DNA of 63,690 bases, counting the filler, from Folioceros fuciformis (Eukaryota), in assembly GCA_049999805.1 (NCBI GenBank). It is 13 parts of 13 records of this genome, joined end to end, with 100 filler letters (N's around TTAATTAATTAA, not from the genome) between each part and the next. Parts side by side here need not be neighbours in the genome. Positions count along the whole stretch, not along the records: positions 1 to 7,477 come from JBNGIO010004905.1; 12 more parts are not named here. One strand, 5' to 3'. Of the stretch, positions 1 through 63,690 are shown one piece after another. Numbering within the stretch: the stretch's first letter is position 1; the number at the start of each line of letters is the position of its first letter. The position numbers and the translations under genes were made by a program. The notes beneath the pieces were generated by a model. The model made no database searches. It saw only the letters and a list, made by a program, of their open reading frames with translations, and had not been told where the DNA came from.

Positions 1-118
1 GCCATAGGCCTCCCGTAGCTTGCCTCCATAGCGTACCCTGCTCCTGCTCCTTGCTGTAATGCCGCTCCTCGCCCACCAATTTTTGGGTTATCCTTGTGTT
101 GTTCCTAGATTCTTGTCT

Positions 119-187
119 TGGTCATCAAAACTTATGCTCTTCCTGAATACTTGTTTGGTTCCATCAGAGCATAAGTTTTGATGACCA
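119..187. repeat. Perfect 22-bp inverted repeat with 25-nt spacer (hairpin)
   Basis: 119-140 TGGTCATCAAAACTTATGCTCT is the exact reverse complement of 166-187 AGAGCATAAGTTTTGATGACCA. Confidence 0.9.
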
Positions 188-539
188 TCTTTGATCTCCC
201 ATCTTTTTGATTAAATAAAATATACAAAGTTTTTGACTATGTATATATGTACATACATCTATCTAAAGTAGACTGAAAAAATCTAGGACACGAGAATTTT
301 ATCAGACTCCTACACCGTTCCCCCAATGTTAGATGTGATCGAATATGTAATCTCTATAGGATTTAGGAAGAAACATGTGCAGACGATATTTCATTAGATG
401 ACAAACGGATGCGTTGAGTGTCTTAATGTTTTATCTTGTCATGCCCTGGATTCGTCATCTCCCCGACGATTTTAAGTTGCTCAGTCCTGGACATCCAAAT
501 CCGTGTCCCAAACACAGTCCGGGATACAGTTAAGAAAGC

Positions 540-3500
540 TCACTCATTGGCAGAAGAAGAAACTGTGGAACTGTGGCAGTCACTGCACATGCGTAGATTC
601 TTCGTTACCACCAGAGGTGTCCCACTCGGAGTGTTCAAGAGACCAAACGCCAGGGTTAGCTTCTCAGTATGATCGCAAACCGCATCTTCCTTTTCTTTCT
701 CAAACAGTGGCTTCCACACCAACCTCGCGTGAGGTACGTGTCCTCCTTCCTGCTTCAGACGTGCATTCGTGCTCTCTACCTTTAGAGACAGATCATCTCT
801 TTTCTCTCCCACCGCAAACGTATGTACATGCTTCTTCACCTCAATTGTTGCCACTGCAGGTTTTTTGTTAGCTCCTACTGCTATTCTCTGAGTTTCAATC
901 CTGTCTACATCGATCCACATGCCTGCGTCTGCGTAGGTATTGGCCATGAGCACATACGAAGACGCCCCTTGAGGGTCCAGCCTCACAATGTTGTCGAAAC
1001 ACCACATCGCCTTCTCTATATCCCCATGATTTTTGCAGGCATTTAACAAAGTCGTTAATCCCATGACATTATTTTGCTCATCGCGCGATAACAGCATCTG
1101 TTGTGCCTCATCTAAATGGCCAGCACGCCCAAGAAGGTCGACCATGCAGTTGTGATGCTCGACAGTGGGTTTCATGCCGTGCTGTTCAGCCATGGAATCA
1201 AAGTGCTTGCGACCTTCGTGGACCAGTCCCTCGTGACTGCATCCTCCTAAAAGGCAAGTAAAAGTAGCATCGTCAGGCTGAACACCGGCAGCTAACATCT
1301 CTTCAAAACAAGCTAGTGCTCTGCGGGCATCGTCACAAGTACCATAACCCAGATATCAGGGCATTCCATGTGACCACGTCCTTCGTGTTCATGCCATCAA
1401 AAACCTGGCGCGCAGTTTTCAGTTCACCACATTTTGCATCCATGTCCACCACACAGGTACCCACCAGAATGTCATCAAGGAGTCCTCTTTCGTCGGTCTG
1501 TGAGTGCAGCTCCCTGCCCATATGTAAGGCACCAGTGCTCGCACAGGCCTTGAGAAGGCGAGCAAAAGTAAGATTGTCAGCCAAAATCAGGCCCTCCTGC
1601 TGCATTTGCCCATACACAACAAGTGCCTCCTGGCCAAGCCCTTGCTGGGCATACCCAGCAATCAGCGCCGTCCATGCCACTACATCCTTGGTGGCCACGC
1701 TTTCGAAGACCTGACGTTCCTCTTCCAGTTCACCACATTTTGCATACATGTCCGTCAGGCAGGTGCCCAAGACTACGTTGTCCAGCAGTCCTCTTTCCAC
1801 AATCTGTGAGTGGAATTGCCTGCCCTTCTGTAAGGCACGAGCACTTGAACAGGCCGTCAGAAGGCAAGCAAAAGTGACATTATTAGCCTCACTTAGGCCT
1901 TCTCGCTCCATTTCTTCATACACATCGAGCACCCCATGTCCGAGTCCCTGCTGTGCATACCCAGAAATCAGAGCATTCCATGTCACCACATTCTTCGAGG
2001 CCAAGCTGTCAAAAACCTGGCGAGCAGCTGCCAGTTCACCACATTTTGCATACATGTCCACCAGGCAGTTGCCCACCACTACGTTATCCAGCAGTCCCCT
2101 GTCAACAATCTGTGAGTGCAGCTGCCTGCACTTCTGTAAGGCACCAGTGCTTGCGCAGGCATTCACGAGACAAGAAAAAGTAAAATGGTCAGCCAAAATA
2201 AGGCCGTCTTGCTCGATTTGTGCGTACAAATCAAGTGCCTCCTGGCCAAGTCCTTGCTGTGCATACCCAGATATCATAGCATTCCATGCCACCACGTCCT
2301 TAGTGGCCATGCTGTCAGAGCCTGTCGTGCATCTTCCAGTTCACCACACTTTGCGTACATGTCCACCAGGCAGGTGCCAACCAGCGCATCATCAATTAAT
2401 CCTCTCAACAATCTGTGAGTGTAACTGCTTGCCCTTGTGTAAAACACCAGCGCTTGCACAGGCCTTCAGAAGACAAGCAAAAGTAACATGGTTGGGCAGA
2501 ATCAGGCCCTCTTGCTCCATTTCGTCATACACAACAAGCGCCTTATATCCGAGTCCTTGCTGTGCATACCCTGCAATCAGGGCATTCCATGTCACAACAT
2601 CCTTTGTGGCCAAGCTTTCAAAAACTTGGCGTGCAGCTTTCAGTTCACCACACTTAGCATACATGTCCCCTAGGCCGTTGCCCACAACTACGTTATGCAG
2701 CAGTCCTCTGTCGACAATCTGTGAGTGCAGCTGCCTGTCCTTCTGCAAGGCACCAGTGCTTGCACAGGCCTTTAGTAGGGAAGCAAAAGTAACACTGTCA
2801 GCCAAAATGAGGCCCTCCTCCTCCATTCGTCCATACACAAAAAGCGCCTCTGTGCCGAATCCTTGCTGTGCATACCCAGATATCAGGGCATTCCACATCA
2901 CCACGTCCTTCGGGGCCATGCCGTCAAAAAGCCGGCGTGCCTCTTTCAGATCACCACATTTTGCGTACATGTCCAGCAGGCAGGAGCTAAGAAACAAGTC
3001 AGGGGGAACGCCACTATGCAACACATCACGGTGCACTTCTCTCCCAGATTCCAAGTCGGCAGCCGATGCACAAGCTTTGAGGGTAGCTACAAAGACGTCG
3101 GCATCCACCTTCGCTCCTGACTTCGCATGTCGTGGTACAGCTGCACGGCCTTGTTAGGTTTCCCATGCTTCGTGTATCCGGAGATTATGGAAGATCACAT
3201 GAAGGCATCTGGTTTACCCACCCTGGTGAGCACATCCATCGCCTCCTCCAGCTTACCTCCGCAAGCATACATGCGCAAGATATGGTTCCCCCAGTATGCA
3301 TTCGACTCGTACCCAAGCCTCACAGTGAGGTCATGAACTCGTCGACCCAGGAACAGGTCCTTCTTAGCTATACACAATTTGAGCAGAGTGTAAAACAGGG
3401 ACTGCGATATGGCAGCGCCTGTCTGCGCCAGAGACTCCAGGGCTCCGACAGCCTCGGCAAGCTTCCCCTGCCGACACAACATGCTCACGGTCCTAGCCGT

Positions 3501-3981
3501 CACGCTTCCGATTCCCGATCCTTCAGGCCCCCCCCTGTTCAGCATTATCCAGAGAGCTCGACTTGGAAGGAGAGGCACCACGACCCAGCTGCATATCCAA
3601 CGAATCGAGCTGCTCATCAACCTAAGCGGGCTTGTACACATTGTTTAACCACAACACCTCGCCGTATCCCTTACGCCGGAAATCAGGCGAACGAGAGCTC
3701 CTCTTATCTCGTCTGTTGTCCCACCACATGGCAGGGTCCAGGAAAAACTGTTGCCACAGGTGCTCCTGCTCCTGGCGACGCCCATCGTTGGAAACCCCGT
3801 CCCCTCCAACAGTTTTCGTCGGAAGTGGAAGAGCTGAGCTCCTAACACTGCTGCACCAGGAGGCTTTGGTTGCCAGGGGTTGAATCCCTAAGATGTGATG
3901 AGAGCAAGACCCTTGTAGAATCCCTGTACACGCACCCATCTGTTGAGTCCACGGCAGGTCTGGTTGCCGTCCTGTGCCCAT
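540..3981 (-). pseudogene. PLS-class PPR-E1-E2-DYW:KP RNA-editing factor pseudogene with N-terminal PDF motif
   Basis: ORFs 3622..3981, 3195..3641, 2392..3108, 2274..2459, 1333..2310 and 540..1298 join into about 23 P/L/S motifs, E1/E2, KKPAVATIEV (KP box), HTEKL and KNLRMCSDCH. Lesions: Trp-position stops at 3622 (TAG) and 3195 (TGA); frameshifts at ~3530, ~3120, ~2400, ~2320 and ~1350. The DYW C-terminus is missing after CSDCHSST (~563). Confidence 0.92.
1361..2990 (-). repeat. About five near-identical 306-bp P-L-S triplet units inside the PPR gene
   Basis: GCATTCCAT anchor recurs at 1361, 1973, 2279, 2582 and 2888 (spacing 612, 306, 303, 306). Unit is 36+35+31 aa. Confidence 0.85.
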
Positions 3982-4855
3982 CGTTCAGGGACCGTGTCGG
4001 AAGATGAGTCTCACAAGCGTCTGTAGCCAGCTTCTCAGGTACCGTTCATGACTGCACCATCCTGAAGGACAGTATCCAGAGACAGGACTGGTAGGTCTCG
4101 AGCGCCAAACGGGCCCCGTGCACGACGAACTCATGTCCCGATTCCCGTGCCGTTTTCTCTATCCAACCGAATGTGTCCTTGGTAACCGCAGACGTTAAAA
4201 GTCATCGTCACTTGAACCCCACTATCTTAATTCAAAATTAAGGAGGTAGTATGGAGGTAGTATGTGCCCAATTCAACATCAAGCCGTCCCAGATGGTCCC
4301 AGAAATACAGGATATTATTTTAGATATTTCTTAGTCGATTATATGTTTATTTATGTTATTTTTTATTATTAAAAAAGAAATAGAAAGTTTATTACTCCAA
4401 AGATTGGAGAAACAATCCGAGTAGGCCAAAGACCAAACCTATTTGTTTGTTATTGTGTATATGTTATATATATGACTCTTTGTCAGAATCTTAACCATGA
4501 CCTAATCAGGTAAACATACCCTTAAATCTCAAATCTTTACGAAGGCATGTCATGTCTATCGGTAGGTATATAATGCAGGTATTTAGGTATGGGGGGAAGT
4601 CGAAAAAGAAGCCAGTTGGGAGGTGCAAAAAAGCCGGGTAATCAGTTTGAGCTTTTTTTGAGAAACGGTTGGTGATGATAATAAGTGAGTACAACAAGTG
4701 GGCGCTCTGGGTTTAGTACGCGGTACGAGTGGTCGGGGGGTCGGGGGTCGGAGGTCGGGGGTGCAGGTCGGGGTCCTGGTCGAGGTCATCGTCATCTTCC
4801 TGTGCCCGGCTCGCGACCGACGTTGAGGCGCGGGCGTCCAAAGGTTCTCCCTCGG

Positions 4856-4956
4856 GACTCGACTCGACTCGACTCGCGACTCGCAGCATCGCCACGGAGC
4901 GGCGGGCCACGCACGGGCCACCCCACGGCACGGCACGGCACCGGCACGGGCACCGG
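4856..4956. repeat. Short GC-rich microsatellites (GACTC)4 and (CACGG)n upstream of LEAFY
   Basis: Seen directly at 4856-4875 and ~4924-4956. Confidence 0.7.
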
Positions 4957-5742
4957 CCAAGCCGCGCCCTCCATTGATGCGCACGCCTATTCTCTCTGCG
5001 GAGGTACACCCACCCACACTGTCACGCTTCCACGCTCCGTGCTGCTTCCTGCTGCCTTGCCTTGCCTTCGCCCCCGTCGCGACCCGCTGCCTTCGCCGGC
5101 TGTCATTCCCGCTGCTGCTTGTCGTGCGTGCGCGGCCATGGCGGCCAGAAGCTGTGCTCAGTCGATTCCCGCACCGGAGTCGGCTGCGCACTCGTTCTTG
5201 CTGCCAGCATTAGGTCGGGCATTCGTCACGGGATTGCGCTTCGCTTGCCCGGGGCAACTGGCTGTAATCCAGGGTTTCGGTGCCCTGGTGCGTGCAGCGG
5301 GCATCGGCATTTTCTTGCGTCGCTGTTTGGAGGTAGGGAGGACCCTGACTCTGCTCAAAACTGAAAGCAGGATTTTTTTTTTTGGTTGCAGAAGAGGAGT
5401 CTTGCGTGCCGCCTTTTCGAGCCTCCGCGGATTTGATTTCGGTGTGGGGAGATGAGACCAAGAAGGTCGAGACATTGTTGGCGGCGGCGGTGTAGTGCTT
5501 TGCGAGGTCGGGGATGAGGTGGAAGTCTGTCAGGGAGGAGTGAGGGCAGTGCGGAAAGCAACCACGGAGACAAGAAAGTCTTAAATCTGGCGCAAGAAGC
5601 TGAAGCTCACAGGCGCACTTATGCGGGCCTTCTTGCCGGCAATCTTGATGCCGAGGAGCTGTCGGATTTTGTAGGAGATGGACTCCTTCCCAAGTGGCCT
5701 CTGCCTACCAGAGCCGTGGCCGTGGTGCACAAGGAGCCTCCC

Positions 5743-7192
5743 ATGTCGCACAGGGACAGCTTCTTGCTCCACAGGGACAGCGCGGTGGTGCCGCGTGACA
5801 TTCGGTTTCTTGATCCGGGGTTTGTTACCATGGGAAAACGAGAGGCCAAGACTCTGGATGAGCTGTTCAGGGATTACGGAGTGAGGCCGACGACGCTGGA
5901 GGCCATGGGACATATGGGGTTCACTGTCGGTACCATTATCAATATGACCGACGATGAGTTAGACTCCCTGATAAAGACAATTAAAGAGAGCTACCGATTG
6001 GATCTCTTGGTCGGGGAGAGGTTTGGCATCAAATCGGCTGTACGTGCTGAGAGGAGGTTTCTGGATGAATTAGATCGTGTTCGGATAGAGATGAAGGCGA
6101 AAAATGAAAACATTGTTGATTTTAAAGGTCAATTCAAGATGTCGGACGGTACGAAAGCTGGGCCTGGAGCTGTCGGCAGTGCCAGTGGCAGTGGCACCGG
6201 TTGCGCTGTCATGGGCAGCATCTGTGGACCGTCTTCGAAAACTGGTAGGACCTTGACCACCGATTTTGCTCTGTGCTTTCCTTCAGCTCCTAGGCTGCTG
6301 TTCGCCGGCAGCTGTCTTATCCTCTGTTTTGGTGATCTTGTGGCACCTCAGCACCCAACAAATCTAGGAAGAAGAAGGATGCTAAAGATGAGCAGGCTCA
6401 TCCTCTTTTAAATGGGAATGACCTTGCAGTCATGAGTCCAGTGGCTCTGCCAGGGCTGCTCTCTGAGCTTAGTAGTGACAGTGAAGGAAAAGGTGGTGGA
6501 CCTGGGAGAAGGAAGCCGGCCAAAAGGAAGCGCAAGGCCAGGGAGCCTGGTGAGGATGGGGATGACAGGCCAAGGGAACATCCCTTTGTCGTGACGGAGC
6601 CTGGAGAGCTGGCAAGGGGGAAGAAGAATGGTTTAGATTATTTGTTCAACCTGTACGAGCAGGCTGGAAAGTACTTGGAGGAGGTGCAGCTTATCGCAAG
6701 AGAGAAGGGGGAAAAGTGTCCGACCAAGGTAAGATGTTCGGTGATTTATCCTTCTAATGATTTGTGGATTTATGGCGAATCTTGATTCAATGTTATTGAA
6801 AATTGACGCAAGAAACATGCGTGAAACTGGGTCATCCTCTCATGCTTCTCATGGGTCTGGTGGTGCAGGTCACGAACCAGGTTTTCCGACATGCGAAACT
6901 GCAGGGTGCTGGTTACATCAATAAGCCGAAGATGAGGCAATATGTACACTGCTATGCTTTGCACTGTTTAGCTAGTGCTGAGTCAGACGAACTTAGAAGG
7001 TCCTCCAAGGAGCGGGGAGAGAATGTTGGGGCATGGTGCCAGGCCTGCTACCAACCGCTTGTAAAAATGGCTAGAGAAAAGGCCTGGGACATAGAGGGGC
7101 TGTTCAACAGCCACGAAAAGTTGAGGATTTGGTATGTCCCTAAGAAGCTAATACAGCTGTGTCATGCAGAGAAGAGTAAGCACTACCAATAG
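5743..7192 (+). CDS. LFY: LEAFY/FLORICAULA transcription factor, 3 exons (5743 or 5830..6244, 6430..6728, 6869..7192)
   Basis: SAM domain [11 protein letters not shown]...MGFTVGT...[21 protein letters not shown]-binding domain [25 protein letters not shown]...[15 protein letters not shown]...[18 protein letters not shown]...IWYVP. GT-AG introns 6245-6429 and 6729-6868 keep frame, and intron 2 is at the conserved K/V position. Start codon is uncertain (5678, 5743 or 5830). Confidence 0.97.
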
Positions 7193-7477
7193 CCCAGTAT
7201 TGCAGGGAGAAAGTTCAATTCTGTGTCTTGCCTCTTGCGTATCTTGAACCCTGTGTGAACGGTATGTGGGCAATGTGAAGTTGCAAGAAGCGACGGCCTG
7301 GAGATGACATAGGCTTTGCAACTGAATTTGTACTCGTGCTCGGGGTCACGGTTGGATCCTGATTGGATCCAAAATTGGTCAAGTGGGTACAAATCACAGA
7401 AATAACCTCACCGGGAGGCCACCGGGTGCTTCACGGGTGTCTGACGACATAAAATGGAGAGTTGAAATTGTCCAGAA

Positions 7478-7577
7478 NNNNNNNNNNNNNNNNNNNNNNN
7501 NNNNNNNNNNNNNNNNNNNNNTTAATTAATTAANNNNNNNNNNNNNNNNNNNNNNNNNNNNNNNNNNNNNNNNNNNN
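7478..7577. other. Artificial contig spacer N44-TTAATTAATTAA-N44; the same spacer is at 12329, 22710, 26881, 30004, 38945, 40448, 43229, 45310, 47507, 59482 and 61985 (each 100 nt)
   Basis: Identical length, with a palindromic core giving stops in all six frames, repeated 12 times. Confidence 0.98.
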
Positions 7578-8681
7578 TAACCTGGCCTTGTACCTTGCAG
7601 TTGAGCCATCAGGGTTGAGCTTGGACTTAAAGACCCATTTGCAGGTAACCGCCTTTCTCCCTGGTGGCAGTGATTCAAGCTTCCAGGTGCCATTCTGGAT
7701 CAGGCTATCATATTCGGATTTAATGGCGGCCTTCCAGTCAGCTCCATGTGGGCCAGTCAAGGCTTCGGTCATGGCTTCCACCACCAGCTCCAGACATGCT
7801 TGGTACTTCCTGAATCTTGGGTGTTGTCCGCAAGGGAATTCTGAGAAGCCTTGGTCTTTGTGGAGGTGTTTGGGGTCTGGATGAGGATGTTGACCCTCCT
7901 TCAGACGAGGATGGACTGGTGACCATAACCCATATGCATCTACTGGTTAAAATGTGACCCCATTCTCATATGCAGGGGGTTATGTTCTTCGTGGACACAG
8001 GTTGAGAGAAGTGAGTGCAATAGCAAGGTCACGTACTTCTCTATCTAGCAAATCTAACTTGGAAGAGATTCGAACAAGAAGGTTGGTCGTATCTCTACCT
8101 CTATCTGTAGATATGCTTTCAGACCTATGCTGCAGTCTTGTATGAATTCTAGTCTGCCAATTTAGTGATTGCAGTTCTGCTAGCAACCGTGAATGAACGT
8201 GCCTAGTGTAATTCCGTGACTTGTGTGTATGTCTAGGACGACTTGCAGTGGGCAGGTTTGGGAAAATGCGAGCTAATGTGATAGGAACCAGGCCCTTGAT
8301 GGCTGTGATTGAGCGCACGATACAGATGGCTGCAGGCAACACCCGTATCCACTGCACACCGCCTGGGCTTGGTGCACCAATTAGCAGGTTTTCCACAAAT
8401 TTTCCTCCAGCAAGAATTCCAGTTCGCAGCTGCTAGTTGTAGTGCCCGGGATTGGACTGACTGGAACTCTGATTGCATCTAGGCACACTGATTCTGGCGT
8501 TGGGATCTTCGATCGCGTCGAGGCATGATGCAGGCCTTGAGAGGCGCTGCGATCTCTCCTAGATGCTAACGTCTTGACCTGCTCTTCTAAGATGAATGCT
8601 CACGAGATTGTGCATTCTCCAAGAATCCATTCTTAGGCGAGATGCAGGCCAAGAAAAAAGCGATTAATGGCTTTGATACCA
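7578..8681 (-). mobile_element. Internally deleted Ty1/copia element: PBS, upstream ORF, gag N-terminus joined directly to RT start
   Basis: PBS reverse complement TGGCTTTGATACCA at 8668-8681; ORF 7980..8396; Pro-rich gag-like start 7738..7926; RT start WKAAIKSEYDSLIQNGTW...CKWVFKSK...YKARL. Confidence 0.75.
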
Positions 8682-8925
8682 TATTGCATTATGGCAACAT
8701 AGGATATAGGCAAAAAACTAGAGATCATACGCATGCTAGCAAAAAGACAAGATTAGATTACCTCTCACGAGCAGCGCGATACATAAGGGTCAGTGGACAC
8801 GTCCAGGTCTAGGGACGTGTCCCTTGACTCAACCGTCATACCCGGCAGTGATTGGTCCTGGTGGCGATTAGGTTTAGGTTATGATATGCGGCTACTTAAT
8901 GCCTAAGGCCCAAACACTTAGGCTC

Positions 8926-10446
8926 TCAACACAGCAAGGCTCCAACTAACTTCTGAACAGTCAGGGACGTAGTTGCTGGGGTAATAGTTGTTGTTGCCTG
9001 AATACTTGAACTCCAAGTTTCATAGCTTGGAGGAAGAGCCAACAAAAATTGAACAGTAGCTTGACTATCGTCGATGATAACACTACATGCAACAAGCCTG
9101 GCTGTTGCTGCTCTAAACTTGGCAACAAAGGCCTCAACTGACTCATTTTCTTTGATGCGCAGATTTTGCCAGTGGAGAGTGGCTGCTCCAACAGAGATCA
9201 TATCCTTTGCTTCATAAATATCATTCAGCAAAGTCCAGACACCGTGTGCATGCTTGGCTAACTTTATGTGAGGAATCATCTCTTGTAAAACAGATCCAAC
9301 CAATATGGTTTTCGCTTTTCTATCTTTGTGATTCCATTGCATCCTTTTGAGTCCAAGGCACGTAATTGACACCACCTGGTGTCAATGTGCCAGATGGCTA
9401 ACCAGCCACCCTCTCAAGATCAATACCATCAGTGACATCCATCAGAAGTTTTTCCTCAAGAATACACCGAACCCTAAACGACCAAGCATCAAAATTGTGA
9501 GGTAAGTCGATCCTTCTCCTGCAGCCGGTTAGAAGACTGATATGCCGCCATAGTGTCTGACTTGCTTTGCTAAGAAGTAGAGGGCCTTAGATCAACAAGT
9601 TGCTCTCTAAGGCTTATGATCTCCGAAGCATGTTTCTTTACTTCCAATTCCAAACCAACTGCTGAGATTTGATCTGACGCTCGCTGTTTCTCCAGGCAAT
9701 CCAAGCGAGTAGCCAGGATATCTACACGTTTGGAGGTCTCCTGCATTGCAGACTTCACGTTTAGCAAAGAACTGAGGAGAGCGTCACGTTGATTCAGGTC
9801 AGATTGTTTGTACTCATCTTGCAGTGGATAGGGTTTGCAGCATCTGCAGATTCCAGTTGATTGCGATGTGTAATTCGGTGATTCTGTCTGAATTTGCAGG
9901 CCTGAATTAGCAGATTGGAACACCTCCGTCTGATTGCCGCCGTAAGATTCAAGAAAAGTCTTCAAGAACCTAGTTCTCTCCTGTTGCTCAGTGGAAGAAA
10001 GGACGTTTCTTAAATATAATCTCTCAAATTGTGCCCCAAAATCCTGTAACTCAGAAATAGGAACCTGCTGCGCCTTTCCCTGTCTATGGGCAGATGGCCA
10101 ATTCTGCCTACAGATATCATTTCTCGGCATCGTGCCTCCGCTCCTAAAGACCGTGTCTATTCTGCATTTTGTAAAGAGGGATGAAATCCATTTTTCAAGA
10201 ACTTCAATTGTTTGAAGCTCTGAATTAAAAATGAAAGCAGAAAGACATAGATCAGAGATGGCTCTGATACCATGTTCACATATTAAAATGTGTTCTATAC
10301 ATACATCCAGGAAGAATAGAATTGAAAAGGTAGTGTCTGGTCCTTACACAAGTCTCAAAATAGGACTAGCAGTTGTAACTGCTAATCTACCCTAACTATC
10401 TAAGTTACTAGCCCTAAGCATAGCAATGTTAATTAACTACTCAACA
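8926..10446 (-). mobile_element. Copia family A copy 1 (5' LTR 10273-10446, tRNA-Met PBS 10259-10272, extra ORF 9570..10130, truncated gag 9551..8926)
   Basis: TG...CA LTR; PBS TGGTATCAGAGCCA; gag UBN2-like KDRKAKTILV...LLALPPSYETW; colinear with 31139-33500. Confidence 0.9.
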
Positions 10447-11065
10447 GTGTTAGAGCATAAGCTTAACAGTGCTTAGGGTTAGGTTTATGTTATAATCAGT
10501 TAGGGTTCGTATATCCAAAGGTCACTTAGTGAAGGGTTGCTAGTATATAAGACCAACACTTATTCAATTTGTATAAGATATTATTCTCAATTAGAATTAT
10601 GCTTCTATTCTCTTGGTGCAATATTGCAATATCAGCAATATTGATGATATCTCTTGGTGATCGGATAGAACCATTCATTTTATATTCTATCAGCAATATT
10701 GCTCAGTGCAGCGAGTGAGACATGGATGCTGGGCACACGCCCAGCATCCTGTGAGGGAGATGCTGGGCACGCGCATGCTAAGCATCCCCATCCGTCGAGA
10801 GAGAGGGCGAGGCATAAGGGTGGAGGGAGCGAAGTGGCCTCCACGTTCAATGGTTCTATGAAATATAGCTTAGATTGCAGATTGTGTAATGAAGATAGCA
10901 CCTACCATTGTGTGGGCAAGCGGGTATGGTATCCCTACCAGGCACCCGCTCACATGTATCGTGGTCACATCAATCCCACGGTCGTTGTAGGCTTCCCCGG
11001 AGTCGCTCCCCTTTGAACCTGGTCAGCTACGTATATAGTTCTCCTACAATAGTCAACCCTCCCAA

Positions 11066-11265
11066 TCACATACCTACCAATCCCGCAACACATCCAGTCA
11101 GTAGGTAGGCACCATTCCTTCACTTGGAAGGGCCCCAATACCTCCCCCTACCAATTTCTACCTCCTAATCATGTACCTACCAATCCTGCAAACGTCTAAT
11201 CAGTAGGTAGGCACGATTTCTTCACTTGGAAGGGCCCCAATACCTCCCCTACTGATTTCTACCTC
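11066..11265. repeat. Two-copy ~105-bp tandem duplication
   Basis: TACCTACCAATCC...CAGTAGGTAGGCAC...TTCACTTGGAAGGGCCCCAATACCTCCCCTAC occurs twice in tandem. Confidence 0.75.
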
Positions 11266-11507
11266 CCTACACTCAATACCTTTTTCTCACAAGGCTTCCT
11301 ACAACACCTGCCTCAACCCACAATCTAGCTACTTGTCTCCCTACACCCAACGACCAAGTTTTCCTCCGAGCCTGCTCCGCTCCCTCCAACTGTGTTTATC
11401 GCTCACCTTCGACATTCAACCTTCCCTAGCGCATACCTTCAACACGTCCAGTCAGTAGGAAGGTGAAGGATCGCTAGAGGAGCCACATGGTGAAGGAGGA
11501 GAGGAGA

Positions 11508-11694
11508 AGTGGCTTCCCTCACGGTTCCCATTTAGAACAGAGCCACCGCCGCTGCTGCCGTGCTCCTCTTCTTCAGTGACTCGAGGACGAGTCCTCCACG
11601 CTGTGTCCATGCACCCTCCTCACCATGTCCAGGTTCCACTCCTACACGTTCCCTCGAATCCCCTCTTCTCTGGTTGGGCTCTTCAGTCGCTGGG
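11508..11694 (-). pseudogene. Fragment of the repeated TE accessory ORF (homologous to 46604..47177)
   Basis: Reverse strand reads QRLKSPTREEGIRGNV*EWNLDMVRRVHG...LVLESLKKRSTAA, matching 47170..47010. Confidence 0.8.
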
Positions 11695-12328
11695 TGAAGG
11701 ACCGCTAGAGGAGCTGCATGGTGAAGGAGGAGAGGAGAAAGAGAGGTAATACTCTTAGTGTCTCAATAGCAAGGGAGCTCAAGGGGGTATTTATACCCTC
11801 TAGAAAAGCTCCCTATGAAGCTTCACAAGAAGCGCACAAGAAGCTGCGCAAGAAGCTTTCTACATATTAGCTTAAGCTAATCTAAACTAATGATACTTAA
11901 CTAGACGCTAATCTTAGACTAATCACATTAGTCTAAGCACATTGGGCTTTAATAACCCTACAACCTCCCACTTAAAGGCCAATTTACCTTCATAGGAGAG
12001 TGGTCTACCTCATGCCCATGAGTGTACGAGCTTGTGCGAATTGCTCTGTAGAGAGCCTCTTGGTAAGAACATTACAAGTCTTGACTGGTGTGAACTCTGA
12101 CACGCTGTACCCTTTTGTCTTCCAACACCTCTCAAATGAAGTGATACTTCAGTTCCACATGTTTGGTCTTCGCATGAAACACTAGATTCTTCGCCAACTT
12201 GATAGCACTCTGGCTATCACAATGACCACTAGCAGCTCAACCTTGATCCCCTAATCTCCCACTAAACGAGCAAGCCACAATGCTTCCTTGCAAGCCTCAA
12301 TCGCTGCAACATACTCGGCCTCTGTGGT
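11695..12328 (-). mobile_element. Copia 3' end: RNase H remnant, PPT (11963-11973) and 3' LTR (11695-11962)
   Basis: TEAEYVAAIEACKEALWL...HCDSQSAIKLAKN...TKHVEL on the minus strand. The LTR is the reverse-complement homolog of LTR 38583-38870. Confidence 0.85.
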
Positions 12329-12428
12329 NNNNNNNNNNNNNNNNNNNNNNNNNNNNNNNNNNNNNNNNNNNNTTAATTAATTAANNNNNNNNNNNNNNNN
12401 NNNNNNNNNNNNNNNNNNNNNNNNNNNN

Positions 12429-13035
12429 TAAGAGGGAGTGTTGAAAGGGATAACCCTACACTGGTCAACTAACCGACTAGGTTAGGGTTCGGTGGATAGT
12501 ACTTCGAAACTATATTTAAAGATCCTTTTTTGTTCTTTATCTACACTTAATCATTTGGATAGTTTGTATGCTAATGCCTCTCGCCCTCCGGCTCTCGCTC
12601 CCCGCTGTCTACAAACTTAATACATGCAAGGACAAAGCATATTGACATTCAACGTCACTTTGTACGTGAGAAGGTGAAGTTATTGGAGGTTACCTTTGAA
12701 TATTGCAACAGTGAGGAAATGGCTGCAGATTTCTTAACCAAGGTAGTGAGTAAGTTCAAGTTTGAGAAATGCAAGGGACTACTTGGACTGAAGCAAACTC
12801 AAGTGCGCTGAGTGGGAGTGTTAAGCATGATTAATGTTGAGATTAATTAGTACTAATCTAGCTTATTGAGTTTGTACTAATTAGTGGTAAGAGTGATTAA
12901 GGTTATGATTAATATATATATAGCTTATTAGACTTTGTTATGTTAGGCAAAAAGGTATTGTAGGGTTTGGGGTCATTTATCCCATATTGCGCATGAAATG
13001 AGAGTGCCACCCATAGGTTCATAAAACAAGGGATT
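12429..13035 (+). mobile_element. Nested copia 3' ends: PPT and LTR from 12439, RNase H C-terminus (~12620-12810), PPT and LTR from 12819
   Basis: HARTKHIDIQRHFVREKV...MAADFLTK; GAGTGGGAG|TGTTAAGCATG. The LTR start matches 42711. Confidence 0.8.
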
Positions 13036-13331
13036 AAATAATAGAATAGTTAAATAATTGTTTGAACTTAGGAACGAGAATATGGGGTATGTAAGGGTCA
13101 GGGTTAGATGTCAGGTCTCGTTGGTTGATTGCATGATGATTGCATGATGGACTAAAAGACCGTGGAGGCCATGCCCTAACTACGGTAGGGACAGCAGCTA
13201 CTCCCATCCCTCTCTTCCTCCCTCCCTTCCTCCCTTCTCCTCCATTCTCCCTTTCTCCTCGCTTCCTTCTCAATCTCCCAATCCTGTTTCTTCCTTGGAT
13301 CCAAGTTTGCAGGCAGGGATGTCACTCAGGC

Positions 13332-16300
13332 TGTCAATGACGTTTTACAGAATGCGTGTATTTATTTACAGAATGCGTGTATTTATTAACAACACACGTT
13401 CAAGCTTCTTGGAGAGTTGCACTCAGACGTGCGTGCACGATGAAGTGTAGCAGTTAGAGATGGTTAGTTTGGTTTCTTGGCATGTAACCTAACTATGGTT
13501 ATAACAGTCTATGTAACCTAACTTAATAGATAAGGAACTATATTTATATATATTTATTATCTATCTATATAAACCTAACCTACGAGGGTGTGAACATTAA
13601 TCCTTCCAACACCCCCACTTGAGCTCCTTCGTAGTCTAGGGTTTCGTTGATGACTTTACCCCGCCTTCTTTCACTCTCCTGGCGACCGCTGCAAATCCTA
13701 ATTACGCTCGTCGCTTGGATTGATGGTTTGTTGACCAAGTTCATTACCGAGCTCGAAGTGTCGCGCGGCGCACTCTGCACAGACAACGGACCTCCACAGC
13801 ACCTGATCACACCTGCTCTTCTATCCTGCACAATTCACACGGAGGTATCTCTCTCACATTCTCCACCTCACAGCAACTGCTGCACTGTTTGGAAAGCTGG
13901 CCAGAAAAAGATGGTGTGCCGTCAGTCAGCTGATCACTCCCTGCAGGATCGAAGACCTAGTCTACTTGCATGTTTGTTATGCAGCTTCTTCGACAGTGCC
14001 TTCGTCAATAGATCAGTAAGGTTTTCTACTGTAGGAATGTACTGGATGCACATTTGACCATCTACTATGACTTCCCTTATGAAATGGTGATGGATTTCTA
14101 TATGCTTCGTCTTGGAATGAAATACTGGATTATGTGAGAGGGCTATCGCTCCCTGATTGTCATAATGGATCATTGTTGCCTCGATTTGTGCCATGCCCAC
14201 ATCAGCTACGTTCCTCCTGCACCAAATCACTTCCTTTGCAGCTACCGTGACTGCTTTATATTCCGCTTTTGTGCTGGAGGTAGAGATTGTGTTCTGCTTC
14301 TTGCTCATCCAACATATGGGACCACTAGCTAACATGAACACGAATGCAGACAGCGACTTCCTGCTATCCAAGTCTGACGCCCAATCCGAGTCTGAGAATC
14401 CTTCCAAGGTAAGCAGACTCCCTTCAGCTCCTGCATACGTAATGGGAGTTTGTTTTAAATACCTGAAGGTTCTTTTCACTTGACTCCAGTGTTCAGGACT
14501 TGGGTTTTCTAGGTACTGCGACTCCAAACTAACCGAGAATGCTATGTCTGGTCGAGAGACGTTTGCTAAGTAAATCAGTGTCCCCACTGCATGCCTGTAC
14601 AGAGTCCTTACCATCTCCTCTGTCTCTTCTGGTGTGGGGGGGAGTCTGACTCCGTGTGAGCTTTACACCAATAGCAAGCGGGGTAGCTGACCCATTCGCA
14701 TTTTCCAGGTTGAATTTCTTTAAGCTGTCTCGTACATACTTGTGTTGGCAAATGGTCAACTTCCTAACACTTCTCTCTTTACTTATCTCAATCCCCAGAC
14801 ACCAAGTGAGCTCTCCTAGCTCAGTCATCTCTATTCTTTCCTGAGGAGTACTTTGACCTTTTGCAACAGGCTGCACCTACCCTTGGTTGCAGACAAAACC
14901 AGGTCGTCAACATACAACAGCAGGATCAAAAATACTTCTCCTTCACTCATGACATACAAACCTGGGTCTGCAGTACCATGCTGGAAGCCCAGCTTTTTCA
15001 GGTAAGCGTCTATACGCTGGTTCCAAGCCCGTGGGCTTTACTTTAGCCCGTACAGGGTTTTTACCAACTTGCATACTAAGTGCTCCGTTCCAGGTTTGAT
15101 GTATCCCTCCGGCTACTCCATATACAACCTTCTTCAACTTTGCCGTGCGGGAAGGCCGTTTTCACGTCCATTTGCTCCAAATCAAGGTCCAAGTGTGCTG
15201 CTAGTGCCAGCACCATCCTCAAAGTTGTAAACTTTACAACCGGAGCAAAGATATCATTAAAATCCACTCCTAGAATCTGAGAGAATCCTCGGGCAACCAG
15301 CCATGCCTTGTACCTTTCTATGCTGCCATCAGCTTTCATTTTTCTCTTGAAGACCCACTTGCACGAAATCGGCTTTTGTCCTTTCGATAACTCAACCAGC
15401 ACCCAAGTTCCATTCTGAATTATTGATGCATATTCATCGTCGACAGCTCTCTTCCACTGTCTGGCTTCTGGCCCTGAGTACGCTTGTGTCAGTGATACAG
15501 GTTCAGTCGAGTCTATTGTGGCTGTCAGCAACGCTTGGAAAAAGGCATTCGAGGGCTGGGAATCTTCCAGGGTTTCTGCATTGTCACTTGACTGTTCATC
15601 TGCTAATTGTACACCCATTGAGAACTGCTCAGAGGTAACTGGAATGTCTGCAACTCTGGCCCTTGACCCTTTCACTTTTGCTTTAGACTTGTTCGTACGC
15701 CAGTCCTCCATCTCCAGCGAGGGTTCCTTCCAAGGAATGTTCCGACTTCTGAGATTGTAACCACTTCTTGGTTCAGCTGCAAGAGCTTCCTCCACTCTGG
15801 ATATTTCACCATCAAGCATGTCCTCATCTGCCTGCTGAGCCAAGCCAGAGTTGTCCACAGTGTTGTTGTCAACGTCAGCCTCTTCAGGTGCAAGAGTTCC
15901 TTCAGCCTGCTCGAAGTAGGATACTTCTGAATCTTGCATATATGCATGCTTCGCACAGAGACAAATCCCCCACTTGATCTGGAATCCCATCTGAATACAA
16001 TGTGCTTTTTGACATGGCCAGAAGCTTGCCACCATGAGGATGTCCACAACGTAAGTGCCAGACAGCCGCAACTTCCTCCGGAGACAAGTTACCCCCAAGG
16101 TCAGCAACATGCAGCTCAGGTAACTTGCTACTTGCTATGCTTAGCTGATAAATGTCATTAACAGGGTACCCTTCCGCAACAGCTACACGCGGATCCGTAC
16201 TTTGGACTATCGTGCACTTATCCTCTGTAAACAAAACTTGCATTGGCTGATCTGAAGTTAGTTTACGTACTGATAGCAGATTTTTCGTAACTGCAAGTAC

Positions 16301-16651
16301 ATACAGAATATCATCCAGCTCCAAGTTTCGGCCATGATGCAGCTGTAACCTGACTTTGCCAGTTCCAATGATAGGTAACGTGCTTTCATCTCCAACATCA
16401 CTGAATGTGCTTCACTGTACGGTGCATACTCACTAAAGCAAGCCTTATTGTGGCATATGTGCGCAGAGGCACCAGAATCAACGAACCAGTCTAAGGTTCG
16501 AGAGCAAGAAGTGGTAAGGCACACAGTCAGGATTACTTGTGCCGACTTCTTCTTTGGTGCACACAATGTATGTGCTTCAGGAGCTACAGCAGCACCTTCC
16601 TTCCTAGGCTCTTTGGCCTTCTTCTTGCGGCAATCACGGGCTTGGCCAAGT
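13332..16651 (-). mobile_element. Degenerate Ty1/copia lacking the integrase core (zinc-knuckle end, PR, GAG-pre-integrase, RT, RNase H, PPT 13612-13623, 3' LTR 13332-13611)
   Basis: WFVDSGASAH, WHLRCGHP...CEAC, QMDVKTAF, GFSDSDWA, KHIEIHHHFIRE; many frameshifts. Confidence 0.92.
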
Positions 16652-19600
16652 TGCCAGAATTCGCACGACAACAACTTTATTTATTCTTTCAGCTCTTAAG
16701 TACATGAACGTAGCAGTTGAACGGTTTTCAACTGAATCTCGAGAAATAACCGCTAATGCTAATTACCTCCTAACGAGCGACGAAACTAAACCCTAACTAA
16801 CTGGGTTTCTCACACTCCCTCTGTTTCTAGCCGTTAGGTTAGACCTAGTTATTTCTATCCAGAACGACCAGGCGTCAAAGTCCAAGTGCTGCTGTGTGCT
16901 TCTCATGCTTTGCTTTTGACATATCTTTCGTTAAAACGTCTGCCGGACTCTCCTCCGTCGGAATATAGTATAGCTGAACATCTCCCTTCTCGACCAGCTG
17001 CCGTATGTAATGAAATTTCAATTCTACATGCTTTGTTCTTGAATGAAAGATGGGATTCTGAGTCAACGCGATCGCTAACTGTGAATATGAGAATAGTTCT
17101 GTTGCTTCTTCATATTCCATTCCCATGCCTTGTGCAAATTGTCGATGACACACCACATCCTTAGCTGCTTCTGTACAAGCCGAATACTCAGCTTCCGCTG
17201 ACGACAAGCAAATCGTTTGCAGGCGTTTGCTGCTCCATGCGATTGCTGCTGAAGCCGCCATGATCACATAGGCCGCAGTTGAGCGCCGCTTCTCGAGGTC
17301 TCCCGCCCAATCACTGTCCGAGTACGCTCTTAAGCGCAGTCGATTCAAGTTGCCTTCATCTCGGTGTTCTGCTTTGTGTACAAGTCCAAATGATGCCGTC
17401 CCTTTGAGGTAACGCAGTACCCTCTTGACCGCCGTCGAGTGCTCATTGCCATAGGACTGGAAATGCTGACAAACTTGCGAGACGGCTTTGCTGATGTCTG
17501 GTCACGTGGACACTTGCAAGTGTCATAAGGATCCACAGGCATTCCTGTATGGAATCCGCTCCATGAGCTGCAGGTCTTCTTGCTTGAGCGGCAGAGGTAG
17601 TGGCACTAATCGTGCTGATGTTGACATCGGGGTTGCGCAGGGCTTTGCCATCTCCATGTTAAACTTCTCTAAAACTTGCTGTACATACCTTTCTTGGCTT
17701 ACAGTAATTGTGCCTGCAGCTCTGTCTCGTGTAACCCTCATTCCAAGGAAGGAATGAAGCTCTCCCATATCAGACATGGAAAATCTAGTTGATAGGATAT
17801 CCTTTGCCTTTTGCATAGTACCAGCACGGCTGTTGGACACAAAAATCGTGTCATCCACATAGAGTGCTAATAGTACAAATCCCTGAAGATCTCGGAGTAT
17901 GAACACATTGTTATCGGATGGATTTTGCTCAAATCCACACGCAAGCAGGTAGTCTCTAATACACTCGAACCACTTATTAGGGCTCTGCTTTAATCCATAT
18001 AGAGCTTTCCTCAACTTGCAAACCAAGTGTTCGTTCCCAGATCCAGGGTCATATCCTTGTGGAAGTTCCATGTAAATATCTTCCTGAATTCTTCCGTGTA
18101 GGAACGCACTTTGGACATCCATCTGATGGATGTCTAGGTTTTCTTGTGCAGCCAGTGCTATCAGATGTCGAACGGAGCTCAAACGTACAACAGGTGAGAA
18201 CGTTTCCAGGTAATCCTCACCTCGTTTTTGGCTGTAGCCTTTGACAACCAATCTGGCCTTCAAATTTTCCAAGCTGCCATCGGCCTTAAATTTCGTTTTG
18301 AAGACCTATTTTGTGGTTATTGGTTTTCTTCCCACAGGCAAGGGCACAAGCTCCCACGTTTCGTTCTTCAAAAGTGCGTCAAGCTCCTTGTCTATAGCTT
18401 GCTTCCAGCCCGTTGAGTTGGAGCTTGATATTGCTTCATCAAATGTTTGCGGGTCACTGCCCCTCTCAGCCTCTTCAGCAGCCGCATTTGTCTCGGCTAC
18501 CAGCTGATGTACATGATCATAGGTAAGTGGTGGCTCTTGCCACAACTCGCGTGGATTCCTGATTCTTTGTGAACGCCTGGGCTGTTGCTCATGTTGATGC
18601 TGACGAGGTCTCACTTTGCTGCTGCTCATGATCCTCTTGTGCTGTAGGCTATGGAGGTGTAGCATTACCTCCACCTGGATCAGGGGGATTTGCAGTAGGT
18701 GTAGGCGAGCTCACGTACCTTTGGGGTGTCAGCATTTCATGCTGACTAGGTGGAAATTCAGGTATATATGTTTCCACATATTCTGGATAGCGAGATACAT
18801 CTTGTTGATCAATTGCATCTGGTATGCCATCACTGCTCCCTCTGACTTGTGACCACATCAAGTCTTCCTTGAAAATCACGTTTCTCGCGTACGTGACCTT
18901 CCTTGTTCTGGGATCAATTAGTTTGAATCCCTTAACTCCATCAGCATATCCAATAAACATGAGCTGCTGCCCCTTTGGATCCCATTTCTGCCGTTTTTCA
19001 GGTGGTATATGTGCATAAGCGACGCAGCCAAATACTTTGAGATAACTGAGATCTGGCCTGCGTCCTGTCCATGCTTCAAATGGTGTCTTACCAATGAGCT
19101 TCTTTGTGGGAGGCCTGTTCTGAACGTGCGCAGCCACAAAGACTGCCTCTGCCCAATAGATTTTGGGAACGTTAGCTGCTTGCAACATGCATCTCGCAGA
19201 GTTATTGATGTCCTTGTTACGTTTTTCAGCAATATCGTTTTGTTGTGGCGTGTAAGCCATTGTGAAATGCCTTTGAATGCCGTTCTCTCTACGGTACTGC
19301 TCAAATTCGGACGAGGAGTATTCCCCACCATTATCTGAGCGTAAAACCTTTAGTAGCCGAAAGGTGTGCCTTTGAGCATAGTTAAGGTAATCACAGAACC
19401 TTGCAAACACTTCTGAACGTTTGCTCATGAAGTAGATGCACGTGAAATGACTATGATCATCTATAAACGTAACAAAATATCTCTTGCCTCCACATGAGGT
19501 ATTCTCCATTGGACCGCAGACATCTGTGTGCAGCAAAGCTAACAGATTTTGTGCTCTTGATAGGCTTCTGTTGTGTGGCTGCCGCTCCTGCTTCCCAAAG

Positions 19601-22600
19601 ATGCATGGCTCACAAAACTCTCGCACGTTAACAGGGAATTGTGGAACTCCAGTTACTAGCTCTCCTTCCACTATCTTCTTCAGCTTACGAAAAGACGGGT
19701 GACCAAGTCTATGGTGCCACAATGAATTGAAATTCATCTTCGTTAGTTTTACTTCTTATTGATTTTGGGCAATTGCTTTAGCATCTAGAAGAATGAGTCC
19801 TTTTTCAGGCTTCCCAGTTATGAGAACCTCTTCAGAAGCTGACTTCAAGACTATATATGTCATATCCTCCTCCATAAGAATTCGAGACATCTTCACTTGC
19901 CCTAGCGCTATTGTTGAGAGAAGATTTTTCGTTAAAGCTGGGACATATAGCACCGGGTTCAGAGTGAACCGCTTCCCAAAGGTAAGCTGCAACTCTACCA
20001 TCCCTTCTCCTAGAATAGGGCACACTGTATCATCTCCTAGTGCAACTCTTCTCAAGCAGTCATATTTAATGAAATCTTTGATTGTGCCAAAATCATAACA
20101 GAAATGATGTGAGGCTCCTGAGTCCAGGAACCAACACAAACTTTCGAATCTAGCTGCGGTACTGCAGGTTGCTATAAAACACCCAGGGGAGCTAGTTGGA
20201 GCTGTGTTGGAAGCTTTTGATGATGAGATCCCTCTCTTCTGGTCATCAAACTTCTTTTTCCTACATTCCTTCCAAAAGTGTCCGGGCTTCTTACAGTAAG
20301 AACACTTCCCGCTCTTTCTGTTTGTGTTATGAAATCCTTGGTTGTTCTGGTCTCGGTTTTGCCAGGGCTTTGATGACTTCTGGAATTTTCCCTTTGTGAA
20401 TAGTGCTCCTCCATCGCCTTGAGGATGAGAGTTAGATGCCATGCGCCTTGTAATCTCGTGCTGATACATTGCCGAGATTACCATGGCCACTGTTAAATTT
20501 GCCCGTCCCTGCTGCGAGGTAACGAACGCTGACTAGGTTGAAGGTAGAGATGCCAGTAATATCACTGCTGTGTGTTCATCACTGACTGTGGTGCCCAGCG
20601 TGGCCAGTCTAGATTGATTAATTCTAAACCGGGTCACGTGTTTCTCCACTATATCCTGGTCTTGCATCCTTAACTGATAAAATTGTTGGGTTGCCATAAC
20701 AAGCGCCAATGTATCCCTCGCAGCATAGGAGTCTTGTATTTGGTCCCAAGCCTCTTTCGATGTTGTGGTTGATAACATGTGATGCATCGTCTCAGTTGCA
20801 AGGCTTTGCATTAAAAGTGTTCTTGCCTTGCGATCATTCTTCTCCCAGTTCTCAATTGCCGTTGTTTCTGCTGCTGTTGGAGCTTGTGCGTTCACTAGTG
20901 CAGGTTTTGGAACCTGTCCTAACACATTTCCCCAGAGATCCTTGTCCAATAAAATAGACTTCATCCTTGTTGACCAAATTTCAAAGTCGTTTCCTACAAA
21001 CCTATCCTTCTCTTTAAAGTCAAATGTAGTGTAATTATTGACCGTTGTCTGATGAGCCATGGAAGGACGCTTTGGAGGAACTTTAATCTTATGCCGCTTT
21101 GGTTTGGGAGGCAAGGGTGGAGGTGTGGGAACGCTTGATTGACCTAATGACATACACGCCTATAGGGCTAGGCATGTATCAGGCTGCCTTGTTCCTACCA
21201 TCTCACCCCTAGTATAAGATTCTTGGGCTTGTTTGTCAGATCTTCTACACGCCACAATAAGGTCGCACGACTATGCTCTCTTCTCGAATTTGCAGCCTCA
21301 GACTCAAAAAGTATTTCTTGAATAGAGTTTGCGTATGGTTTAAAGCTCCTTCCGGTGCAGTGCGTCTGCACTGGTGGGGAGGTTGATTCTGAAATTGGTC
21401 GTGTGACCAGTGTGCAGGGCTGCTTGCTGTCTCAAAAGGGTTTCCTCTTGGAACTAAGTTTCTGCCCTCCCTTGCGTACCACACTCGCCATTGAGGTGCT
21501 CTTCCTAGCCCGTAGCAGCTCCTCAGGTTCCCATTGCGAGCTCTCCAGGTCCATACTGCTGTCCTCTTGAAAGTCTGTTGGTAGAGGCACTGTCTCCAAG
21601 GCCTCACGGTCGTCATCATGTGGCCCAAGATACCTTCGCCTTGCCAATGCTGCCAGTTCCTTGTGATGAGCAAGTAGACGTTGGTGTAGGTGGAGGTTGC
21701 AATTCTGTTGAGCTAGATCTATGGTATCCATGTCAACAACCCAATCCCCACCCTCGCATCTACTCTTGTAGATATCCCGTTCAGCCTCCATCGTCCCTAC
21801 CTTCAATTGTGGGTCAAGGTTTTCTTGATGAGTTGCATGAAGCTTGGTCATGCACCCCGTCAAGTAGGCATAGTTAGCACGAAACCTACGAGCTTGAACC
21901 ACCAGCATCCTGTGAATCTTGGTCTGATGCTCAGCTTCTTGTTGTGCTTTCTCCTGCTAAAGGTCTTCTAATTGGATGGTCAATTGTTCCCTCTCCACTC
22001 GCTCTCGTTGCCCCGCTTCAAGTCGTTGCTGGAGTTCTTGGTTCGCTTTAGCATTTTGTGCCTCCAACTCATCTAGCTTGCCTTGTAAATCCTTTGCAAC
22101 GTAGACTTGTTCCCGTAGCTGTTCCTCCACCACCTTCCTAGTTTCCTCAGACTGGGCGAGGTCCCTTCGACATGCAATGATCTCATGTGATAAACCTTGT
22201 TAGGAAGTTTGCAACGTGGTCATCTGCTGGGTCAACTTCTCCAATCCTTGCCTTTGCTCACCATCCTTGAGGAGATACTGTTCTCGCTCCTTTTCCAATT
22301 CCTGCACTTTGGATTCTAGTTGTGCCTGGTTTGCATCCGACTTATGTCCTCCTGTAGTAGGGTTGCAATCATTGCACCGGCCTCTCCCCAATTGATGTGT
22401 TATAGGTGTTGGCCACACTGAATGATGTTGCTCCACACTCCCAACGAAGTATCGTTACCTTGGCTTGTGGCGTGTGCTCCTTGAGCTGCATCCCAATTCA
22501 CTGGGCTCCTTCTCCCCAAATCTGGTGCTCCACTATGTGCTTGCACTACTGGTGTCATCGCCAAATCCCCTACCTCGTACCCTACCTCAACTATTGGCTG

Positions 22601-22709
22601 GCTTGGTCCAGGATCCCTCACTGTGTCCATCTCAGTTGGGGCGGAATCTAGGGCTGCGGGGATGGTGACTGATGGTAGCCTTCGGTCCCTTTGCTGCTCC
22701 CTAGGTCTC
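16652..22709 (-). mobile_element. Near-complete Ty1/copia element B (gag-PR-INT-RT-RH 21153..16875, PPT 16815-16823, 3' LTR 16652-16814) with a long upstream coiled-coil ORF
   Basis: CSYCKKPGHFWKEC, FLDSGASHH, WHHRLGH/CEPC, HTDVCGP...RSDNGGEY, QMDVQSAFL, LYVDD, YSDSDWAG. Inserted into the zinc knuckle of the neighbouring element; premature stops at 20533, 19756 and 18306. Confidence 0.95.
21432..22630 (-). pseudogene. Coiled-coil ORF of unknown function upstream of gag of element B
   Basis: ORFs 22200..22436 and 21432..21908 are in one frame, separated by two single-codon stops; the sequence is Q/E/L-rich and heptad-like. Confidence 0.6.
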
Positions 22710-22809
22710 NNNNNNNNNNNNNNNNNNNNNNNNNNNNNNNNNNNNNNNNNNNNTTAATTAATTAANNNNNNNNNNNNNNNNNNNNNNNNNNNNNNNNNNN
22801 NNNNNNNNN

Positions 22810-23719
22810 TTACATGCATCAGCCTGAAGGTTTTGTTATAGACGAGGAGAAAGTTTGCCTATTGCTCAAGACACTTTATGGCCTGAAACAATCCAGCCGA
22901 GCTTGGAATGAAACGTCTCATTCTCTGCTGATAGAATTGGATTTTACCTGCTTGGATGTTGATAGTACTGTCTACATATTATGGGATGGAGATGACTTTC
23001 TTATTATATCCGTTTATGTGGACGACAACTTCCTTTTCAGTACTTCCTTGGCGTTGATGGCCAGAATCAAAAGTGTTCTTTTACCTCGTTTTGACATGAC
23101 CGACCTTGGGCAATTGTGTTTTTCTCTTGGTGTTCAGTTCCAGTTTTCTCAAGATAGACATACAGTTGAGTTGCATCAGGAGCACTTTGTCACTCAGCTA
23201 CTTCAGAAGTTCAACATGGCTGAGGCACGCCCTGTGTCAACACCTATGTCAACAAGTGAGAAGCTATCCAAGGAACACTGCCCAACTACACAAGAAGAGA
23301 AGGACTTGATGGCCACTCGCCCATACAGGCAGGCAGTTGGTAGTCTTCTATATCTAGCATCTTGGACAAGGATGGATATATCCAGGGCTGTAAGCAATGT
23401 TTCTCAATTTTTAGAGAACCCGGGAGAGGTGCACTGGGCAGCAGTTAAGAGAATATTCCGTTATCTTAAGGGAACTCCTCGTTTAGGCCTGAAGTATACC
23501 AAGCAAGCTACTGGAATGGAGCTAGTTGGATTTTGCGATGCGGATTGGGCTGGTGATCCGGATTCAAGAAGGAGCATAGTAGCTTATTGTAACCTGTTGG
23601 GTGGCTCAGTGGTATCCTGGTCGAGCAAGAAGCTTACGACCATTTGTCTATCATCCACTGAATCTGAGTATGGAGCATTGTCTCAAGCTGCCCGTGAAGT
23701 CATTTGGTTACGTTCATAG
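22810..23719 (+). mobile_element. Copia RT-RNase H fragment
   Basis: LYGLKQSSRAW, VYVDD, GFCDADWAGD, STESEY. Confidence 0.93.
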
Positions 23720-26063
23720 GTAAGCTTATGAACTGATAGTAGATTTTTTGTCATACGTGGAACACGTAGGACTCCAGAGAGAATGACTTGTTGTCCATAA
23801 TTGAGGTTAAGCTGAACTTGCTTAGATCCTTCTATGGACAGTCCACTATCATCACCTAGAAGCACAAATTGGCTAGTGGTAGATTTGGTGCAAGACATAA
23901 ACATGTCTCTAATTGACAGATATGATTAATTGCACTCGAATCAAGGAACCACATAGACTTCCTTGTTTTGGTCAGTGACAAGGAAACTACAAGGATTGCT
24001 GGTGCTTTACTATTAAGGTTTGATCTAACCACATGAGTTTCTGTTGCAGGACATTGGGGATATCTTGCAAACTTCTTTCGACACTTGTTTTCGTAGTGAT
24101 CGAGTGTGTGGCACCAATTGCAGGGCCCTTTAGTCTTCCATTGCCCAGTTGAGGACTTGTTGCCAGGTCCATTGAAAGGGTGTAGTGACCTGAAACCGCC
24201 TTTGCTACGTCCTCTTCCAGGAGAAGTGTACAGGACATGTTGATGTTGATGGGAGGAGGAAGCATGACTTGTTCCCATTCTGCTGGATTCTTATTTGAGC
24301 AAGGCTCCTATGATCTTAGACAAGGTAATAGCTGGAGTTTGTCCAACAACTGCCTTAACATCTTGTCTTAATATTGAAGCCTGTGTCCTTATTATAGTAT
24401 GGTAGCTTGGAGGAAGAGATGAGAACAAAATGTTGGCAACTTGAAGTTTCGTGAGTGTTGATCCTGCAAGATCAGCAGAAGCTAGCTTTGCCCTCAAAGT
24501 CTAAAACTTATGCACGTGGTGCTCAATGTTACAGAAAGTAAAATCTTTCTGGCCCTTTTGTCCTTCTTATGCCATGTTGTAATTACTTGGGCAGCTGCAC
24601 TACCTGCAGCAGGGTTAGGATTAGGTGTAACAGGTCTTGCTAGAGTCCCATCCACTTCATCCATTAATTCCTATTCATCAAAAATAGCAACCATTCTCAT
24701 TTCCCCGTGTAGTGAAATCAATACCATTAAACTTGCCCTTGTCCTTAATTTCTATCCTACGGGGAGGAATGCTTCCAATTGTGGTGGATGTCTATATGGG
24801 AATGATTCTTAACATGGTAAGGTGTAGGTAAAAGAGGTTTGGATACTAATGTCAGTGAGGAAATTGGGTTCCTAGTAGTTATCCTTCTAAAGACAGCAAA
24901 ACTATAGGAAGTAAGTATCTTGTAGAACATTTGAGTCTAAATTAAGGAGAGAGGCTAGGCCTGGGAGAGCCATTTCTATGGGCTCGTGGAGATTTTTATA
25001 GGAGGCCAAATCTTTGGGTTTAGCAAGAGGTGTGTAAGCCAAGTTGGATACAATCGGAATGAAAGACACTATAGGATCTCGTGCAGGGTAAATACGTATG
25101 TCTACTTTGGATCATGTTGCTATTGAAATTGTCAAGAAAAGGGTATGTAATTCACTTATCTAGCTTCTAGTTGTCTAGTTTTATGTTCTAACTTACATAT
25201 TTGCTTTTGTAGCATGATATAATCAATTTTTGTATTATATTGGTATGCGTAAGTCTCTTTGCCTAATGCCTCGAGTTTGTTTTGTACAAGTATAAGGGAA
25301 TTGTGAGATTTGAAGGTTCTTTTATATCCAAATTTGGGTAATGATGAACCACTATTAGAGGAGAATGACAATTTCCATGATTGCAGGTGTTTCTACAACA
25401 AGAAATTCATGTAGATATGTGGGATAAGTGACACCTATAAAATTGAGGATTCTTTATCATTTCCTCTGTAGATTATTTCATTAGTACAGGCATAAGAAGA
25501 TGCAAGAAAATTGAATGCCAATTAAAGGCATTTTTTTGATCTCTTGTGCTTCTTGCTGTATTCAATGATTGCAAAAGGTTCACAGGATAGCGATGATAGT
25601 GCCTCTTCATGTAGAGTAGGCCTATTGGGTTAGAGGAACTAGATTCATTAAAAAAATTTAAAAAAACATTGAATTGGATTTGAATGCTTGTTTGCAGGTG
25701 GTGTTACATACATTGGGCGCAAATTGCAATGGCCATCAAGATGATGGTTACTGTATATTGTGCCCAATTATAGGTTTTGCAACATGCATGCAAGCATTTG
25801 CATGGCTCTGATACCATGAACAATTATTGCACAGGGAGTCCCATAGCATAGGATTGCTTGCAAGAAAGTGTTAATCAAGAAAAGTGTACGAGTGATACAA
25901 AAGGTAGTACTGAAAGTCTTGACGATTGTATAACCTAAAATGAAAATATGTAACTCTAACTTAAGACAACATTTCATAATAATGCTTTGTATATCCTCAC
26001 CCTAATATAATCACTAGTTAGGGTTGTATATAAATACAAGCTTATTTCTACATACTTCTACCA
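23720..26063 (-). mobile_element. Degenerate copia 5' half (LTR from 25817, PBS 25803-25816, upstream ORF remnant 25156..25371, gag-zinc knuckle-PR)
   Basis: TGGCTCTGATACCA|TG; CNWCHTLDHYENKC; WFLDSSAINH; VPRMTKNLLSV. Confidence 0.8.
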
Positions 26064-26077
26064 ATATGGTATGCTTG

Positions 26078-26470
26078 CTCAAGTCAAGCAGCAAGTAGCT
26101 TGCTTCAAGGAGTGTGATAGGGTGAAGACATCCTTCACCATGTAGCACCCACAGCTCCACCCATTGCTAATCATAGGGTTGTTTTTCAAGTGGTCTTGTG
26201 ACTTGATAGGGGAGCTACCGAAGACACCTCGTGGGAATGTGTATATCATGGTTATGATGGAGCATTTCTCCAACTGGGTTGAGGTGATGGCGCTACTAAA
26301 CAAGACTTCATATAGCACAACCCAAGCCTTTCTTTAGAATGTCTTAAGTATGTTTGGAAGTTGTGCTGAGTGTGTCACTTCCTAGGGCTATGAATTTCAA
26401 GGGGAGTTTCAAGACCTCCCAGATGCAGTATTCATTGACCATTGCCAAACCTATAGGGATGATCCACAAA
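26078..26470 (+). mobile_element. Ty3/gypsy integrase fragment
   Basis: Plus strand reads LHPLLIIGLFFKWSCDLIGELPKTPRGNVYIMVMMEHFSNWVEV...FGSCAECVTS*GYEFQGEF, with stops. Confidence 0.75.
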
Positions 26471-26708
26471 TCAATTTTATCCACGTGTGGCAGACCATAA
26501 GTATGCTTGGGACAATGTTGACTCCTAGCATGCTCGCAACAATCCTAATGGTGGGCCAAGTACTAAGCAATTCAACAATTACCTCACATGACAACATCTA
26601 TTTCGACATCATTATTTCCCGAGACAAGTGCCACTCTATTTGACCTTGTAAGCTTTATTGTTCGAGGACATTGTGGAATAACAATAAACCCGATTTTCAT
26701 GCCATATT

Positions 26709-26880
26709 GTGAACCTCCAAAGTTTGGGGTAGTGGTTTGTTTTGGTTGAAAAAGGGTTAATAGCGGTATGGTTTGGTTTTCTTTTTCTACTTATTTTCCC
26801 TAATTTTCCTTGATTTTCTGGTCATTTTCCCTATTTTTCTTTGTGCTAATTAGGTTAATTGACCAGGAAATAGTTGGTTT
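26709..26880 (+). repeat. LTR-like terminus; inverted homolog of 60214-60382 (same family also related to ~13040-13320 and ~59830-60060)
   Basis: TGTGAACCTCCAAAGTTT...TAGTTGGTTT aligns to the reverse complement of 60214-60382. Confidence 0.8.
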
Positions 26881-28039
26881 NNNNNNNNNNNNNNNNNNNN
26901 NNNNNNNNNNNNNNNNNNNNNNNNTTAATTAATTAANNNNNNNNNNNNNNNNNNNNNNNNNNNNNNNNNNNNNNNNNNNNAAGATGTTTTATGCTGACGG
27001 GCAGGAGGCCCCCACCTCCAACAGCCCGCCATCCCCTTGGAGGCGCTCGTCGTCCAGCCTCTTGCAGATTCTGGAGTCTCAACGGGCCGCTGCTATCTCT
27101 GCTGTACTGAAGGAGGAGATGCCCCCAAATCGAAAGCAGGGGCAAAGCCGGGAGAGCTCTCACCACCCACCATCTGCCCAAATTCGGATCACTGGCGACC
27201 ATAGAAGTGGAGACTCCATCCGGCGCTCAGGCTCCGATCTTGAGATTTCTCCTTCCCAAGCCTGGCCGGGATTGGGCGCAGGTTGGCACTCTGGAGCGGG
27301 CGCTCAGACCCCTACGGTCGTCACACCAAGATCTGGACCGATGCGAGTGGAGGGAGCGGGCGTAGGCAGGAGGCCACCCGCTTCTCCCTACCCGGTGACC
27401 CGCACAGGCGCCCAGCTTGTGGGAGGCGCAGGCTTGCAAGAACCTGGGGACCTGGTGAGCCTGGGAAAATCGGGTGCAGGCGCGTGGGGAGCGCGCATGG
27501 CCGAGATCAGAGCGCCACCAAACGGGCACAAGATGGGAGCGGGTGTGGCAACCCCGGAGCACCCAACGGGCGCGCCCGTCCGTGAACGGACGTACCCGTT
27601 CATGGACGGGCGCACCCGCCCGTCCTCGGCACCTCCACACCTGTTCGGGGGTTTATTTAAACCCCCTCCCCGGGCCATATCGTTATCTTTTTTAAATACC
27701 TGCCTTGCTCCCTCGCAGCCTGCCTATCCCCTGCCTTCTGCACCCGAGGTTTTTTCCGCCGGCGCCTACCTCCGAGTATTGTGTGAAGACGGAGCCACCG
27801 ATGACGCCACCGCCAACCTTCTCAGCATATCAAACCCAGGAACTTTGGGGCCAGCTGAAGCGGACCGCCGACGAGCTGGTGGACCTTGTCTTCTGACTTC
27901 AACGTTTTTCGGAGCCAGACCCCGGCACATCCTCGGCTGCTCACCCACCGAACTTAAGAATGTTTGCTTGAACCTTTGTGGTTGTACTTCTCCTCTTGTA
28001 TATATTCTGAGAAACTAGCCAGCCTGGACTTCGAAGTTT

Positions 28040-30003
28040 ATGACCACAGGCGGAAACTCTTTTATAGACTTGCTCATCCAGCAATCGAATTCACTTTCTT
28101 TGAATACGACAACCACGATGGCTAGCAACAGCTCCGTGGCACCAACTACAGGCGCCATCCCGATGTTCACCGAGCAAATAAAAGAGCAAGACCGCTTCAA
28201 TGGGCTCCACTACCTAGTTTGGCGAGTCCGGATGAAGTCCTTGCTGGTCGGTAGAGGCGTCTGGAAGGTGGTGGACGACAGCCTCCCTAAGCCATCTGCT
28301 ACCTCCGTCCCCCCGCCCTCGACTGTCGACGTGGAGCGTTGGGACTACATCAACGGGGTCGCCATCGCCCTCCTCATCAGCGGGCTTGCCTCCAGCCTGG
28401 TGCCTAGCGTGGAGTTTCTCACAGAAGCTTCTGCCACCTGGGATCAGCTATCAAACACATACAACGTCAACAATGTCCTGACCCTCTACAGCGTCAGGCA
28501 GGAGTTCAATGCCCTCAGAATGAAGGAGTCCGACACAGTAACTGCCCACACCTCAAGATTCCGGCAACTACGAGGGCAGCTGGCATCTCTCGGCTCGACG
28601 ATGACTGAGACGGATGCCGCCGCCCAACTACTCATGAGCTTGCCACATTCATATCAGCATTTCGTCACCAGTTTGATGCTGATGTCGACACGTGGTGTTG
28701 CTGGAGGATCCTCCACTTCCTCTCTTACAGTGGAGGAGATTATTGGAGCGCTTTATCAACACGAGCAGAGCCGCCTTACGTCGGCAGGCGGGTCCAAGCC
28801 CAAGGTCGACAAGGCGTTTACTGCTCGAGCCACGCCCGTGAAGGCACACGGGAAGCAAGTCAACACCCCCAAGGGCGCTTCGACCTCTGCTTCACCCCTC
28901 CGAACAGGCAACTGCAACTGGTGCGGCACTCCCGGCCATTGGGCGCGGGAATGCCGAAAGAAGAAAGCTAGGGAGCCTCAGAAGCCCGGCCTCCGCCAGA
29001 CTGCTAACGTGGCTGTCAAAGGCAAGACTGAAGACACCAAGACGGTGAAGATTCTCACCGTCTGCATGAGCACTCAGCCGCAGCCAGACCAAGGGTGGTA
29101 CTTGGACAGTGGTGCCACCGCCCACATCTGCAATGATGACGCCCTCTTCTCCAAGCTGGACCGACGTCCCATCAGAGAGAGGGTTCTTCTCGGAGCAAGT
29201 CCAGCCTGCCCATCCATGGCCAAGGGACTTGCGAGTTGTCCCTGTTTGATGGTTCTACATTGACTCTCGAGCCCGTCCTCTATGTGCCACAGATGGGAAA
29301 GAACCTCGTGTCCCTTAGCCAGCTATTGCAGCACAGTCCACTGGAAGTAAACTTCTCCCGCGACTCCTGTTGTTTTTATAGATCAGCCAGTCCTGACTTG
29401 TGCCTCATGGAAGCCATCCCCCAAGATGGCCTGTACAGACTTATTCCGAATAGCACACAAAGCCCATTTGCTTACGTCGCTAGCAAGTTAGCCGAAGACC
29501 TGGCTGCCCTGTGGCATGCCAGGCTGGGTCACATTAACAAGCACAAGCTCATATCCATGTCCTCACAGGGTCTCTATCAAGAGCCACTCCCTAGATGTTT
29601 CCAACACTTGTCAGTCTGCGAATCCTGTGTCCTCGCCAAGCAGAAGGAGTCTCCCTTCCCGAAGGGGGCACATAGGGCTGAGGCTGTGCTAACCTTAGTT
29701 CATGCCGATATATCCGGGAAGATTCAGACTCCCTCCCTTGGTGGTGCTATATACTATCTCACCCTCACAGATGACTTCAGCAGATACTCTTGGACCTTTC
29801 CAATGCATCTGAAGAGCGAGACGTTCACATACTTCAGTGAGTGGCTCCCAGTGGTTGAACGCCAAGCTGGGCAGAAACTGAAGACCTTGCGGAGCGATAA
29901 TGGCACGGAGTTTGTCAATCACAAGTTTGATGCCTTCCTCCTAGAGCGAGGAATTTAGAGACAACTCACGGTACCTTACACTCCACAGCAGAATGGAGTA
30001 GCG
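28040..30003 (+). mobile_element. Copia gag-PR-integrase (frameshift ~29200-29240, stop 29956)
   Basis: DRFNGLHYLVWRVRMKSLL, CNWCGTPGHWAREC, WYLDSGATAH, WHARLGH, VHADISG, RSDNGTEF, YTPQQNG. Confidence 0.95.
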
Positions 30004-30103
30004 NNNNNNNNNNNNNNNNNNNNNNNNNNNNNNNNNNNNNNNNNNNNTTAATTAATTAANNNNNNNNNNNNNNNNNNNNNNNNNNNNNNNNNNNNNNNNN
30101 NNN

Positions 30104-33100
30104 GAACAGGAGCTATTGGATCAGATGTAGAAGAAGGCTTCAGTGAACAGGAGGATTAGGATCAACAAAGGGGAAGTCAACAATATCGAAAAACTCTGGT
30201 TCGACCACATCAAATTGATCAGGTGCTGGAGCTAACTCTGCATCTACAGGGGGTGAATCATCAGGAGGATTCAGCACAGCTCGTTCATTGAAAGCAATTG
30301 TCTGAGCATGGACAACACATGTGGAAACAGGTTCAAAAAGTTTATACCTGTGAATCCCAGGTGTGTAACCTATAAACACATGTCGTCTGGACTTAAATGC
30401 AAACTTCTGTCTAAGCTTGTCTGGGATATGGGCATAGGCTGTGCTTCCAAAGACTCGAAGATGTGCAACATCGGGCTTGATACCTGTCCATAACTCAAAG
30501 GGCGTACACTTCAGAAGAGAAGACACAGAAGTGCGATTCTGCAAATAGGTTGCCACCTGAACAGCTTCAGCCCAGAAGCGTATAGGTAACCTCCCCTGGA
30601 ACAAAAGAGCTCAAGCAGCATCCTGGATTGTCATGTGTCTTCGTTCTACTCTGCCATTCATATTTGAGTGGTATGGAATTGTAAGCTGTCTAGTAATGCC
30701 ACGTTTCTGACAAAACTCCTGAAACGTATGTGATAGGTATTCCTTCCCATTATCCGAACGGATGCATTTCAACTGAAAACCTGTCTGACATTCGGCATAC
30801 ACCAGGTATCTTTTAAAACTGTCAAAAACATCACTCTTGTGTTTCAACAGCTCAGTTACAGTGAAATGGGTGCGGTCATCCTCAAACACCACAAAGTATC
30901 TGGCTCCTCCCTAACTTGGTGTAGACATAGGACCACATATGTCAGTATGCACTAAATCCAGCACTTGCGTTTGTCTCCTAGGCTTACCTGATCCAAAATG
31001 AGATTTAAACTGTTTGCTGTGCACACAAGCATCGCAAAGATCTAGATCCGGTAAGTCTGATTCAGAGAAACCTGTCACCATCTTTTCTTTGAGCAAACAT
31101 CTCATAGCCTGAATATTTGGATATCCCAACCTACAGTGTCATTTAAATGCTAGGGCAAACTTACTAACTCCCTTCTGTGTTAATTGTGCAGACAGTGGAG
31201 GGACATCTGAGACAAAATCGAGTATGTATAGGTCATATAAGGGGGTGCATCTAGCAATGACGTCTGTGGGTGTGTTTGTTCTCGTTATAACACACTCAAG
31301 ACCCTCAAACAGAATTCTGTACAGGCCTGTTTTTCCCAAAGCCATAGAACTCTCGAGATTTTTCTTCAATGCTGGAACATGCAACACATTTTCTAACTCC
31401 CAAGTTTTGCCATTTTGCAGGGTAATGACAACTGTTCCTATCCCTCTAATAGGAATGTGGGAATTATCTCCCAAAACAACAACATGCTCACTTGGAGCCT
31501 CTCTGTAGTTGAGAAAAGACTTCTTAGAGGAACACATGTGGTTAGAAGCCCCACTATTTAAGAACCACTGGTTCTTACTAGCTGTAACTGAGGAGAGACA
31601 AGACACAAGTAAACCAAGTGTGGTTGCTCTTCTCACATTTGTTTCTTGTTGTTTTCCTTTTCCAGCATCATCTCTTTGCTGGAGTTTGCAATGTCTTGCC
31701 CAGTGCCCTGGCTTGTGACAGTAGTTGCACACGCCAGGTTTCTTCACTGACTGCTGTGAACTGAAGTTAGGGTCAGGCCTAGACGTTTGTCCTCTGCCTC
31801 TACCAAAACTTCCTCGTCCACGTCCTCTTCCTCTGCCACGACCTCTGCCGCGACTTGACCATAAAGCAATATCACTCTGCTTATGTGAAGAGCTTGAAGA
31901 ACCCTTGTTGTTCATGTATTTTCTGTTGGCTTCTGCTTGCAGCAGAGCTCCAACTAACTTCTGAACAGTCAGGGACGTAGTTGCTAGGGTTGTTGCAGTT
32001 GCTGGGGTAACAGTTGTTGTTGCCTGAATACTCGAACTCCAAGTTTCATAGCTTGGAGGAAGGGCAAACAGAAACTGAACGGCAGCCCAACTATCGTTGA
32101 TGAGAACTCCACATGCAGCAAGTCTGGTTGTTGCTGCCCTAAATTTGGCAACAAAGCCCTCAACTGATTCATTTTCTCTCATGCATAGATTTTGCCAATG
32201 AACAGTGGCTGCTCCAACAGAGATCATATCCTTTGCTTCATACATATCATTCAGCAAAGTCCAGACATCGTGTGCATGCTTGGCCAACTTTATATGAGGA
32301 ATCATCTTCTGTGAAATAGATCCAACCAGTATCGTTTTTGCTTTTCTATCTTTGTGATTCCATTCCCATTGCATCCTTTTGAGTCCAAGACACATAATTG
32401 ACACCTTCTGGTGTCAATGTGCCAGATGGCTGACCAGCCACCCTCTCAGAATCAGTATCATTAGTGACATCCATCAGAAGTTTTTCCTCAAGAATGCACC
32501 GAACCCTAAACGACCAAGCATCAAAATTATGAGAAGTAAGTCGATCCTTCTCCTGCAGGCTGTTAGAAGACTGGTCTGCCGCCATAGTGTGTGACCTACT
32601 TTGCTAAGAAGTAGAGGGCCTTAGATTAGCAAGTTGCTCTCTAAGGCTAATGATCTCCGCAGCATGTTTCTTGACTTCCAGTTCCAAACCAACTGTTGAA
32701 ATCTACTCCGATGCACGGTGTTTCTCCAGGCGCTCCAAGCGTGTAGCCAGGATATCTACACATCTGGAAGTCTCCAGCAGTGTAGACATCACATTCAGTA
32801 AAGAGCTGAGGAGAGCATCACGTTGATTCAGGTCAGATTGTTTATGCTCATCTTGTAGCGGATAGGGTTTGCAGCATTTGCAGATTCCAGATGATTGTGA
32901 TGTATAATTCAACGATTCTGTCTGAATCTGCAGGCCAGATTTAGCAGATGGATACACCTCTGTCTGATTGGCGCCGTAAGATTCAAGAAAAGTCTTCAAG
33001 AACCTGGTTCTCTCCTGTTGCTCAACCGAAGATAGAACGTTATTGAAATATAATCTTTCAAATTGTGCCCCAAAATCCTATTATTCAGAAATAGGGACCT

Positions 33101-33500
33101 GCTGCGCCTTTCCCTGTCTATGGGCAGATGGCCAATTCTGCCTACAGATGCCTTTTCTCGGCATCATGCATCCGCTACAAAAATCCGTGTCTATTCTGCA
33201 TTTTGTAAAAATGAATATAATCCATTTTTCAAGAACTTCAATTGTATGAAGTTCTGAATCAAAAATGAAAACAAAAAGACACAGATCAGAGATGGCTCTG
33301 ATACCATGTTCACATATTAAAATGTATTCTACATGCACATCCAGGAAGAATAGAATTGAAAAAGAAAGGATAGTATCTAGGTCTTTCTCGAGTCTCTAAA
33401 TAGCATAGGTAGTTATAACTGTCAACTTAACCTAACTACCTGAGGTTCTAACCATAAGCACAGTAGCAATGTAACTTAACCACTAATTAACTACTCAACA
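30104..33500 (-). mobile_element. Copia family A copy 2 (5' LTR 33307-33500, PBS 33293-33306, extra ORF ~33150..32604, gag 32585.., PR, integrase)
   Basis: CNYCHKPGHWARHC, WFLNSGASNH, HTDICGP, RSDNGKEY; colinear with 8926-10446. Confidence 0.93.
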
Positions 33501-35637
33501 GTGAGGATGTGACCAATGGTGGATCACCAACGGTGAATCCATGGTCCGGAAGACTGCGGAAGGGTAAACCCAAAACCACTGACCCAGACATATCAGTGAG
33601 GGGGAGAATAGAAAGCAGCAAAACTGGAAATGAGGGATATGAATCCTTAAGTAGTGAGAGCATTGATAGTGAGTTTGGCATTCCGTCTGTGGAAACGCCA
33701 AGTGCTAAGGAGCAACAATATGCAAGGCAGGTTCAAAGTGAACCAAGACCAAGGAGATCTGAGAGGGTTAGGAAACCCATTGACAGGTACACCTATACAA
33801 GCTACAATGCGCGACATTATGCGTATATGACAAGCATCACAGCTTGTAAGGAGCCAACCAAGTTTGCTGAGGCAGTGATAGATGATAAGTGGTGTCAAGC
33901 CGTGGATGAAGAATGCTCAGCATTACTTGACAACGGAACGTGGGATTTGGTTCAATTGCCTAATGACAAGGTTCCTATTGGTTCTAAGTGGGTGTACAAG
34001 CTGAAGTTCAAGTCAAATGGAACCGGAGCGTTACAAGGCCAGGTTGGTTGCAAAGAGATATGCACAACAATATGGTCTTGATTATGAGGAAACCTTTAGT
34101 CCAGTAGCCAAGATGACAACTGTGAGGACAATCATAGCATTAGCAGCAGCTAAAGGATGGAAGTTATGGCAAATGGATGTCAAGAATGCTTTCTTGAATG
34201 GTGAGTTGCAGGAGGAAGTGTACGTGGAACAGCCTGAAGGCTATGTTCATCCTAAGTTTCCAACGTACGTATGCAAACTGAAGAAGGCATTGTATGGACT
34301 CGAACAGGCACCTAGAGCATGGAATGCTTGTATCACAAGCTATTTGAAGGAGCGAGGGTTTGTGATTGGAGATGCAGATCACAGTTTGTTTGTAAAACAG
34401 ACCAAGGTAGGACAAGTGTGTCTTGTCGTTTATGTTGACGACCTGATCATCACAGGAGATGATGCAGATGGTATTGCAGATGTCAAGGTGAATCTGCAAA
34501 AAGAGTTCAAGGTGAAGGATCTTGGTGAACTCATATACTTCTTAGGAATTGAGGTTCTACACCTCAAGGAATCTGGCTATTGCAAAAACAATATGCTAAG
34601 GATATGCTGCATAAGTATGCCATGGCAGATTGCAAAGCGATGGATACACCATTGGAGCAGAACGTCAAGCTGCAAATGCATGTAGAAACTGAGCTTGAAA
34701 ATGTGACCATGTATCGACAGATGGTCAAAAGTTTGATCTACTTGACTATCACACGTCCTGACTTAAGTTATGCAGTAGGACTAATTAGTCAATTCATGCA
34801 AAACCCAAGGAAACTGCACTTGGATGCATTTAGAAGAATCATGAGATATGTGAAAGGAACTACTAAGTTTGGATTGCTCTATGAGCATAGGAAGCATCTT
34901 GAACTGACAGGATATACAGATGCTGATTGGGCTATTTGTGTGTATGACAGAAGATCAACCAATGGATATGCATTCAGTCTCGGAAGTAGTATGATCAGCT
35001 GGCAAAGCAAGAAACAACCGACAGTTGCTTTGTCAAGCACAGAAGCAGAGTATCAAGGAGCTGCAATGGCAGCCTGTGAAGCAGCTTGGTTGCAGAAGTT
35101 GCTACATGATCTTGGAAATATAGTGAACAACAAGGTCATAATCTACTGTGACAACATGAGTAGCATAAGGTTGGCTACTAATTCTATGTTTCAAGCTCGT
35201 TCGAAGCACAGAGAAGTACATTATCATTTCATCAGGGAAGTGGTATTATATGAGAAGATAGATCTTCGGCACGTGAAGACCAAAGACCAGGTAGCAGATA
35301 TCTTTACTAAGTCGCTTGGTAGAGATAAGTTCTCACACTTTCGTGAACTACTTGGAGTGTTACAAATAGTCTGAGCTTGAGGGGGAGTGTTAGAAATCAA
35401 GCTCTAACTGAATTGTTATTAAGAGTATACAACACTTAGGATAGTGTAGATTATCCCATATTGAACTCGTAGTTATCTACCACCTAAGTGTTATCAGGAT
35501 ATACCAGGATATTGCACCCTCAAGACTAAAGCTTACCTTATCGAGAGTTGACCCACCTGAAGGCTATATATGTAGCATCATGTGCACCATAAGGAATGTA
35601 CTATGGAGTCCATCTAAGCAAGTGGTGCTATTTCAAC
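33501..35637 (+). mobile_element. Copia RT-RNase H, PPT (35379-35387) and 3' LTR (from 35388)
   Basis: QMDVKNAFL, VYVDD, GYTDADWA, VADIFTKSL; GAGGGGGAG|TGTTAG. Confidence 0.93.
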
Positions 35638-36337
35638 AACATGGGAATCAAGAAAATGAGGATGATTGCCTCCCCCCCCCCCACGATCTGGCTCTCAATC
35701 CACAACGAGTCCCGGCCTTCAAACCTCCTTGCAAAGTCTCGGACTGGCGTCCTTCCAAAATCACGGCGTCAACGCCTCTATCTTCCTCTACGCATAACAA
35801 CAGCACCTTAGCAAGTTCCCCACCACAACTGATCTTGGGCTCCTGGATTTGGATCCCCTAACGCGCCGCGACCTGTCCTCAGATCTCCTCTACCCTACCC
35901 CCGACTGCAATTCGTGCTCGTAGACCCGTTCCTAATCCTAGCCAGGTGCGGCCCTCCTCGAGCAATCTATCGGCCTCCGATTTTCAAGTGTGCCCGATCT
36001 TGATCCCACAGCCAAGCCTCGCCTCCTGCAAGTTCACACATAGCACTGCCCCATTAGCCCCTAGCTCTAAATTCATGGAGCCACGATCAATGCCCAAGCT
36101 CCTTGTATACAGCCGGCTGGAACTTAACGGATAGCACACTCAAGCCACAGATTGATCAGGGCACAGTTCGTAGAACTTAATAATACATTTATTACATGCA
36201 AGCATCCAATAGGTGTGATGCTTCATCTTGCACCCCTTGTTTCTTCGTCATCATCTTACACCCGAGTGCTGTGCTTACTATATAGACACTTGTTTGAGAC
36301 ATTGATGAATGAATTGACAACCTTACCAAAATTGTTA

Positions 36338-38580
36338 TGGTATTAGAGCAGAATGATTTCTGGTGCTAATGGCTTGAATCAAACTCTACCACTATCTTGG
36401 TGGAGAATGGTCAAGACAAGATTCAATTGAGCACTTGTGGCTAGAAGCCACCATTGTCAAAATGGCCATACCAGTTTGCCAACCACATGAAGTTGTCGAT
36501 GGCTTCTAGCCATGGTAACTATGACAACTTATACTGCGAGAGAACTTGTACAAATTCTTGGGAGATGAACCGATAACCCCGAGGACAAACAAAGTGAATT
36601 ACGTTTGCATGTTTGGAGGTCTCTCCAATCTAGATTATCAAGAATAGAGAGCAGGATATGGACCTTGATGCTGATTGTGGACCACATCATCCAACCTACT
36701 CTTGCACATACAATACACAAGCACAGACGTAACCGTTCAAGTGGTTGCCAAGAAAATTCCATACCAAGCTGTCTTAAGCAACATAGCAAGATGGGGAAAG
36801 TCATTCACAACTATAATGTGGACATAAAGGATAGGAATAGATTTAACGGATCTGATTATGACACATCGGTAGTTAGGATGGTTTCCATTCAAGATGAGGC
36901 AGACCTGATGAGAATCATAAATGGAACATTACCCAAGGTTGTACTCAGCCCTACAGCTACTAATCAAGCAGATTTAGACAAATGGAAGAAACTTGACAAG
37001 AAGGCAAGAAAACTCACCTTAGCCAGATTGAAGAGATCCATGCTCCACCAGGTGGATGGAACAACAATTGCTACCCAAGCCTGGACACTGCTTGCCAACT
37101 TGTACCAATCCAAAGACCTTGGAACGATGGTGGTTGTTGTTAGAAACATGTTCTCCTTAAGGATCAAAGAATACGACACAATCCAAAGCCACATCTCTGC
37201 TTTCAAATTTTGCGAGATCTAAATTAGCAAGCTCAGGTTGGAAAATCGATGAAGTGAAGGCAATTGCGGTATTTCTAAATACCTTACCTTCTAAGTATCA
37301 TGACTTCATCACATCACAGAATCCTAGGATTCGTGATGCACAAAAACAATTAAAACTGGGAACATCAACATCTGTGAGCCAAGCTAAGGGGGTCCTTATA
37401 GACCTAGACTCTTGGCCTTAGTACATGATAGCACAACACGAGGTGGAGCAGGCACCTTGAGATCCAACTAGATCTTATTTGTTGGACATGGTCGAGGGCG
37501 AGGCCGTCCTTACCATCCTTAGCTATGAGACAGATCTCAAAGCCATACACCACAAACACCACAATAACAACCAGCGAAAAGCTGGAAATTGTAATTGGTG
37601 CGGCATTCCCGGCCATTGGGAAAGCGAATGTAGAAAGAAAGCTTCTAGCATTCCATAATCTAGAGGGCACTTACCCTCTACCAACGTCGGATCATCCTCT
37701 GGTGCAAAACGGGGACCAGTGTCCTCATCATCATGTATTATGGCCGTCTGTCTTACACAAAATCCAGTCAATCACCTTTGATGGTATGTGGACTCCTGTG
37801 CCTCTATGCACATTTATCACAATCAGAAGTTCTTCAGTACTCACAATGAGGTACCCACTGACACCTTTGTATTGCTTGGTGATGATTTGGGACTGAAAGT
37901 TGCTGGAAAAGGTTCAGTGCCACTTACCTTAAGTGACCAGTCTGGAGTTATTGTATTGAATGTGGCCTACACCCCACAACACAATGGAGTTGCCGAGAGA
38001 CTCAACTAGATGCTTCAATGTATAGTAAGGGCCATGCTATGACATGCAAGTCTAAATGTCAGGTATTGGGCTGAAGCCATAGCCTTTGCCACATATCTAG
38101 AAAATAAGCTTCCCTCCCTCTCCATCAATGGCAGAACTCATGAGCTTTGGACAAGCTGTAAGCTATCACTTAAGCACTTGAGGATTTTTGGCTCTATAGC
38201 CTATGACTTCATACTTGCAGTTAAGAGGAAGAAATTTGAGGGTCAGTCTGAGAAACCAATTTTTCTCGGCTATGGTGAATGCCTAAAGGCTTACAAACTT
38301 TACAATCCAGTCTCTAGCTCTCTAACACATCCACGCAGCGTTACCTTCTTGGAGGATCCCTTAATACTTGGTGTGCTTATACTAAAAGAGCCTTAGACAT
38401 TGATCCTCCTATTGAAGATATTGCAAATATGGTTGACCCTAATCTCTTGGATATCTCATATCATCTTTCCATTGATACACCTAATCCCCCACGAGTGCCC
38501 AACCCACCACCAATGCTTACTTGGCCACCAACCCCTGCTGTTGGTGGGCCTCCTCAGCCAACTTTGATGTTTGAGAACTT
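36338..38580 (+). mobile_element. Highly degenerate copia (PBS TGGTATTAGAGC 36338, gag, zinc knuckle, PR, partial integrase)
   Basis: NRFNGSDYD...WKKLDKKAR; CNWCGIPGHWESEC; YVDSCASMH; AYTPQHNGVAER. Confidence 0.85.
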
Positions 38581-38582
38581 TG

Positions 38583-38944
38583 TGTAGGGTTATTAAGCCC
38601 AATGTGCTTAGAATAATGTGTTTAGTATAAGATTAGTGTCTAGTTAAGTATCAATTGTTTAGATTAGCTCAAGCTAATATATAGGAAGCTTCTTGCGCAA
38701 CTTCTTGTGTGCTTCTTGTGAAGCTTCCTTGGGAGCTCTTCTAGAGGGTATAAATACCCCCTCGAGCTCCCTTACAATTGAGACTATGTGAGAGTGAGAC
38801 CTGTCTTTCTCCTCTCCTCCTTGCATCCTCCTCTCCTCCTTCACCATGTGGCTCATCTAGCAATCCTTCAACTGGTATCAGAGCCTGGATTGTGGAGCAA
38901 TAAGGCGTGTGGTATGCAGCAAGAGTGGGTTGCGAAGCTCGGCC
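38583..38944 (+). mobile_element. Copia 5' LTR (38583-38870) with tRNA-Met PBS (38873-38885)
   Basis: TGTAGG...CCTTCA followed by TGGTATCAGAGCC; homologous to 11695-11962. Confidence 0.88.
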
Positions 38945-39119
38945 NNNNNNNNNNNNNNNNNNNNNNNNNNNNNNNNNNNNNNNNNNNNTTAATTAATTAA
39001 NNNNNNNNNNNNNNNNNNNNNNNNNNNNNNNNNNNNNNNNNNNNAACTCGGCTAGTTAGTTGACCAAGTGTAGGGTTACCCCTTCGTCAGGCAGTAGACC
39101 CAGACAGCAGGAAGTCCGT

Positions 39120-39960
39120 CGTTCCATGTCTTTGTACTAGCTGGTGGACCAATCTCTTGGTCATGCAAGAAAAATGCAAACATTTGTCTATCAAGTACCA
39201 AAGCAGAATACAAGACATTGACAGTGGCTGCCAAGGAAGCCATCTGGGATCGAAGGTGCTTGGACAACATTGGGCAAACTCAGGCTGAACCAATAGAACT
39301 ATATTGTGATAACCAAGGGGCGATTGCCCTTGCCAACAACCCGGTTTTTCATTCCCGAACGAAGCATATAGAGGTTCATCATCACTTTGTGAGAGATGTG
39401 GTCATAAGGGGCGAGGTGAGATTAATCTACATCAGCACTTCAGAGAATCCGGCGGACATTTTAACCACGGCACCGTCAACGGAGCAGCATTTTAAACATT
39501 GCAGGCGCCTTGGACTTGTACCTGGAGGAGGATGATCAAGAGCTAGTTGTTGGGCGCAGTCTAGGTTTGCAGATTGAGCAATAGTGCAGACAATGTGTCA
39601 GAACATACCTGGTCATTGCATGCTCTTGGTTTGCAGGTTTGGAGCTGTGCCAAGCAACGGGAGTGAGAGAACACAAAACACACATCCCGACCAGATCACG
39701 GCAATACTCGTTGAGTGGGGGTGTTAGAAGTGTTTAGATTAGCAACTCGTATTAATTAGGACTTATTAAGGAGGCGGTTAATAACCGTTTCATCAAACTT
39801 CATAAGCGCCAAGTCGTGCGAACTCCAATAACCGTTTTTATTGTTCTTGCCTCAAGTTTCGCTCATGCACGATCGCTGCTTGCTTGCTCAAGTAAGCTAT
39901 GATCGATCCTACCTAGCAATCGCGATAATCAAGAATACGACTAGCAAGGTTCGGGAGTAG
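39120..39960 (+). mobile_element. Copia RNase H fragment, PPT (~39712-39721) and LTR from 39722
   Basis: LYCDNQGAIALANNPVFHSRTKHIEVHHHFVR; GAGTGGGGG|TGTTAG. The LTR end is not defined. Confidence 0.8.
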
Positions 39961-40350
39961 ACCCTTAAGAACAAAACGTGAGTCATAAACGAAAGGGTTT
40001 TATATGTGCAATTTGGTTAACGAAAATATCGATAACGCACTTTTGGCAAGGTTTTAACTATGATGCAACAATATATTTCTTTTAGTTGGTGTAACAGTTT
40101 TAATACTATTACGCAATAAATGTGTGGTAGAAGCACTACTAGAATCTATAGGTATGTGTAACTCTTTTTTGTAATTCTATGTAACACTTTTTAAGCATTT
40201 GTGATGCTTATGGCTCAAACCCCTCTTCTTGGGAAAGCGTTGCAATCAAAGTGTTAAAATGCTGATTTTTTAAGACTTGTACATCAATGATATATGCTTG
40301 TTATGATGGGTTCTTTTTAAAGAAGCTACACGACGTATACATGAAAAAAC

Positions 40351-40447
40351 AAATTTTTTGGAGATGACTTCTATATCTTTCTTACATATTTGCAACTTGG
40401 ACAAATTTTTTGGAGATGACTTCTATATCTTTCTTACATATTTGCAA
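40351..40447. repeat. 52-bp tandem repeat running into a gap
   Basis: AAATTTTTTGGAGATGACTTCTATATCTTTCTTACATATTTGCAA occurs twice. Confidence 0.8.
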
Positions 40448-40547
40448 NNNNNNNNNNNNNNNNNNNNNNNNNNNNNNNNNNNNNNNNNNNNTTAATTAAT
40501 TAANNNNNNNNNNNNNNNNNNNNNNNNNNNNNNNNNNNNNNNNNNNN

Positions 40548-41798
40548 AACTCCCTCTTCACTTGTATTGTGTTGTTTTTTGTAATTCTCCTTTTATTTGA
40601 GTTTAAGAGCCTGGTATAGTGCTCTTATTTTTGGGATTCTGCATCTTGCTTCAACTAACTTGTCTTAACCTCTTTTGAGCATGGCGGGGGTGACATCTCA
40701 ACAGTTAAGAGTGATTAGTGCTGAGAGTAATTAGTGATAATCCAGCTTATTGAGTTTGCTTAATTAGTGTGCTAAGAGTGATTAGCATTTAGGGTGTTTT
40801 AGGGTTGGGAGCATGTATCCCATATTGGGCTTGAAATAAGAGTGCCACCCTTAGGTCCATAAAAGGAGGAATGAACCAACCTAGTTTGTGTGGTCTAACC
40901 CCCACCCTCGTTACTTGTATTATGCTGGTGTTTTGAGAGCTTTTGAGTTCCCCAATTTATTTTGTTTCAGAGCCTTGTTTAAGCGCTCGTAATTTGAGAT
41001 TTTGCATCTTGGTTTTCTAACCTAGTTCGAACGCCATCCAAGCATGGCGGGGACTTCATCTCAACAGTTGGAACAGCAAGAAACAACCAATTATTGCGAT
41101 ATCTACAATGTAGGCTAAGTACATGGCATCTACCCAAGCCACTAAGGAAGCTATATGGTTGAGAAGGTTGTTGGAAGAATTTGGGTATGGACAAGGGGAG
41201 CCAACGATTGTTCAAAGTGATAATCAAGGAAGCATGGCATTGATCAAGAATCATGTACACCATTCAAGGACGAAGCACATCGACATTCAACATCACGTCG
41301 TGTGTGAGAGAGTGAAGTCATTGGACGTTACATTCAAGTATTGTGCATTGGGAGATGTGGCTGCAGATTTCTTAACCAAAGCTGTAAGTAAGTTCAAATT
41401 TGATAAGTGTAGAAAGATTGTGGGATTGAAGCAAACTCAAGTGTGCTGAGTGAGAGTGTGTTGAAGATGCAGCTCATTGAGTTTGATGATTTAAAAGTAA
41501 GAAGTTTATTGTGGTTGATAATTAGGGGTAAGTCATGATTAAGTTGCTAAGATAAGTGAATCTATATATACCCCATATTGTGTAGGGAACATGAGTTCTC
41601 ATATAGGCCCATGTAAGGCAAACTTAAGCTCATTAGAATTGGCTCAATTTGGACATCTTAGTGGTTGTGTTATTGGGTTTTATTTATCTTTCCTTTACAT
41701 TTTGGAGTCCCATTTAGTTGCTCTTAGTTTCCTGATTTTGAGCACTTGCTAAGTGCTAGTGTTTTCAGTTATTGAAGCATTAGTCTTCCATCTCAACA
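40548..41798 (+). mobile_element. Stacked related LTRs (ending 40703 and 41066), RNase H fragment 41123..41449 and LTR 41459-41798
   Basis: All three LTRs end CATCTCAACA; SDNQGSMAL...TKHIDIQHH. Confidence 0.8.
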
Positions 41799-41799
41799 C

Positions 41800-42440
41800 C
41801 ATACAAGTCACTTCTTATAATAACCTTGTCTTCAAAAAGATCATCACCATTACATGAAGAGTCTAGAGCATTGGGATGAGCTTGCAGCTAATCACGTGCA
41901 ACACAAGAGTATGTCTCAAATGATTCATGCTATCTTTTGCAGCTATAATTGTCATAAAAAAATCTCCTCCAAATTGCAGACTGCTATCTTAGAGTCAACA
42001 ATGATGTGTTGTCTCTTAAAGTGGCAGCAAGTGATGGCAACGTACTAAAGTTTCAGCCAATAGAAAGGATTCATGCCTGTGTTTTCTCATGTCTTTGTTT
42101 CTTGGAATAATTTCTCGCAATGTGTTCAGCTCTGCCACAATAATTTCATGTCATGCTCAATTTCTTGTATCTTGCTCCTCTAAATTGGTTCATGCCTCCC
42201 ACATATTGTTGGAACTTGAGGGCTCTTCTTATTGCTTCTTGGCCACAAAGGCAAATACCTCACTTAACTTTCCCTTCTCTTTTCTTTTGCTCTACTCATG
42301 GAGAGTCTACTTATAAGAATCGCAAAGGTCAAGTTATCAATCCTTGATTCCAAAGCCACAATTAGTTTGTTGAATGACTTGCAGAGTCTAACAGCAAGAT
42401 AAATCAAGAAGACTAGCAAGAAGCTTTATCACCATCTCAT
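41800..42440 (-). mobile_element. Degenerate copia gag C-terminus and zinc knuckle
   Basis: Minus strand reads FNKLIVALESRIDNLTF... and NYCGRAEHIARN. Confidence 0.55.
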
Positions 42441-42710
42441 CTTAGGTGACAAGAGCTCCAACTATTGAGATTGAACTCCAGACATGTTTTTGAAGAAGAT
42501 AAAATGCAATACTTAGCAAGTACTTAGAATCAAAAAAACTAAGAGCACGTGAAGGGGACTCCAAAATATAAAGAAAGAACAAATAAGCCAAAAACAACAA
42601 AAGAACCAATAAGATCAGGAACACAAACCTCAAGGAAGGATGAGGGGTAGAATTAAGAGCTCTACTTAGGAGGAAAGATGAGGGGTAGGGATAAGAGCCC
42701 TACTAAGGAC

Positions 42711-43228
42711 TGTTAAGCATGATTAATGTTGATATTAATTAGTGCTAATCCAGCTTATTGAGTTTGTACTAATTAGTGGTAAGAGTGATTAAGGTTATGA
42801 TTAATATATATATATATATATAGCTTATTAGACTTTGCTATGTTGGGCAAAAGAAGTATTGTAGGGTTTGGTTGGGGTCATTTATCCCATATTGGGCACT
42901 AAATGAGAGTGCCACCCATAGGTCCATAAAAGAAGGGATGAACCCACTTAGTAGAGGCAGTCTAACTCCCTCTTCACTTGTATTGTGTTGTTTTTGTAAT
43001 TCTCCTTTTTATTTTAGTTTAAGAGCCTTGTTATAGTGCTCTTAGTTTTGGGATTCTGCATCTTGCTTCAACTAACTTGTTTTAACCTCCTTTGAGCATG
43101 GCGGGGGTGACATCTCAACAGGTTATGGGCCCACACACCCAAGGAACCGTCACTCTACAAGTTATCTCAAAGTTTGGAGGGGACAACTTCAACTTGTGGA
43201 AGTTCAAGATGCAAATGTTGTTGGCTGA
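42711..43228 (+). mobile_element. Copia 5' LTR (42711-43120), half-tRNA-Met-type PBS (43121-43133), gag start
   Basis: TGTTAAG...CTCAACA|GGTTATGGGCCCA. The ORF from ATG 43098 reads through to KFGGDNFNLWKFKMQMLL. Confidence 0.88.
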
Positions 43229-43328
43229 NNNNNNNNNNNNNNNNNNNNNNNNNNNNNNNNNNNNNNNNNNNNTTAATTAATTAANNNNNNNNNNNNNNNN
43301 NNNNNNNNNNNNNNNNNNNNNNNNNNNN

Positions 43329-43533
43329 GGCCTGTCCTACGCCTGATCGGAGCTGGAGGGGAGCCCTCGAATCCATCATCGAGTCGATCAAGTCCGACCC
43401 TCCATCCACAGCAGCAAGGAACCCCATCGCTCCTTCGTGGGAACGAAACCCAATGTCTCAACGACAGTGAGATAAGTGTGGCCACTAAAGGTGGAACTCG
43501 TCGGTAATCAGTGCCCGGGGTTTTGCCTCCACA
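43329..43533. repeat. Repeat family terminus (probable LTR end); copies at ~45564-46095 and 62085-62633
   Basis: Three highly similar copies all end exactly at TTTTGCCTCCACA, followed by unrelated sequence. Confidence 0.9.
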
Positions 43534-45309
43534 AGACCGCTGGGGTGGAATCTGGAGCTAGTAAGGAGGGTGTATGGCCGTGACCAGCGAGAAGAGAGAG
43601 GATTGGTGCTGGAGTCCCTGAGGAAACGGGGGGGTACGTGAGACGCTGAAGGACTGCTTAAACCAGGCACGAAGAAGGAGGCTAACGGATGGTTGGTTCG
43701 CCACATGGCGAGCCCGCAGCTGATGGGTCTAGCCAGGTGGTTTCTTAGCTTTCTCCAGGTTCACAAACAGGATTATCTGTCTGACCAGATGCTCTTGTTT
43801 GTGCATGAGGTAGTGAAGGGGACCAGGATTGATTGGGGAAAAATTCTGTATGCCAGGATGGACGAGGAGAGGCAGAATTTGACCATGTCCTCTCCTCAGC
43901 CCTCGATGATTTCCCCGTTTCTAGTGCATATTTATAGTTATGCTAACTTGGTGTCGGAGCTGGAGGTGTTGGCTTTACTGCACATGTGGAGGCCAATCAG
44001 GGATGTAAAATGGAAGCCTATTGAGCCAGTGAAGGCTGACTCCAGCAGTTAGGAGTCGGGGAATGGGGACAACTCGGAGGGGAAGGTCCCTGTCAGGCCT
44101 AAGAAGAGGACAGCGGCTCAGGGGAAGACCCTTGCCAAGAGAAGATGGGTCAGCGGGCAGAGCACGAGAGGAGGGAGTAGGCCGGAGACAGCCCTGGAGC
44201 AAACCGAAGGTCAGACAGAGGAGCAGGCTATACAAGAACAGGAGGTAGAACATGAGCTCGCTAATCAGGGGGTTATGGATCAAGGACTGGAAGAGCAGGG
44301 GCAAGATGAAGCAGGGCTGGAGGGGTCTCAAGAGCAGACGTTAGGCGCCGAGTTAATTCCTCCCAAGCATGAGAGTGAATTAGGGCACGATTCGGCGCAA
44401 GGAGCTTTTTCCGGATGGGAGGAAATCTTCAAGAGCATTCCTCAGAAGGATAGGCTGCAGGTGGGAGACTTGGAGAAGCTGAGGGAGTTTCTGGGCAAGC
44501 AGATTATGGCAAGGGGGATGACGGTTGGAAAGGGGCAGGAGGTGGATCTGCCAGGGCTGACTGCCGCAATGGTACAGACCCAAGCAGATCTCCAGGACCA
44601 GGCTACTAGGGCACTGACCTGGCTGAGTGTGCAGGCAGAACGGGAAGCCGAGGCCCGAGGGAAAGAAGCAGAGGCATACCGGAAGGAGGCTGAAGCCCGG
44701 AGGCTACTGGCAGAATCGGAGATGGCGTGGCAACAGCTGGAGGAGAGACAGCAAGTCCGGGATAAAGAGAGGGCACAGGCTGAGGAAGAGGTACGCCAGG
44801 CGAAGGCCGAGGTCCAAGCGCTAAGGGAGCAACAGGGGATCCTACTAGCTCAGGTGAAGCAGGCCCATGAGACTAATCTGGAGATATAGCAGGAGATGGC
44901 CGAGGCGCAAGAGCTGGAAATAGCAGCAGTGGAAAAGGCCCAGAAGCTGGCTGACAGGTATAAGCGGGAGCGAGACGAAGCTAGAGAGAGAGTGAAGGGG
45001 AAGGGTAAGGTTGGGCGCCCAAGTCAAACGGCGACCTCGGTAGCTGAAGAGGCTACCGGTAGTCGAGCAGGGGAACCAGTAATCGAGCGGACTACCGGTA
45101 GCCGAGTAGCCGCCAGGGCTATCGGTAGCCCGGTTGAGCCCAGAGTAGCTGAGGGACCAGCCCTGGGAACCAAGGAAGAAACAGCGAAGGCGCCTGAGCT
45201 TAGGCGCTCCAGGAGATTGACCCGCACTAGAAGGACAAAGCCAGAGGAAGCAACAGCTGGATGGGTGAAGGACCTTCAGGTACCCCAGAAAGATGGGGAA
45301 CAGACAGCC
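43534..45309 (+). pseudogene. TE accessory ORF: globular 'VVKGTRIDWGKI' domain, acidic linker, coiled coil, repeats
   Basis: ORFs 43693..44052, 44275..44889 and 44896..; homologs at 46604..47177(-), 11508..11694(-) and 60383..61520(+). Confidence 0.7.
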
Positions 45310-46329
45310 NNNNNNNNNNNNNNNNNNNNNNNNNNNNNNNNNNNNNNNNNNNNTTAATTAATTAANNNNNNNNNNNNNNNNNNNNNNNNNNNNNNNNNNN
45401 NNNNNNNNNGGTAGCGTGTTGCCGGCTGTACAGTGTCTGGTAGGGTCGCAGGCAGCATGTTGCCGGTTGTATAGTGTCTGGTAGGATCACAAGGTGTAAT
45501 GACCAGGGTGAAGGGGCTTGCCCCTAGCTCTTGATTGTAAAGGATGTGTCTTTCTCTCGACCTGTCCACTCTTGTTCCTTGCTTGGACAAGTGCTGTAGG
45601 CCGGCCATGTCTCATGTCATCTGGTAAGGTCGTGGGGGGAAGATATCCAAGAGGGGAGTGTGTTCCCTTCTTTCTTTGGGGTTAGTCTAGTGACTCTTGC
45701 TGGGTAGGAGGAGTCAGTAGGGAAGTGTAGAAGGTAGTGGTGTCATTGTTAGTTGCTGGTGTTGGTGCTGGAGTGAGAGAGTGAGTGAAGTGAGTGAGGG
45801 AAGTCGCAGATCTAAGAGGTTAGGGTCGTTGTGGTGACTGGAGTGAGTTTGTGGGCACCGAGAGAGGTGCAGCTGACCGCCGGACAGCTAGGCCTGTCCT
45901 ATGCTTGATCGGAGCTGGAGGGCAGCCCTCGAATCCATCATCGAGTCGATCAAGTCCGACCCTCCATCCACAGCAGCAAGGAACCCCATCACTCCTTCGT
46001 GGGAACGAAACCCAATGTCTCAAGGACAGTGGGATAAGTGTGGCCACTAAAGGTGGAACCCGTCGGCAATCAGTGCCCGGGGTTTTGCCTCCACACCAGG
46101 CGCCTCGAGTTTGGAATGTCGGTTTTTGTTACCTTTCGAGGCGCCAACAGGCCTCTTGTACATTGCGATGGCGGGTCCGCAGCTGCCATTAAGTTTGGTC
46201 CACGGACAGGGAGGCGCTCTTAATTACGAGCGGCGTCAAGTCCACGAAAAAACATTACCTAGAGATGGCGCTCGCTAGGGAACCTCCACTTACAGCCTAG
46301 CTGTCAAAGTGCCACTCCTAAAAATCCCT

Positions 46330-47177
46330 TCCCATCCCAGGAAGGGTTCTTACACTTGAGCTGGCCCTAACTCGGCCTCCACCTCTGCCGGGGTCGTATC
46401 CTCCTCCTGCGACTTTTCGTGGGCGCCTCTTGCTCCCTTTCGGCCTGCTCCTGGACAGCCTCTAACTGGGCTGCTTCTCCCGTTCTCCTGGCGACCTAGC
46501 CAACATTCCTCCATCGCTTGGCAGGGGTCCTCCGTCCTGTCCCTACCTTCCTTTTTGTGTTGGACATGATCTCCTCCTCTGAGCTCTCTGTCCCCTCAGC
46601 CTCCTAGCTACTGGAGTCCACCTCCTTTGGCTCCACAGGCTTCCATTTTATCTCCCTGAGGGGCTTCCACATGTGCAATGAGGCGACTACTTCCACCTCA
46701 CGCAGAAGGTTAACATGGCAATAAAAATGAATACGAAATGGAGAAATCAAGGATGGTCGGGGCGAGTACGAGGCTAGGTTCTGCCTCTCTTCACTCATCT
46801 GGTCGTACACGATCCTGCCCCAATCCACCCGGCTACCCTTGACCACCTCATGCACAAATAGCAACATCTGGTAAGAGAAGTAGTCCTGCTTCCAAATCTG
46901 TAGGAAGCAGAGGAGCCACCTCGCCAGTCCCATCAGTTGGGCCGTCGCTAGATCCTTGGCCAACCACCCATTGGCTTCCCTCACGGTTCCCGTTTTAAGC
47001 AAAGCCACCGCTAGTGCTGCCGTGCTCCTCTTCTTCAGTGACTCGAGGACGAGTCCCCCTTCCTCCTCCACGCTGCGTCCATACTCCCTCCTCACTTTGT
47101 CCAAAATCCACTCCTGCGAGTTCCCTCGAATCCCTTCTTCTCTGGCCAGGCTCCTCAGTTCCTGCACCAAGCCTGGA
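46330..47177 (-). pseudogene. Second copy of the TE accessory ORF
   Basis: LMGLARWLLCFLQIWKQDYFSYQMLLFVHEVVKGSRVDWGRIVY aligns to 43693..44052. Confidence 0.8.
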
Positions 47178-47506
47178 TGTCCATAGGATCGACTCTAGTC
47201 TATGTGCAAGTGTAGGAGAGGAGAGGAGAGAAGAGAGGGTGGTATTGGTGGTCACAACCAAAAACAATACACAGCACCACTGTCTTACTATGGAGGTCCG
47301 AGGTTTCCATTTAAGTAGTACATTTAGGGCTACACAACTTCCAAGTTCAATATGGGATAATCTACACAATCCTAAGTTCATTAATAACTAGAACTAGTTT
47401 AGTATAAACCCAACCGGGATAACTAACACCACATGAGTTTAGCTTATATAGAGCTTGATAACTCAACACTCCCCCTCGAGCTCAACATAGCATCTGTATG
47501 CCTAAC
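47178..47506 (-). mobile_element. Copia 3' LTR (47178-47468) with PPT (47469-47480)
   Basis: GAGGGGGAG|TGTTGAG...GGACA on the minus strand; related to the LTR at 35388. Confidence 0.8.
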
Positions 47507-47606
47507 NNNNNNNNNNNNNNNNNNNNNNNNNNNNNNNNNNNNNNNNNNNNTTAATTAATTAANNNNNNNNNNNNNNNNNNNNNNNNNNNNNNNNNNNNNN
47601 NNNNNN

Positions 47607-48270
47607 TGCTTTCCCAGTCGAACACAAGCTTAGCTTCCTACCGAGACTCACCCAGATCCTTAAGATTGTCCTCAAAATGACTTCAACTTGCACATAACAC
47701 AACATCAATTCTACTGCACTAGTTGATTTGAGAAGGAACAGTAGCAGTGTAGAAAGTTTTGCAACCTACCTCTTTGAATTTAGGATCTCGATGTGTAATT
47801 CCTTCACTCGTGCTTCTTTCTCAGCAAACATAGTGATCTTCTGAGCAACATCCTGAAAATGGAAGAGCTACATCAGAATGATATATGCAACTCCGTGAGG
47901 AAGGCCAATAATGTCACTAGCCACAACAAAAACGTCTATGATTTTCACCTCAGCCCTATATCTCAAAGATTCAACGGCAGCGTTTGTCAGTAGGGGATAC
48001 TCCAAGATATGCTTTCCTTTATTGTCGACCTCCTGCACCATTCAATGCTGATTGGATCTCATTCCACAACTCTTCATCTTTGGGTCCAACCTACCAAATT
48101 CATCGTATGCCGTGAGGAAGTTCTGCATAACAAGCATCGAGAGTAGCACTAAAGTTCCAATGCGGGCACTCACCAGCGTGATAGCAACATCACTTTGTCC
48201 TGCTCTCCTTGTCCGACCTATGCGATGAATATACCCTGCTGTATCAGCTGGCAAATCGTAGTTGATTACC
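47607..48270 (-). pseudogene. DEAD-box RNA helicase (DBP9/DDX56/RH16-like), 3' exons only, frameshifted
   Basis: Exons [39 protein letters not shown] and DVAQKIT...EARVKELHIEILNSKR with GT-AG introns. Motif VI is altered (GRTRR); frameshifts at ~48035 and ~47678. Confidence 0.8.
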
Positions 48271-48320
48271 TACACAATCATGTAGATGGCATGCATAAGT
48301 GGAAATTCTCTTCTCCTAGC

Positions 48321-48722
48321 AGGCACTCTCCTCCTGTCCACGAGGGCACTCTCCTCTTGTCAAGGTGGGCACTCTCCTCCTGTCCAGGTGGTCACTCTCC
48401 TCTTGTCCAGGCGGACACTCTCCTCCTGTCCAGGCATGCACTCTCCTCCTGTCCAGGCGGTCACTCTCCTCTTGTCCAGGCGGGCACTCTCCTCCTGTCC
48501 AGGCGGGCACTCTCCTCCTGTTCGCGGGCGGGCACTCTCCTCCTGTCGCGGGCGGGCACTCTCCTCCTGTTCGCGGGCACTCTCCTCGTGTTCGCTCTCG
48601 AGAGAAGCTTTCACATACCTTGGGCTGCTAGTTTTGTAAGCGCACGTTCGCGGGCACTCTCCTCGTGTTCGCTCTCGAGAGCAGATTTCACATACCTTGG
48701 GCTGCTAGTTTTGTAAGCGCAC
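48321..48722. repeat. 23-bp minisatellite (~12 units) followed by a ~77-bp two-copy duplication
   Basis: CACTCTCCTC(C/T)TGTCCAGGCGGG at 48324, 48347, 48370, 48393 and onward; 48569-48645 is repeated at 48646-48722. Confidence 0.92.
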
Positions 48723-49196
48723 TTTCGTACAAGTTGGATAATATCACAGTAAAAAAACTCATAAAAATAAGCATTGACCTGCTATGCCATTGGTCCATGC
48801 AGGGTACATAATAGATGTCAGAAAACACCATTTTCGATGTCTAGCATCCACGTAAGGGCCAGGGTGCAGGTTATTTAGTTCTTGTGAACCGGGTTCAAAT
48901 TGACCCTCCAATCACATGTCACATGAGGTGTGTCAGGATTTATACCAGGCTTGTGAAACGGGCCTTAATCTTGAATTACTAGAAAGAGAGATTTCTTGCA
49001 GGAAAAGCCCGTTACTCGACTGGTCTGGTGTAACACGTATCGCAAGAGCCCGAGCTGCACCTCCCCAGCGCGCTTGCTGAAACATGCAGTACATACACCT
49101 GCTCAAAAGATCACTGCACGTAGGGATAACAGCCACAGCAGTAACAAGGAGTCCCCTTTGCTCTGCGGGCAGGAGAGGAAGAAAAAGCTACTGAGG

Positions 49197-51137
49197 CTAT
49201 TGAGTTTGCGGCTTGACATGACTAGTGCCCTGCGACCCTCGAGTCGGAATACTGGTCTTATCCTTCGCCTCCGCTTCACTGCTTTGTGCTGCTGGAGGCT
49301 TGTAGTTCTTCATCTCCTCAGCCACACCGGTTGCTAGGGACTCGGCGTCATAATTCTTCCCATAAAACTTCACGAAGTCCATGTTTGGATCCATTAAGTA
49401 CCTGCGAGGAAATACAAATATGTCAAGCCCATGTAAACAATTCGGTAGACAATTTTAAGGATTGCATAACGAAGGGAACGCACATGATGATGGAGTGATC
49501 CACCAGGTAGTCATTGCCGTCGTCTTCAGTCTTCATATAGTAGACTCGGTACTCCTTAGCAGCCTTCCTCACGTCATCCACAGATCCAGTAAGACCTATG
49601 AGTCTTGGGTGGAACTCTGCACCAATCCACTCATAGACAACAGGGTCAGAGCAGGTGCTACTGCTTCCAAACCGTCGAGATTCTGCACATCATCGATTGC
49701 GTGCTCACCGTGTAGGTACTCCCGCAGTTGCTGCACGGTGTCACGTTCTGGATCAACTGAAATGAAAACTGGAACAACTTGCACACCCGTCCTCTTCTCT
49801 GTAAATTTGCACAAATGGATCCATCAGCAGCCACTGTCAGCTGATGAACTGCAAGCCAAGCCCACAGAACGCATCCAGAGACAGGTTACGGGGATAAACA
49901 ACCGTGAAACAGAAGCACAACCTATTTTGTCAATCGCCTCAGCCATTTTGACAAGCTCATCTGGACAGATGTCCGGACAGTGAGTGAACCCAAAGTAAAT
50001 GAGTGTCCAGTTTCCCCTGAAGTCACGATCTGTGACAACCTTCCCCTCTTGATTTATGAGTTTGAAAGGACCTCCGATGGCTGCCTTACCCACCGATGGG
50101 CCCAGCTTGGCTTCAGGCGGGCTCTTAATTGCTGCAAAAGGCGGAAGCACAGAAGTTATCAACCAACGCTCGTAAAATCCAGTCACACAGCGATTGCACA
50201 CCTTTGAGCTTCATGGCAGATAACCGCACCACACTCTCATGCCCCTCTAGAAAAGGTCCACTGTGCCTTCATGCACTAATCGGACGATTCAAACAAACGG
50301 CGTCGGACAAAAGAGCCCTTGTGGCAGCCTTGAGCTACAAAAGCCTGGTACTTTCCGCAACGGAAAGCCTGGAGGTCCATAACTTGTAGGTAGGGGCCTG
50401 GGAGTCTACCTTCTATGCGACGTTTCTTCTCCAGTTCAAAATAGAACAACAAGCCCACTCCTGTAATCACCAACAATCCCAAGCTTGCCCATGATACAGG
50501 CTGTTAAACACCCAAAATGACAAGGTCAAAACAATTGCCACAACCCTACGACAAGCACCAAGTCAACGACTTGAGTGTCTCACTTTCGGAAATCTCCCTA
50601 GCATGAATACCATGCACACTGTAAAGGAAGGCCTCTCACACTGCCTCTGATGTATCTTGCACTGGCAGGGGGGCCTTGAGGTTTTGTTATAGAGGTACGT
50701 TCCCCTTGGGCTGCTTCCGTAGCCTGTCTCGGTCTTGAAGTAGCGATATTCCGGCGTAGACTTGGCAACAGGATCAATCTCTGCAAGCCACAGGGCCATA
50801 CGAACCTGTCAAAGCTTTCTGCGGGACGTGGCCCAACAAAGCAAAGAACCGGCCCTAAGCTTACACGAGCAGAATTTAACTCTTCACTTCGAACACAATT
50901 TAGCGGATGCTCTCTGGGCCATGCATCTCGTCTCAAGTCCACCACATACGTCCTTTTGCTGAAAAATCTAGAGAGCTTCCGCGTAAGAAAACTTGATTCT
51001 GCACCACTGCTATTCTCCAATCCCCAGCACAAAATCCTCGATGCAGGATAATCAAAGCTGTGGTGATAGGCGCTAGCAAAACTCCGGAGGAAGGACCTCA
51101 GCTGCTTCGACGACCGCTGTGCTTGGCAACCTGCCAT
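49197..51137 (-). CDS. SCO1: Mitochondrial copper chaperone SCO1/HCC1 (multi-exon)
   Basis: Exons [31 protein letters not shown]...[15 protein letters not shown] (CxxxC 49965-49979), [22 protein letters not shown] and [10 protein letters not shown]; Arg/Ser-rich presequence from ATG 51137. 5' exon boundaries are approximate. Confidence 0.93.
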
Positions 51138-51395
51138 ACTGTCCCCGCTACAGACTACAGATATCCTTTCCTGCCGACCATCTCCTGATCTCCAGAGGTC
51201 AAGCCACACCGAAGACGAATTTTGCTACGGGCGATGATCCCAGGAGCCTGACGCGAGTAGGTTACACACCCCGTAGAACCCTAAACCCCGGAGATCATCG
51301 AACACAGAGCGTGTCGACTCGAGGGCGGTTGCTGGAGGCTGTCCCGTTGCGGCTACCGTTCAGGTTCGGGAAGGGTCTGTAGGGTGACAATCGAG
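51138..51395. promoter_or_regulatory. Putative bidirectional promoter between SCO1 and CLPR4
   Basis: Only 258 nt lie between the divergent ATGs; telo-box-like AACCCTAAA at ~51277. Confidence 0.55.
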
Positions 51396-52304
51396 ATGGC
51401 GGCTTTGGAGGCGGTCGGAATGAATGTGTCCTGCAGCAGAGCCTGGTCTGCCCGTCCCTGCAGGGCCGGGCCTTCTCCTTCTTGCTCCAGTGTAGCAATG
51501 GCTAGGAGGAGTAGGCTGGGAGGCGAGTTGGCAGGTTTGGATGTGAGCGGCAGTAGGGGTAGCTTGCTGGTGGAGGGAGGGATGGGTCGAGTTTGGAAGG
51601 GGATTCAGGCAGCTCCGGCTTCTGGAGGGAGTGGTCGGAAGGGAGTGGTGACCATGGTCATTCCTTTCCAACGAGGAGATGCAACCCAGCAACCACCTCC
51701 GGATTTGGCTTCCTATTTGTTCAAGAACCGGATAGTCTTTTTGGGGATGTCCCTGGTGCCGGCTGTGACCGAATTGATCATGGCAGAGCTACTGTACCTG
51801 CAGTACGAAGACCCGGAGAAACCCATCTACATGTACATCAATTCCACGGGGACCACCAAGGATGGGGAGAAGCTTGGGTACGAGACAGAAGCATTCGCAA
51901 TCTACGACACAATGAGGTATGTGAAACCCCCAATATTCACGCTGTGTGTGGGGAATGCCTGGGGGGAGGCTGCAATGCTCCTGGCGGCCGGGTCCAAGGG
52001 CAACCGGTCAGCCCTGCCTTCCGCCACCATTATGATCAAGCAACCGATTGCCATGTTCCGTGGTCAAGCCACAGACATTGACATAGCCCGGAAGGAGGTG
52101 AGGAACGTTAAGACAGAGCTGGTAGCCTTGTATGCGAGGCACACCGACCATACTCCAGAGGAGATTGAGAGAGACATTGCAAGGCCAAAGTATTTCAGTC
52201 CACAGGAAGCTGTGGAGTATGGCATCATTGACAAAGTCCTAAATGCGGAGAAAGATAGCTCTCGTGGGATTGTGCAGGATCTGAAGCGGAAGCAGTTGCT
52301 GTAA
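51396..52304 (+). CDS. CLPR4: Plastid Clp protease non-catalytic subunit ClpR4, intronless
   Basis: Transit peptide, then MVIPF...QPPPDLASYLFKNRIVFLGMSLVP...INSTGTTKDGEKLGYETEAFAIYD...VGNAWGEAA (catalytic Ser absent)...DLKRKQLL; uninterrupted ORF. Confidence 0.95.
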   Translation: MAALEAVGMNVSCSRAWSARPCRAGPSPSCSSVAMARRSRLGGELAGLDVSGSRGSLLVEGGMGRVWKGIQAAPASGGSGRKGVVTMVIPFQRGDATQQPPPDLASYLFKNRIVFLGMSLVPAVTELIMAELLYLQYEDPEKPIYMYINSTGTTKDGEKLGYETEAFAIYDTMRYVKPPIFTLCVGNAWGEAAMLLAAGSKGNRSALPSATIMIKQPIAMFRGQATDIDIARKEVRNVKTELVALYARHTDHTPEEIERDIARPKYFSPQEAVEYGIIDKVLNAEKDSSRGIVQDLKRKQLL

Positions 52305-53597
52305 GCTAAGCTGCTATGACGACCTACGTGTGGCAAACGTGATGTCATCCTCCACTGTTTCGTAAGAAGCATGCAGAGTGGCCTCTTTTCTTATTGTCAA
52401 CTGTACAGCCTCTATCTCTCCTGGCTGCTGACTGCTGGCCTCAAGGCTGAGCTCGGATATAGGCAGTGTTCGTCCACAACTTACCAGAAGTGAAGCTGAA
52501 CATCCTACAAGCATGGTGGTGTGCACAAGAGAGATTCCTGGAGATCTGTAGGTGAACACTCCCCTGATGTGTCTCTGTCCTTCAAGTTGACGTGAAAGGA
52601 AACAGCTGGAACAGTACGTTCTAAGAATTGTGAATTCTTTGTGGTCAACGAGACGCAAAGTAATGGTTGGAGGAGGTAGTTTGGTCATCCATTCAAATCA
52701 TTTGTCTTCATGTTCGAAGCCTGTTTCCCACGAAAACTGGCTCTACTGGTCTCAGCCTAATTGCAACAAGAGAGCCTGCAACTAAGACAAGCCAGAGACG
52801 CTTATAACTCGGGAGCAGTGCTACTGCCATTTGAGAGGCAACAGGGAATGTGATCTCAAATCGAGTGTCGAATTTATTTCAATTGCGTAAAACTGAAATC
52901 GTGCTTTCCTCAAGCTATGGAGCATACACATGAGACTACTATTCCCCAAACAATGTCGGCAGTTTACTCCCAACGACCTCGACAAACCCTCAGTCAAACG
53001 GTCACCATCGTTTTGTTCTTGCGGACGGTAGCGAAGGAGCCGCGAGCACAGTGACGTGCGTGGGTGACGAGGCAGCAGCACGTGCCGACAGAGGCTCAAC
53101 TATTAGTATACACCTACATACTGTACAGGATTTGTACATACAGTAGGCAGAGAAGCCACTGCATATTTCGTTTGTTGTCGGATTTTGGAGATGTGCACTG
53201 TGTGTTTGAGCACTCCCAATACCTTGTTGACGGGTCAGCCTGTCTTTGAAGCTCGTGACCCGCCCTCCCCTTTCCCGTCGCTTCCTTACCGAGAATTCTG
53301 CTGCTCAGAACCGGGGGCTTCCTACCTGCTGTTCGTTGTCTCTTCACGTTTCGAGCGTAGTTTGGTGGCACAACTATGTGCTCGCAGGCCGGCGTTCTCC
53401 TGCAGGCGGCTACGACGGAGCAATGGGTGCACTCCAGCTGAAAGAATTGTGGAGGTAGTACGATGGGATGGATTTCAGCATGAACCAGCGAGAATTCAGT
53501 TGGCACAGTTTGCGGGACGCCTTGTGGGTGGAAGTGTTACTATGATCTCACAGGGTTAGCTGTAAGGATTGTACAGGAGGAGGGCACCTGTGATGAC

Positions 53598-54827
53598 ATG
53601 ACGCTCGTTGTGGCATTGTTGCCCATCGGGGCACTCCTGGCTATGGTCACCACGACAATGCTGGAGACTGCCCTAGCAGCTCAGGATGTGTTGATTGAGA
53701 AGGAGAGTTTCGAATGCTTGGCTAGGTATCTGCAAGACGTGCAGCCTGTGCTTGCGGAGATGACTCGACGAAATATTGAAGAGTCCAGTGCTACCAGGCT
53801 GGCCATGGACTCCTTGAAGGAGAAAATCGCGAAGGCAAACAAGCTCATCAATTACTGCAAGACCACGTCCCGGATTTCCCTGTTTTTCAAGTGCATGAGC
53901 ATTGTGAAGCAGCTGCAGGCAGTGACTTGTGACATTGGGCGGTCCTTGGAGCTGCTGGGAGTGGCCATTGCAGAAGTGTCGGTAGACATCGGGGATAACG
54001 TGGTGAGACTCCAGAACGAGATGATGGCTGCTGAGTTTGAGACTTCGGATTCTCGGAAGCGAGTACTGGAAAAACTGAATCGGGGTCTTCAGCAGCAGCA
54101 CACGGACCAGAGGTTTGCCAATGATCTCCTCCGAGATATCGCAATTGCTGTTGGTGTGCCCCTGAATGACTTGAGGATTCAGCAAGAGCTTGCCAGCTTC
54201 AAAAGGGAGAAGGAGGAGTCTACGGAGAGGAAGGAGCAGGAGGAGGAGGAGTTCATGGAGCAGGTTACTGCTCTGCTTATGAGGAGTGATGCGGCCAAGG
54301 AGCTGCAAGATGCCAGTATCACGTACCCGCCTAGGGACTAGAATCCTATACCAGTGTTTGACTCTTTCATTTGTCCGTTGAAGCAGGACGTCATGGAGAA
54401 TCCCGTGGTTGTTGCTACAGGCCAGACATATGAACGAGAGCAGATTGAGCGATGGTTCGCCGAAGGGCATACCAAGGATCCCGTGACTCGTCAGGAGCTG
54501 CCGAACTTAGAGCTGAGGCCAAACGGTCCGGTTCGCCATTCTATCGAGGAATGGAAGGAGCGCAACTTCTGGCGGAGCATCGACAAGGCAAAGTAGGCTC
54601 TGGAAGGAGGGGATACCTCGAAACAGGTGACGGCTCTACATGATCTTCAACAACTTTGTGAAGATGACAGTGGAAATAAGGTGAGGATCGCTAGTCGAGG
54701 AGTACTAGCTGACATCGTCAGACTGAAGGCACACAACCTTGATGTCAAGACCGAGTGTTTGTCGGCAGTGTCGGCAATTGTGCGCGACCAGGATAGCAAC
54801 AAAGTCAGCAGCTCATCCCAGCAGTGA
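53598..54827 (+). pseudogene. U-box/ARM E3 ligase (PUB43/44-SAUL1-like) pseudogene, truncated
   Basis: N-terminal helical domain plus U-box FICPLKQDVMENPVVVATGQTYEREQIERWF...DPVT...LRPN. In-frame TAG stops at 54339 and 54594; the ARM region is cut off by the LTR at 54876. Confidence 0.88.
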
Positions 54828-55197
54828 TGACTACTGTACTGGTGGTAGTCTTCACTCAATCTCGTATTTTAAGACTGTTGGGTGCCATGCTCAGTTTGTC
54901 CATAGAGCTGCTGGGTGAGCTGTTATAAGCCTATAGGGTTCGAGCAACACATGTAGATTGTATTAGAGGTATATTATAAGTTGTCTGGAGATGAATTATC
55001 TTTTGAGCGAGACAGCGAATAGGCTAAGTCTATATAAGTGTGTAAGGACTATATGTTATAAATGAACTTGTCCACGGATTTACCTTGGGATTTATTGTTT
55101 TCTAACATGGTATCAAAGCATTGGTTGTAAGTTTCTAGTTGTAAGTCTCTATGGAATGACTTCGGCTTTAGCTACGAGTAGACGGAAGAGTAGACAC

Positions 55198-55490
55198 GAG
55201 GACTACTTTTGTCATGGCTGAGGACTACTTTTGTCATGGCTTTGGAAAGTTCTGACTACCTTCGTCGTGGCTTTGGAAAGTTCCTACAACCTTCGTCATG
55301 GGCTTTGGAAAGTTCCGACAACCTTCATCATGGCTTTAGAAAGTTTCGACAACCTTCTTCATGGCTTTGGAAAGGGGTTTTGGAAAGTTCTGACAACCTT
55401 CCTCATGGCTTTGGAAAGTTCCGACAACCTTCTTCATGGCTTTGGAAAGTTCCGACAACCTTCGTCATGGCTTTGGAAAGTTCCAACAAC
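55198..55490. repeat. 31-bp tandem array (~8 units) between PBS and gag
   Basis: Unit TTCGTCATGGCTTTGGAAAGTTCCGACAACC. Confidence 0.9.
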
Positions 55491-55961
55491 GGGTGACAGT
55501 TTTGAAAAGTTTGACCCTTCCATCTCGAACTTTCCCCTATAGAGTATGAAGATGAGACTGTTGCTCGAGGAGAAGGAGGTATGGAGATTGTAAGCGAAGC
55601 TAGGAAAAGCCAGTAGAAAACTTAGGTGTCTTAAGAGATTGGGTGATGAAGAATCACCATGCATGGAATGTGATATGTCTTCACTTGAAGAACCTACTTT
55701 TTGCGGAGTTTTAGAGGTGTGGAGCACTATGGGAGAGCTCTATCAAAGTAAGAACTTTGCGAAGAGAATCTTCCTGAAGAATAAGCTTTATTGTTTAAAG
55801 ATGAGTGAAGATGATTACCAATCACTTAAGCAACGTAAGGGATTTGACTAATCAGTTAGAGTCTACAGGAGTGAAGCTTGGCGAGGATGACATTGCTATG
55901 GCAATCCTAAATAGCTTGCCCACATCATATCAGAGTCTTGTTGTTGCTTTGAATGCACGAG

Positions 55962-57835
55962 CATTGGCTGGATTGATGACACGGGGGCATATGTCATTGC
56001 TCCTTCATGCAAAAAGTCTACAAAAAAACTTCAGGCTATGCTTCGTGTGGCATCGGAGTGGGCCTCCACGCATCTCGTGGAGTTCGATTCTAACAAGTTT
56101 GAACTTATTCATTTTTCCCTGAAGCGTAAGAATCAACAAAGGAATGTACTCTTTCGTTACCCGATGGTTCCCTTATCACTCCCTCCAAGTGTATTAGGTT
56201 TTTGGGCTTCTATTTGGATTCCAAGTTAACTTGGAACACGCATGTTCATCAGGTTTCGGCTTCAGCAATGCGTACTTTGTCAGCTATAATCTCTCTTGGG
56301 AATTCAGTTTGGGGCCTCAATGCCAAGCTTCTTCGACAATTATACATCAGTGTTGTCCTGCCCTAGCTCGATTACGGCTGCAATGTCTGGTTCAATGAAG
56401 GTCGTACACACATTCAACACCTCCAACGGGTCCAACGTCTTGCCTGTAGGGCCATTACTGGTGCGTTTCGAACTACCTCCACTGATGCCCTGGAATTTGA
56501 AGCTTTTCTTCTGCCCACGGAGTTGCGCTTCCAACGCCATTCTCTCCGTTCTCTCCTCCGCAACGTCTCCTGCCCTCCCTCTCACCCCATCCATCAAGTC
56601 TTTCTTCCTACGACTAACTACAAAAAACGCTACCACAGTGCTATCCGCAGTCGCCTCACACTTCTTTCCCCTCTCCACTGCCATTGAGACTATGTTTCCT
56701 CGACTCGTGCCTCCTTGGGCCTCTCCTCTTTCTTTACCCACAACCATCGTAATTTTACTATCTCCCACTTCTGCTATTGCCTCACATTCCCTACATCTTT
56801 TGACTCCTGATGCCCTTGCCATTTACATTGATGGTTCTTTTCTGGATGGTCATGCTGGGGGCGCAGCTGTTTTCTACTTCAAAAGGGATATTGTCCATCA
56901 ATTATCTTTTGGTTTAGAAACATACTACGGGGTTTATGAGGCAGAACTCCTCTCTGTGGTCAAAGTAATTTCATACCTGCCCTCTTTGCTTCCATCCCCA
57001 GGATTTCGTCAGTTACAATTTTCCTTGATAATCAAGCAGCTATCATGTCTTTAACGGACACTTCGGCTCGCCCAGCCCAAGCCATATCTCTCCAAGCTAG
57101 GAGATCTCTCCATGCCTTGTCAGTAGCTCATCCGGAGGTTTCCCTTAATCTCCACTAGATTCCGGGCCATCATAATATAGTTGGTAATGAGCATGCAGAT
57201 GTAACCGCTAAGGCTGCCACTCTTCTTCCCATTTCCCGCGAAGACCGGATCCTACCAGTGTCCAGAGCTCGCCAGCAAATTCATGATGCAATTCTACAGA
57301 AGTGGCGTTTACGGTGGGTTTCCTCAACTAAGGCTTCTGCGCTTAAGAGAGGTGGTGCTTGGTGGCCCTTCGGCCTCGGTGCTACAACGCCTTGGTCTCC
57401 ATGACCTTAAGCTCTCATCATTTCTCACCTAGCTTCGGACTTGGCATATGGCTATTGGGGCTTACTTTAAGAGATTCAACACTGCAGAGGATCCATTTTG
57501 TCGGAAATGCAGGTCTTCAGAAGAAACTCGTCACCACATCCTTGGCCAGTGTATGGCCACTCGCAACACTTGGATCCTGGTGTTTCAAGGCTCTTACTAC
57601 GATATCCGTCAACTTCTTAGTGTCCCCGAACTCAGGGAAAAACTTCTCTTACTTCAAGGCAATTGGCGATTACTTAACTTAGGCTTATTGACATAGCTAT
57701 CTAGATTTGCTATTTTGTTTGCTCTATTCCTCTTTCTTTTGCGCTTTGCCAAAGTGTCCATTCAATCATGTTTTTGATTCATGTTCCGGCGTCATAGCGG
57801 CTGCATACGCATAATGATAAATAAATAAATAAATA
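55962..57835 (+). mobile_element. 5'-truncated non-LTR retrotransposon (RT C-terminus, RNase H, CCHC finger, (TAAA)n tail, 10-bp TSD), Tad1/I-group-like
   Basis: TSD AATGCACGAG at 55952-55961 and 57836-57845. Motifs GWIDD, WASTHLVEFDSNKFELIHF, LGFYLDSKLTW, ITGAFRTT, IYIDGS...VYEAEL...DNQAA...IPGH..IVGNEHAD and CRKC...ETRHHILGQC. Confidence 0.92.
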
Positions 57836-59581
57836 AATGCACGAGTAGAATTAGATGATCAATAATTGATTAGAGTTGACTAGTAAATTGTTTCATGACG
57901 AGCAAAGACAAAAAAAAAAAAAAAAATGATGATAATACAAACGCAAGTTCCGCCTTCTACTCGAAAGGAAGGATCGGGATCTTCTAAAGGTAATCATGAC
58001 CAAAGGAGTGGAGGATCTAATGAAAAGTCTTCTCATGACAAATCTTCTGTAAAGTATACATGTCATTATTGCAGCAAACCTAACCATATTGCAGAGAGAA
58101 GCAAATCTAACTATATTGCAGAGAGACTGTTCAAAGAAGGTTCCAGATATGAGGAATTCTAATAAGAAGGGACACCACAAATATGCCCATCATGTGGATG
58201 AAAAGGCATCAGGCGGCTCTAAGAAGTTTTTCTTTTTCTCTTCTAACTCTGAATGGAACACATCATTGTCTTCTCACTCTCCGTGCCAGCATATTAGAGA
58301 TAGTTGGTTTATAGATTCTAGAGCATCTTTAGATATGACCCTAAATAGGTAACGCTTTGTTACATATAAGGATTACCCTAATGATGACTGTATGTCATGA
58401 TCGATCACCCTAATGCCACTACGCGGTTGAAGACATAGATGAAGATCATTGAGTCAATCACAGGTTCACCACCACAATTATGCCGATCAACTAGATCAAG
58501 GAAACCATCACAAAAGTTTATAGAATCCATCAATGGATACATTAGTGAGGTGGTTGACTTTAGAGATGTTGATGGTCTAGTAGCTTGAAGAAAGCCTTCA
58601 ATGGCCCTAAAATCAAAGAATGGAAAGAAGCTGTGGACAGTGAGTATAAGTCACTCATAAAAAACAAAACGTGGACCATTACTCTACTACCTTCGAAAGG
58701 AAAAGCATAGGATCTAAATAGACTTTCAAAATCAAGTGAAAGGCTGATGGCAGCATAGAGTGTTACAAGGCAAGACTGGTGGGGAAAGGGTATATGCAAG
58801 TTCAAGGTTCGACATGAGGATGAAGTGTGTAAGTTGGAAAAGACAATTTATGGCCTTAAGCAATCTGCTGCAACTTGGTAGTAAGTTGGACAACCATTTT
58901 CGATATAAAGGTTTCAAGAAAACCAGTGCTACTAGAATATTTATGTGAAGTGAGTGGAAGATTGCATCATCATCATTGCCATGTATGTGGATGACCTAAT
59001 CATTGCAAGTTATGATAAGGAACTCGTGGACTCAACAAAAAGAAGTCTTAATGAAAGTTTCGATGTAGGGGATCTTGGTGAATTGCACTTTCTAGGGATA
59101 CAAGTGGCAAGAGATAAGGTGAACAATATGATCTCTTTGAGCCAGGAAATCTATGTAAAGAATATACTAGAGGAATTTGGGATGCAAGATTGCAAACCAA
59201 CAAAGACGCCAATGATTCCTATTGAGAAGTTATCGCAAGGAGCAACTGACAACGTGAAGGAACAATGGATAAGAATCTCACTGTGGATAAGAATCTCTAC
59301 CAACAGATAAGAATCTCTACCAACATGTAGGCGGTTGTCCTACTTATATGGCGACAAGCACTAGACCTGACATTGCGGAGGCAGTCGGAGTCTTTTATGT
59401 CGACTTGACATTCCACGCTTAACACGTCTCCCCTCGGGCTTCATGCAAGAAGCGATTCAGACTTACGGGCCTGTGTTTCTCNNNNNNNNNNNNNNNNNNN
59501 NNNNNNNNNNNNNNNNNNNNNNNNNTTAATTAATTAANNNNNNNNNNNNNNNNNNNNNNNNNNNNNNNNNNNNNNNNNNNN

Positions 59582-60382
59582 GGCTGGGAGAAATGCGCAA
59601 GAGAGGGGGAAAGGGAGGAGGAAGTGGCAACACCGGTAGCGGGACTGTATTGAGGAGGAAAACGGGACAAGAAATCAGCGGAAAGAAGAAGAAAGCAGGC
59701 CTGGTCGGGAATCGGCCGGATCCTGCATCTCGCCCCAGCCTCCTCTCCTGCACACATTCGATCCCATCACCCTCGATCCCTCCTCTTGCCTGCAATCTGG
59801 ATCCAACGAAGAAGAGGCACAAAAGATGGGAAGGGAGATGAGAGGGAAGGGGAAGAAGAAGAAGAAGGGGCAAGAAGGGAATGGAGGAGGAAGGGAGAAA
59901 GGGAGAGAGGGGGAGGGGGATGGGGGCGGCTGCAACCCCTGCCTCTAGCTCTAGCTAGGGCATGGCCTCCATGGCCGTTCATGCTAGCCAAGCAATCAGC
60001 CAGCCTATCGTCAGACCCTGACATACCCAGATACTCGTTCCTATGTTCAAACCCTTATTATATTATTATATAATCATTTAATATTATTTATCTTTAATTA
60101 ATATTAAACTAATCACCAGACCTAGACTCAAACTTTCCCAACCCTATGGCCTGGTACCGAACCTAAACCTTCCCAGGTCTGGGACCAAACCTATACCCAC
60201 TCTTATAACCAAACCAACTATTTCTTGGTCAATTAACCTAATTAGCACAAAGAAAAATAGGAAAAATGACCAAAAAATAAAGAAAAATTAGGGAAAATAA
60301 GTTGAAAAAGAAAACCAAACCATACCACTATTAACCCTTTTTCAACCAAAACAAACTACTACCCTAAACTTTGGAGGTTCAC
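59582..60382. repeat. LTR-like repeat ending GGTTCACA, inserted into the coiled-coil accessory ORF
   Basis: Homology to 26709-26880 and ~13040-13320 (inverted). Confidence 0.65.
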
Positions 60383-61520
60383 ACTAATTTGAAAATACAG
60401 CAAGAGGTGGCCAAGGCTCAGGAGCAGGAGATGGCTGCAATGGAACAAGCTCAGAAGCTGGCGAACGGGTACAAACGGGAGCGGGATGAGGCCAGAGAGC
60501 GAGGAAAAGGGAAGGGCAAAGCTGGGCGTAGTGGTCGGATGACGACGCCGGTAGCCGAAAGGGCTACCGGTAGTCCAATTCCAGAACCAGTAGCCGGAGG
60601 GGTTACTAGTAGTCGTGCTCAAGAACCGATAGCCGGAGGGGCTACCGGTAGTCGAATGGCCACACCGGTAGCCAGGGGGCTACCAGTAGTCGAATGGCCA
60701 CACCGGTAGCCAGGGGGCTACCAGTAGTCGAATGGCCACACCGGTAGCCAGGGGGCTACCAGTAGTCTCGCAACGCCCGAGGGAGTTGAAGGGGCTACCG
60801 GAAGGGGAGCTACGACGCCGGTAGCTGAAGCCACGACCCCAGTAGCCGAAGCAGTAAGGGCAAAGGTGCTTGTGCCTAAGCGTTCCAGGAGGGCGACTCT
60901 CACCAGGCAGACAAAGCTGGGGGAAGCAGTAGCAGCTGGGGGGATGGAGGACTCTCAGGTACCCCAGGAGAGCAGGGGTCAGGCAACCCGAGGTAGCCCA
61001 AGGGAGGAAGGGGTAAGCACCTCCCTTATGACAGAGGGTCAGGTTATGCTGCAGTATGAGGAGGAGGCTTCTTATGTGCCAGGCCTCTATGTGGAGGGAG
61101 CCCGAGTCTGAAGCTGTATTTGTAGGTACGCATGCGCACAGGAGGGACGCGGGGCTACGGCCTACAACTGAAGACCCGTAGGGGCCTCTACTACTACCAC
61201 TGGGGGGTATGGGGGCTGCCTCACTGCTATTCTGAGGCAGTCTTAGAGGAACTGACGGAGGAGGAGGCGCAACGGTGGTTGAACGGGAGCCCGTCCTCAT
61301 CCTCAGTAATCGGCAACGGATGGAGGAGAGGAATTTTCTACAACGGGACCCATCTGCGCCACCGCCAGCGAGGGCCATCAGCAGCAGCAGTGAGGTGGAG
61401 GTCCTGTGGGAGGACCTGCCTGACCAACGGAGGGGCAGGAGGCCCAGAGGCAGACCAATAGGGGGAGGAGCGCAACGGCCAGGAGGAAGGCTCCAGTGGC
61501 AAAGAGGGAGGCGATAGTAA
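60383..61520 (+). pseudogene. C-terminal part of the TE accessory ORF, with 38-bp tandem repeats (60640-60765)
   Basis: TNLKIQQEVAKAQEQEMAAMEQAQKLANGYKRERDEARER matches 44870-45000; CGAATGGC recurs at 60653, 60691 and 60729. Confidence 0.75.
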
Positions 61521-62849
61521 TTACAATCTAGACTAGTTTTTTTTAGATTGTTTTGCTTGGACCTAAGCCGCTCAGAATTTAAGACCGCTGACTGACTCCT
61601 GACAGACTTTATGGCGGAAAGACTGCCACTTCCGTGTACAAGAGGCCAATTTGAGGCCTCGGAAAAATCAGCAAGAAACCAGCCAGACATTCTGACCTTG
61701 TGGAAGCCTAGCAATGGCCGTTGCTGGACAGGAGGTCTAGGCAAGTGAGCGCACGTAGTGTTCTGAAGGTGTGGGTGCAGGTGGTGGATTGTGGACTCCA
61801 CATGCTGAATAGAACCCTGGGAAAGGATAGGTTTTCTTTTTTTTGGATTTGTGAGGAAGTGTTGTAGAGGAAAGGTGGGGAGATTAGGTTAGAATAGTAG
61901 CTAGATTGATGGTGAGTCGATAGGGTAGGTAGGTTGTGTGGTGGATAGGACGTGGGCTCTGGTTCCTGGGGTAAGGTGATGGAGNNNNNNNNNNNNNNNN
62001 NNNNNNNNNNNNNNNNNNNNNNNNNNNNTTAATTAATTAANNNNNNNNNNNNNNNNNNNNNNNNNNNNNNNNNNNNNNNNNNNNTGTCCACTCTTGTTCC
62101 CTGTTTGGACAAGTGCTGTAGGCCGGCCATGGTTTCATGGCGTCTGGTAAGGTTGTGGGGAGGAGATATCCGAGGGGGTGTGGGGGGAGAGTGTGTTCCC
62201 TTCTTTCTCTTCTTTGGGGTTAGTCTAGTGACTCTTGCCGGGTAGGAGGAGTCAATAGGGAAGTGTAGAAGGTAGTGGTGTCATGGTTAGTTGCTGGTGT
62301 TGGTGCTGGAGTGAGAGAGCGAGTGAAGTGAGTGAGGGAAGTCGCAAATCCGAGAGGTTAGGGTCGTTGTAGTGACTAGAGTGAGTTTGTGGGCACCAAG
62401 AGAGGTGCAGCTGACTGCTGGACAACGAGGCTTGTCCTACGCTTGATCGGAGCTGGAGGGGAGCCCTCGAATCCATCATCCAGTCAATTGAGTCCGACCC
62501 TCCATCCACAGCAGCAAGGAACCCCATCGCTCCTTCGTGGGAACGAAACCCAATGTCTCAACGGCAGTGGGATAAGTGTGGCCACTAAAGGTGGAACCCG
62601 TCGGCAATCAGTGCCCGGGGTTTTGCCTCCACAAAACTATATAACTATACCTAACCTAACTCTTGAGTGGGAGTGAAACAATACATATATATATAGTATA
62701 GTTAAGGTCCAGTCATTAGGTTAAGTAGGTTTTAATAAACATGACCTAATACGGCCGGTATTATGGTTGTAACTGTTCATGATGCGGTGACACATAAGAC
62801 CTATGCGTTGCCACCTAATAGAACACAATCTTACGATCCAAAACTTTCC

Positions 62850-63200
62850 AGTACCCCACCCAAGATTCTGAAATTAAGGCCATAGGTGTTGTCCCTTATG
62901 CCAAAGCTGTCGGCTGTCTTATCTTTATCTCGAACTAGACTCGTCCAGGTATATCTTACTTAGTTAGTATGGTCAGTCAAATCCTAAAGAATCCAGGCAA
63001 AACCTCATTGGGCAGCAGTTAAACGCATTTATCGGTATTTGAAGGGAACTATTTCCCTTTGTCTACATTATATAGCCACAAGCAATACGGCTATGACCCT
63101 TACCTCCTGGGCTGATGACTGGGCCTCTAATGTAGATACTTGATGCAGTTTGTCTACATATGTGTTTGTGGGGGAAAATATTGCACCCGGGGGTGCTGCA
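62850..63200 (+). mobile_element. Degenerate copia RT-RNase H fragment
   Basis: PYAKAVGCLIF...TRPGISY...HWAAVKRIYRYLKGT...DDWAS. Confidence 0.75.
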
Positions 63201-63690
63201 AGGTCCACACAAACCCTCTTTGTTGTTATAGCACTGGGATTCGATCCCAAGGGAATGATTTGTGTCAAATAACACAGGTTTCTTCTCAAACTTAGTTACT
63301 ACCTAGGTTGGACTTCAACTACCCCAGCTCCACTACCTACAGGTTCAACTACCCCTACCTCCGTCCCTGGACTACTTAACAGACCTACTCAGCTACTAGG
63401 GTGGGGGTCTCTACAACTACCGATCCTTCAACTACCGAGGTAGGGGCTCAACTACCGGTAGCCGCTTCGGCTACCTCTATGTTGGGTCCCACCCCAAACC
63501 CTAACTAATTATTTCCGGCGCAGGCACTGCCGCGGGTTTCCACCCACGGGTTTTTGCCCTAGACCTTCCAAACTCATAGAGCTAGCTTATTCCATGCTCC
63601 CCACACATGCAAGGGCTGATCCTTGGGGAACAAATCCTTGCGGATCAGCCACACCTCCCCACACACTCATGCAACATTCCACACACACAA

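Follow-up and report, generated by a model that had tools for sequence, protein, structure and literature searches.

An OSB-type PDF motif at the N-terminus of a decayed PPR-DYW:KP gene in Folioceros fuciformis, and its PDF-PPR relatives in peat mosses, lycophytes and ferns

Positions 565-3981 (minus strand) of the window, by which we mean the whole stretch of 63,690 nucleotides of F. fuciformis DNA analysed here (filler included), hold a decayed, apparently still-transcribed copy of an intronless nuclear gene. The ancestral protein would have carried a presequence, one PDF motif of the type found in the OSB family, a short flexible linker, a PLS-type PPR array, E1-E2 motifs and a KP-type DYW domain. 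The locus itself is a dead copy and is of value as a pointer to a family of PDF-PPR proteins. Taken together, the data are very probably best explained by a decayed PDF-PPR-DYW:KP gene of an old, recurrent class, in which the PDF would provide a grip on single strands.

Anatomy and decay of the locus

The features of the locus are given below in the order of the gene, with exact contigs of run X3 named where they cover a feature.

3981-3979, minus strand: putative start codon ATG, closely preceded in frame by a stop at 3987-3985
3766..3981, minus strand: presequence of 72 residues, S/T/G-rich, before the PDF core, putatively organelle-targeting (translation; exact X3 contig 3711-4037)
3625..3783, minus strand: single PDF motif, GRRQEQEHLWQQFFLDPAMWWDNRRDKRSSRSPDFRRKGYGEVLWLNNVYKPA (profile, database matches, invariant columns, AlphaFold2)
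3622..3624, minus strand: in-frame TAG, replacing the nearly invariant W in the 'P-x-W-V-D' stretch that closes the PDF (also in the exact X3 contig 3262-3672)
3536..3621, minus strand: linker, VDEQLDSLDMQLGRGASPSKSSSLDNAEQ, from the PDF to the first PPR motif (seven intact PDF-PPR proteins have collinear linkers)
3528..3535, minus strand: G8 run (C8 on the plus strand) with a +1 frameshift (tblastn HSPs switch frame between 3535 and 3488)
3198..3533, minus strand: first PPR motifs, frame -2, 'LCRQGKLAEAVGAL...' (weak Pfam PPR matches; alignment to the first PPRs of intact PDF-PPR proteins)
3195..3197, minus strand: in-frame TGA at the W position of PPR S-motifs ('DAFM*SSIISGY'; translation)
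1347..3153, minus strand: PLS-type PPR array (Pfam PPR, 7e-32 and 4.5e-47)
1347-2984, minus strand: 306-nt (102 aa) P1-L1-S1 unit, 5.4 copies (TRF)
565..1355, minus strand: P2-L2-S2-E1-E2 and KP-type DYW (Pfam E_motif 2.9e-12; DYW_deaminase 4.3e-17)
863-849, minus strand: KPAVA box, within the DYW
671-663, minus strand: HTE, within the DYW
587-573, minus strand: CSDCH, within the DYW

The PDF is assigned to the downstream PPR gene because an intact Diphasiastrum PDF-PLS-E-DYW protein (P0157, 1125 aa) aligns collinearly across both by tblastn, from the PDF to 33 residues before the DYW end. Its residues 134-219 match 3783-3535, residues 220-342 match 3488-3120, residues 226-828 match 3153-1348, and residues 828-1092 match 1349-564. 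Both pieces, PDF and PPR, also align in order with the N-termini of seven intact PDF-PPR proteins, and the proposal of a sequence-only reading of this DNA, that PDF and PPR-E1-E2-DYW formed one gene with no intron, is borne out by these alignments. Tandem P1-L1-S1 triplets are present, as seen by both Pfam PPR and TRF.

The peptide quoted in that reading for minus-strand positions 3765-3598 reads exactly so, and the two repairs it put forward, TAG to TGG and the removal of one base from the C8 run, are the correct ones for read-through. The TAG column holds W in at least 90% of 47 aligned PDF-bearing proteins, and removal of one base from G8 joins frame 0 ('...DNAEQGG') to frame 1 ('PEGSGIGSVTARTVSMLCRQGKL...'). 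Both of these defects exist, but they understate the damage, which comes to at least eight lesions in the locus. Two in-frame stops, at least five frameshifts and the loss of the DYW 3' end mark the locus as a pseudogene, and the intact open reading frame of a PLS-class PPR-DYW editing factor is absent. Further frameshifts lie in the array near 3105-3125, near 2400 and near 2320-2340, and a one-base insertion at 1346 is missing from most of the paralogous contigs in X3, X1 and X4.

Run X3 is identified as RNA because a 1817-nt contig is spliced across the neighbouring gene, joining 6243 to 6351 and 6726 to 6867. Four X3 contigs (1379-1663, 3034-3291, 3262-3672 and 3711-4037) match the locus with 0 differences and are thus exact pieces of it, lesions included; the third bridges the TAG and the G8 run, from the end of the PDF to the first PPR. 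These exact contigs could instead be DNA carry-over in the RNA library. Contigs at least 90% alike at 495-3952, both PDF bins included, run into the thousands, indicating a gene family (2,540 in X3, 3,257 in X1 and 8,199 in X4, among those placed on 1-7400), with the summed depths not equivalent to copy numbers. Positions 1-494 and 4200-4693 are uncovered in X3 and covered by the DNA run X1, which is not taken as evidence on transcript ends.

In hornworts, lycophytes and ferns, PPR-E1-E2-DYW factors of the DYW:KP type are candidates for U-to-C editing. The features of this type have been described as a KP box, HAE, a missing xHP and M in place of V95 (PMC9478123), and the assignment of the window's DYW domain as KP-like, made from the sequence alone, agrees with three of them: 'NKKPAVATIEV' at 863-849 stands against 'KRIPGCSWIEV' in P0157; the spacing from 'VG' to 'EGG' is 19 residues against 22 (by eye), three residues shorter where PG types have xHP; and KNLRMC replaces KNLRVC, with M at the PG-type V95 position. 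The HxE motif is HTE, neither the KP-typical HAE nor the HSE of PG types and one base from either, and in a pseudogene this may reflect decay. E1/E2 and a DYW deaminase with HxE...CxxCH are present, the DYW being incomplete (profile positions 1-62 of 93): it is truncated at 565, about 33 residues short, where tblastn to P0157 ends at residue 1092 of 1125 and paralogous contigs continue with other sequence.

The PDF motif and PDF-PPR proteins in other plants

That the motif is a true OSB-type PDF, as the sequence-only reading had recognized, is confirmed by a profile built from 378 PDF instances of non-PPR proteins. In a six-frame translation of the whole window, this profile has a single match (3783-3625, minus strand; 61.7 bits, i-E 1.3e-20), with a score that falls among those of the family itself (5th-95th percentile 51-85 bits), and no further PDF copy in the window came up when all six frames were scanned by regex. 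A phmmer search of 1.84 billion representatives with the 59-residue PDF peptide returned 482 proteins at E<=0.001 (81 at E<=1e-10), including proteins named OSB1 in their sources from Linum, Vigna and Bidens. All seven invariant columns (W26, D28, P39, D40, F41, L50 and P58) and eight nearly invariant columns (W16, F20, P23, W27, R30, K33, K44 and W51) are retained, and the likeness to the family is far above chance. Neither the PDF peptide nor the first PPR stretch gave a match in word-index protein searches, a method requiring several common 5-mers.

Intact PDF-PPR proteins, anticipated from the window gene, occur elsewhere: 25 database proteins from Sphagnum, Diphasiastrum, Selaginella, Adiantum, Ceratopteris and Pteridium carry one to three PDF motifs followed by a PPR array (one motif in 19 proteins, two in four, three in two). 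They derive from RefSeq models, genome annotations and transcriptome ORFs, and Pfam finds PPR families in all seven of the long proteins with an N-terminal PDF that were tested. The comparison took in 27 PPR proteins, 25 of which carry the PDF, always N-terminal to the array; the remaining two, from Tasmannia and Papaver, are the sole seed-plant PPRs of the set. PDF and PPR occur together in nine of the 150 proteins among the matches listed, and since inspection covered these 150 of the 482 matches, both the range of taxa and the lack of the fusion in seed plants are to be taken as provisional. The sequences themselves show the anatomy, family membership and distribution: the fusion is genuine and widespread, and PDF-PPR proteins are an old class, recurrent among the PLS PPR proteins of peat mosses, lycophytes and ferns.

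A recent OSB family survey (PMC13393729) does not mention PPR proteins in the portion of its text available, and no description of a PDF motif joined to PPR proteins was found in the part of the literature searched, in keeping with the earlier impression that the architecture is undescribed. In a tree of 414 PDF leaves, the PPR-linked label changes 9 times, against 28-33 in 300 shuffles, which is not proof of a single origin because the alignment has 57 columns and related sequences share labels. The window PDF falls in a clade of 36 leaves (support 88), 25 of them PPR-linked.

Possible roles of the PDF on PPR proteins

The window PDF is modelled by AlphaFold2 with a mean pLDDT of 88.5, with a helix at residues 5-21 and strands at 26-28 and 41-43, and is predicted to be an independently folding mini-domain of about 50-55 residues, consisting of a helix and a small sheet with conserved aromatic and basic residues. 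For a fern PDF-PPR relative, the model gives both the PDF and the PPR helices with confidence (block mean pLDDT 81-98; pTM 0.60), the joint between them being about 10 residues at pLDDT 60. Structure searches with the 59-residue model, which is too small for its fold to be called new or known, gave a best E of 6.5 with Foldseek on the PDB and, with VIA-align over 48,161 chains, a top Z of 3.2. No PDB chain matches the PDF by sequence at E<=10; a PDB profile search with a PPR-containing alignment returned PPR proteins alone, because the alignment took in PPR arrays.

PPR-RNA structures establish that the N-terminus of a PPR array faces the 5' side of the bound RNA, with the action of the array at the 3' end. 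Given this polarity, the PDF would sit on a flexible tether 5' of the sequence-specific footprint. Its most likely contribution would be an unspecific grip on a single strand, either the upstream RNA or exposed nucleoid DNA that would keep the factor where transcripts are made; we infer a role for the PDF as a nucleoid tether or as an anchor that holds single-stranded nucleic acid unspecifically on the 5' side of the PPR footprint. As reviewed, the PDF binds ssDNA in OSB1 (PMC6963530, PMC4166229), the OSB1 PDF alone suffices for this binding (PMC6963530), and recombinant OSB1 and OSB2 prefer ssDNA over RNA (PMC4166229), a preference that argues against a simple RNA anchor. A broader and tentative scheme, which we consider rather unlikely as a whole, would have an ancient class of PDF-PPR organellar editing and processing factors, present from bryophytes to ferns and lost in seed plants, clamp on nucleoid ssDNA or nascent RNA for C-to-U and U-to-C editing at the transcription site, the clamp perhaps taking on some of the work done by separate helper proteins in seed plants.

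The PDF on a PPR protein might alternatively be a protein-protein contact or a sub-organellar sorting element, docking nucleoid or editosome proteins, for example, and binding no nucleic acid. A small, separately folding unit on a flexible linker would suit such a role, as would the lack of a fold or sequence match to any solved nucleic-acid-binding domain and the OSB2 tetramers described in a review (PMC6963530). The invariant residues are, however, aromatic and basic (W, F, R and K), as expected for base stacking, and together with the reported sufficiency of the OSB1 PDF for ssDNA binding they leave this explanation distinctly improbable. The sequence-only reading had instead suggested a special tie to DYW:KP, with the PDF aiming U-to-C editing at transcription bubbles, R-loops or ssDNA. 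The window copy does join a PDF to a KP-type DYW, and OSB PDF motifs are reported in reviews to bind ssDNA, but the pairing of PDF with DYW:KP rests on one broken locus and on short paralogous contigs unable to link its ends. Among the 25 database PDF-PPR proteins, no intact protein combines a PDF with a KP box; a full DYW:PG is present in five, and the others are fragments or have E motifs at the C-terminus, most of the 25 being without a DYW. The fusion also occurs in Selaginella and Sphagnum, which to our knowledge have C-to-U edits only, without U-to-C. The link to U-to-C editing is thus unsupported, we give the proposed tie very little credence, and coupling to transcription or R-loops, or the editing of ssDNA, is speculation.

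A chance juxtaposition, in which an unrelated PPR pseudogene merely has a stray piece of an OSB gene, or some separate small gene, upstream of it, might be suspected from the different frames of the PDF and the PPR array and from the stop between them. It is nevertheless close to refuted and hardly credible: order, spacing and linker are collinear with the 25 intact fusion proteins, the TAG takes the place of a conserved W, the frameshift sits in a homopolymer run, one exact contig spans the end of the PDF and the first PPR, and the ORF containing the PDF shows no SSB/OB domain by Pfam.

Comparison with known systems

The window gene has the one or more PDF motifs that define OSB proteins, with the same invariant W, D, R, PDF, LW and P-W positions and a score in the OSB-type range, and the number of PDF copies per protein varies in OSBs and PDF-PPR proteins alike. 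The layout is different: OSBs are described as having a central SSB/OB-like domain and then C-terminal PDFs, whereas in the window, as in all 25 fusion proteins, the PPR array comes after the PDF. An OSB-type SSB/OB-fold-like domain before the PDF is likewise absent, with 72 residues preceding the motif and zero Pfam families at E<=1 in the 120-aa ORF.

With PLS-class PPR-E1-E2-DYW:KP factors, the gene shares the PLS triplets, the E motifs, the DYW signature, a KP box at the PG-box position, the M in KNLRMC and the missing xHP. Compared with the described members, it adds an N-terminal PDF module, HTE, a broken gene and a lost DYW end; the C-terminal triplet of the subgroup (e.g. DRH or GRP in hornworts) falls in the part lost at 565.

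Programmable RNA base editors, among them U-to-C editors built on DYW:KP domains, are being developed from PPR editing factors, so natural accessory modules that alter affinity or location are of practical interest. A DNA-binding motif on dozens of natural PLS PPR proteins of mosses, lycophytes and ferns would be a handle on the coupling of editing to transcription or to the nucleoid, and the PDF would be a portable module, beyond its place as the OSB hallmark. A similar design is seen in PPR proteins with an added RNA-binding domain at the N-terminus, for example maize PPR4, reported to carry an RRM there (PMC9459714), likewise a sequence-specific PPR array with a general single-strand nucleic-acid-binding N-terminal module. 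PPR4 belongs to the P class, acts in splicing and has an RRM, whereas the PDF-PPR proteins are of the PLS class and carry a motif so far linked to DNA, not RNA.

The PDF motif of the decayed locus

The peptide quoted in the sequence-only reading is the exact minus-strand reading of 3765-3598, and its assignment as an OSB-type PDF motif, the single-strand-DNA-binding motif known from OSB proteins, is upheld by profile search. A PDF profile built from 378 instances, all from proteins without PPR repeats, gives a single match in the six-frame translation of the entire window, at 3783-3625 (-), with 61.7 bits (i-E 1.3e-20), within the spread of the family (5th-95th percentile 51-85 bits). Run against 1.84 billion cluster representatives with phmmer, the 59-residue window PDF matches 482 proteins at E<=0.001, of which 81 reach E<=1e-10 and 14 reach E<=1e-30. 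Many of the 482 contain several matched stretches, and source names among them include 'Protein OSB1, mitochondrial' (Linum, Vigna, Bidens) and 'single stranded DNA-binding protein'. No Pfam family is found in the 120-aa ORF carrying the motif, for which Pfam has no model. Across 47 aligned single-PDF proteins, the invariant columns W26, D28, P39, D40, F41, L50 and P58 are all kept in the window PDF, as are the nearly invariant ones. Judged by these sequence comparisons, this is a genuine PDF motif rather than a chance likeness. The AlphaFold2 model (47 aligned sequences, mean pLDDT 88.5) predicts a helix at 5-21 and short strands at 26-28, 41-43 and 49-50; no solved structure in the PDB copy searched matches it by sequence or fold, and an experimental structure of the plant ssDNA-binding PDF motif appears to be absent from that copy.

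A single gene, now a pseudogene

The PDF motif and the PPR array can be read along one path through the three minus frames.

Features along the reading path
3984 to TAG, minus strand: frame 0
3981-3979, minus strand: ATG after an in-frame stop, opening a 72-residue S/T/G-rich leader ahead of the PDF motif
3624-3622, minus strand: stop TAG in place of the W, nearly invariant among 47 single-PDF proteins, of the closing 'P-x-W-V'
3535-3528, minus strand: homopolymer G8 (C8 on the plus strand), frame shift
3533-3198, minus strand: first PPR motifs in frame 1, reached via the shift in the G8 run
3197-3195, minus strand: TGA at the W position of S-motifs
near 3105-3125, near 2400 and near 2320-2340, minus strand: further frame shifts from the frame reading
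1346, minus strand: 1-base insertion, missing from most paralogous contigs
down to 565, minus strand: P2-L2-S2-E1-E2-DYW, end of the reading path

The tblastn chain of P0157, an intact Diphasiastrum fusion protein of 1125 aa with PDF, PLS array, E1, E2 and DYW, is collinear with the locus, from residues 134-219 (PDF) on 3783-3535 through to residue 1092 on 564, and both window pieces align, in order, with seven intact fusion proteins at their N-termini. The single reading path and this collinearity bear out the proposal that both parts belong to one gene, with no intron required. Within the locus, the Pfam matches are to PPR families (best 4.5e-47), to the E motif (2.9e-12) and, over profile positions 1-62 of 93, to DYW_deaminase (4.3e-17); the PPR array consists of 5.4 repeats of a 306-nt unit. 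Past 565, where the window copy ends, paralogue contigs carry on with other sequence. The reading frame is broken by two stops and at least five frameshifts, and the 3' end is lost: the locus is a pseudogene, a dead copy. Just past the truncated end, at 120-185, an inverted repeat was noticed by eye ('tcatcaaaacttatgctct ... agagcataagttttgatga', minus strand), which may be a small foldback or a MITE-like element.

In the plus-strand neighbour, a 1817-nt contig of the sequencing run X3 joins 6243|6351 and 6726|6867, and these two spliced introns identify X3 as RNA. X3 contigs also match 1379-1663, 3034-3291, 3262-3672 and 3711-4037 with zero differences; the contig at 3262-3672 spans the TAG and the G8 run, so that these lesions are also present in RNA, unless it stems from DNA carry-over. 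The region 495-3952, PDF bins included, is stacked with thousands of contigs from the same and a second organism, all at least 90% alike, which places the gene in a large, young family. The spliced neighbour itself (5390-7218, +) is a LEAFY/FLORICAULA homologue (Pfam SAM_LFY 5.8e-32 on 5518-6243). Elsewhere in the window, a Clp protease family ORF at 51285-52304 (+) (CLP_protease 2.9e-55) has, by eye, 'GNAWGEAAM' at the expected site of the ClpP catalytic serine, and may encode a ClpR-type subunit. Ty1/copia-type retrotransposon pieces, some of them broken by N runs, lie at 13934-21159 (-), 22766-23719, 28019-29958 and 31139-35374; their ORFs are of the integrase core, GAG-pre-integrase and reverse-transcriptase-like kinds.

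PDF-PPR proteins in other plants and their DYW domains

The existence of PDF-PPR proteins beyond the window is confirmed by 25 of the 27 PPR proteins collected, in which the PDF is N-terminal in every case; 19 carry one copy, four carry two and two carry three. The two lacking it are the only seed-plant PPR proteins of the set (Tasmannia, Papaver). Among the 150 matches listed, at least nine proteins also match the window PPR array, which the PDF precedes in every one, and Pfam finds PPR families in 7/7 long proteins with an N-terminal PDF. Fusion proteins come from Adiantum capillus-veneris, Pteridium aquilinum, Ceratopteris richardii, Selaginella moellendorffii and Diphasiastrum complanatum. 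Scored with a profile that spans the PDF, the linker and the first PPR motifs, 8,000 candidates yield 20 proteins at E<=1e-5, among them eight further Diphasiastrum clusters with 3-16 member sequences each, three proteins of Sphagnum and some unnamed ones.

In a FastTree of 414 PDF instances, 33 of them PPR-linked (57 alignment columns), the PPR-linked label needs 9 changes, versus 28-33 in 300 shuffles. The PPR-linked leaves fall mainly into two groups, one of lycophytes and mosses, where 20/21 leaves carry the label (JGI names the one exception, the fragment P0106, as a PPR protein), and one of ferns, with 6/7 leaves. The window PDF is in a 36-leaf clade (support 88) of which 25 leaves are PPR-linked. 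This fits few origins of the fusion without proving a single one, as labels are shared among kin and the alignment has few columns. The PDF also occurs outside OSB and PPR contexts (P0039, P0091, P0136): one such protein, 1526 aa long, combines three PDF stretches with a kinesin motor domain, and others are short, of unknown kind, and have a single PDF at the C-terminus. The PDF looks like a portable module.

By features drawn from the accessible part of PMC9478123, which separate the KP and PG subgroups of DYW domains, the locus fits KP in its 'KKPAVA' box replacing the PG box, the M in KNLRMC and, by eye, three residues fewer at the xHP site of PG types. Its HxE is HTE, neither HAE nor HSE, and no C-terminal triplet remains; on balance, the domain is KP-like. 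The sequence-only reading had tied the fusion to DYW:KP, and this link falls away: the KP box occurs in 0/25 of the PDF-PPR database proteins, and a complete DYW:PG domain (PG box, HSE, CxDCH, ...DYW end) in 5/25 (P0157, P0161, P0165-7), so the fusion is no KP speciality. One further protein ends after its PG box, and the remainder have E-motif ends or are fragments. The sole PDF and KP combination found is the window's family, whose contigs are too short to link PDF and KP box within one paralogue.

Proposed function and relation to known systems

In the predicted model of a fern relative (pTM 0.60), confidence is high for the PDF as well as for the first PPR hairpins, with about 10 residues at pLDDT 60 between them, suggesting two modules on a flexible tether. 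PPR arrays bind RNA in an orientation that puts their N-terminus on the 5' side, and act at the 3' end, so that an N-terminal PDF would reach the strand 5' of the specific footprint, where it could add an unspecific grip. Alternatively, the PDF could keep the factor on exposed nucleoid DNA. The conserved aromatic and basic PDF residues are compatible with base stacking; conceivably, the PDF acts in protein contacts instead. According to the reviews PMC6963530 and PMC4166229, the PDF of OSB1 alone is enough for ssDNA binding, and OSB1 and OSB2 prefer ssDNA over dsDNA and RNA. This preference favours a hold on nucleoid DNA over the 5' grip.

A literature search of incomplete coverage found no paper connecting the PDF motif with PPR proteins. 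In their accessible parts, the replication review PMC6963530, which contains both 'PDF motif' and 'pentatricopeptide', treats the PDF only as part of OSB proteins; the 2026 survey of 182 OSB genes in 59 species (PMC13393729) has no occurrence of 'PPR'; and the moss PPR review PMC9459714 gives RRM, SMR and NYN as extra domains, with no occurrence of 'PDF'. The hornwort genome paper PMC7027989 has no occurrence of 'OSB'. Within the searchable literature, the PDF-PPR class thus seems undescribed. Both the motif and the architecture of the original reading stand, without the DYW:KP link, and the value of the locus is that it reveals, beside the OSB proteins from which the PDF motif is known, a PDF-PPR class in non-seed plants.
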